This document shows, in pieces, positions 1 to 32,000 of a stretch of 32,000 nucleotides of DNA (position 1 is its first letter; each line of letters begins with the position of its first letter). The DNA lies in NCBI GenBank assembly GCA_049974095.1, contig JBMFJD010000001.1:1-32000 (forward strand). The letters run 5' to 3'. The position numbers were made by a program, and so were the translations under genes. Origin of the DNA: Nanopusillaceae archaeon. Lineage in GTDB: Archaea; Nanobdellota; Nanobdellia; Nanobdellales; Nanobdellaceae. The notes below the pieces were generated by a model that had not been told where the DNA came from, did not search any database, and worked only from the letters and a program-made list of their open reading frames with translations.

Positions 1-1200
1 AATAGGCATAAAATACATATGAAGTATTATATACAGATAAATTTTCTATATTATTATATTGAAAAAAGACACTAGAGAAAGTATATGTAGCAGAGTAAGT
101 ACCTCCATAGCAGTAGGAATAAGGATAAATATAAAATACATTTGAAGTATTATATACAGATAAATTTTCTATATTATTATATTGAAAAAAGACACTAGAG
201 GACTCATTTCCATACATGGAATAGGAATAAAGATAAATATAAAATACATTTGAAGTATTATATACAGATAAATTTTCTATATTATTATTTTGGAAAGAGA
301 TGTTAGAGTAAGCATTTCCAGTAGTGGAATAGGAATAAGGATAAATATAAAATACATTTGAAATATTATAGACATATAGATTTTGTATATTATTATTTTG
401 GAAAGAGATGTTAGAGTAAGCATATCCAGAACTGGAGTTGGAATAGGAATAAGGATAAATATAAAATACATTTGAAATATTATAGACATATAGATTTTGT
501 ATATTATCATATTGAAAAGAGATGTTAGAGGAAGCATTTCCAGTAGTGGAATAGGAATAAGGATAAATATAAAATACATATGAAGTATTATATACAGATA
601 AATTTTCTATATTATCATATTGAAAAGAGACGTTAGAGAAAGCATTTCCAGAACTGATGTTGGAATAGGAATAAGGATAAATATAAAATACATATGGAGC
701 ATAATATACAGATAAATTTGTTATATTATCATATTGAAAAGAGACGTTAGAGTAAGCATATCCATTAGATCCAGAAGCTCCAGAGACGGAGGAATTAGAA
801 TAGGCATAAAATACATATGAAGTATTATATACAGATAAATTTTCTATATTATTATTTTGGAAAGAGACGCTAGAGAAAGCATACATAATAGTAGGGAAAG
901 GCCCTTCAGAATGGGCGAAGGAATTAGAATAGGCATAAAATACATATGAAGTATTATATACAGATAAATTTTCTATATTATTATATTGAAAAAAGACACT
1001 AGAGGAAGCATTTCCAGAATCGGAATTGGAATAAGGATAAATATAAAATACATATGAAGTATTATATACAGATAAATTTTCTATATTATTATATTGAAAA
1101 GAGACGTTAGAGTAAGCATATCCAGAACTGGAATAGGAATAGGAATATGCAAGAAATACATATTTTATATTTTCAACAGATAAATTTTCTATAGTTACTC
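1..1200 (-). repeat. Tandem in-frame coding repeat array, unit 108-129 bp, at least 10 copies, continuing off the window
   Basis: The conserved core 'aaaatacatatgaagtattatatacagataaattttctatattattatattgaaaa' recurs at 10, 133, 241, 349, 463, 571, 685, 808, 937 and 1045, with a degenerate copy at 1153. The spacings are 123, 108, 108, 114, 108, 114, 123, 129, 108 and 108 bp, all multiples of 3. A core of about 70 nt is near-identical between copies, and a 35-60 nt segment between cores is variable. Confidence 0.95.
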
Positions 1201-1519
1201 CAGTCATATTATAACTAACATTTATTGCTGTATTATTATCATTAGGACCTTTTCCAATTATATAATGATTATTTCCATTTATTATAATATCTGTAACTCC
1301 CGGTTTAATTGTTATACAAGAATTCCCAGATCCTGTTACATATAGATTTTGCGTTATAATATAATATCCTGATGAATTTATAGGATAAGGACACGAATTT
1401 ATATAATAAGGTTGGGTTTGAGAATATATATTATAACCCTTAGATAGAAATACTAGCAATATTATAAATAAAGCAAAAAATATTTTCTTAACCAAATTAT
1501 TAATATTAATGCTAACCAT
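1..1519 (-). CDS. Secreted or surface parallel beta-helix repeat protein, N-terminal 506 codons only (the ORF continues past the window start); missing from the supplied ORF track
   Basis: I translated the reverse strand by hand from the ATG (complement of 1517-1519); it is stop-free down to base 2. The N-terminus MVSININNLVKKIFFALFIILLVFLSKGYNIYSQ is a basic stretch plus a hydrophobic signal or anchor. It is followed by ITIKPGVTDIIINGNNHYIIGKG..NTAINVSYNMTGVTIENLSVEN, a NosD/pectate-lyase-like beta-helix rung pattern. After that come at least 10 tandem 36-43 aa units of the form NIENLSVYNTSYVFYIYPYSYS-[variable]-SNVSFQYNN. A TTTATAAA box lies 22-29 nt upstream. Confidence 0.8.
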   Translation of the reverse strand, partial: MVSININNLVKKIFFALFIILLVFLSKGYNIYSQTQPYYINSCPYPINSSGYYIITQNLYVTGSGNSCITIKPGVTDIIINGNNHYIIGKGPNDNNTAINVSYNMTGVTIENLSVENIKYVFLAYSYSYSSSGYAYSNVSFQYNNIENLSVYNTSYVFYIYPYSNSDSGNASSSVFFQYNNIENLSVYNTSYVFYAYSNSFAHSEGPFPTIMYAFSSVSFQNNNIENLSVYNTSYVFYAYSNSSVSGASGSNGYAYSNVSFQYDNITNLSVYYAPYVFYIYPYSYSNISSGNAFSNVSFQYDNIENLSVYNTSYVFYIYPYSYSTTGNASSNISFQYDNIQNLYVYNISNVFYIYPYSYSNSSSGYAYSNISFQNNNIQNLYVYNISNVFYIYPYSYSTTGNAYSNISFQNNNIENLSVYNTSNVFYIYLYSYSMYGNESSSVFFQYNNIENLSVYNTSNVFYIYPYSYCYGGTYSATYTFSSVFFQYNNIENLSVYNTSYVFYAY

Positions 1520-1540
1520 TATTTATAAATTAATCAAACC

Positions 1541-1548
1541 TTTATAAA
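1541..1548 (-). promoter_or_regulatory. Putative TATA box (TTTATAAA) for the beta-helix gene; spacing suggests a leaderless mRNA
   Basis: The octamer lies 22-29 nt upstream of the ATG at 1519. The same octamer at the same spacing precedes the GlyRS and EF-2 genes. Confidence 0.4.
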
Positions 1549-1689
1549 TCTTTTATTTACTCTAAAAATATAAAACAATTTTTCATTTATTTTAATGACA
1601 GAATAACCCTATCTAGCATACACTTGAATATAAAATAAACTAATACAAATTTAATAAGATAAGATTAAAAATAAAATGCTTTTAAATTA

Positions 1690-1863
1690 TTAAAAATTAA
1701 TAAATCCCTCTTTTATTAAATTTTTTGCTTCTTTTTTTATCTTTCTAAAACATTGAATATGAAATATCATTTTTTCCCCATTAACATTTATAGTTCTATA
1801 TTTTTCATCCGCATATACATCTTTATTACAATAATTACATTTCCCTATAATTTTCCTTTCCAT
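1690..1863 (-). CDS. Small zinc-ribbon-like protein (CxxC...HxxC), function unknown
   Basis: The track ORF 1690..1884 begins at a TTG. The first ATG (complement of 1861-1863) gives MERKIIGKCNYCNKDVYADEKYRTINVNGEKMIFHIQCFRKIKK..., which contains CNYC and HIQC as candidate metal ligands. The gene is divergent from fen. Confidence 0.45.
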   Translation of the reverse strand: MERKIIGKCNYCNKDVYADEKYRTINVNGEKMIFHIQCFRKIKKEAKNLIKEGFINF

Positions 1864-1902
1864 TAAAAATAATTTTATTAACAATTTAAATATATAATTA
1901 TA

Positions 1903-2955
1903 ATGGGACTTGCAGAGATTAGAGAATTAATAAAACCTATAATAAAAGAAGTTGATTTATCATATTTATCTGGAAAAGTTGTTGCATTGGATGCATTTAA
2001 TGCTTTATATCAATTTTTAGCAGCAATTAGACAACCTGATGGTACTCCATTAAAAGATTCAAAAGGAAGGATTACTTCACATTTATCTGGATTATTTTAT
2101 AGAACAAAAAATTTGATTGAAAATGGAATAAAGGTAATATATGTATTTGATGGAAAACATCCAGAATTTAAGAAAAGGGAACAGGAAGTAAGAGAAGAAT
2201 TAAGAAAAAAGATGGAAGAAAAATATAAAAAGGCAATTGAAATGGGAATAAAAGGAGATTTAAAAAAATATGCGGAATTTACATCAAAACTAGAACCTGG
2301 AATGGTTGAAGAATCAAAAGAATTATTAGAAGCAATGGGAGTTCCATATATACAAGCTCCATCTGAAGGAGAAGCTCAGGCTGCATATTTAGTTAAAAAA
2401 GGAATTGCAGATTATGTAGGATCTCAAGATTATGATTCATTATTATTTGGGGGATTAAGAGTTGCAAGAAATCTAACAATTACTGGAAAAAGAAGGGTAA
2501 GAGGAGTAGAAGTTGAAATATCCCCAGAATTATTAGAATTAAATGATGTATTAAATTATTTGAAATTTGATAAAATTGAAAAATTAATTTGGTTTGCATT
2601 AATTGTTGGAACAGATTATAATCCAGATGGAATACCAGGTATTGGAGTAAAAACTGCATATGAATTGGTAAAAAATAATAATGATCCCGAAAGATTATTT
2701 AAATATATTGGATGGGAGAAATATTATAAGGATATTTCATGGAAAGATTTGGAGGAATTTTTCTTAGATCCGCCAGTAATTGATGTAAATAAAGATTATA
2801 TAAAGTTTGGAGAAATAGATGAAGAAAAAATAAGAAAGATATTAATTGATGAGCATGATTTTTCAGAAGAAAGAGTTAATAAGGCAATTGATGAATTAAA
2901 AAAATCATATAAACAAGGTGCTCAAAAAAATATTTTATCTTTCTTCGGTAAATAG
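1903..2955 (+). CDS. fen: Flap endonuclease 1 (FEN-1)
   Basis: The 350-aa product has the XPG-N/XPG-I pattern (VALDAFNALYQFL, VFDGKHPEFK, PYIQAPSEGEAQAAYL, GSQDYDSLLFG, GTDYNPDGIPGIG). The C-terminus carries a canonical PCNA-interaction (PIP) box, QKNILSFF. Confidence 0.95.
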   Translation: MGLAEIRELIKPIIKEVDLSYLSGKVVALDAFNALYQFLAAIRQPDGTPLKDSKGRITSHLSGLFYRTKNLIENGIKVIYVFDGKHPEFKKREQEVREELRKKMEEKYKKAIEMGIKGDLKKYAEFTSKLEPGMVEESKELLEAMGVPYIQAPSEGEAQAAYLVKKGIADYVGSQDYDSLLFGGLRVARNLTITGKRRVRGVEVEISPELLELNDVLNYLKFDKIEKLIWFALIVGTDYNPDGIPGIGVKTAYELVKNNNDPERLFKYIGWEKYYKDISWKDLEEFFLDPPVIDVNKDYIKFGEIDEEKIRKILIDEHDFSEERVNKAIDELKKSYKQGAQKNILSFFGK

Positions 2956-3008
2956 TCAGAATGGGTAAGACTCTTCATCTATCAGGACTCGGCAAACTCA
3001 TCATTCAT
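2953..3008 (-). ncRNA. C/D-box sRNA (2'-O-methylation guide)
   Basis: The minus strand reads aAUGAUGA-GUUUGCCGAGUC-CUGA-UAG-AUGAAGA-GUCUUACCCAUU-CUGA. This corresponds to C box (3004-2998), a 12-nt guide, D' (2985-2982), a 3-nt loop, C', a 12-nt guide and D (2959-2956). It is one of only two GC-rich intergenic islands in the window, and it has the textbook archaeal box order and 12-nt spacers. Confidence 0.8.
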
Positions 3009-4602
3009 ATGCCTTATGTATATATTCTTTGAAACACCTATAAGAATTAAATAAGGGTCCTATTGTTTTTATAGCATTTAATGATACATCAACATATTTT
3101 TCATAATTATTTCTAAATTCGCTTAATACAAAATCTAATTTATTATAAAAGTCTTCTATATCTTTTTCATCATTATTTACATTTATATCATAATTATCTA
3201 ATCCAAAGAACCATCCATTATAATCATCAATAATTATTTCTAATGGAGATCCATCTCTGGAAAATAGTGTTGGAGTTCCACTTATTCCTGCCCTCATCCA
3301 TGAAGTTCCAGATGCTTCAAATGGTGGTCTTGGAATATGTAAAAATATATCTGTTCCAGATAATATTCTCCTTTCTTGTTCATATCCTCTCTTTAATATT
3401 AATCCTACAGGTAAATCTAATGTTGACATCATATCAATAATCCATTTTATTGTATTTTTCACAAATTCATCTTTGGGATGGAAAGATCCAGATAATAAAA
3501 ATTGTATTTTATATTTTTTATTTAATTCCTCTAATCTTTCTAATCTCCATAATAACATATGAAATCTTTTATATTCTGTTAATCTTCTCTTAACACTTAT
3601 TATTATCCTATCTTCTCTAAATTCTTTATTTAAATATGAATTTACATTTATATAGTCAATTAATTCTTTTCTCAATATATTTTTTATTTTAATAAATTGA
3701 GATCTATCAATTATTTGAGCATATGATAATTTAGAAGGTTCAGATCTCCATCCAGGTAAATATGTATCATATAAAAATGCAACTTTTCTATCTACCCATC
3801 TTAAATGATATACACCATTTGTTATATAATCTAATTTTTTTCCAAATACTTTTTCAGTAATTATTTTATGTTTATATGATACTGCATTAATATATCCTGA
3901 TAATTCAAATAATACTTTTGTTAAACTTAATTTATCTGGAGATATTTTTTTTATTTCTTCTGGTATATCATAATATTTTTCTATAACATTATAATTAAAT
4001 AAATCATGTCCTGCAATAATTGAATGAGTAGTAAATACAATTTTTTTCTTTACTTCATTTATATCTTTTAATCTTTTAAATAATTCAATTGCTAAAAATC
4101 CTCCATGCGATTCATTTAAATGATATTTATCAATTTCTATTCCCATTTTTTCAAAAAATTCCAATGTTCCTAATCCTAATAATAAATCCTTCAATAATTT
4201 TTCTTCCTCATTTCCTTCATAATATAATCTTCCAGTTAATTTCCTAATTTCTGGTGGATTTTCTGGCAAATCTGTATCAAATAAAAATAATTTTGAATGA
4301 GATAAACTATATTTCCAAACCTGGAAATATATTCTTTTTCCTTTTAAATCAATATAAAATTTATCCTCTAGATTTAAAAAATATTCCAATGGATCATATT
4401 CTTCTTCTTCATATACTATTTCTTTATTTTCAACTCTATATGCTCCATACCCTTTTTTATTTACAAATGTAATTCCATATATTGGATATCTTAAATCATT
4501 TGAAGAATATAATAAATCTCCTGCCAAAATTCCTAATCCTCCAGCATATGTTGGTAATTTTTCAATAGAAAACTCTTGTGATATAAATGCTATCTTTTTC
4601 AT
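3001..4602 (-). CDS. Alpha-glucan (glycogen/maltodextrin) phosphorylase family protein (GT35, short archaeal type), with substitutions at catalytic positions
   Basis: Family motifs are present: YAGGLGILAGDLLYSSNDL, VFTTHSIIAGHD, ITNGVYHLRW, KRRLTEYKR and FEASGTSWMRAGISG. The last aligns with the family motif EASGTSGMKAxxNG but has Arg where the PLP-binding Lys sits. Confidence 0.75.
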   Translation of the reverse strand: MKKIAFISQEFSIEKLPTYAGGLGILAGDLLYSSNDLRYPIYGITFVNKKGYGAYRVENKEIVYEEEEYDPLEYFLNLEDKFYIDLKGKRIYFQVWKYSLSHSKLFLFDTDLPENPPEIRKLTGRLYYEGNEEEKLLKDLLLGLGTLEFFEKMGIEIDKYHLNESHGGFLAIELFKRLKDINEVKKKIVFTTHSIIAGHDLFNYNVIEKYYDIPEEIKKISPDKLSLTKVLFELSGYINAVSYKHKIITEKVFGKKLDYITNGVYHLRWVDRKVAFLYDTYLPGWRSEPSKLSYAQIIDRSQFIKIKNILRKELIDYINVNSYLNKEFREDRIIISVKRRLTEYKRFHMLLWRLERLEELNKKYKIQFLLSGSFHPKDEFVKNTIKWIIDMMSTLDLPVGLILKRGYEQERRILSGTDIFLHIPRPPFEASGTSWMRAGISGTPTLFSRDGSPLEIIIDDYNGWFFGLDNYDINVNNDEKDIEDFYNKLDFVLSEFRNNYEKYVDVSLNAIKTIGPLFNSYRCFKEYIHKAYE

Positions 4603-4631
4603 TCAAAAATATAATATGTGAATATTTATAA

Positions 4632-6569
4632 CTATATAACATCTACCACCCATTCATAGTTAAATTTTTCTTTGAAATAATTTTCTAATTCATTTATATT
4701 TACCCTTATTTGTTCTTTTGTATCCCTAAATCTTATAGTAACGGTATTATCTTTTAATGTTTGATCATCAACAGTAATACAATAAGGAGTTCCAATTTCA
4801 TCCTGTCTTCTATATCTTGTTCCAATCCTTCCAGATTCATCATAATATACATCAAATTTTTTCCTTAATTTTTCATAGATTTCTTTTGCAATCTTTACAT
4901 GATTTTCATTTTTTTCTAATAGTGGAAATACAGCAATTTGTATTGGAGATAAATATTCAGGCAATTTTAATATATTATCATAAAATATACCTAATAATGA
5001 AAATATATTTCTATCTACCCCAAAGGATAATTCTAATTCAACAGGAATAAATTTTGATCCATCTTCTCTTGTTGCAATAAATCTTCTGTCTTTTGATAAT
5101 ATAAAATGATTCCATAAATCATATCCGACATATATTTCATCTTTTCCAACAAATAATTTCATTACATCTTCTCTTATTTCTTTATCTACTTTTTCAATAA
5201 TATCTGGTTTAAATTTTAATACCCTAAAATGTATTCCTCCAACTTCAGTCCATCCAACTTCATCCAAATATAATTCTAGATCAAAATGATATAAATTATA
5301 GAAAGATTTTTCATTATCTGCTAATTGATAAAATCTTATTCTTTCTTTTGGTATTTTTAATACTTTTGTATAAAATACAAATACTTTATATAAGAAATAA
5401 AGATAAAATTTATCAATTCCTGTTTCTTCATATATTTCCTTTAAGCTTTTTTCAATAAATTGAACATTTTTATCTCTATCTTTTGCCAGTAATACATTTA
5501 TATATTGATCTTTATATAATTCAAATTCTTTTTCAAATGGATTATTATAATAATCAAAGAATATTTGCAATTCTGCTTGTGTAAATTCTCTCATTCTTAA
5601 CAATGCATTTCTTGGAGATATTTCATTCCTAAATGCTTTTCCAATTACATATAATCCTAAAGGCAATCTATATCTATTAATAATAAATTCTATTGGGAAG
5701 TTTATATATGGTCCTTGTGCAGTTTCTGGTCTTAAGAACATTTCATTATTCATTAACCTGTTATATTTATCAATTATTTCTTTTAAATCATCCAAATCAA
5801 ATTTTAAATCAATATATTTCAGTTTTTCAAACATTTCTTCCAAATAATTTATTTCTTCTTTATCAATTTCCAAATCTTCAGGATAAATGAAATATTCATT
5901 CGATATACTATCATATTTTATTATTATTTTCTTATCTTTATCAAATATGTATGTTGTATTTTCTTTATTTATTGCAAATAATTCTTTATCCTTTAAATAT
6001 TTCACATATATATATGATACTCCCTCTTCATCAATTTTCTTATATTTTTTATCCTCTAATTCATTTAATATTCCAAACATTCTCTTTAAATCTTCCAAAT
6101 ATAAAAATAAATCTGATTCTGGTCCAACAAATATTGGAAACATCAAATTAAATAATTTAACATTTGATAATCTTTCTCCACATTCTGGACAAACAATTTT
6201 TCCTTGACTAAATATATTGTTCATATCTTCAATTGTTAAACTTTCTGCTTTAATTCCCAATTTTTCTTCAATTAATTTATCTGCCCTAAATCTATGTCCA
6301 TTCCTACACTCAACAATTGGATCATTAAACAATTCTAAATGCTTTGATGCAACAAAAACACCTTTATTCATTATTTCTGAAGGTTGTATTTCATATATAT
6401 TATTAAATAATTTACCAAAATATAGTCTCCATATATTTTCAAATCTTTTTTTTAATAATGTACCTAAAGATCCATAATCATAAAATCCAGATTTTCCTCC
6501 ATATATCTCTCCTGATTCATAGAAAAATCCTTTTTCTTTTGCAAATTTAATTAAACTATTAATATCCAT
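4632..6569 (-). CDS. glyS: Glycyl-tRNA synthetase (class II, archaeal/eukaryotic alpha2 type) with a lineage-specific insertion
   Basis: Recognised from FYESGEIYGGKSGFYDYGSLG, the zinc-ribbon-like ECRNGHRFRADKL...CPECGERL, FNLMF, LRPETAQG, FRNEISPR and the C-terminal anticodon-binding pattern PIQIAVFPL...GTPYCITVD. The 645-aa length exceeds the roughly 570 aa usual for archaeal GlyRS. Confidence 0.95.
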   Translation of the reverse strand: MDINSLIKFAKEKGFFYESGEIYGGKSGFYDYGSLGTLLKKRFENIWRLYFGKLFNNIYEIQPSEIMNKGVFVASKHLELFNDPIVECRNGHRFRADKLIEEKLGIKAESLTIEDMNNIFSQGKIVCPECGERLSNVKLFNLMFPIFVGPESDLFLYLEDLKRMFGILNELEDKKYKKIDEEGVSYIYVKYLKDKELFAINKENTTYIFDKDKKIIIKYDSISNEYFIYPEDLEIDKEEINYLEEMFEKLKYIDLKFDLDDLKEIIDKYNRLMNNEMFLRPETAQGPYINFPIEFIINRYRLPLGLYVIGKAFRNEISPRNALLRMREFTQAELQIFFDYYNNPFEKEFELYKDQYINVLLAKDRDKNVQFIEKSLKEIYEETGIDKFYLYFLYKVFVFYTKVLKIPKERIRFYQLADNEKSFYNLYHFDLELYLDEVGWTEVGGIHFRVLKFKPDIIEKVDKEIREDVMKLFVGKDEIYVGYDLWNHFILSKDRRFIATREDGSKFIPVELELSFGVDRNIFSLLGIFYDNILKLPEYLSPIQIAVFPLLEKNENHVKIAKEIYEKLRKKFDVYYDESGRIGTRYRRQDEIGTPYCITVDDQTLKDNTVTIRFRDTKEQIRVNINELENYFKEKFNYEWVVDVI

Positions 6570-6579
6570 TTTTCAATAT

Positions 6580-6587
6580 TTTTATAT
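6580..6587 (+). promoter_or_regulatory. Putative TATA-like box (TTTTATAT) for the RNase J gene
   Basis: The box lies 21-28 nt upstream of the ATG at 6608, which would interleave the two divergent promoters within the 38-nt spacer. Confidence 0.3.
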
Positions 6588-6590
6588 TTT

Positions 6591-6598
6591 TTTATAAA
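6591..6598 (-). promoter_or_regulatory. Putative TATA box (TTTATAAA) for glyS in a 38-nt divergent spacer
   Basis: The octamer lies 22-29 nt upstream of the glyS ATG (6569). Confidence 0.4.
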
Positions 6599-6607
6599 TT
6601 TATTCCA

Positions 6608-7936
6608 ATGGAAATTGAATTAATACCAATTGGAGGATATTCATATATTGGAAAAAATATGAGTGCAATTAGAATTGATGATGAAATAATAATAATTGAT
6701 ATTGGATTAAATGTTGATAAAATATCTCAATTTGGAGAAAGAGAAGATTTTATTGATAAACCAATGAAAGAATTATATGAACTAGATATAATTCCTGATG
6801 ATAATATTTTAGAAAAATATAAAGATAAAATAAAGGCAATAATATTAACACATGCACATTTAGATCATGTTGGAGCAGTGAATTTTATTGCACCAAAATA
6901 TAATGTCCCAATATATGGATCTCCATACACAATTGAAATAATAAAAGAGCAAGAAAAAGAATATGGAATTGTATTACCAAATGACTTAAAAAAGATATCT
7001 CCAAATTCTTCAATAAGAATATCTGATAAAATAACTATTAATTTTATTAATATAACACATTCTATTCCACAAGCATTAATGATTGATATACAAACAAATA
7101 AGGGACATATTGTATTTTCTGGAGACTTTAAATTCGATAATTTTCCATTAATTGGTAAAAAACCAAATATTAAAAAATTAAGAGAAATTGGAAAAGAAGG
7201 AGTATTATTATTAATAACAGAAACTACTAGAGCAGATGAAGAATCAAAGTCCCAATCTGAAATAATTGAAAAATATATGTTATATGACGTATTAAATTCT
7301 ATTGATACAAAAGGAATAATTATTACAACATTTGCTTCGCATATTGCAAGATTAAAAAGTATAATTGACTTAGGGAAAGAAATAAATAGAAAAGTTATAT
7401 TTATTGGAAGAAGTTTAGGAAAATATATTAAAGCTGCAGAAAATATTGGATTATATAATTTTTCTGAAAATTCAGAAATATATAGTGATGCAAGAGATTT
7501 TAGAAAATTGTTTGAAAGATTAAATAAAAACAAAGAAGAATATTTATTAGTTGCAACTGGGCATCAGGGAGAACCAGGTTCTGTATTGGATAGATTAGCA
7601 AGAGGAAATTTTGATTTTGATTTAAATGATACAACAATAATATTTGCAAATAATATAATTCCTCATCCAATAAATGAAGCAAATAGAAAAATATTAGAAG
7701 AAAGATTAAAAAGAAAAAAGGCAAATATAATAAAAGATATACATGTATCTGGTCATGCAAAAGCACAAGATCATTTAACGTTAATAAAAATGTTAAATCC
7801 TGAATATATTATTCCAAATCATGGAGATATAAATAAAAAAGCTTCATATTATAATATTATATCTGAAGAAGGTTATACATTGGGAGAAGATATATTTTTT
7901 ATAGAAGATTATCAAAGTAAAACATTTAATATATAA
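6608..7936 (+). CDS. rnj: Ribonuclease J (archaeal beta-CASP metallo-beta-lactamase nuclease)
   Basis: IPIGGYSYIGKNMSAIRIDDEIIIIDIGL is an RNase J N-terminal signature, and THAHLDHVGA supplies the HxHxDH motif. There is no KH domain, and the 442-aa length is typical of archaeal RNase J. Confidence 0.85.
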   Translation: MEIELIPIGGYSYIGKNMSAIRIDDEIIIIDIGLNVDKISQFGEREDFIDKPMKELYELDIIPDDNILEKYKDKIKAIILTHAHLDHVGAVNFIAPKYNVPIYGSPYTIEIIKEQEKEYGIVLPNDLKKISPNSSIRISDKITINFINITHSIPQALMIDIQTNKGHIVFSGDFKFDNFPLIGKKPNIKKLREIGKEGVLLLITETTRADEESKSQSEIIEKYMLYDVLNSIDTKGIIITTFASHIARLKSIIDLGKEINRKVIFIGRSLGKYIKAAENIGLYNFSENSEIYSDARDFRKLFERLNKNKEEYLLVATGHQGEPGSVLDRLARGNFDFDLNDTTIIFANNIIPHPINEANRKILEERLKRKKANIIKDIHVSGHAKAQDHLTLIKMLNPEYIIPNHGDINKKASYYNIISEEGYTLGEDIFFIEDYQSKTFNI

Positions 7937-7952
7937 AAGAAAATAATTTTTT

Positions 7953-8471
7953 ATGAAATCTATTCATATTTATATAGAATATATTTTGATAATATTATTA
8001 TCTGCATTTGCCTTTTACTTATTATATAATTGGTGGATAAATAATAGAATATATGCAATTAATTTCTATAATCAAAATAAATTTGAATATGAAGCAAAAT
8101 ATATTGGAGATATAATTTATAATTTACAAAATGATTATTTTTATGATATTCAATTAAATTTGAAAGGATATAAAATATTTTGTATGGATAATTTAACAAT
8201 AATTCAATCAAATAACTTTTGTAAAACTACATTAAATAATATCACATATCAAGGTCCTGTATTTTCTTCAAATAATTTATATTATGTTTATTATCCAATT
8301 CTAAATGGATATTATATATTAGAATATAAAGAAAATTCAATATTGTACGGATGCTACGCAAATTATTTATCAATAGTATTATTTACAAATAATTGTTCAG
8401 GAATATGTGAAGGAAATTGCATATTAAATTTACAAAAAAATGGAACTATTATTAGTAGTTATATAACATGA
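7953..8471 (+). CDS. N-terminally anchored, Cys/Asn/Tyr-rich extracellular protein; possible pilin-like subunit
   Basis: MKSIHIYIEYILIILLSAFAFYLLY is a short basic leader followed by a Glu-containing hydrophobic helix. The rest of the protein is charge-poor with 8 Cys. It is the first gene of the pilus-ATPase cluster and a paralogue of 15031..15645 (shared C-x-G-x-C-x-[IL]-N-[IL]-x-K motif). Confidence 0.4.
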   Translation: MKSIHIYIEYILIILLSAFAFYLLYNWWINNRIYAINFYNQNKFEYEAKYIGDIIYNLQNDYFYDIQLNLKGYKIFCMDNLTIIQSNNFCKTTLNNITYQGPVFSSNNLYYVYYPILNGYYILEYKENSILYGCYANYLSIVLFTNNCSGICEGNCILNLQKNGTIISSYIT

Positions 8472-8707
8472 GAAATCAATTATTATTAGAACAGGTATTA
8501 TTTATATTGTTAATTATACTATTTATTTCCCTTTCTATAATATTTTATCATAATTTTTTATCAAATATATATGAAAAAAATCAACTAATAAAAATACAAA
8601 TAAATAATGAAATAAGGGAAAATACTTTACTAAATAATCAATCAAATTTGATCTATTATTATGGTTATTACCAGAATGTAGGAACAATTATAATTAAAAA
8701 TTCCTAA
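8468..8707 (+). CDS. Small pilin-like protein (noncanonical class III signal-like N-terminus)
   Basis: The N-terminus is MRN|QLLLEQVLFILLIILFISL. If it is processed after Asn3, Gln sits at +1 and Glu at +5, as in euryarchaeal QxSxE-type prepilins. Position -1 is Asn rather than Gly/Ala. The start overlaps the upstream gene at an ATGA junction. Confidence 0.35.
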   Translation: MRNQLLLEQVLFILLIILFISLSIIFYHNFLSNIYEKNQLIKIQINNEIRENTLLNNQSNLIYYYGYYQNVGTIIIKNS

Positions 8708-8722
8708 GTTTTTCATATATTT

Positions 8723-10270
8723 ATGAAAAAGATTTCTGTTGAAGAGATATTAAAATATTTTGATGAGGAAGTTAAAAGAGAAAGCTATATTCCAAATATA
8801 AAATTTGACGATAAATCAAAAATTGATATAATTTATCCATTAATTTCAAAATTTGCATATGCACATATTTATTATGATGTAATTTCTGAAGAAATTATTT
8901 ATGAATTATTAGAACCCGAATTATCCGATGAAGAAAAAATATTAATAAATAAGATAAAAGAATTTATTTTAGATGAAATGTATAAAAATCCTGAAAGTTT
9001 TCTAAATAAAGATCCAAAATACATTTTAATTAAAAAATTGGAAGAATTTACAAAGAAATTTAAACTAAATATAGATAAAGAAGATTTCTTAAAATATTAT
9101 TATTATCTTTGGAGAGATATGCTAGGATTAGAAAAAATAGAACCTTTATTCTATGATATATTTATAGAAGATATATCATGTGATGGATATGATATTCCAA
9201 TATATGTTCATCATAATAAATTTGGAATATTAAGGACAAATATTATATTTACAAGAGAAGAATTAGATAGATTTGTTGTAAAATTAGCACAAAAGACAGG
9301 AAGACATATTTCATATGCGGAACCATTATTGGATGCTACATTACCAGATGGGTCTAGAATTAATATTACATATACTCAAGAAATTACAACAAGAGGTCCT
9401 ACTTTTACAATAAGAAAATTCAAAAAGCAAATGTTATCATTAGTAGATTTAATAAAATTAAATATGCTAGATGAAAAAATTGCTGCATATTTATGGACAT
9501 TAATAGAAGGAAGAGCAAATATATTAATCGCAGGTTCTACTTCTTCTGGAAAAACAACGTTATTAAATGCTATTGCTCAATTTATTCCTCCAGAAGCAAA
9601 AGTAATTTCAATTGAAGATACGAGAGAATTACAATTGTATCATGATAATTGGATACCTTCAACAACAAGAAGGGGATTCTTTATTGGAGAGAAATATTAC
9701 GGAGAAATAAATATGTATGATTTACTAGCAGAATCTTTTAGACAAAATCCAGACTATGTAATTGTTGGAGAAGTTAGAGGACAGGAAGCATATGTAATGT
9801 TCCAAGGCATGGCATCTGGACATGCTGCTTTATCTACAATACATACAGATACGTGGAGATCATTAATTAGAAGATTAACTACTCCACCAATTAATTTATC
9901 AATTGATCAATTTGCATTATTAGATGCAGTAATATTTACAATTAGAGCAAGAAATATTTCTCCATCTGCAAGAAGGATTAGAGAAATAATTGAAGTTGGA
10001 AAATATAAAGACAATAAAATTGAAGAAGAAACTGTTGTAAGATGGAATTTCTCAGAAGATAATTTTGAAATAGGAGAATTAGGAAAATATGCAGAAGAAT
10101 CTTTAAAATATAGAATGGGATATGAAAAACCTTTTGAAGAATCTATAAAAGAAAAGGAAAAAATAATAAAATATTTAGTTAAAAGGGATATAAGAGATCA
10201 AAAGAAAATAGCAGATTATATAAAGTTATATTATACAGATAAAGAATCTCTATTAGAAAAAATAAAATGA
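8723..10270 (+). CDS. Type II/IV secretion-family ATPase (FlaI/ArlI / archaeal PilB-like)
   Basis: Walker A is GSTSSGKTTLLNA. Other family motifs are TFTIRKF, DYVIVGEVRGQEAYVMFQGMASGHAALSTIH (Walker B and His box). The 515-aa length is typical of FlaI-like ATPases. Confidence 0.9.
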   Translation: MKKISVEEILKYFDEEVKRESYIPNIKFDDKSKIDIIYPLISKFAYAHIYYDVISEEIIYELLEPELSDEEKILINKIKEFILDEMYKNPESFLNKDPKYILIKKLEEFTKKFKLNIDKEDFLKYYYYLWRDMLGLEKIEPLFYDIFIEDISCDGYDIPIYVHHNKFGILRTNIIFTREELDRFVVKLAQKTGRHISYAEPLLDATLPDGSRINITYTQEITTRGPTFTIRKFKKQMLSLVDLIKLNMLDEKIAAYLWTLIEGRANILIAGSTSSGKTTLLNAIAQFIPPEAKVISIEDTRELQLYHDNWIPSTTRRGFFIGEKYYGEINMYDLLAESFRQNPDYVIVGEVRGQEAYVMFQGMASGHAALSTIHTDTWRSLIRRLTTPPINLSIDQFALLDAVIFTIRARNISPSARRIREIIEVGKYKDNKIEEETVVRWNFSEDNFEIGELGKYAEESLKYRMGYEKPFEESIKEKEKIIKYLVKRDIRDQKKIADYIKLYYTDKESLLEKIK

Positions 10271-11100
10271 ATTATTTAGTTAAAAAGTTATATCCATATT
10301 TTAGAAATAAAAAATATGATATTTATTATACTCAATTCAAAGTATCTATTGAAGAATATATAAAAATTACAATAGAATATTCTTTTTTATTCTCATTATT
10401 ATCTTTCCTGTCTTTAACATTTGTCTTTATCTTTTTCTTAAAATTCTACAACATTATTTTATTTCTAGTTAGTTTGTTTTTTGGAATTTTTGTAGGAATA
10501 TCTATTTTTGCATATTTTTATTTTTATCCGGATATGGCAAAAGCAGATTATATAAAGGAAATAGATGATAATTTACCATTTTTTGCATTATATTTCTATT
10601 CATATTCTGGTTCTGGAATGAATTTGATTGATATATTTAGATTATTAAATAAAGAAAAAAGATTTGGAGCAATAAATAAAGAAATATCCTATTTTTTATC
10701 ATTAATAGATATATTTGGATATGATATATTATCTGCATTATTAAATTTGGCAAATAAAACACCATCAGAAAAATTTAAGGAATTTCTATTTGGATTAATA
10801 TCTGTAATTAGATCTGGAGGGTCTTTAAGAGATTATGCAAAAATATATGCAAAAGAACAAATTGAAGAATATGAAATACAATTAAAATCTTATAATGAAA
10901 AAGCAAATCTTTGGGTTACCTTATATGCATTTTTCTTTATAACATTTCCAATTGTTCTATTAATTTTAGCATTTTTATTTTCATTTGCTTCAGGTAATAT
11001 CTCAATATTAGATTCCCTAACATTTTTCTTTGTTATAATTATACCATTTTCATATATAGCTTATTTATATATGATCCATATATATCAACCAAAAATATAA
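10267..11100 (+). CDS. FlaJ/TadC-like polytopic platform protein, single T2SSF domain (half the usual archaeal length)
   Basis: It is coupled to the ATPase gene by an ATGA overlap. The layout is N-terminal TM helices, a cytoplasmic helical domain (LPFFALYFYSYSGSGMNLIDIFRLL...GGSLRDYAK) and C-terminal TM helices. Its 277 aa compare with roughly 550 aa for two-domain FlaJ/PilC. Confidence 0.7.
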   Translation: MNYLVKKLYPYFRNKKYDIYYTQFKVSIEEYIKITIEYSFLFSLLSFLSLTFVFIFFLKFYNIILFLVSLFFGIFVGISIFAYFYFYPDMAKADYIKEIDDNLPFFALYFYSYSGSGMNLIDIFRLLNKEKRFGAINKEISYFLSLIDIFGYDILSALLNLANKTPSEKFKEFLFGLISVIRSGGSLRDYAKIYAKEQIEEYEIQLKSYNEKANLWVTLYAFFFITFPIVLLILAFLFSFASGNISILDSLTFFFVIIIPFSYIAYLYMIHIYQPKI

Positions 11101-11934
11101 TTACTTCAATATTTGCATATCTTTTACATACATGTCTTCTAACCTATCTATTATTTTCCTAAGATCCCTTTCATCTTTATAAAAATATTCGATTCTATAA
11201 TCCATTCTACCAACCAATTTCTCCATATTATTTACCCTTATCTTATTTATTTCTTTTATAAACTCTTTATTTTTCTTTATAGACAAATATATAACGGCTC
11301 TTTTATATCCATATATTTCTGGATTAATATTTATAGAATATCCTCTTATTATACTTCTTTCATATTCTTTTATGATATTTCTTAACTTAATATAATCTAT
11401 ATTCAAAATTTTAGATAAATAAATTAATGGTTTTCTAAGATTTTTCTCATAAACTTTAATAAAATTCCAAAAGAAATTTTTATCTACATCTATTTCTTTA
11501 TCTTCTTTAAATTCCTTCATTTTAACTTCTAAAAAGTTATATGGAATTACTATTTTATCTCTTATAAATAATTCTACTTCAAATCCACTTTCTTTTAGAT
11601 AATTAATTATATACTTTATATTTCTTAGATCATATGAAAGGATTAAAATGTCATAATAGTTATAAAATACACTATAATTTCTCATTCCAAATATTCTAGG
11701 TATTTTTATCCTTTCAATTCCCTTTGCCAGTATTCTAAATGATTGAAAACCTATTTTTTTCCATCTAACTGCAACAGTATAATTAAATGCTCCTATTTTC
11801 TCTAGCTTTTTTATTCTATAATCAACAAAGGATTTTGACCTTCTTACCATTTCTGATAAATATGATAGAGGATATCGGGAATTTTCTATCAATAATTTTG
11901 TGATTTCTATATCAAATTTGTCCAATTTTTTCAT
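11101..11934 (-). CDS. Lrp/AsnC-family transcription regulator, tandem double module
   Basis: The track start at 11988 is a TTG. I prefer the ATG at complement of 11932-11934, which gives MKKLDKFDIEITKLLIENSRYPLSYLSEMVRRSKSFVDYRIKKLEKIGAF (HTH_AsnC pattern). A second HTH-plus-effector-like half follows (LRKPLIYLSKILNIDYIKLRNIIKEYERSIIRGYSININP). The stop codon abuts the stop of the convergent 10267..11100 gene with no spacer. Confidence 0.55.
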   Translation of the reverse strand: MKKLDKFDIEITKLLIENSRYPLSYLSEMVRRSKSFVDYRIKKLEKIGAFNYTVAVRWKKIGFQSFRILAKGIERIKIPRIFGMRNYSVFYNYYDILILSYDLRNIKYIINYLKESGFEVELFIRDKIVIPYNFLEVKMKEFKEDKEIDVDKNFFWNFIKVYEKNLRKPLIYLSKILNIDYIKLRNIIKEYERSIIRGYSININPEIYGYKRAVIYLSIKKNKEFIKEINKIRVNNMEKLVGRMDYRIEYFYKDERDLRKIIDRLEDMYVKDMQILK

Positions 11935-12035
11935 ATATTTTCTGTATATTTTAAAAATATTTTTATAAATTTTTATCATTTTGTACAAAAATTTGTCAAA
12001 TATATTCTTTCATAGACTAAAATAAATTATAAAAC

Positions 12036-12560
12036 ATGGAGGTCAAAGGAATAATATTGGTAGAACCAAAGAATCCTGTAAACGTAGGAACAATTGCCAG
12101 AACAATGGCAGCATTTGGAATAGAGAAATTAATAATAATATCAAATAAAGAAAAATTCAAAGAAATATCTGAAAAAGCCAGAAAAGTTTCAATGGGAGGT
12201 GTTCATGTATTGGAAAATGCTGAAATATATAGTTCATTAAAAGAAATAAATGGTAAAAAAATAGGTACAATTAGTATACATGATAATAAAAAATATAGAT
12301 TCAAATTTATTCCTATAAATAAATTAAAATATTTAAAAGGAGATTATTACTTAGTATTTGGAAGAGAGGTTAATGGATTAACATATGAAGAATTAAAAAT
12401 TTGTGATTTAATATCTACTATACCAACAAACGATAAATATGGTATATTAAATCTAGCAGTATCTGCAATAATATATATGTACGAATTAAATAAAAATAAA
12501 TTTTTAGATCTAGCAAAATATCAAAATAAATATAATATATTAAAAACCCTTAGAATCTAA
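12036..12560 (+). CDS. SPOUT (SpoU/TrmH/TrmJ-like) RNA 2'-O-methyltransferase
   Basis: Recognised from ILVEPKNPVNVGTIARTMAAFGI, LVFGREVNGLT and LNLAVSAIIYMYEL, the knot-region pattern of SpoU methyltransferases. Confidence 0.75.
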   Translation: MEVKGIILVEPKNPVNVGTIARTMAAFGIEKLIIISNKEKFKEISEKARKVSMGGVHVLENAEIYSSLKEINGKKIGTISIHDNKKYRFKFIPINKLKYLKGDYYLVFGREVNGLTYEELKICDLISTIPTNDKYGILNLAVSAIIYMYELNKNKFLDLAKYQNKYNILKTLRI

Positions 12561-14761
12561 TGAACGCCTTCAGGTATACCTTTTCTTTTCCTTATAGAAT
12601 CTATTATTTGTTGTTGCAAATCCTTTGGTACTTTTTCAAATAATTGATCTTCTAAGAACCATGCACCTTTTCCAGATGTCGCAGATCTTAATTCATCTGT
12701 AAATCCAAACATATTTGCTACAGGTACTTTTGCTTTTATTATTGCTCTTTCTTCTTCAACATTCATTTCCAATATTTGTCCTCTTCTAGATTGTAATATT
12801 GATGTAACATCTCCAACAGTTTCTGGCAGAGTATCAATTCTAATAATTTGTAATGGTTCATATAATGTTGGCTGCTCCAATATTGCTTCTTTTATTGCAT
12901 CTTTTGTTGCAGGAATAATTTGAGCAGGACCTCTATGTATTGCATCTTCATGTAATACTGCATCAATTAATTTTACTCTCATCATAATTGCAGGTTCCCA
13001 TGCCAAAGGTCCCTGATCCATTACTTCCTTAAATCCTTCTACAATATATTCAATTACTTCTGGTAAATGAACAATACCTCTTGTCATATCAATTAATACA
13101 TTTCCGTTCCATACCATTATAATTCTTCTAGCTTCTTCTTTATCAAATCCTATTTCATTAAATACTTTCCATAAATCTTCTTTCTTTATTCTTCCTTCAG
13201 GTATTTTTCCTTCCCTTATATATTCCCTTAATTTTTCATATATCCCTGGAGGCATTGGTTCAATCTGGAAATATAATTTATTATGTTTATTTGGAGATTT
13301 ACCTTCATGTATTTGTGTTACATTATTTACAGATTCTCTATATACAACAATTGGCTCTCCAACTTTTATTGGTATTCCAAAATCATTTTGTACTCTATAT
13401 TCAATAATTTGTAAATGTAAATCTCCTAATCCAGATACTAATATCTCTCCTGTATCCTTTCTTTGTTCTACTTTTATTGTTGGATCTTCTCTTTTTATTA
13501 ATTCTAATGTTTCAATTAATTTTGGTAAATCATTTGGATTTTGTGGTTCAAATGATTTTGTAACTACAGGTTCTAACCAATGTTTTAATTCTTCAAATGT
13601 TTCTACAGATTTTGGATCTTGTACTTTTCCAACAATTGTTTCTCCAGGATATAATCCTCTAATTCCAACTAATGCAATGATATTTCCTGCTTTTACAGCA
13701 TCTACATTTATTCTTTGTATTCCTTTCCATATAGCAACTTGTTGTATTTTTATTTGTCTATTTGCCTGTAATAAATATACATCATCTCCTTTACTTAATG
13801 TTCCAGAAAATATTCTAGCAGTTGCAATTTCTTGTTTTGATATCTTATCAATTATAACATTTGTTACATTAATTACTATTGGTCCATTTGGATCTAAATT
13901 TACCATTGCTTTTCCTACATCAGAATTTATATCTCCTTTCCATATATGTTGAATTCTGTATTTTTGTGCTTCAACTGGGGAAGGTAAATGTCTAATTACA
14001 ATATCCAATATAACTTTTGCTACAGGTGCTTTTTTTCTCATTTCTTCTTTTAATTTTTCCTTATCTTCTTCATATTTTTGATATATATCAATAATATCTT
14101 TGAATGAAACATTATAATTTTTCATAAATGGAACAGATAATGCCCAATGGAATTTTGCAGAACCAAATGCAACAGATCCATCATTTACATTTACCAACCA
14201 TTTACCCTTAAGTTCTGGAGGAGAATATTTATCGATTAACTTATTTACTTCAATAACAATTTTCCCTATTTTTTCCATAATTTGCTGAGGAGTTAATTTT
14301 AATTCTGTAATTGCCCTATCAGCTTTATTTATAAATAATACTGGCTTTACATATTCTTTTAAAGCAGTCCTTAATACAGATTCTGTCTGAGGCATTACTC
14401 CATCTACAAAATCTACAACTACAACAGCACCATCAATTGCTCTAGCAGCTCTTGTAACTTGTCCTGAAAATTCTACATGTCCTGGTGTATCAATCAAATT
14501 AATTAAATAATCTTGTCCTTCATATTCATGTACCATAGAAACTGCAGCCCCATATACGGTTATTTCTCTTTCTCTTTCTGTTTCATGCCACCATGTAAAC
14601 ATAGCTTCTCCTGCTAATTCTTCTGCAAGCATTCCTGCACCTGCTAATAAAGAATCAGTTAATGTTGTCTTTCCATGATGTATATGTGCTATTATTCCTA
14701 TATTTCTTATATTATTTGGATTATTCATAACTTGCAATACCCTTTCAGTTAAAGTCGCCAT
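12557..14761 (-). CDS. fusA: Translation elongation factor 2 (aEF-2)
   Basis: GTPase motifs are AHIHHGKTT, DTPGHVEF and NKAD. The diphthamide-site loop HEDAIHRGPAQ is present. The product is 734 aa. Its stop overlaps the convergent SpoU gene's stop (12557-12560). Confidence 0.97.
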   Translation of the reverse strand: MATLTERVLQVMNNPNNIRNIGIIAHIHHGKTTLTDSLLAGAGMLAEELAGEAMFTWWHETEREREITVYGAAVSMVHEYEGQDYLINLIDTPGHVEFSGQVTRAARAIDGAVVVVDFVDGVMPQTESVLRTALKEYVKPVLFINKADRAITELKLTPQQIMEKIGKIVIEVNKLIDKYSPPELKGKWLVNVNDGSVAFGSAKFHWALSVPFMKNYNVSFKDIIDIYQKYEEDKEKLKEEMRKKAPVAKVILDIVIRHLPSPVEAQKYRIQHIWKGDINSDVGKAMVNLDPNGPIVINVTNVIIDKISKQEIATARIFSGTLSKGDDVYLLQANRQIKIQQVAIWKGIQRINVDAVKAGNIIALVGIRGLYPGETIVGKVQDPKSVETFEELKHWLEPVVTKSFEPQNPNDLPKLIETLELIKREDPTIKVEQRKDTGEILVSGLGDLHLQIIEYRVQNDFGIPIKVGEPIVVYRESVNNVTQIHEGKSPNKHNKLYFQIEPMPPGIYEKLREYIREGKIPEGRIKKEDLWKVFNEIGFDKEEARRIIMVWNGNVLIDMTRGIVHLPEVIEYIVEGFKEVMDQGPLAWEPAIMMRVKLIDAVLHEDAIHRGPAQIIPATKDAIKEAILEQPTLYEPLQIIRIDTLPETVGDVTSILQSRRGQILEMNVEEERAIIKAKVPVANMFGFTDELRSATSGKGAWFLEDQLFEKVPKDLQQQIIDSIRKRKGIPEGVH

Positions 14762-14783
14762 TTACTATTTTAATTTAAAATAT

Positions 14784-14791
14784 TTTATAAA
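14784..14791 (-). promoter_or_regulatory. Putative TATA box (TTTATAAA) for the EF-2 gene
   Basis: The octamer lies 23-30 nt upstream of the ATG at 14761. Confidence 0.4.
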
Positions 14792-14815
14792 TTATAAAAG
14801 GAAAGAATTAAAAAA

Positions 14816-15001
14816 TTATTCTTTTGTAATTTCTAATTCAAATCCCGGTGCTTTGAATCCTACTGCTCTATGATGCCCATCACAAAATGGTTTCTTTTCC
14901 GAATAGCCACATCTACATAGATGATATACTGGTTTTCCATCAACTAAAATTTCATATGGCCCATTTTCATATCCTTTTATAACAACTTTTGCCATAAACA
15001 T
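14816..15001 (-). CDS. CDGSH-type [2Fe-2S] iron-sulfur domain protein
   Basis: CRCGYSEKKPFCDGHH matches the CDGSH signature C-x-C-x2-S-x3-P-x-C-D-G-x-H. Confidence 0.85.
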   Translation of the reverse strand: MFMAKVVIKGYENGPYEILVDGKPVYHLCRCGYSEKKPFCDGHHRAVGFKAPGFELEITKE

Positions 15002-15030
15002 TTATAAAAAAATATTCTTAAAAATATTAA

Positions 15031-15645
15031 ATGAGAACGAATATCAAACTAATTATTTCTGGAATATTATCATTATTTGCTTTGTTTTTTCTTCTAAGTT
15101 TATCAAATATAAATAATTATCAAATAAAAAATGTTGCTTTGAATATAAATAATCAAAAAATAAGTGCAAAACAAATTTATTTTAATATTTATGGTTGTTA
15201 TGAATTATACTCAAATAATAGTTATTTTATAATTTATCCTATTGAATCTGCATTAAATTTTGAAATAATTCCTAAAGAATATATTAATACTTCTAAAATA
15301 ATTATATGTAACGAAAATGTTATATATAATAAAGAATTAGAAATTTGCACCCCAACATTTTGTCCAATGATATGTAATATTGAAGGATGCTATCCTTGTC
15401 ATCCAACATGTTATAATGAAACATTTTATATAAATATTTCATATCCTGTAATAATTATTACAAATTCCTTTAATTATAATATTTCTAATATAAATTTAGC
15501 TATTTTAGATACTTATGTGGTTAAATATAACAATAATTTATATTGTATTGGCCAATGTAATATAAATATAATTAAATTACCAGATAATTATTTGTATAAT
15601 TTAATATCAGAAATTATTAATAGTATTCCTATTATAACGGTATGA
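15031..15645 (+). CDS. N-terminally anchored, Cys-rich extracellular protein (paralogue of 7953..8471)
   Basis: The N-terminus is MRTNIKLIISGILSLFALFFLLSL. The protein has 12 Cys, including CTPTFCPMICNIEGCYPCHPTC, is rich in N/Y/I and carries many N-x-S/T sequons. The C-terminal LYCIGQCNINIIKL resembles SGICEGNCILNLQK of 7953..8471. Confidence 0.5.
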   Translation: MRTNIKLIISGILSLFALFFLLSLSNINNYQIKNVALNINNQKISAKQIYFNIYGCYELYSNNSYFIIYPIESALNFEIIPKEYINTSKIIICNENVIYNKELEICTPTFCPMICNIEGCYPCHPTCYNETFYINISYPVIIITNSFNYNISNINLAILDTYVVKYNNNLYCIGQCNINIIKLPDNYLYNLISEIINSIPIITV

Positions 15646-16307
15646 ATTTAACAGTATTATATTCTGGAGGAAAAGATTCAAATTATTCATTATATATTTC
15701 ATCAAAATACCATAAAATTTCTTGTTTATTAAATATAATTCCTGAAAATAATGAAAGTTATTTATACCATTATATAAATTTTGATATAACAAAATTACAA
15801 TCAAAAGCGCTAGAAATTCCTTTAGAAACATTTTATGTAAATAAAGATGAAGAAAAAACATTAGAAGACGCATTAAAATATTTAAAAGAGAAATATAATG
15901 TTGGGGGAGTTGTAACTGGAGCAATAAGATCAATATATCAGGCAACAAGATTTCAAAAAATATGTAAAAAACTAAATTTATGGTGCTTTAATCCTATTTG
16001 GTTAAAAAATGAAAAAGAATATTTGTTTGAATTATTAAAAAATAATTTTGAATTTATAATTACAGGATGGTATACATATCCGCTGGATATAAATATTTTA
16101 GGAAAAGAAGTGAATGAAGAAATAATAAATAAATTAATTGAATATGGAGAAGAATATAAAATAAATATTGCTGGAGAAGGAGGAGAATATGAAACAACAG
16201 TATTATATCAACCTTTATTTAAGAAAAAAATTATAATAGATGATTATGAAATAAGGGTAGAAAAAAATTATGCAGAATATATAATTAAAAAAGCTCATTT
16301 AGAATGA
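15642..16307 (+). CDS. dph6: Diphthine--ammonia ligase (Dph6 / MJ0570-type PP-loop ATPase, DUF71)
   Basis: The PP-loop is VLYSGGKDSNYSLY. NESYLYH, TGAIRSIYQ and IAGEGGEYETTVL are hallmarks of the Dph6/MJ0570 family. Confidence 0.8.
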   Translation: MNLTVLYSGGKDSNYSLYISSKYHKISCLLNIIPENNESYLYHYINFDITKLQSKALEIPLETFYVNKDEEKTLEDALKYLKEKYNVGGVVTGAIRSIYQATRFQKICKKLNLWCFNPIWLKNEKEYLFELLKNNFEFIITGWYTYPLDINILGKEVNEEIINKLIEYGEEYKINIAGEGGEYETTVLYQPLFKKKIIIDDYEIRVEKNYAEYIIKKAHLE

Positions 16308-16831
16308 TTGGAATTATATATACAAATAAAGAAGAATTATCTAAATATGAATTTTTATATCCAGTAGAAGAAATATTAAAAGAGAAAAATATAAAATATA
16401 AAATATTTTCTTATAAGGAAAAAATAAATGAAAATATTGAAAAAATAATAATAACAGGAACTGCAATAATGGATTTTGACTATTTAAACTATTTAGATAA
16501 TTTTAGATTTATAATAGAAAATAATATAAAAACATTGGCAATATGTTCTGGCTCTCAAATTTTAACAAAATTATTAGGATATAATTTAATTGAAAAAGAG
16601 ATTATTGGAAAATATAGAGTAAAAATAATAAAAGAAAATAAGTTAATAGATAAAGATTTTGATGCATATTTTATTATAACAAAAATACCAGAAATAGATA
16701 ATAAATTTGAAATTTATGGAGTGATAGAGAATATCCCAGCATTATTTAATTATAAAAATATATATTTTTCTCTTTTCCATCCGGAAGTTTTAAATAAAGA
16801 AATTATAATAAATTTTATAGATAATATATAA
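16304..16831 (+). CDS. Class I glutamine amidotransferase-like protein
   Basis: TLAICSGSQIL gives the nucleophile elbow (G/A-x-C-x-G-x-Q) and FSLFHPEV gives the His-Glu of the triad. The 175-aa length resembles stand-alone archaeal GATase subunits. The start overlaps dph6 at an ATGA junction. Confidence 0.65.
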   Translation: MIGIIYTNKEELSKYEFLYPVEEILKEKNIKYKIFSYKEKINENIEKIIITGTAIMDFDYLNYLDNFRFIIENNIKTLAICSGSQILTKLLGYNLIEKEIIGKYRVKIIKENKLIDKDFDAYFIITKIPEIDNKFEIYGVIENIPALFNYKNIYFSLFHPEVLNKEIIINFIDNI

Positions 16832-16832
16832 A

Positions 16833-16887
16833 CCCCTATCAAGGGTGACCTTAGATTATATGAAAAGGTTGAGTTGATAGGGGTACA
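16833..16887 (+). ncRNA. Structured hairpin RNA, possibly a single-hairpin H/ACA-like guide
   Basis: A perfect 10-bp lower stem pairs CCCCTATCAA (16833-16842) with TTGATAGGGG (16874-16883). An inner 5-bp stem pairs ACCTT (16848-16852) with AAGGT (16865-16869). These leave unpaired GGGTG and TGAG strands as a candidate pocket. The apical loop aGA-ttatat-GAa could form tandem sheared G.A pairs (a K-loop). ACA at 16885-16887 lies 15 nt from the inner stem. The region is a GC-rich island starting 2 nt after the upstream stop codon. Confidence 0.35.
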
Positions 16888-16889
16888 TA

Positions 16890-16940
16890 ATGAGGATACC
16901 GTCCCAGTCTGATATAATGATGACGGAGAGACGACTCTGA
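16890..16940 (+). ncRNA. C/D-box sRNA (2'-O-methylation guide)
   Basis: The sequence reads AUGAGGA (C box, 16890-16896; one mismatch to RUGAUGA) - UACCGUCCCAGU (12 nt) - CUGA (D', 16909-16912) - UAUA - AUGAUGA (C', 16917-16923) - CGGAGAGACGACU (13 nt) - CUGA (D, 16937-16940). Confidence 0.7.
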
Positions 16941-16987
16941 TAAAATTTAAAATATTAAATATGAAATAAAATAAGAAAAATTAAAAA

Positions 16988-18925
16988 CTATTCTTCTACT
17001 TTTTCCCTTCCTTTTCCTCCTTTTATTCTAGATTCCGCTAATATTGATGCAATAATAATAATTGCAACTATTACCAATATCCAGAATATTATTTCTTCTG
17101 ATGGTATTGTTAATTGCGTTGTTGTTCCATATGCTGTATATGTTTGATTTAATGTAAATAATACTTTTCCTGTATTTTGATCAATTATATCTACATATAC
17201 TGTTACATTATTAGATTCTGCTGTTACATTTAATGGTATTTGCTCTGAATATGTACCTCCAATTTGTACTGTTTGTTGTTCTGGATATACTTTTCCGCCT
17301 ACAGCATATGCTTGTACTAATAAATTATATATTTGCGTTGTGTTTGCTGATAATACTAAATATATTGTTGTATTTTTACCAATTGTTAATTGTTTATATC
17401 CAATCAATGATGCTGTAATTGGATAATATACTGGAACTGTTCCATTTACATATAAATTATATGTATATTGCTGTGCTATTCCATTATAATTAAATACAAA
17501 TGTTATTGGATAATATCCTGCTTCTAATCCTTCTGGTATATATATTACTACTGGTAATTGTGTTGGCGTATTTGGAGATAATGTTATTGTTGATAATTGC
17601 TGAAGCATATTTAATTGCTGTGATTCTACCATTGGTGTTACTTGTAAATCCATTGGTAGATTTGATTCTAATTCTAAGTACAATTCTACAAAGCTTCCTG
17701 GTTTTACATTAAATGTATTTGCATATACATTTAATACATTTACAGGTTGTATATTTTGCTCATTTACAGTTATTTGATATGTATATTCATTTATTTCTAC
17801 CCCATTTTCATATAAGTATAATATAATTGTATAATATCCCGGAGATAATCTAATAGTACTAAATGGTATTATTATTTCTCCTTGTTGTTGTGGACTTATT
17901 AATTGTGAATTTTCTAAATTATATATTAAATTTCCATATTGATCATATAATAATAATTGTATTGTTGCATTTACTGTTTGATATCCTGGATTTTCTAATA
18001 ATAAATTTATGTTATATAATGCAGATCCTAAATTTGTTAATTTATTGAAGTTTGGTGATATTGATAATACCTCTAATTGCCCTCCATATTGATTATTTGA
18101 TATATAGAATGAATCTGTTGTATATTGTGTTAATACTTGTCCATTTACTAGTACTGCATTTAATTGTTCTGTTATATACATTTGTCCTTCTACATTTTGT
18201 AAATAGTAATTTGGTATTGACATTGTTACTAAGTTTTCTCCTGGTTGTAAATTAATATTTTCTTGTGTTTGATATACAATATTTCCTTGTGAATTATATA
18301 ATGTTAATGTTAAGGTTGCAGATTGAATATTTGTTTCTGTATTTTGTACATATACTACTGATTGTACATTTAATCCATATTCCTGTACTTGCTGTTGAGA
18401 AATTACCTGAGGTAATTGTACAATAGATAATGATAAATTATATGGCAAATATACAATTGAATAATATTGTTGTTGCGACAAGAGTTTTTCAGTATTGTTT
18501 TGATATATTAATGCTACTGTTGCATTTACTGTAATATTACTTACTGTAGTAGTTATCTCTGTACATACATAATTTGTACATGTTTGTACTACTTGCTGTT
18601 GCTGTGCTAAATTTAATATTTGTGGATTTACTGTAATTGTATATATATTATTTCCTGTATATACAGCTATTGGTTCATAATATTGATATATTAAATTATT
18701 ATTTGGTCCATATATATTGAAATACAAATATGCTTCATATGGTTTTTGTTCTACTCCCAATAATTTTACTGTAAATGTCAATCCATTGCTAATATAATTT
18801 CCTAATAATGTTGATGCTTGTGGTTCTATTACTATTTGTTGTGATTTTACTGCAAATGCTACTATTGCTAATGCTAAAAGAAAGCCAAATATCTTTTTAA
18901 ATGTTACTGCAAATTTGTTATCCAT
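16988..18925 (-). CDS. Cell-surface (S-layer-like) glycoprotein candidate with a C-terminal membrane anchor
   Basis: It has a signal peptide (MDNKFAVTFKKIFGFLLALAIVAFAVKSQQ) and a C-terminal TM helix with a basic tail (IIFWILVIVAIIIIASILAESRIKGGKGREKVEE). In between are about 575 aa rich in Q/N/Y/T/V with repeated beta-sandwich (CARDB-like) patterns, for example ATLTLTLYNSQGNIVYQ...LQPGENLVTMSIP and VNATIQLLLYDQYGNLIYN...LSPGYYTIILYLY. Sequons are numerous and charged residues very few. Confidence 0.6.
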   Translation of the reverse strand: MDNKFAVTFKKIFGFLLALAIVAFAVKSQQIVIEPQASTLLGNYISNGLTFTVKLLGVEQKPYEAYLYFNIYGPNNNLIYQYYEPIAVYTGNNIYTITVNPQILNLAQQQQVVQTCTNYVCTEITTTVSNITVNATVALIYQNNTEKLLSQQQYYSIVYLPYNLSLSIVQLPQVISQQQVQEYGLNVQSVVYVQNTETNIQSATLTLTLYNSQGNIVYQTQENINLQPGENLVTMSIPNYYLQNVEGQMYITEQLNAVLVNGQVLTQYTTDSFYISNNQYGGQLEVLSISPNFNKLTNLGSALYNINLLLENPGYQTVNATIQLLLYDQYGNLIYNLENSQLISPQQQGEIIIPFSTIRLSPGYYTIILYLYENGVEINEYTYQITVNEQNIQPVNVLNVYANTFNVKPGSFVELYLELESNLPMDLQVTPMVESQQLNMLQQLSTITLSPNTPTQLPVVIYIPEGLEAGYYPITFVFNYNGIAQQYTYNLYVNGTVPVYYPITASLIGYKQLTIGKNTTIYLVLSANTTQIYNLLVQAYAVGGKVYPEQQTVQIGGTYSEQIPLNVTAESNNVTVYVDIIDQNTGKVLFTLNQTYTAYGTTTQLTIPSEEIIFWILVIVAIIIIASILAESRIKGGKGREKVEE

Positions 18926-18951
18926 ATGAAATAAAATTTTGAGAAAATTTT

Positions 18952-19731
18952 TTAAATGCTACCACTACTTCTTATAGAATATATTTCACTATCCCCAGGA
19001 AGATATTTAATTATATCATCTATATCAATTTTAAATATTTTATTTATTTCTTTTGCAATATCTAATGGTTTCTTGTTTCCTGGAATTAATATAACATAAT
19101 TTTCATATTTATTTATAATACTTTCAGGAATTCCTGGAAAAATTTCAAAATCTTTGAATCCAAAGGCGATTTCCAATTTTACTTTTAAATAATTCTTTTT
19201 TCCATATATCATAAAAGATCCTTTTTTAATATACATTCCAGAAGGTGCTTTTTTAGAAACTTGTTCTGGATATACATAATATACATCAACTGATGATAAT
19301 TTATTTTTCCATGCTCTTGAATATGAACTAACAAATTTTGCAGCTTCATATATATCATTTTCTTTTGCTTCTTGTCCATTTTTTAATATACCAAAAGGAG
19401 AACCAATAATATCTGCATGAAGAACAAGATCCTTTTTCTCTAAATATTTATTTATTAAAATTTCATTTGTATTTACATCTTTTCCAGCAATTAGTAAAAA
19501 TCCATTTGATGTAAACATCCATCTAAATTTTTCATACCATTTTTTATTTCTTTTTCTTTCCTCTTTCTTTTTTTCAACCTCAATTTCTTTTTCAATATTT
19601 TTTAATTTTTCTTCATTTTCTTTAATTAATTTTTCCAAATTTTCTTTTTTATTTTTTAATTCTCTTATCTTTTCATATAATTCATTTATATTTTCATATA
19701 TATTTTTCCTAATATCAATTTTTATTTCCAT
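18952..19731 (-). CDS. NFACT-family (Rqc2/NEMF/FbpA-like) protein, C-terminal part only: coiled coil plus NFACT-R/DUF814
   Basis: KWYEKFRWMFTSNGFLLIAGKDVNTNEILINKYLEKKDLVLHADIIGSPFGILKNG matches the DUF814 signature (compare WFEKFRWFISS..GGRD..QNE...KYL...D.Y.HAD..GA). It is preceded by a K/E-rich coiled coil. No NFACT-N domain is present. Confidence 0.75.
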   Translation of the reverse strand: MEIKIDIRKNIYENINELYEKIRELKNKKENLEKLIKENEEKLKNIEKEIEVEKKKEERKRNKKWYEKFRWMFTSNGFLLIAGKDVNTNEILINKYLEKKDLVLHADIIGSPFGILKNGQEAKENDIYEAAKFVSSYSRAWKNKLSSVDVYYVYPEQVSKKAPSGMYIKKGSFMIYGKKNYLKVKLEIAFGFKDFEIFPGIPESIINKYENYVILIPGNKKPLDIAKEINKIFKIDIDDIIKYLPGDSEIYSIRSSGSI

Positions 19732-20542
19732 TTTTCCAACATATATTATAGAATAGACATTTCTTACATTTTTCAGTATAATTTTTTCCTGGATCTTCCT
19801 TATTTTCTATCATATCTAATATTTTATCTTTTATTTCCAAAATTCTCTCTATTTCTTTCTTATTTTTAAATTCAATTTCCTTTTTATAATTATCTTTTAC
19901 ATACAATATATATCCTTTCTCTATTTTATACTTGGGAAATTCATCCTTTAATAATAAATAATATGAATATAATTGAGTAATATGCTCTCTTTTAAAAAAT
20001 CCTGATTTTATTTCATAAGGAATTATAAAATTTCTATATATTTCTAATCTATCTACTCTTCCAACAATATTATATTTTAATGACGTAACATCCAATTCTG
20101 TCATAATTTTTGGCTCTAGACCATCCCAAAGCTCTATTCCATATAAATCATTATTTATAATAAAATTAAATACATTTTTCGCCCTTTCCTCAATATCTTT
20201 TGAAATATAATTAAATGATTTTATCTTTATTGTATTTATATCCATATTTAATTTTTCTATTTCTTCTTTAAACTCATCTATTACTTTATCAATTATTTCT
20301 AACAGAAATTTATTATATAACTCTAAAATATATTCAAATCCTTTATTTTCCTTTATATTATATATTATTTCCTTTTCTTTCTCATTTATATTATCAAAAA
20401 TTGAATGAACAATAGATCCAAAAACTTTTTTTTCTGTACTTTCTTCTTCATATCTCAAAACCCTTTTCAGATATACTTTTCTAGGACAAAACATATAATC
20501 TGTAATATCTGTTACTCTAACAAATTTATCATTAATTTCCAC
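19715..20542 (-). CDS. Cas4-like / RecB-family PD-(D/E)xK nuclease with a 4-Cys cluster (DUF83)
   Basis: The start codon is GTG. The N-terminal VTDITDYMFCPRKVYLKR carries the first Cys. The nuclease core is GRVDRLE...IIPYEIKSG (D...ExK), followed by QLYSYYLLL and the C-terminal CKKCLFYNIC (CxxCx5C). It overlaps the downstream NFACT-C gene by 17 nt. Confidence 0.75.
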   Translation of the reverse strand: MEINDKFVRVTDITDYMFCPRKVYLKRVLRYEEESTEKKVFGSIVHSIFDNINEKEKEIIYNIKENKGFEYILELYNKFLLEIIDKVIDEFKEEIEKLNMDINTIKIKSFNYISKDIEERAKNVFNFIINNDLYGIELWDGLEPKIMTELDVTSLKYNIVGRVDRLEIYRNFIIPYEIKSGFFKREHITQLYSYYLLLKDEFPKYKIEKGYILYVKDNYKKEIEFKNKKEIERILEIKDKILDMIENKEDPGKNYTEKCKKCLFYNICWKNGNKN

Positions 20543-20582
20543 TTTATTTTATTCTTTTTAATATTTTTATAAATATAGTAAT

Positions 20583-20921
20583 ATGGACATAAAAGAAATA
20601 ATGAAAATACAAGAAGAATTTCAAAAAGAAGCTTTTCCAGATTTTTGGAACATAAAAAATGAAGAAGACTTTTATAACAAATTATTATATTTAGGAGTAG
20701 CATTATCTGGAGAAGTCGGAGAATTTAATAATTTAGTTAAAAAATTATATAGAAGTAAATTTTTCAAAAAGGAAAATATTGAAAATATTGATGAAAAAAT
20801 AAGAGAAGAGTTTGCAGATATATTTATCTATTTATTATTAATTGCAATGTTATTAAATATTGATATAGAAAAAGAATTCTTGAAAAAACTAGAAATAAAT
20901 AGAAAAAGGTTTATAGAATGA
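20583..20921 (+). CDS. MazG-like all-alpha nucleotide pyrophosphohydrolase
   Basis: Recognised from LSGEVGEFNNLVKK and EEFADIFIYLLLIAMLLNIDIEKEFLKKLEINRKRF, which give the EExxE/D metal-binding helices of the MazG/dimeric dUTPase-like fold. Confidence 0.7.
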   Translation: MDIKEIMKIQEEFQKEAFPDFWNIKNEEDFYNKLLYLGVALSGEVGEFNNLVKKLYRSKFFKKENIENIDEKIREEFADIFIYLLLIAMLLNIDIEKEFLKKLEINRKRFIE

Positions 20922-21406
20922 AAATATTTATTACTGGAAAACCTGGATCTGGAAAAACAACATTAGTAAAAAAATTATATGAAGAATTTCAAGATAGATT
21001 TTTTGGATTTTATACTGAAGAGATAAGAGAAAACAAAGAAAGGGTAGGATTTAAAATAATAACTACATGGGGAGAAGAATTATTATTAGCATCAAAAAAT
21101 ATAAAAACAGAATATAGATTAAAAAATTATTTTATAATAAAAGAAAATATTGATAAAGTAAGTAAAAAAATATTAGATAACATTGTTATAAATAAAATAT
21201 TGTTGATAGATGAAATAGGAAAGATGGAATTTTTCTCAGATATATTTAAAGAATTGGTGAATAAAGTAATAAATGATGAAAATATTGATTTATTAGCAAC
21301 AATCAATTTGTATTATTTGTCAATGATAAAAAATAACTATATTTATTTAACTAGAGAAAGCTTTAATAAAATTTATAAAGAACTAAGAGAATTAATTAAA
21401 AAATGA
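20918..21406 (+). CDS. Nucleoside-triphosphatase THEP1 family (NTPase_1)
   Basis: MKIFITGKPGSGKTTLVKKL is the Walker A motif. GFYTEEIRENKERVGFKIIT and LLIDEIGKME (Walker B) are characteristic of THEP1/MJ1559-type NTPases. Confidence 0.85.
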   Translation: MKIFITGKPGSGKTTLVKKLYEEFQDRFFGFYTEEIRENKERVGFKIITTWGEELLLASKNIKTEYRLKNYFIIKENIDKVSKKILDNIVINKILLIDEIGKMEFFSDIFKELVNKVINDENIDLLATINLYYLSMIKNNYIYLTRESFNKIYKELRELIKK

Positions 21407-21597
21407 CAAAAATAATATTGGATAAGAATGCATGTATATCTGCAGGAATATGTATTGCATTAGCTCCAGAGATTTTTCAATGGGATGAGGACAATAAAGC
21501 AAAAGTAATTTTATCAGAAACTAATGATAAAAATTTAATCGAAAAAGCAAAGAATGCTGAAATAGCATGCCCTGCTCATGCAATAAAAGTATTATAA
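21403..21597 (+). CDS. Single-cluster ferredoxin (3-Cys; predicted [3Fe-4S] or non-Cys-ligated [4Fe-4S])
   Basis: The cluster motif is C-I-S-A-G-I-C ... C-P (CISAGIC...ACPAHAI). Ala occupies the position that is Cys in the next two paralogues and Asp in Pyrococcus furiosus ferredoxin. Confidence 0.8.
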   Translation: MTKIILDKNACISAGICIALAPEIFQWDEDNKAKVILSETNDKNLIEKAKNAEIACPAHAIKVL

Positions 21598-21598
21598 G

Positions 21599-21808
21599 AT
21601 GAAAATAAAAGTTGAAGTAAATAAGGAAACTTGTATTGGATGTGGAACATGTATAGCGGTAGCTCCAGAAATATTCGAATTTGATAATGATGGAAAATCA
21701 AAACCAAAAACTGAAATAATAGAGGATCAAAATCTAATAGAAAAGGCAAAAGATGCTGAGGCAGCATGTCCAACACATTCTATAAAGTTAACAGAAATTA
21801 AAGATTAA
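21599..21808 (+). CDS. Single-cluster [4Fe-4S] ferredoxin
   Basis: The cluster motif is CIGCGTC...ACPTHSI (CxxCxxC...CP). Alignment with the upstream paralogue is close (NLIEKAK[ND]AE.ACP.H.IK). Confidence 0.85.
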   Translation: MKIKVEVNKETCIGCGTCIAVAPEIFEFDNDGKSKPKTEIIEDQNLIEKAKDAEAACPTHSIKLTEIKD

Positions 21809-22017
21809 TGAAATATATTATAGATATAGATTATAAAAAATGTATAAATTGTTTTGCATGTTATTTAATAAATAGAGATATTTTTGGGATAAAAGAAAAT
21901 AAGATATATTTAAAAAAGAAGATAATCGAAGATGAAAATGAAATAAATGATCTAATTGAGGCTGCAAAAGCATGTCCTGCAAATGCTATATATTATCAAA
22001 TAGTAGAGGAAGATTAA
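21808..22017 (+). CDS. Single-cluster [4Fe-4S] ferredoxin (divergent third paralogue)
   Basis: The cluster motif is CINCFAC...ACPANAI. The start overlaps the upstream stop at a TAATG junction. Confidence 0.8.
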   Translation: MKYIIDIDYKKCINCFACYLINRDIFGIKENKIYLKKKIIEDENEINDLIEAAKACPANAIYYQIVEED

Positions 22018-22043
22018 TAAATTTCAATATATTTTTTATCTAT

Positions 22044-22607
22044 ATGGCATTTTATAATATATTCATAAACTTACTTACTCAGATGGGATTCTTTAATGTT
22101 ATCATTCCCTTCCTACTTGTGTATTCAATTATTTATGGTTTGCTTGCAAAATATAAAATAATTGGTGATCCATATAAAAGTGATGCCGAAGGGAAAGCAA
22201 CAAGAAGTTTAATTTCAATGATTGCCGCTGCAATAGGATTTTTTGTTGTTGCAGCAGCAAATGTTGTTCTTGAAATGTTAACATTAATTCCATACTTTGT
22301 TCTATTTATTTTAACAATATTTTTACTTTTATTAGCAATTGCTCCATTTATTACATCTGGAGGTGAAATAAAAATTGAAGGAAAAACAAGAAATATATTA
22401 TTAGCAGCTTCTATAATTGCATTTTTCTTAATAACTATGTTTTCTTTAGGATTATTTAATTATCTGGCTGGAGTATCTAGCTATTTTTCCTCTGGATATA
22501 CTATTCAAATAGTAGAAACTTTATTAGTATTAGGAATACTATTTGGAATAGTATATTGGATTGTTAAAGTACCGGCTAAAGAAGAAAAAAGTTCTCAATC
22601 AAAATGA
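22044..22607 (+). CDS. Polytopic membrane protein, paralogue 1 of 3 (uncharacterised family)
   Basis: I moved the start to the ATG at 22044 (MAFYNIFINLLTQMGFFNVIIPFLLVYSIIYGLLAK), because the track start at 21972 lies inside the ferredoxin gene. The protein has about 5 TM helices and contains no Cys or His. The C-terminus is ...GIVYWIV followed by a Lys/Glu tail. Confidence 0.7.
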   Translation: MAFYNIFINLLTQMGFFNVIIPFLLVYSIIYGLLAKYKIIGDPYKSDAEGKATRSLISMIAAAIGFFVVAAANVVLEMLTLIPYFVLFILTIFLLLLAIAPFITSGGEIKIEGKTRNILLAASIIAFFLITMFSLGLFNYLAGVSSYFSSGYTIQIVETLLVLGILFGIVYWIVKVPAKEEKSSQSK

Positions 22608-23191
22608 TATATAACTTTACAACAAACTTTATTTCTTTGTTATCTCAATATGGATTATTTGATTTAATTTTACCATTTCTACTAATATTTTCACTAATTT
22701 ATATGATATTAGAATTATCCAGTTTATTAAAAACAAATCCTGATGATCCTGTTGGAAGAAAATTAAATGCAGTCTTTGCATTTTCTTTTGCTTTAATTTC
22801 TTTAGCTAATCAAAATCTAATTTATTGGCTATTATCATTTATCCCAAATGCTTCAATAGCTATATTAGCATTTTTCTTATTAGCCATAGTTATTAGTTTA
22901 ATGGGAAAAAACATACCAGGAATTGCAAGAGCATTATTGGCATTTCTTGTTATTGGAATAATACTATGGTTAGCAGTAAATGCATTAGAATTTCAAAGTA
23001 GTTCAAATTATCAGACAGCAGGAGTAATTTCTTATGTAATAAATTATTTAATACAATCTGGTCTTTTAGAAATTATAATTATTTTCTTATTACTATTCTT
23101 AGCAGTATATTGGATAATTGGTGGAAAGGAAAAGAAGGAAGAAAAGGAAGAAGATAAAGGGGGAACACCAATTATAATTACATCTAAATAA
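22604..23191 (+). CDS. Polytopic membrane protein, paralogue 2 of 3
   Basis: The N-terminus (NFISLLSQYGLFDLILPFLLIFSLIYMIL) and C-terminus (AVYWIIGGKEKKEEKEE) share the motifs of the neighbouring paralogues. The start overlaps the upstream gene at an ATGA junction. Confidence 0.7.
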   Translation: MIYNFTTNFISLLSQYGLFDLILPFLLIFSLIYMILELSSLLKTNPDDPVGRKLNAVFAFSFALISLANQNLIYWLLSFIPNASIAILAFFLLAIVISLMGKNIPGIARALLAFLVIGIILWLAVNALEFQSSSNYQTAGVISYVINYLIQSGLLEIIIIFLLLFLAVYWIIGGKEKKEEKEEDKGGTPIIITSK

Positions 23192-23835
23192 TGGACGTAG
23201 CATCTTTTATATATTTGTTATTTTCTGAATATGGAATATTTACAATTATTGCTCCTTTTCTTCTAATCTTTTCTCTTACTTATGGATTATTAAGAAAGAC
23301 AAACCTATTTGGAAAAGATAATCCTGCAAAAGAAAAATTATATGGAATAATAGCATTAGCAATATCTTTTTATTATATATATGATTTAGGCGGTGTAATA
23401 TTTACACAACACTTTTTATCATTCTTCTTCTTTGAAGTATTAGTCCTCTTCTTTATTTTAATGATAATTTCTCTATTTGGAATAATAAGTAAACCATATG
23501 AATCAAAAGATCCATTATATCAAAAGTATAAAAATACAGCATACAATTCATTGGTAGGTATACTTGGATTATTAGTATTATTTGCTTTTATGTATGCTTC
23601 TTCTCAATCTTTTAATTTATTTGGACAATCTTCAGCAAATATTCTATCTATGATACTTACAATTTTAATAAATACAGGTCTTTTACCAGTAATTATAATA
23701 ATTGGAATATTAATTGGAATAATATATTGGATAATACATCCAGGTTCGCCTAATACTAAAAAGAAAACAAAATATATTATTATTGGTGCAGGAGAATCCC
23801 CATATCAACTAGTAGAACAAATATCTAAAAAATAG
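23191..23835 (+). CDS. Polytopic membrane protein, paralogue 3 of 3
   Basis: ASFIYLLFSEYGIFTIIAPFLLIFSLTYGLLRKTNLFG and GIIYWIIHPGSPNTKKKTK share the family motifs. The start overlaps the upstream stop at a TAATG junction. Confidence 0.7.
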   Translation: MDVASFIYLLFSEYGIFTIIAPFLLIFSLTYGLLRKTNLFGKDNPAKEKLYGIIALAISFYYIYDLGGVIFTQHFLSFFFFEVLVLFFILMIISLFGIISKPYESKDPLYQKYKNTAYNSLVGILGLLVLFAFMYASSQSFNLFGQSSANILSMILTILINTGLLPVIIIIGILIGIIYWIIHPGSPNTKKKTKYIIIGAGESPYQLVEQISKK

Positions 23836-23852
23836 TATATAAAATATAATTT

Positions 23853-24959
23853 ATGGTTGTATTAGTAACAGAAGATAAGAAGATAAAAGATGTTGTAAAA
23901 TATATTGCACAGGGTGAAGATATCGTAGTAACAGATAATAAAGGAAAATTTTTAGGAATATTACAGAATGATAGAGCAATAAGATATTTATATAGACCAG
24001 AAACAAGTTTAAGTAAAATAATAGTAAAAATAAAGCCATTAAAAGGATATGATATAGTTGAAATAATTGAGAAATTAGTTAATTCAAATATGAGAGCTAC
24101 TTTTGTTAAAGAAGATGATAAAATAGAAGTAATAAATATATTTGACGTATTAAGAAATATTTTAGAAGATAAGAAAATTTTAGAAAAATTAGAAATTGAA
24201 GAAATAATGAATCCTGCTTATACAATTGAAGAAAAAGAAAGCATTAAAAAAGCAATTGGATTAATGAAAGATAAAGGTATATCTAGATTAATAGTAGTTA
24301 ATGAAAAAGGAGAAGCTGTTGGTATTTTATCTTTATCAGATATATTAAGATATTTATTGATTGAAAATAATGAAAGATTAAGATCTCCTGAAGGAAAAGA
24401 TCTTGATATAGAAATAAGATCTGTAATGAGTAATAAATTAATATTTGTAAATAAGGAAGAAAATATTGAAAACTTAATTAAATTATTAATTGATAATAAA
24501 ATATTTTCTATACCTGTATTAGAAAGAGGAAAACCAGTTGGAATTATTACAGCAAAAGATATGTTAGTTCATTATTTACAATATAAAAAAGAAAAAGAAT
24601 ATAATATTATTGTACATGGAATACCTTTAGATGAAATAGATAAAAAATATATTAGAAAAAAATATGAAGAATTCTATAAAAGATATAAAAATATATTAGG
24701 AGAGAATATAAGATTAATATTACATGTTAAAAAAATAAATGAAGATATAAAAAATAGAAAAATATATTATGAAATAAAAGCAAAGTTAATAAGCGATAAG
24801 GGAAAAATAAATGTTGATGATAATGGTTATGATTTCTATTCTACAGTAAAGGATATATTTGAAATATTAGCAAATGAAGCAGAAAAAATAAAACATAAAA
24901 ATGAGAGAGAATATATGCTGGAAAATATTTTTAAGAATGATGTAATACAATACATTTAA
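23853..24959 (+). CDS. CBS-domain protein (3-4 CBS motifs) with a roughly 110-aa C-terminal alpha/beta domain resembling HPF/RaiA
   Basis: CBS motifs include IMNPAYTIEEKESIKKAIGLMKDKGISRLIVVNEKGEAVGILSLSDILRYL and VMSNKLIFVNKEENIENLIKLLIDNKIFSIPVLERGKPVGIITAKDML. The C-terminal part is NIIVHGIPLDEIDKKYIRKKYEEFYKRY...IRLILHVKK...YYEIKAKLISDKGKINVDDNGYDFYSTVKDIFEILANEAEKIKHK. Confidence 0.75.
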   Translation: MVVLVTEDKKIKDVVKYIAQGEDIVVTDNKGKFLGILQNDRAIRYLYRPETSLSKIIVKIKPLKGYDIVEIIEKLVNSNMRATFVKEDDKIEVINIFDVLRNILEDKKILEKLEIEEIMNPAYTIEEKESIKKAIGLMKDKGISRLIVVNEKGEAVGILSLSDILRYLLIENNERLRSPEGKDLDIEIRSVMSNKLIFVNKEENIENLIKLLIDNKIFSIPVLERGKPVGIITAKDMLVHYLQYKKEKEYNIIVHGIPLDEIDKKYIRKKYEEFYKRYKNILGENIRLILHVKKINEDIKNRKIYYEIKAKLISDKGKINVDDNGYDFYSTVKDIFEILANEAEKIKHKNEREYMLENIFKNDVIQYI

Positions 24960-24960
24960 A

Positions 24961-25587
24961 ATGATAGTAATACCTGGCGATATTGTAAAGAATAAAGATG
25001 AAAATACTTATGAAAATAATGGAAAGTATTATTCAAAATATTTAGGATTGCTAGAAGAAAAGGGAGAAAAAATAAAAATAACAAGATTATTTGGTTATTA
25101 TATACCAAAATTAAATGATATAGTAATAGGAAAAGTTATTGATGTAACACCAATTGGTTGGCTAATAGATATAAATTCTCAATATTTAGGATATTTGTTA
25201 CTAAAAGATATGAATATAGAAAATATAGATCCAAATGACTTATATACATATGAAGATTATGTTCTATGTCAAATAATAAAAATAACAAAAAACAAAATAA
25301 TAAATTTAATAGCAAAGAAAAAAGAAAAATTAAATGATGGATTAATAATTGATGTAGATCCAATGAAAATACCTAGAATAATTGGAAAAAATTCTTCAAT
25401 GATAAATATGTTAAAGGAATTATTAAAAGTTGAAATAATTGTTGGGCAAAATGGAAGGATATATATTAATGGAGAAGAAACAAATGTATTAAGAACAGTA
25501 AATGCTATAAAATTTATTGAAGAAAATTCTTATAAAAAAGGCCTGACAGAAAAGGTTAAAGAAATGATTGAGAAAAATAAAATATGA
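24961..25587 (+). CDS. rrp4: Exosome RNA-binding subunit Rrp4 (S1 + KH)
   Basis: The S1 domain is PKLNDIVIGKVIDVTPIGWLIDINSQYLGYL. The KH domain is IPRIIGKNSSMINMLKELLKVEIIVGQNGRIYING. It sits immediately upstream of rrp41, the conserved archaeal order. Confidence 0.8.
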   Translation: MIVIPGDIVKNKDENTYENNGKYYSKYLGLLEEKGEKIKITRLFGYYIPKLNDIVIGKVIDVTPIGWLIDINSQYLGYLLLKDMNIENIDPNDLYTYEDYVLCQIIKITKNKIINLIAKKKEKLNDGLIIDVDPMKIPRIIGKNSSMINMLKELLKVEIIVGQNGRIYINGEETNVLRTVNAIKFIEENSYKKGLTEKVKEMIEKNKI

Positions 25588-26336
25588 CAAAAAGATTTGA
25601 CGGAAGGGAATATAATGAAATAAGAAAAATGAATATTAAGCTAAATGTAGTTGAGAATGCAAAGGGATCTGCTATATTTTCATTTGGAGATACTGTTGCA
25701 CTAGCTGCAGTATATGGACCAAAACCATCAAAAATGTCTGTAGATTATGATAAGGCATTTTTAAGGGTTAGATATAATATGTTAACATTCTCTGTACCTG
25801 AAAGAAAAAAGCCAACCCCAGGAAGAAGAGAAATTGAATTATCTGAAGTAATAAAAAGAGCTTTAGAACCTGCACTGTTTTTAGATGAATTACCTGGAAG
25901 TATTATTGATATATATGTAGAAATATTAAATGCCAATGCAGGAACAAGAACTGCAAGTATTAATGCCGCTTCATTAGCATTAGCATTAGCTGGAGTTCCA
26001 ATGAAAGATTTAGTTACTGCTGTTGCAGTTGGAAAAATTGGAGAAAAAATTGTAATAGATTTAAATAAAGATGAAGAAGATTATGATTCTGAAAAATTAA
26101 AAAATGATAAGGAAAAGAAGAAATATATAAGTTATTATGGGGAAGGAAGAGCTACAGATATTCCTGTTGCTATAATTCCAGATGAAAAAAAAATTACTTC
26201 TATTCAATTAGATGGAGAAATAACAAAAGATGAATTAAAAGATGCTTTAAATCTTGCCTTAGAAAAATCTTTAGAAATAAAAGAAATAATGAAAAAAAGT
26301 TTACTAAACAATTTTTCTATTACCAAACTTAAGTGA
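25584..26336 (+). CDS. rrp41: Exosome catalytic subunit Rrp41 (RNase PH domain)
   Basis: Recognised from RFDGREYNEIRKMNIKLNVVENAKGSAIFSFGDTVALAAVYGPK, NAGTRTASINAASLALALAGVPMKDLV and DLNKDEED...GEGRATDIPVA. Confidence 0.9.
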   Translation: MTKRFDGREYNEIRKMNIKLNVVENAKGSAIFSFGDTVALAAVYGPKPSKMSVDYDKAFLRVRYNMLTFSVPERKKPTPGRREIELSEVIKRALEPALFLDELPGSIIDIYVEILNANAGTRTASINAASLALALAGVPMKDLVTAVAVGKIGEKIVIDLNKDEEDYDSEKLKNDKEKKKYISYYGEGRATDIPVAIIPDEKKITSIQLDGEITKDELKDALNLALEKSLEIKEIMKKSLLNNFSITKLK

Positions 26337-26371
26337 TAAAATTTATAAATTACAAAGTACTTTTTTGAAAA

Positions 26372-27451
26372 ATGGATAAAAAAAGATTTATATTATCTTC
26401 TCTATTAGGTATAGGAATTACCAATATTCTTTCAAATATAGTACATTCGCAAACAAGTAATTATGGAATATATAATGGCTTAGGTTCTTCTTTACAAACA
26501 GGTTTTGGATCATCATTATATGAATTAGCTTCAATTTTGCCACCTCAATATAATACTGCTGCTACACAAATAGGGTTGCCAGCATATACAGGAGCGATAA
26601 TTTTAGCTACTGTTATGTTTTTATTATTCTTTGCAGTATATTATATAATAACCAGTTCTTTTACATCAAAAGTAGGAATTTCTGGAAATACATCTGTAGA
26701 AAGAGCAATAATAATATTTATAATAGCTTTAGCAATATTGTCAGTATTCTTAATTGGTCCATTTTTAGCATATATGTTAGTAGCATTTGGATTAATATCA
26801 GTTGCCGCTTTTGTCTTTTTTGCAATAGCTATTATTATAATGACTACGTGGTTTAAAGGAAAGACTTATTATCATCAATTAAAAGTAGAACATGTGGGTG
26901 CCAAAAAATTACACTATAAACAATATGATGAAGAATTAATAAAAGGAGTGAAAGCTAAAGCGGAAGTAGAAAAATATGAAAGAGAGTTAAAAGCAAGTAA
27001 TAAAACTAAAGAAATTTTGAAATTATTAAAGAAAATATTACCAGGAACTGCCAGGACAAGTCCTTTAAAATTAATCGAAAAAAGAATTAATAATTTAAAT
27101 AAAGAATTTAAAAGATTTATAAACAAAAGATATCCAAATGAATTAATAAAAATTCTAGATAATCAAAAACTATCACCAGCAGAAAAATCACAAAGAATTC
27201 TAAGTATATATCATCAAATAGCTCATGATCATGCTAGAATTAAACATGAAATTGAATCTATTCTAAATTATCTTAACAATTTATTAAATACTAGTAATAT
27301 TAGATCACCTAAATTTCATTCGTTAATAATTAGATTAGAAGCAGATATAAAAAATAGATTTAATGGAATAACCATAGAAATAAACAAAGTTATAGATCAC
27401 ATAAATCAACAGTTACATCTTAATTTACAGCATTTTGGCATAATTAAATAA
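26372..27451 (+). CDS. Membrane protein with signal peptide, about 3 TM helices and a long cytoplasmic coiled-coil tail; function unknown
   Basis: The N-terminus is MDKKRFILSSLLGIGITNILSNIVHSQ. Hydrophobic segments include GAIILATVMFLLFFAVYYII, IIIFIIALAILSVFLIGPFLAYMLVAFGLISVAAFVFFAIAIIIM. A K/E/N-rich helical region of about 190 aa follows. Confidence 0.55.
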   Translation: MDKKRFILSSLLGIGITNILSNIVHSQTSNYGIYNGLGSSLQTGFGSSLYELASILPPQYNTAATQIGLPAYTGAIILATVMFLLFFAVYYIITSSFTSKVGISGNTSVERAIIIFIIALAILSVFLIGPFLAYMLVAFGLISVAAFVFFAIAIIIMTTWFKGKTYYHQLKVEHVGAKKLHYKQYDEELIKGVKAKAEVEKYERELKASNKTKEILKLLKKILPGTARTSPLKLIEKRINNLNKEFKRFINKRYPNELIKILDNQKLSPAEKSQRILSIYHQIAHDHARIKHEIESILNYLNNLLNTSNIRSPKFHSLIIRLEADIKNRFNGITIEINKVIDHINQQLHLNLQHFGIIK

Positions 27452-27652
27452 ATTTTATATAAGCAACTTCTAATTTTTTATTATTTTATTTTTTAATTTA
27501 ATATTATATTTATCTCAACAATATAACCATATCATACTAACAAATATTTTGCTTATGAACTAATAGAATAAAACTTATACAAAAAAGTAATCTAAAATAA
27601 TAAATATTGATCTATCAAACATAAGGAAAAGGAATATTTTAAGATTGAGATC

Positions 27653-28816
27653 TTATTCTTCTATAAATTTTTTTATTGCCAAACTTTCTGCATAATCATC
27701 AATATCTAATGTTATAATATATCCAATAGAAACTTCATGCAAGCTATGTCCTGCTCTTCCAATTCTTTGTATTAACCTTATAATTTGTCTAGGAGAATTA
27801 TATTGAACTACTGCATCAACATATCCTATATCAATTCCCAATTCTAATGAGGATGTTGCAACAATTGCTTTTAATTTTCCTTCTTTAAATAATTTTTCAT
27901 TTCTTTCTCTTACTTCTTTTGATAAAGAACTATGATGTATTTCTATTGGATAATTTGGTATCCACATTTTAAATCTTGAAACCAATAATTCTGCCATTTC
28001 TCTAGTATTTACAAATATTAATACAGATCTATGTTTATCTATTATTTCCTTCATTTTCCTTAAACTCCATGCAATTTTTGGACTCCAATTAAATCTTTTT
28101 GCTAATTCTAAATCTTCATTAGTTATTTGAGGATAAAATATTTCTACATGATATCTCTTTTCTGCATACCAATATGCAATATCAAAATTTCTATATCCAA
28201 ATAAAAACTTGCCCGCTTCTTCTAAATCTCCAATAGTTGCAGATAACCCAATCCTCTGAAATTCTCCAGAATAATTTACCAATCTTTCTAATCCTAAAGA
28301 TAATTGTATCCCTCTTTTTTCGTTCAATAATTCATGTACTTCATCAACAATTACAAATCTAACAGTTTTTAATTGTTCTCTTAATCTTTTTCCTAAAAAT
28401 AATATCTGAAATGTTTCTGGTGTTGTAATTAAAAATTCTACAGGTTTTCTTGATAATTTTTCCCTTTCTCTTACATCTGTATCTCCATGTCTAACTGCAG
28501 TTGTTATATTTAAATTATCACACCACCATTTTATTCTATCTAATAAATCTCTATTTAATGCCCTCAATGGTGTTATATATATTCCTAATAGTTTATTTTC
28601 AATTCCTTCCTTTTCTTTTATATCTAATATCTTTGAAAATATTGGTAAAATTGCTGCTTCTGTTTTTCCAGAACCTGTAGGAGCAACTATTAATGTATTT
28701 TTTCCTTCTAAAATTTTTGGTATTGCAATTTCTTGTATTGGATTGAAATCTGAGAATTTTGAATAAAACAAATCCAATATTTCTTTCCTTAATTTAATAT
28801 CTTTTTTTCTATTCAC
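27653..28816 (-). CDS. Lhr-like DEAD/DEAH-box helicase, RecA1+RecA2 core only
   Basis: The start codon is GTG. Helicase motifs are FNPIQEIAIP (Q), APTGSGKTEA (I), VDEVHEL (II), SAT (III) and QRIGRAGHS (VI). The protein ends about 25 aa after motif VI, whereas Lhr-type helicases usually continue with winged-helix and domain 4 to about 850-900 aa. Confidence 0.8.
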   Translation of the reverse strand: MNRKKDIKLRKEILDLFYSKFSDFNPIQEIAIPKILEGKNTLIVAPTGSGKTEAAILPIFSKILDIKEKEGIENKLLGIYITPLRALNRDLLDRIKWWCDNLNITTAVRHGDTDVREREKLSRKPVEFLITTPETFQILFLGKRLREQLKTVRFVIVDEVHELLNEKRGIQLSLGLERLVNYSGEFQRIGLSATIGDLEEAGKFLFGYRNFDIAYWYAEKRYHVEIFYPQITNEDLELAKRFNWSPKIAWSLRKMKEIIDKHRSVLIFVNTREMAELLVSRFKMWIPNYPIEIHHSSLSKEVRERNEKLFKEGKLKAIVATSSLELGIDIGYVDAVVQYNSPRQIIRLIQRIGRAGHSLHEVSIGYIITLDIDDYAESLAIKKFIEE

Positions 28817-28946
28817 TAAATAATATTATAGAAAAATAAACTTAAATATAATAGATAATTTTATATATTACGAAACTTTTTCTTTTTTATCAATCTTAAT
28901 AATATATTAAACAAATAACTAAAAAATAAGGAATGCTAAAAATAAA

Positions 28947-29615
28947 TTATAATTCTTTTTCTTCAATTAGTATCCCATCAAGAGTATAAACTTCATATTT
29001 TTTAATATTTTTTGCAATTGGACCTTGAAATTCTCCGACTTCCCATAAACCAGATAAATCTGAAAATGTGGGTAAAAAAATAACTGTTTTATTATCTTTA
29101 TATCCAATAACGAATACTTTTTCATATATTACTTCCCCTATATTTGTTATAATTTTCTTTGCAAAATGATGATGACCAATTGCATAATATTTCCCCTCTA
29201 ATTTCGTTTTTAAGTGACCATGCGTAAATACTACATTTTTTATTTTTAATGCTTTCAATACTTTAACATTTTTTATCCCATATGGAATTAATTCTTCAAT
29301 ATCTCCATCATGATTACCTTTAATAATAAATATTTTATTAAAATCTTCAGATATTTCATTTAAAAATATTGGAATATCTGATAATTCTTGAAAAGATGTT
29401 TTTGGAATATTATGTTTCAAATCTCCATCAATTATTAAATATTTTGCATTAAATTTCTCCTTTATTTTCCTTATCTTATTTAATATATAATCTGTTTGAG
29501 ATGGTATATTTATACCCTTCATTGATAATTCTTTCTCTATTCCTAAATGTAGATCAGAAATTACTAAAATCTTATTAAAAAATATTAAACCTTCTGTTCC
29601 AGTAAATTTTATCAT
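28947..29615 (-). CDS. Calcineurin-like metallophosphoesterase (MJ0037/SbcD-related archaeal type, commonly Lhr-associated)
   Basis: The metallophosphoesterase motifs are ISDLHLG, DGDLKHN, GNHD, THGH and GHHH. Confidence 0.8.
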   Translation of the reverse strand: MIKFTGTEGLIFFNKILVISDLHLGIEKELSMKGINIPSQTDYILNKIRKIKEKFNAKYLIIDGDLKHNIPKTSFQELSDIPIFLNEISEDFNKIFIIKGNHDGDIEELIPYGIKNVKVLKALKIKNVVFTHGHLKTKLEGKYYAIGHHHFAKKIITNIGEVIYEKVFVIGYKDNKTVIFLPTFSDLSGLWEVGEFQGPIAKNIKKYEVYTLDGILIEEKEL

Positions 29616-29962
29616 TTAGATACTTCAAACAAAATTTTTCTAATTTGATTTATATCTTTTGCATTTTTTAATTTTTCTCTTATTTCTTTTACTTTATTTA
29701 TATCATCAATTAATATTACCATATCTCCAATTGCTTGTCCAGGTAATCCTTTATTAAATCTTATTCTAACATTTCCTTTATTTCCATGTATATCAACTAT
29801 TTTTCCGATAAATATTTTCTTTCCAGGACTTACCCATAAAACATTTTTTCCCAGTAATTTTATTGCACTATTTTTATCTTCTATTCCCTCAAATTTTACT
29901 ATTAACTGATTTTGATATATTTTATGTCTTCCCATCCTATAATTTATTATTATTCCTTTCAT
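29612..29962 (-). CDS. rpl35ae: Ribosomal protein L35Ae (eL33) with a roughly 30-aa C-terminal extension
   Basis: MKGIIINYRMGRHKIYQNQLIVKFEGIEDKNSAIKLLGKNVLW...GKIVDIHGNKGNVRIRFNKGLPGQAIGDMV matches the L35Ae pattern. The track start at 29980 is a TTG, so I used the ATG at complement of 29960-29962. The stop overlaps the downstream start at an ATGA junction. Confidence 0.85.
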   Translation of the reverse strand: MKGIIINYRMGRHKIYQNQLIVKFEGIEDKNSAIKLLGKNVLWVSPGKKIFIGKIVDIHGNKGNVRIRFNKGLPGQAIGDMVILIDDINKVKEIREKLKNAKDINQIRKILFEVSK

Positions 29963-29963
29963 C

Positions 29964-31694
29964 TTATTTTGATATTGCAAAATCTTTAAATATTTTACTT
30001 AATGTATTCATTATATTATTATCAATGTATTCAACTCCTTCTTTACTTAATTCCTTTATCATTTCTTCTTTATAATTTATATCATTCATTGTTCCAATTT
30101 TATTTCCATTATAATCATATATTTCAATTCCCTCATCTTTAACTATATATATTTTGCTTTTATTTAAATATATATCGTATGATTTATTTTTCTCTTTATC
30201 AATTATTGTATATTTATATTTCATAATTATTTCTTCTTTCTTATCTTCAATCAAATTTCTTATAAATCTTGTATAATATAATATTTCTTCTTTAAATTTT
30301 TCCATTTCAATTAAATCAAACTGTTTGTTTTTATATTTCTGTATATTATCCTCTAGTTCCTTTATTCCATTTAATTCTACAGATATATTCTTTTCTATAT
30401 AATTTAATAATTCCTCATTAAATAATTCTTTAAATTTATTCTTTAATGTTTCATAAATCATTAAATAATTATCTATTATTTTCTTTTCATTTTCTTTATC
30501 AATTATTTGTTTTAAATTTTTCATTTCAGAAATAAATTTATCTGCTTTTTCAAATACTTTCATTAAATCTTCGTATTTATATTCATTTACTAAACCATGT
30601 TCAAAATCTTTTCTCATTTTCCATACTTCTTCCAAATCATTTACATATTTATTATCTAATAATCCTCTTTCAACAAATAATTTTCTTAACATTTCTGGTG
30701 TTTCTTTTGGATCTCCAGGTAATAAACCATAATCCATTATAACAGATTGGCCTACAGTTATCATTGCAACTGCAAGATCTTCAATAATTAAATTATTTAT
30801 TGTATTCTTTAATTTTTCTCTAGCTTCCTTTATTGCTGTCTCTGCAGCATTTATATATTTTTCAGAAGCTTCTTGAGATGGCTTTATTATTCCTTTTAAT
30901 AATAATTGCTTCCATGCAATAAACATTCCTCTATCATATAACGCAATCCCATCTCTTAAAAAAGTAATTATTACAGGATTTGATTCTGATAATGATAACC
31001 AATATTCTGTTAATGTATAAACTTGTGGATGTAATATTTTTTTAGATCCTGTTATCAATTTTGCCTCCATAGCTTTTTCAGTTATTATACTAATTAATTT
31101 TGCTTTTAATTCTTCAAATGTATGCTGTTTTACATCCGTATCATCTATTACAACATATACATCTATATCAGAAGATTCTATACTTCTTCCCTTAACTTGA
31201 GATCCTGCTAATACATATGCAACTACATATCTTTGCAATAAATCAATTATTAATTTTTTATGAACAGATGTTAACTTTATTATTTCAATAAAACCTTTAT
31301 CATATAAAACATTTCCTAAGGATAATAAATCAATTAACTCAAATCTTGAATCCATAGAAATTCCTTTTATATCTTCTATTAATAATACATGTAACCATAT
31401 ATCCATCTTATTATTCTTAATTATTTCCAAATATTTTGTTATAAAATCTGTTTTTAATTTTATTTTTTCATCAGGTTTTAAATCAAAATCAGATATAACA
31501 ACAACCCAATGTTTATATGTTTCTATTTCTCTTTTAAATTTTTCAAAAATATCTTCACTTACTATTACATTGCTATAATTCATTAATCCTTTTAATAATT
31601 CTAATATATTTTGATCTTTTTCTTTAAATTCTACTATTGATAATATTCTATCTCTATATTCACTATTTAATATCTCATCTTTTAGATTATCCAT
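29964..31694 (-). CDS. Large fusion protein with a polymerase-beta-type nucleotidyltransferase domain and a HEPN-like domain; function unknown
   Basis: The nucleotidyltransferase motif is LAGSQVKGRSIESSDIDVYVVIDD (G164-S165...D176-x-D178). It is preceded by an NTase-like segment lacking the GS/DxD motifs (HWVVVISDFDL...). The helical domain carries R-x4-H (WKMRKDFEHG, R361-H366). A C-terminal region of about 190 aa is coiled coil followed by a beta-rich stretch. Confidence 0.55.
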   Translation of the reverse strand: MDNLKDEILNSEYRDRILSIVEFKEKDQNILELLKGLMNYSNVIVSEDIFEKFKREIETYKHWVVVISDFDLKPDEKIKLKTDFITKYLEIIKNNKMDIWLHVLLIEDIKGISMDSRFELIDLLSLGNVLYDKGFIEIIKLTSVHKKLIIDLLQRYVVAYVLAGSQVKGRSIESSDIDVYVVIDDTDVKQHTFEELKAKLISIITEKAMEAKLITGSKKILHPQVYTLTEYWLSLSESNPVIITFLRDGIALYDRGMFIAWKQLLLKGIIKPSQEASEKYINAAETAIKEAREKLKNTINNLIIEDLAVAMITVGQSVIMDYGLLPGDPKETPEMLRKLFVERGLLDNKYVNDLEEVWKMRKDFEHGLVNEYKYEDLMKVFEKADKFISEMKNLKQIIDKENEKKIIDNYLMIYETLKNKFKELFNEELLNYIEKNISVELNGIKELEDNIQKYKNKQFDLIEMEKFKEEILYYTRFIRNLIEDKKEEIIMKYKYTIIDKEKNKSYDIYLNKSKIYIVKDEGIEIYDYNGNKIGTMNDINYKEEMIKELSKEGVEYIDNNIMNTLSKIFKDFAISK

Positions 31695-31717
31695 TTATAT
31701 AAAATCATTATAAATAT

Positions 31718-32000
31718 TTAAATTCTTTTTTTAAACCATTCTTCATACTTATTTATATCTATATTCTTCTCTTCTTTTTTTTCTTCTTTTTTCTCCTCAT
31801 TTTTTTCTTGATTTAAATATGATTGACTTAATTTAATTAATTCATTTACAACATAATTTTTTAACTCCTCCAAATTTTGTGGTTCTTCTTTAAATCTCTT
31901 AAAGTATAAATTAATATTATCTTCTTTATACCTTGGAATAACTTGAATAAAAATATGCTTTGTAGATTGTTTAGTTTCTCCAGAAGATAATATTATATTT
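31718..32000 (-). CDS. HIT-superfamily-like protein, C-terminal 93 codons (the ORF enters from beyond the window end); missing from the ORF track
   Basis: Reverse translation from base 31999 gives NIILSSGETKQSTKHIFIQVIPRYKEDNINLYFKRF...EEWFKKRI*, with the stop at complement of 31718-31720. This aligns with the HIT pattern N..N.G..AGQ.V.H.H.H.IPR, but the triad reads H-I-F-I-Q. Confidence 0.5.
   Translation of the reverse strand, partial: NIILSSGETKQSTKHIFIQVIPRYKEDNINLYFKRFKEEPQNLEELKNYVVNELIKLSQSYLNQEKNEEKKEEKKEEKNIDINKYEEWFKKRI

Follow-up and report, generated by a model that had tools for sequence, protein, structure and literature searches.

A truncated gene from a Nanobdellota ectosymbiont lineage predicts an exported beta-helix surface protein with an array of near-identical, probably recombining coils

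The window analysed here, a stretch of 32,000 nucleotides from a Nanopusillaceae archaeon, opens inside a partial coding sequence on the minus strand (2..1519), which we interpret as the gene of an exported beta-helix surface protein. The best explanation overall, and one in which we have good confidence, is that the first 506 residues of this Sec-exported protein carry a recombining coil array and serve as a spacer or contact rod. Fast-evolving surface proteins are the obvious candidates for the means by which DPANN ectosymbionts recognise their hosts and stay attached to them. The window gene and its homologue YN1_2370 form an orthologous pair that differs sharply between two close lineages, although the genes on either side are 86-92 % identical. 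Of the two lineages, YN1 at least is in co-culture.

On the minus strand, translation runs stop-free through 506 codons, from an ATG at 1519 to position 2, and the 3' end of the gene lies past the window edge. At the 23 % GC of the window about 9 % of random codons are stops and, by our own arithmetic, the chance of so long an open frame is about 1e-21. The initial annotation had proposed this unlisted, edge-truncated frame of 506 codons, and the translation confirms it as a real ORF; it is missing from the list of open reading frames because that list drops ORFs running off the source. The 100-aa ORF that is listed at 277..579 was rejected as a gene, being an alternative frame of the same repeats. 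As a lesson for annotation, lists that omit edge-truncated frames passed over the very frame that is longest at this end of the window. A candidate archaeal TATA box (TTTATAAA; 1541..1548, minus strand), preceded by a purine-rich AAAAGA, was read from the sequence 22-29 nt upstream of the ATG, and its distance from the ATG would be compatible with an mRNA that has little or no leader, although such motifs are common at 23 % GC. A scan for bacterial sigma-70 promoters was uninformative, with 22 found and 20 expected.

The product is composed of four parts, namely a signal peptide, a cap, one degenerate coil and at least ten near-identical in-frame units. The predicted signal peptide (aa 1-33, MVSININNLVKKIFFALFIILLVFLSKGYNIYS; 1421..1519, minus strand) has a KK n-region, a 13-residue hydrophobic core and the motif NIYSQT, with cleavage presumably beside 'SQT', and these features support the signal or anchor sequence suggested at first reading. 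AlphaFold2, run on the single sequence, predicts a helix at aa 6-26. In YN1_2370, too, NIYSQT comes after the hydrophobic region, and other exported ORFs of the window have motifs that resemble it.

The N-terminal beta-helix cap (aa 34-108; 1196..1420, minus strand) was defined by phmmer, hhalign, AlphaFold2 and Smith-Waterman comparison, and is characterised by the motif I-x-S-C-P-Y-x-I-x-S-x-G-x-Y ... C-I-x-I ... I-I-x-G-N-x-H-x-I-I-G. An exhaustive phmmer search of 1.84 billion sequences matched the cap to two proteins, P0003 and P0004 (E about 6e-4); the other two of its four matches, P0001 and P0002, were spurious, being unrelated repeat proteins. A profile search assembled 45 related proteins, 22 of which carry PF13229 and/or PF05048, and hhalign of the window and YN1 proteins against 19 PF13229-annotated proteins gave a probability of 98.2 % (E 2.8e-14) over 90 columns spanning the cap and the first coil. 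Compared profile to profile, the cap is homologous to Pfam Beta_helix proteins. Smith-Waterman alignment with YN1_2370 gave z = 8.1 over shuffles, and AlphaFold2 with an alignment returned a block-mean pLDDT for the cap that is mostly above 90 (84-97). Word-indexed homology searches produced no significant match among 8000 candidates for the whole protein, where the index was probably swamped by low-complexity words, and no match among the 2 candidates for the cap alone (aa 27-150).

The visible product as a whole is predicted to be a parallel beta-helix of the pectin-lyase-like type, probably right-handed, in which at least 11 coils would come after the conserved cap. A capped beta-helix had been claimed at the outset, together with the suggestion that structure prediction be used to look for a solenoid; that check was run, and AlphaFold2, Foldseek and hhalign all bear the claim out. 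From the single sequence AlphaFold2 gave an all-beta solenoid (mean pLDDT 82.8, pTM 0.83), with three strands per unit and a pLDDT above 90 in the repeats, where confidence on idealised repeats may be inflated. All of the top 50 Foldseek matches in the PDB (50/50) have the pectin-lyase fold, among them polygalacturonases, pectate lyases, tailspikes, PfbA and NosD, with weak scores; the best match has an E value of 5.6e-3 and a probability of 0.92, TM-scores are 0.3-0.5 and no E value passes 1e-3. The protein itself had no match in Pfam (hmmscan, E <= 10), PF13229 and PF05048 included, or in NCBIfam, and a sequence search of the PDB gave none for the single protein and one marginal pectate-lyase match (E 0.15) for the profile. 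Of the earlier label 'NosD-like', membership of the generic beta-helix superfamily stands; the narrower meaning does not, in view of the missing Pfam matches, the occurrence of PF05048 in only 4 of the 45 relatives and the lack of a NosF/NosY match among the window ORFs scanned. A NosD function was rejected, as neither PF05048 nor a NosF/NosY-type ABC transporter was found among the window ORFs scanned (32 kb) and NosD was the 41st fold match.

Between cap and array lies the degenerate first coil (aa 109-144, TIENLSVENIKYVFLAYSYSYSSSGYAYSNVSFQYN; 1088..1195, minus strand), which aligns with the repeat units and holds the last lysine, K119. The tandem array itself (aa 145-506; 2..1087, minus strand), identified by Tandem Repeats Finder, a repeat search, codon alignment and AlphaFold2, comprises at least ten in-frame units, which when split at N-I-x-N-L are 36, 43, 41, 38, 36, 38, 36, 36 and 41 aa long, followed by a cut unit of 17 aa. 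Tandem Repeats Finder places repeats with periods of 108, 129 and 222 bp (78-85 % matches) at 114..1193, and the separate repeat search found 10 copies at a spacing of 108-129 bp, in agreement with the at least ten tandem units of 36, 38, 41 or 43 aa first described. Each unit (36-43 aa, 108-129 bp) consists of a beta-helix coil of roughly 24 aa, with the PbH1-type core N-N-I-E-N-L-S-V-Y-N-T-S-Y-V-F-Y-I-Y-P-Y-S, and one loop of variable length. The scaffold codons are near-identical, with 0/84 nucleotides differing between U6 and U7 and 1-2 differences among U1, U8 and U9, just as had been said of the scaffold at DNA level. Codon alignment confines the length differences among units to one loop, and the loop strings listed in the initial annotation are all present, but the loops are not free-form: a core x-x-G-N/Y-A-x occurs in 7/10 units and large insertions only in U2, U3 and U9. 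To speak of a 'hypervariable cassette-like loop' is too strong, given the core motif common to the loops and given that variation between coils within one gene is normal for beta-helices. In the predicted structure the loop would be inserted at one turn, bringing the coil to 36-43 aa, and the loops would be aligned along one side of the rod.

It is very improbable that this array stems from misassembly or belongs to a pseudogene in decay. The window does end inside the array, and short-read assemblies tend to collapse repeats of such a kind, but no stop occurs across the 506 codons in a genome of 23 % GC, the indels between units are all multiples of three, the cap and signal peptide are intact, and the closest complete genome (YN1) carries an intact homologue built to the same plan.

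Lysine and arginine are absent from the whole array (aa 145-506, 362 aa), as was first claimed for the repeat region, against an average of 13.5 % K+R in the other window ORFs; a low content is not unique to this protein, being 2.9-5.2 % in other exported proteins of the window and 9/727 residues in the mature YN1 homologue. Because it has no Lys or Arg, the repeat region is invisible to trypsin-based proteomics and glycoproteomics, and chymotrypsin or a similar protease is needed for its proteomics. Acidic residues are mostly represented by one Glu at the same position in each coil. The array contains 29 N-x-S/T sequons and the 506 residues contain 35, or 6.9 per 100 aa, compared with at most 2.5 in other window ORFs. 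Complete units hold 2-4 each (mean 3.0), and the statement that every unit has at least 3 was an exaggeration, since U2, U7 and U9 have 2. About 13 sequons in the array are predicted from composition where 29 are seen, a comparison in which the repeats are non-independent samples, and structural Asn/Ser positions of the coil account for part of the excess.

The neighbouring FEN1 is 92 % identical to that of Nanoarchaeota archaeon YN1 and 87-90 % identical to those of Nanopusillus genomes and MAGs, and the remaining neighbours are archaeal housekeeping genes. The source is a thermoacidophilic Nanobdellota (Nanopusillaceae) ectosymbiont lineage closest to the cultured strain YN1 (PMC11420986), and the earlier designation 'putative ectosymbiont' is correct as to lineage. 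YN1_2370 (BFI73250.1) is a complete hypothetical protein of 773 aa from Nanobdellota archaeon YN1 whose gene lies immediately upstream of FEN1, in the same relative orientation as the window gene and in the same slot beside a small Zn-ribbon-like ORF. The two proteins share the NIYSQT signal-peptide motif, the cap motifs, a very low K+R content and a coil core, in YN1_2370 N-N-S-F-S-N-I-x-I-Y-N-S-x-Y-G-I-Y-x-Y, with a variable loop at the same turn. They differ in their units, of which YN1_2370 has about 7-8 of 24-45 aa and the window protein at least 11 of 36-43 aa. The homologue ends in a C-terminal region of roughly 400 aa with a hydrophobic tail, which in the window gene lies past the window edge; by analogy, the missing C-terminus would probably add more beta-rich domains and end in a membrane anchor. 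Homology between the two is based on synteny, shared architecture and the shuffle test, as it is too faint to be picked up by HMMER in a search of a whole database. Their identity is about 28-39 %, compared with the 86-92 % of FEN1, the glycosyltransferase, ThrRS and RNase J, and the gene has diverged far faster than its neighbours. Metagenomes scanned with the repeat protein yielded no match; scanned with FEN1 they yielded 43 loci, none of which (0/43) has a homologue in the slot. Every Nanopusillus-type genome likewise lacks the gene at the syntenic position.

Comparison of the two arrays also bears on how the coils have been kept alike. Core identity is 0.81 within the window, 0.79 within YN1 and 0.37 between them, and the highest core identity between genomes (0.48) is below the lowest within a genome (0.65). 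YN1 has its own DNA repeat array, with 96- and 72-bp periods, and each genome's array has been homogenised separately. U6 and U7 are the same in scaffold, yet their loops differ, and U5 and U7 have the loop codons TCC ACT ACT GGA AAT in common on different scaffolds. In a four-gamete test 31/136 site pairs fail, and compatibility clusters spatially (P = 0.0175). The mosaic scaffolds suggest that units have been duplicated within the array and altered there by gene conversion, and the recombination proposed in the initial annotation is supported by this mosaic, by near-identical units that are not adjacent and by the greater similarity within than between genomes. The coils would have arisen by recent in-frame tandem duplication, including a two-unit duplication of 222 bp, and their homogeneity would be maintained by unequal crossing-over or gene conversion. 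Since the coils would be homogenised by recombination, the length of the rod and its row of loops could change quickly.

Near-identical DNA repeats, mosaic combinations of scaffold and loop and a strongly diverged orthologue would also suit a programmed variation locus, in which loop cassettes are shuffled or copy number is switched often, so changing host specificity or evading recognition by host or virus. We consider this improbable, as no reverse transcriptase, recombinase or invertase family was found among the window ORFs scanned, no silent cassette copy was seen, the loops have a common core with sizeable insertions in three of them only, and the pattern needs no more than ordinary slippage and unequal crossing-over. 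A DGR target was likewise rejected, with no reverse-transcriptase match among the window ORFs scanned and with differences between units that go beyond adenines and include indels.

As to function, the protein would most likely be a rigid rod, glycosylated and stable in acid, that serves as a spacer or for contact; it would present a Tyr/Ser/Asn-rich face and may contact the glycosylated host S-layer. We infer export, anchoring, glycosylation and host contact, and an adhesin role is putative. The fold matches are mostly polygalacturonases, pectate lyases and phage depolymerase tailspikes, and would allow for an anchored or secreted polysaccharide-degrading lyase or glycosidase that cuts host S-layer glycans, a role speculated for the 'pectin lyase-like' proteins of Nanobdella aerobiophila by Kato et al. 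(bioRxiv 10.1101/2023.10.27.564410); host N-glycans are also described as losing a sugar residue in co-culture in the YN4 preprint (10.64898/2026.06.04.730037). Such an enzyme is distinctly unlikely here, however, because the 506 residues lack Arg altogether, have their last Lys at aa 119, include only 6 Asp and 2 His and show none of the GH28 (NTD, DD, HG, RIK) or pectate-lyase-type motifs, and the acidic residues are mostly the one Glu of each coil. As the coils are near-identical copies, there is no room for a differentiated active-site cleft, and a catalytic lyase within the visible 506 aa was rejected.

It is possible, if on balance doubtful, that the protein is a general structural part of the symbiont's own envelope (S-layer-associated or an anchoring stalk) with no role in host recognition, and that its divergence reflects relaxed constraint on a low-complexity repeat. 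The hydrophobic C-terminal tail of YN1_2370, the scaffold pN/pS of about 0.82 among units, which is compatible with weak constraint, and a Ser/Tyr/Asn-rich, charge-poor composition common to other exported proteins of this acidophile all fit such a part. An essential one would nevertheless be expected to be conserved, whereas the slot lacks this gene in all Nanopusillus-type genomes and the 43 metagenome loci, and the S-layer candidates named for the lineage are different proteins (PMC11420986). Returning to the recombining contact rod, which we prefer, one extension that we put forward as speculative, with little expectation that it holds, is that the coil array would be a fast-evolving determinant of host specificity in Nanobdellota ectosymbionts, with unequal recombination among the near-identical units (108-129 bp) altering rod length and loop row. 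If true, sister lineages (YN1, with Sulfurisphaera as host, and this genome) would differ in the contact face that they display and in the Sulfolobales hosts to which they attach.

Among known systems, the Beta_helix (PF13229)/NosD (PF05048) superfamily is related to the cap and first coil by profile-profile homology, with which the predicted fold agrees; superfamily coils are 22-25 aa, and those of the window protein are longer (36-43 aa) because of the inserted loop. No copper-binding role is implied for the window protein. A parallel is offered by gut methanogens, with their adhesin-like proteins (PMC11532034), and by bacterial beta-helix adhesins (the autotransporter passengers UpaB and Hbp, S. 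pneumoniae PfbA and the binding region of L. reuteri SRRP): these are non-enzymatic, surface-anchored rods with repeated coils and a binding face, and several of them are among the fold matches, with no sequence relationship to the window protein. Secretion and anchoring are different in the window protein, which has an archaeal Sec signal peptide and a probable C-terminal transmembrane helix, and its binding is putative.

Nearer to hand, strain YN4 has proteins on which N-glycans were detected (bioRxiv 10.64898/2026.06.04.730037), and cell-surface proteins of Nanoarchaeota show an excess of non-synonymous SNPs (PMC6142677). Three surface proteins of N. aerobiophila (MJ1_0451, MJ1_0701 and MJ1_0776) are described as 'pectin lyase-like', with 36-52 N-glycosylation sites each, lengths of 908-1320 aa and 1-8 Ig-like folds (bioRxiv 10.1101/2023.10.27.564410). 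By description only, these proteins resemble the window protein in belonging to the same group of Sulfolobales ectosymbionts and in combining export, a parallel beta-helix and dozens of sequons, and they differ from it, again as described, in that no array of near-identical tandem coils is reported for the MJ1 proteins. A predicted signal peptide, a predicted beta-helix and many sequons, as in the 'pectin lyase-like' glycoproteins of Kato et al., are all found in the window protein and, because similar proteins have been described in close relatives, we assign it to a known class, of which it is a fast-evolving member, and not to a new one.

The minus strand at the left end of the window is open for 506 sense codons, from the ATG at 1519 to position 2, as the initial annotation had claimed of this unlisted, edge-truncated ORF. 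As approximately one in 11 random codons would be a stop at the window's GC content (19-30 %), an open frame of this length is not due to chance. The ORF list gives only a 100-aa ORF here (277..579, minus strand), since ORFs running off the source are omitted from the listing; this ORF is an alternative frame of the repeat array and not an independent gene. In Tandem Repeats Finder the stretch 114..1193 shows periods of 108, 129 and 222 bp (matches 78-85 %), and a repeat search finds ten copies spaced at 108-129 bp, which bears out the in-frame repeats described earlier, and in a tandem-repeat scan the array is by far the strongest of the 32-kb window. When units are delimited by cutting the protein at N-I-x-N-L, a degenerate unit (aa 109-144) precedes nine complete units of 36, 43, 41, 38, 36, 38, 36, 36 and 41 aa (U1-U9, numbered from the N-terminus) and a last, further unit cut by the window edge, with every indel between units being a multiple of three.

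Codon-level alignment divides each unit into an N-terminal scaffold of 20 residues (NIENLSVYNTSYVFYIYPYS), a loop, and a C-terminal scaffold of eight residues (S-N/S-V/I-S/F-F-Q-Y/N-N/D). Scaffold codons are mostly identical between units, synonymous sites included, and length variation is confined to the loop. All of the loop strings first listed were found in the units. The loops are not free-form: an x-x-G-N/Y-A-x core recurs in seven of the ten, and large insertions are seen in U2, U3 and U9 only. N-x-S/T sequons number 2-4 per complete unit (mean 3.0), so the stated minimum of three does not hold for all. The reported lack of Lys and Arg is exact across aa 145-506 (362 residues), where Ser, Tyr and Asn make up 54 % of residues. 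The mean K+R content of other ORFs in the window is 13.5 %, falling to 2.9-5.2 % in three whose products, like this one, are putatively exported or membrane-bound, and the mature form of the homologue from Nanoarchaeota archaeon YN1 (YN1_2370) has nine K/R in 727 residues; the array stands at the far end of a wider tendency, and its composition is not a unique trait.

Direct sequence searches of Pfam, NCBIfam and the PDB with the window protein were all empty, and an exhaustive phmmer search of 1.84 billion representatives gave only four matches, two of them spurious repeat alignments. The other two, the database proteins P0003 and P0004, align to the cap (aa 34-108) with E ~6e-4. A profile built from window-related caps recovered 45 proteins, of which 22 have precomputed Beta_helix (PF13229) and/or NosD (PF05048) assignments and one bears the name 'right-handed parallel beta-helix repeat-containing protein'. 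Using hhalign, the window and YN1 pair matches 19 of the annotated proteins across the cap and first coil with a probability of 98.2 % (E 2.8e-14). The AlphaFold2 model made without an alignment has a mean pLDDT of 82.8 and pTM of 0.83, with three strands per unit and pLDDT >90 in the repeats, and with a 37-sequence alignment the block-mean pLDDT of the cap is mostly >90 (84-97). Foldseek searches of the PDB with both models return almost wholly pectin-lyase-fold proteins (polygalacturonases, PL1/PL3/PL6 lyases, GH87, phage tailspikes, AlgE4, PfbA, autotransporter passengers and NosD), with weak scores (best E 5.6e-3, probability 0.92, TM at most 0.49). The loopless units of the YN1 protein measure 24 aa, which is the canonical PbH1 length and thus that of the basic coil, and the 36-43-aa units of the window are such a coil with an inserted loop. 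We judge the proposed beta-helix surface protein right; 'NosD-like' goes beyond the evidence.

The window holds archaeal housekeeping genes for FEN1, a glycogen-synthase or phosphorylase-like glycosyltransferase, ThrRS, beta-CASP RNase J, FlaI/FlaJ-like proteins, aEF-2 and exosome subunits. In a FEN1 search of species-representative genomes the best matches were YN1 (92 %), Nanopusillus acidilobi (90 %) and 'Nanobsidianus stetteri' (89 %), then several Nanopusillus MAGs and, more remotely, Nanoclepta (72 %), and synteny extends rightwards from FEN1 through genes of 75-89 % identity. These organisms are obligate ectosymbionts of Sulfolobales, and the suggestion of a putative ectosymbiont was correct. 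YN1 itself grows in co-culture with Sulfurisphaera ohwakuensis and attaches via a cone-shaped organelle (PMC11420986). Elsewhere in the window, a Cas4/Csa1-type PD-(D/E)XK nuclease (19715..20542, minus strand; E 1.5e-16) adjoins an NFACT RNA-binding protein, and scanning the window for tandem repeats brought up no CRISPR array.

The only true homologue of the window gene is YN1_2370 (BFI73250.1; 7413..9734 of the YN1 locus), a 773-aa protein annotated 'hypothetical', which lies on the same relative strand in the slot upstream of FEN1 and is followed by YN1_2360, a 1317-aa PKD/DUF2341 surface protein. Like the window protein, it has NIYSQT closing the signal peptide, the same cap motifs (cap similarity z = 8.1 against composition-preserving shuffles), and coils of NNSFSNI(N/Y)IYNSxYGIY(L/F/S)Yxxx followed by a loop, positioned as in the window units. 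Its units span 24-45 aa, and past the regular coils come irregular ones, then ~400 more residues and a hydrophobic C-terminus. Overall identity is 28-39 %, too weak for database-scale HMMER. A motif, [IVF]-[YKHF]-S-Q-[TSQ], follows the hydrophobic N-terminal core in the lineage's putative exported proteins (window 1421..1519 and 16988..18925, minus strand, and 26372..27451, plus strand; YN1 locus 7413..9734 and 3383..7336), for example as NIYSQT, VKSQQ, VHSQTS or KIFSQS, and is probably a signal-peptidase site. The protein at 16988..18925 is a second large putative surface protein (645 aa, signal peptide, K+R 2.9 %) with only sub-threshold, Ig/CBM-like Pfam matches. Three successive ORFs at 21972..23835 (plus strand), each of ~200 aa with few charged residues, may encode paralogues of a pilin-like or membrane type; the first has a weak T4SS_pilin match, and the second and third resemble each other at the N-terminus.

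DNA conservation between the window and YN1 spans FEN1 and a 57-aa ORF between it and the surface gene (1690..1863, minus strand; MERKIIGKCNYCNKDVYADEKYRTINVNGEKMIFHIQCFRKIKKEAKNLIKEGFINF), ending at the stop codon of this small ORF. It has a CxxC...HxxC pattern resembling a zinc ribbon and no match in a Pfam scan. Given its low identity beside conserved flanking DNA, the window gene far outpaces its surroundings in divergence. It is also specific to the YN1-like lineage, as unrelated housekeeping genes and no homologue occupy the slot in every Nanopusillus-type genome and at 43 metagenome loci. The surface-protein island of N. acidilobi-type genomes lies between ThrRS and RNase J (14710..21016 of the locus) and encodes giant DUF2341/PKD-type proteins of 1215 and 860 aa; in the window (4632..7936) and YN1 those two genes are adjacent, with surface genes upstream of FEN1 instead. 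The last ~160 residues of YN1_2370, hydrophobic tail included, share ~34 % identity with the C-terminal end of this 1215-aa protein.

Within the array, similarity of scaffold DNA does not follow unit order: U6 and U7 differ at none of 84 scaffold nucleotides, U2 and U3 at four, and U1, U8 and U9 at 1-2, although U1 lies ~800 bp from the other two. Judged by loop type, U4-U5 and U6-U7 are a 222-bp two-unit duplication, while the scaffold variant NIQNLYVYNISN is present in U6 and U7 and missing from U4 and U5, and U5 and U7 have identical loop codons on different scaffolds. The four-gamete test is failed by 31 of 136 informative-site pairs, with compatible sites spatially clustered (permutation P = 0.0175). 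Core identity is 0.81 within the window, 0.79 within YN1, which has its own DNA-level array (periods 96 and 72 bp), and 0.37 between them, without overlap of ranges. This pattern is the mark of concerted evolution, in which tandem duplication is joined by gene conversion or unequal crossing-over, and the proposed recombination does act on the array. The scaffold pN/pS among units is ~0.82, which points to copies that are young and under little mutual constraint. No reverse transcriptase or recombinase family was matched among the window ORFs scanned and no silent cassette copy was seen; there is no sign of a dedicated variation machine at the locus, and 'hypervariable cassette' goes too far.

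An enzymatic role for the visible 506 residues is unlikely, because they carry no GH28 or lyase motif, lack Arg altogether and Lys beyond aa 119, and include only six Asp and two His, and because the near-identical coils leave no differentiated cleft. The most economical reading would be a rigid, acid-stable rod, membrane-anchored by analogy with the YN1_2370 C-terminus, displaying a Tyr/Ser/Asn-rich and probably N-glycosylated face. N-glycosylation has been established by experiment in this group, with HexNAc-linked glycans on MJ1 and YN4 proteins (10.64898/2026.06.04.730037). The array has 29 sequons against ~13 expected from composition, an excess due in part to Asn and Ser at structural positions in the coil. 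A role in host contact is plausible, since the gene is lineage-specific and fast-evolving and Nanoarchaeota cell-surface proteins show excess non-synonymous variation (PMC6142677); the term 'adhesin' outruns the evidence.

Three 'pectin lyase-like' surface proteins are already known from Nanobdella aerobiophila (Kato et al., bioRxiv 10.1101/2023.10.27.564410), which are 908-1320 aa long and combine parallel beta-helix repeats with Ig-like folds and 36-52 N-glycosylation sites, and beta-helical repeat adhesins are familiar from bacteria and gut methanogens (PMC11532034), so the window gene is a sequence-isolated addition to a described kind of protein. What sets it apart is a highly regular array of recently homogenised coils, a run of 362 residues with neither Lys nor Arg, and a sharp contrast with its YN1 counterpart. 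It is a sensible candidate for host-interaction studies rather than a new type of system.

Follow-up and report, generated by a model that had tools for sequence, protein, structure and literature searches.

Dph6 paired with a class-I glutamine amidotransferase in Nanobdellota and other Archaea: a candidate two-subunit, glutamine-hydrolysing diphthamide synthetase

Dph6, a glutamine amidotransferase and EF-2 at one locus

The 32-kb window (the whole stretch of DNA that was analysed) encodes Dph6, followed on the same strand by a small glutamine amidotransferase (GATase) and preceded by a Cys-rich open reading frame (ORF), with the gene for EF-2 on the opposite strand. The features are as follows.

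12557..14761, minus strand: EF-2, the substrate protein, identified from its ORF and motif, with the diphthamide-site His609 in HEDAIHRGPAQ
15031..15645, plus strand: Cys-rich ORF of 204 amino acids, membrane-anchored by an N-terminal segment, with a stop that overlaps the Dph6 start
15642..16307, plus strand: Dph6 (diphthine-ammonia ligase, the putative synthetase subunit), an ORF of 221 amino acids encoding a PP-loop ATP pyrophosphatase
16304..16307, plus strand: ATGA junction, a 4-nt overlap of the TGA stop of Dph6 and the ATG start of the GATase
16304..16831, plus strand: class-I (triad) GATase, an ORF of 175 amino acids, proposed to act as the glutaminase subunit in diphthamide synthetase

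The Dph6 translation contains YSGGKDS at residues 7-13 and AGEGGEYETTV close to its C-terminus. It scores 241 bits against the Dph6_archaeal model TIGR03679, thereby passing the equivalog cut-off of 197.3, and 191 bits against PF01902 (cut-off 23.2). Alignment with the solved Dph6 structures PF0828 and PH1257 extends over the full length of the protein (residues 3-221; 176 and 170 bits, respectively), making it a full-length orthologue of these stand-alone archaeal enzymes with the same motifs. It does not belong to the non-Dph6 paralogue families within DUF71, reaching only 56.5 bits against PAB0415_fam and 45.6 bits against TTX_0299, both of which have cut-offs of 250.

In the GATase, the triad consists of Cys81 (AICSGSQ) together with His159 and Glu161 (LFHPEV). 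Its match to PF00117 is a marginal pass (28.9 bits, cut-off 22.8, where other family members reach 40-77 bits), but a confident AlphaFold2 model (pLDDT 95.5, pTM 0.92) supports the assignment despite the low score; its top Foldseek matches in the PDB are class-I GATase subunits with a GuaAA-like fold (TM-score 0.82, TMq up to 0.83). The triad is invariant in alignments of 10 close relatives and of 129 broad family members, and Gln85, which contacts glutamine, and Gly52 in the oxyanion region are conserved throughout the family, members of which were identified in at least 435 species-level genomes and at least 1868 protein clusters. The GATase is read in a different frame from Dph6, and the overlap of the two genes at the ATGA is consistent with translational coupling. 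The original prediction had named the SGGKDS and GEGGEYET hallmarks of Dph6, a 175-residue class-I GATase with its Cys in AICSGSQ and His-Glu in FHPEV, and the stop-start overlap; the ORFs, the PF00117 match, the alignments and a direct reading of the sequence bear out each of these.

A second ATGA overlap, missed in that prediction, joins the stop of the upstream 204-residue ORF to the start of Dph6 (15642-15645). No Pfam family matched this ORF. Homologues at 33-44% identity occur only in Nanobdella/Nanopusillus relatives (L001-L017) and are missing from all other loci, and the counterpart in Nanopusillus acidilobi bears the annotation 'uncharacterized protein', with one transmembrane segment. 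The Dph6-GATase transcript probably begins with this ORF, which lies outside the conserved Dph6-GATase module.

The gene for EF-2 ends 881 nt from the start of Dph6. A substrate gene less than 1 kb away, with an intact diphthamide-site His, had been cited in favour of the pairing; the distance and the residue are as described, while the closeness is weak evidence and was discounted because the Nanobdella/Nanopusillus group is the only one in which EF-2 lies beside the pair, i.e. the linkage is lineage-specific.

Linkage and fusion of Dph6 and the GATase across Archaea

Gene neighbourhood, proposed at the outset as a check on the pairing, was surveyed at 80 loci from a range of unrelated archaeal groups, chosen on GATase similarity alone and spanning DPANN groups, Bathyarchaeia, Nitrososphaeria, Methanosarcinales, Archaeoglobus, Poseidoniia and Thermococci. 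A Dph6 gene precedes the GATase on the same strand at 75 of the 80 loci. The two genes adjoin directly in 61 loci, 47 of which have the 4-nt TGA/ATG overlap; among the remaining Dph6-positive loci, one is fused, three have Dph6 within 300 nt and ten have it 0.5-4.5 kb upstream, with unrelated genes inserted between the pair. No Dph6 is present in the 1.1-1.4 kb of DNA available upstream of the GATase at two loci (L049 and L056). Given these two loci and the ten with inserted genes, the linkage is strong and not absolute. No other neighbour is conserved, every other flanking gene family being present in at most 15 of the 80 loci.

The inserted genes include a 175-residue ORF between Dph6 and the GATase in one relative (L003) and, in other loci, EndoIII-like, MazG-like, shikimate-kinase-like, SIMPL-like, ExoIII-like and other genes. 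As they are unrelated to one another, a third conserved subunit of the module was rejected.

Single-chain fusions of Dph6 and the GATase were identified in more than 110 protein clusters. Among the 120 best matches of a fusion profile search, PF01902 is present in all 120 and PF00117 in 119, the sources being Methanothrix, Micrarchaeota, Aenigmarchaeota, Woesearchaeota and Nanobdellota. Continuous Dph6-GATase ORFs were also seen on contig DNA at four loci (L059, L087, L088 and L089), and in a rough neighbour-joining tree the fusions form 14 separate clades among the split forms. For a Methanothrix fusion, an AlphaFold2 model based on a paired alignment of 113 rows reaches a pLDDT of 91.9 and a pTM of 0.90 with a disordered linker. 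A pTM this high despite the disorder of the linker suggests, indirectly, that the two modelled domains are docked in a fixed arrangement; the PDB holds no entry spanning both a Dph6 and a GATase domain.

The DUF71 family is not isofunctional (PMC3541065), and the Methanothrix fusion gene lies directly behind a gene for a CbiA/GATase_3 corrinoid-type amidase, so the DUF71 protein and the GATase might amidate a carboxylate other than that on EF-2, for example on a small molecule, or on a corrinoid as has been suggested for the DUF71-B12 subgroup. We consider such a substrate improbable. The window Dph6 passes the Dph6 equivalog cut-off and falls far below the paralogue families, and ten tested Dph6 partners from different phyla all score above the same cut-off (221-287 bits versus 197.3). 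In addition, N. acidilobi has Dph2, Dph5 and just one annotated 'PP-loop superfamily ATPase' able to finish the diphthamide pathway, and cofactor biosynthesis is missing from these reduced genomes. A specific link to B12 metabolism was rejected, since only Methanothrix has the CbiA neighbour, which none of the other contexts examined shows, and the DUF71 domain plainly belongs to the Dph6 type.

Relationship of the GATase to GMP synthase and to other amidotransferases

By profile and by fold (TM-score 0.74-0.83), the nearest relative of the GATase is GuaAA of the split archaeal GMP synthase (GuaAA plus GuaAB), in which a small class-I triad GATase of ~180 amino acids likewise serves a PP-loop adenylating enzyme. 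Public databases name members of the family 'GMP synthase (glutamine-hydrolysing)', 'GMP synthase', 'GMP synthase-like' or 'gamma-glutamyl-GABA hydrolase'. This resemblance and naming would fit a GATase that is simply the GuaAA of the organism, with GuaAB encoded elsewhere and the position beside Dph6 coincidental. Against the GuaAA models, however, the window GATase reaches just 27 bits (TIGR00888, cut-off 172) and 22.9 bits (PRK00758, cut-off 198). The best family members reach ~90 bits, the GATase domains of the tested fusions score 78-90 bits, and the best E-values among 137 family members are ~1e-25 to 1e-26. Conversely, solved GuaAA scores ~78 bits on the GATase family profile versus ~240 bits for its 120 best-scoring database members. 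The family also has its own signature, comprising an invariant E-F-x-x-P near the N-terminus (Glu16, Phe17 and Pro20), an invariant Asp57, an E-I-G motif and a CGT where GuaAA has SGGP, and it is without the 4-residue insert that follows FHPEV in GuaAA. Judged by these profiles and motifs, the GATase family is distinct from canonical GuaAA; the grouping with GuaAA that the original prediction had named as an outcome that would count against it was not seen.

Gene content points the same way. GuaAB was not found within the window, and the complete gene table of the close relative N. acidilobi contains no GuaAB, NAD synthase, asparagine synthase or glutamine synthetase. Dph2, Dph5, the Dph6-GATase pair and CTP synthase are all present in that table, and its sole 'GMP' entry is the GATase of the pair. 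A search for other GATase-dependent synthetases that could be the true partner, also proposed at the outset, thus yielded no candidate in this complete gene list. Nucleotide biosynthesis is missing in these organisms (PMC4935971, PMC11420986). A proteomic dataset for N. acidilobi holds no value for either Dph6 or the GATase. With Dph6 linked in 75 of 80 loci and fused in more than 110 clusters as well, identity with GuaAA has been largely refuted, and we regard it as highly improbable.

A true partner of Dph6 need not be a supplier of ammonia. The GATase-fold protein could be a gamma-glutamyl hydrolase or peptidase of the Peptidase C26-like type, an amidase that regulates or reverses a step, or a non-catalytic aid to EF-2 binding. 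Many family members have weak Peptidase_C26 matches, gamma-glutamyl peptidase 1 is among the Foldseek matches, stand-alone Dph6 exists, and solved Dph6 proteins crystallise without a partner. The family-wide conservation of the triad, Gln85 and Gly52 nevertheless argues against a non-catalytic role, and at every level the best matches are amidotransferase subunits rather than peptidases. Moreover, amidotransferases canonically join a PP-loop adenylating enzyme that needs ammonia to a glutaminase. The same logic is seen in glutamine-dependent NAD+ synthetase and asparagine synthetase B, which combine a PP-loop adenylating domain with a glutaminase and pass ammonia between the two sites; their glutaminases have nitrilase-type and Ntn-type folds, respectively, and their substrates are small molecules. 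Overall, a role for the GATase other than ammonia supply seems unlikely.

Proposed mechanism and the nitrogen source of diphthamide

The reading that we favour, and hold to be likely, is that Dph6 and the GATase are the two subunits of a glutamine-hydrolysing diphthamide synthetase. It is based on the domain identities, the conserved triad, the adjacency to Dph6, the recurrent fusion, the separation from GuaAA and the finding of no other partner in the relative. The same enzyme was put forward in the original prediction, and the comparative results on neighbourhood, fusions, GuaAA and alternative partners have strengthened the case for it. In the proposed reaction, Dph6 would bind diphthine-modified EF-2 and use ATP to adenylate the diphthine carboxylate. 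The GATase would hydrolyse glutamine via a thioester on Cys81, assisted by His159 and Glu161, and the ammonia released would reach the Dph6 active site and displace AMP, giving diphthamide. Coupled translation from the stop-start overlap would favour equal amounts of the two proteins. We infer that the split subunits form a physical complex, that ammonia is channelled between them and that glutamine is used in vivo. GMP synthase differs from this scheme in acting on XMP with GuaAB as the partner; here Dph6 is the partner, and the substrate is proposed to be diphthine, a modified side chain of the EF-2 protein.

For characterised Dph6, ammonium on its own is sufficient: PF0828, PH1257 and yeast Dph6 (EC 6.3.1.14) are described as using free ammonium, and no class-I GATase partner has been described for either the stand-alone archaeal enzymes or the yeast enzyme. 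The GATase could, by analogy with other amidotransferases, be dispensable in vitro at high ammonium.

A glutaminase feeding Dph6 has a precedent of another kind. Fusions of DUF71 with AsnB, which comprises a class-II GATase and an Asn-synthase PP-loop domain, occur in a few archaea (de Crecy-Lagard et al. 2012; PMC3541065), and in eukaryotes many Dph6 proteins end in RidA/YjgF domains (PMC3541065). The ammonia sources proposed for Dph6 in 2012 were confined to these class-II GATase (AsnB) and RidA fusions (PMC3541065). The AsnB-DUF71 fusions resemble the present pair in that a glutamine-hydrolysing domain could feed NH3 to Dph6. They differ in that their glutaminase is of the class II, Ntn type, is N-terminal, is accompanied by a second PP-loop domain and is limited to few genomes, whereas the partner described here is a class-I GATase, is encoded downstream of Dph6 or fused at its C-terminus, and occurs in at least 435 species-level genomes. 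Literature searches linking diphthamide formation with glutamine use returned no description of a class-I GATase partner, the 2012 DUF71 paper being the only relevant one, and the words diphthamide, diphthine, Dph6, glutamine, amidotransferase and glutaminase are all absent from a 2026 preprint on Nanobdellota genomes. A class-I GATase partner of Dph6 has apparently not been described previously. The original statement that no glutamine-hydrolysing partner had been described accordingly holds for a class-I enzyme and has to be qualified more generally, the idea of glutamine as donor having been proposed in 2012 for the AsnB fusions (PMC3541065).

For the cellular nitrogen source of diphthamide, the published suggestions that we found are limited to the rare AsnB fusions and the eukaryotic RidA domains. 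For many archaea, a specific and testable source is offered by the class-I glutaminase partner, which occurs in DPANN, TACK and euryarchaeal lineages and in Methanothrix forms a single chain with Dph6; its pairing with Dph6 implies that the final amide nitrogen would be drawn from glutamine rather than from free ammonium in these organisms. More speculatively, a large share of the Archaea may use glutamine instead of free ammonium as the physiological source of nitrogen for diphthamide. The Dph6-GATase holoenzyme, whether its subunits are fused or are split with coupled translation, would then be old and possibly ancestral, and would repeatedly have been lost or have given way to stand-alone Dph6, to AsnB fusions and, in eukaryotes, to RidA domains. 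If this tentative scenario is true, a new glutamine-hydrolysing EC entry would be needed beside 6.3.1.14, and the 'GMP synthase-like' annotations would be wrong in thousands of archaeal genomes. Assignment of the family to Dph6 would correct a systematic misannotation, as the 'GMP synthase' naming can falsely imply a capacity for purine synthesis in reduced symbionts. That genomes of ~600 kb would retain a second gene solely for completing one protein modification underlines the importance of diphthamide to these organisms.

The Dph6-GATase pair and its flanks

The window has a G+C content of 23.6%. Its proteins share 71-94% identity with their counterparts in strain YN1, Nanobdella aerobiophila and Nanopusillus acidilobi, all cultured Nanobdellota, so it derives from a small ectosymbiotic member of that group. 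The genes under study are as follows.

12557-14761, minus strand: EF-2, 881 nt from the Dph6 start, target His609 kept in HEDAIHRGPAQ
15642-16307, plus strand: Dph6, 221 aa, motifs YSGGKDS and AGEGGEYET
16304-16831, plus strand: class I glutamine amidotransferase (GATase), 175 aa, motifs AICSGSQ and LFHPEV

The original prediction of a Dph6 and a GATase with these motifs, joined at an ATGA stop/start junction and less than 1 kb from an EF-2 with an intact diphthamide-site histidine, was borne out in each particular. The two reading frames overlap by four bases, consistent with coupled translation of both subunits. Dph6 passes the cut-off of NCBIfam equivalog TIGR03679 (241 vs 197.3 bits), its scores on the paralogue families PAB0415 and TTX_0299 fall far below theirs, and its entire length can be aligned with the solved Dph6 structures PF0828 and PH1257. 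The GATase passes the Pfam class I model narrowly (28.9 vs 22.8 bits), and AlphaFold2 predicts its structure confidently from an alignment of 129 sequences (pLDDT 95.5, pTM 0.92); the best PDB matches are glutaminase subunits, headed by archaeal GuaAA (TM-score 0.82, just 18-23% identity).

Three neighbouring features were also recorded.

15031-15645, plus strand: 204-aa ORF rich in Cys, with a membrane segment at the N-terminus; the stop overlaps the Dph6 start (ATGA)
16832-16945, plus strand: intergenic segment after the GATase, G+C 31% vs 17-22% in the two genes of the pair next to it
16988-18925, minus strand: 645-aa protein with a high content of Gln, Asn, Thr and Val; a signal or membrane segment at the N-terminus and a membrane anchor at the C-terminus

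The Cys-rich ORF matches no Pfam family, is conserved solely in Nanobdella/Nanopusillus relatives (33-44% identity) and is probably co-transcribed with the pair. The 645-aa protein, whose syntenic counterpart in N. acidilobi bears the annotation 'S-layer domain', is likely a surface protein of the symbiont. The intergenic segment is nearly invariant across Nanobdella, YN1, Nanobsidianus and Nanopusillus, and comprises a hairpin of ~52 nt followed by ACA and a C/D-box sRNA-like unit (AUGAGGA, 12 nt, CUGA, AUGAUGA, ~13 nt, CUGA), of whose guides the first (ACCGUCCCAG) is conserved and the second variable. Both arms of the outer stem differ in bases between genera and appear compensatory by eye, but alignment folding did not predict these pairs; Rfam returned only sub-threshold C/D-box matches (SNORD31, 22.5 bits; sR12, 16 bits).

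Relationship of the GATase to GuaAA

Searching 5.8 billion proteins with the single sequence recovered ten relatives only. Profile searches were far richer: one of 1.84 billion proteins yielded 149 representatives (E <= 1e-30), and another gave 1868 clusters (E <= 1e-10). The triad Cys81, His159 and Glu161 is invariant in 129 family members, as are Glu16, Phe17, Pro20, Gly52 and Asp57. The closest named family is GuaAA, the glutaminase subunit of split archaeal GMP synthase, and database names include 'GMP synthase (glutamine-hydrolysing)', 'GMP synthase-like glutamine amidotransferase', 'gamma-glutamyl-gamma-aminobutyrate hydrolase family' and 'hypothetical'; in N. acidilobi the protein is annotated as arCOG00090, 'GMP synthase - Glutamine amidotransferase domain'. 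None of the family members tested reached the GuaAA cut-offs: the window GATase scored 27 and 22.9 bits on two GuaAA models (cut-offs 172 and 198), the best E-values among 137 members were ~1e-25 to 1e-26, and GATase domains of tested Dph6-GATase fusions scored 78-90 bits. In the reverse test the solved GuaAA proteins PH1346 and MJ1575 scored ~78 bits on the family profile, compared with ~240 bits for the 120 best-scoring members in the database search. By sequence comparison the GATase thus belongs to a family distinct from GuaAA, and it is highly improbable that it is a GuaAA placed beside Dph6 by coincidence, despite the names it carries.

Linkage and fusion with Dph6 across archaea

The neighbourhood check proposed with the original prediction was made on loci chosen by GATase similarity alone, each archaeal and bacterial species being represented by a single genome; the best 80 loci of 435 matching genomes were retrieved, and the position of Dph6 was scored by tblastn and an ORF census. 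By record title the loci comprise Nanobdella/Nanopusillus-type genomes (12), Woesearchaeota (18), Pacearchaeota (4), other Nanoarchaeia (10), Aenigmatarchaeota (3), Bathyarchaeia (9), Nitrososphaeria (5), Methanosarcinales MAGs (7), Archaeoglobus, Poseidoniia, Thermococci and an unclassified euryarchaeote (1 each), unclassified archaea (6) and bacterial-labelled contigs (2). Dph6 lies immediately upstream on the same strand in 61 of the 80, with its TGA overlapping the GATase ATG in 47; it is fused to the GATase in one, separated by 61-300 nt in three and by 0.5-4.5 kb in ten, and was not found in five, three of which have under 900 nt of upstream DNA, too short to judge. The genes filling the ten longer gaps are mutually unrelated, so the pair has no third conserved component. 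When all flanking ORFs were clustered, no other gene family occurred in more than 15 loci, the largest clusters being antisense shadow ORFs inside the pair or lineage-specific neighbours. The ten upstream partners tested, drawn from different phyla, all exceed the Dph6 equivalog cut-off (221-287 bits) and are therefore Dph6 rather than a B12-linked DUF71 paralogue; that the DUF71 protein acts on a different substrate is judged very unlikely.

The two bacterial bins carry an archaeal-type family GATase and are likely misbinned archaeal contigs: L035 ('Candidatus Acidiferrales bacterium') has a complete pair, and L051 ('bacterium CTOTU11692') a Dph6 fragment only, at a contig edge. A convergent histidyl-tRNA synthetase-like gene just downstream of the GATase, probably lineage synteny, occurs at Woesearchaeota- and Nanoarchaeia-type loci: 11 of the 80 (L049, L051, L053, L057, L061, L064, L070, L073, L075, L076 and L081) and L003.

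Profile searching also recovered four representatives of 438-470 aa with an N-terminal Dph6 and a C-terminal family GATase. Among the top 120 matches to their profile (388-689 aa), all carry PF01902 and 119 also PF00117; matches come from Methanothrix species, Micrarchaeota, Aenigmarchaeota, Woesearchaeota and Nanobdellota, many named just 'diphthine--ammonia ligase' at NCBI. Three fusions are unbroken genes on contigs, one of 3.0 Mb. A rough neighbour-joining tree of GATase domains places the fusions in 14 separate clades amid split forms, suggesting that fusion or fission happened repeatedly. For one Methanothrix fusion, AlphaFold2 modelling (113 paired sequences; pLDDT 91.9) gave a pTM of 0.90 despite a disordered linker (residues 230-252), as expected if the domains pack in a defined way. 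Foldseek matched its N-terminal half to PF0828 and PH1257 and its C-terminal half to GuaAA, with no PDB entry spanning both.

At two Methanothrix loci (L087, 4501-5997; L088, 3408-4925) a gene for a ~500-aa CbiA/AAA_26/GATase_3 protein, an amidase of corrinoid or F430 type, lies immediately before the fusion gene. The other lineages examined lack this arrangement, which may reflect lineage synteny or an amidotransferase grouping. A single 689-aa cluster among the fusion-profile matches (P0362) is a triple fusion in which Dph6 and the GATase are joined by a C-terminal class I SAM methyltransferase domain of Methyltransf_11/25/31 type, not of the Dph5 fold.

Proposed ammonia supply for diphthamide synthesis

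The possibility that another synthetase is the true partner was examined in the N. acidilobi gene table (PMC4935971 Supplementary Data 1), where the pair occurs in identical order (Nps_03125, Dph6; Nps_03130, GATase); the accompanying co-culture dataset holds no proteomic abundance value for either. The table contains no other 'GMP' entry and lacks NAD synthase, asparagine synthase and glutamine synthetase; CTP synthase is present, as are Dph5 and a Dph2 split into two genes. Since nucleotide biosynthesis is missing in these organisms according to the N. acidilobi (PMC4935971) and YN1 papers, Dph6 is the sole visible ammonia-requiring synthetase without its own glutaminase in N. acidilobi, leaving no alternative partner in the table.

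A glutamine-hydrolysing two-subunit diphthamide synthetase, as originally predicted, is therefore the most likely explanation of the domain identities, conserved triad, linkage, fusions, distinctness from GuaAA and absence of another partner, and we regard it as well supported by comparative genomics. Dph6 would adenylate the diphthine carboxylate on EF-2, and the GATase would hydrolyse glutamine via Cys81 and hand the ammonia to Dph6 to give diphthamide; the split-subunit complex, ammonia channelling and actual glutamine use are inferred from the parallel with GMP, NAD and asparagine synthetases. We consider it unlikely that the GATase is a genuine Dph6 partner that does something other than supply ammonia. 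The two-subunit synthetase would resemble split archaeal GMP synthase in design, but differ in synthetase partner and substrate, the Dph6 pair targeting a protein side chain.

Dph6 may obtain its NH3 from varying sources, as has been noted with reference to fusions of DUF71 to AsnB (a class II GATase) in a few archaea and to RidA domains in eukaryotes, a class I partner being unmentioned (de Crecy-Lagard et al., 2012; PMC3541065), and the archaeal set has been given as Dph2, Dph5 and Dph6 only (Narrowe et al., 2018). In line with the original prediction, no description of a Dph6/class I GATase pairing was found in a full-text literature search covering subscription journals in part, and an earlier mention is possible. 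The sequence evidence supports the pair as a glutamine-dependent form of diphthamide synthetase; while the enzyme logic behind it is conventional, it corrects a widespread misannotation and offers a testable answer to the question of the diphthamide nitrogen donor.
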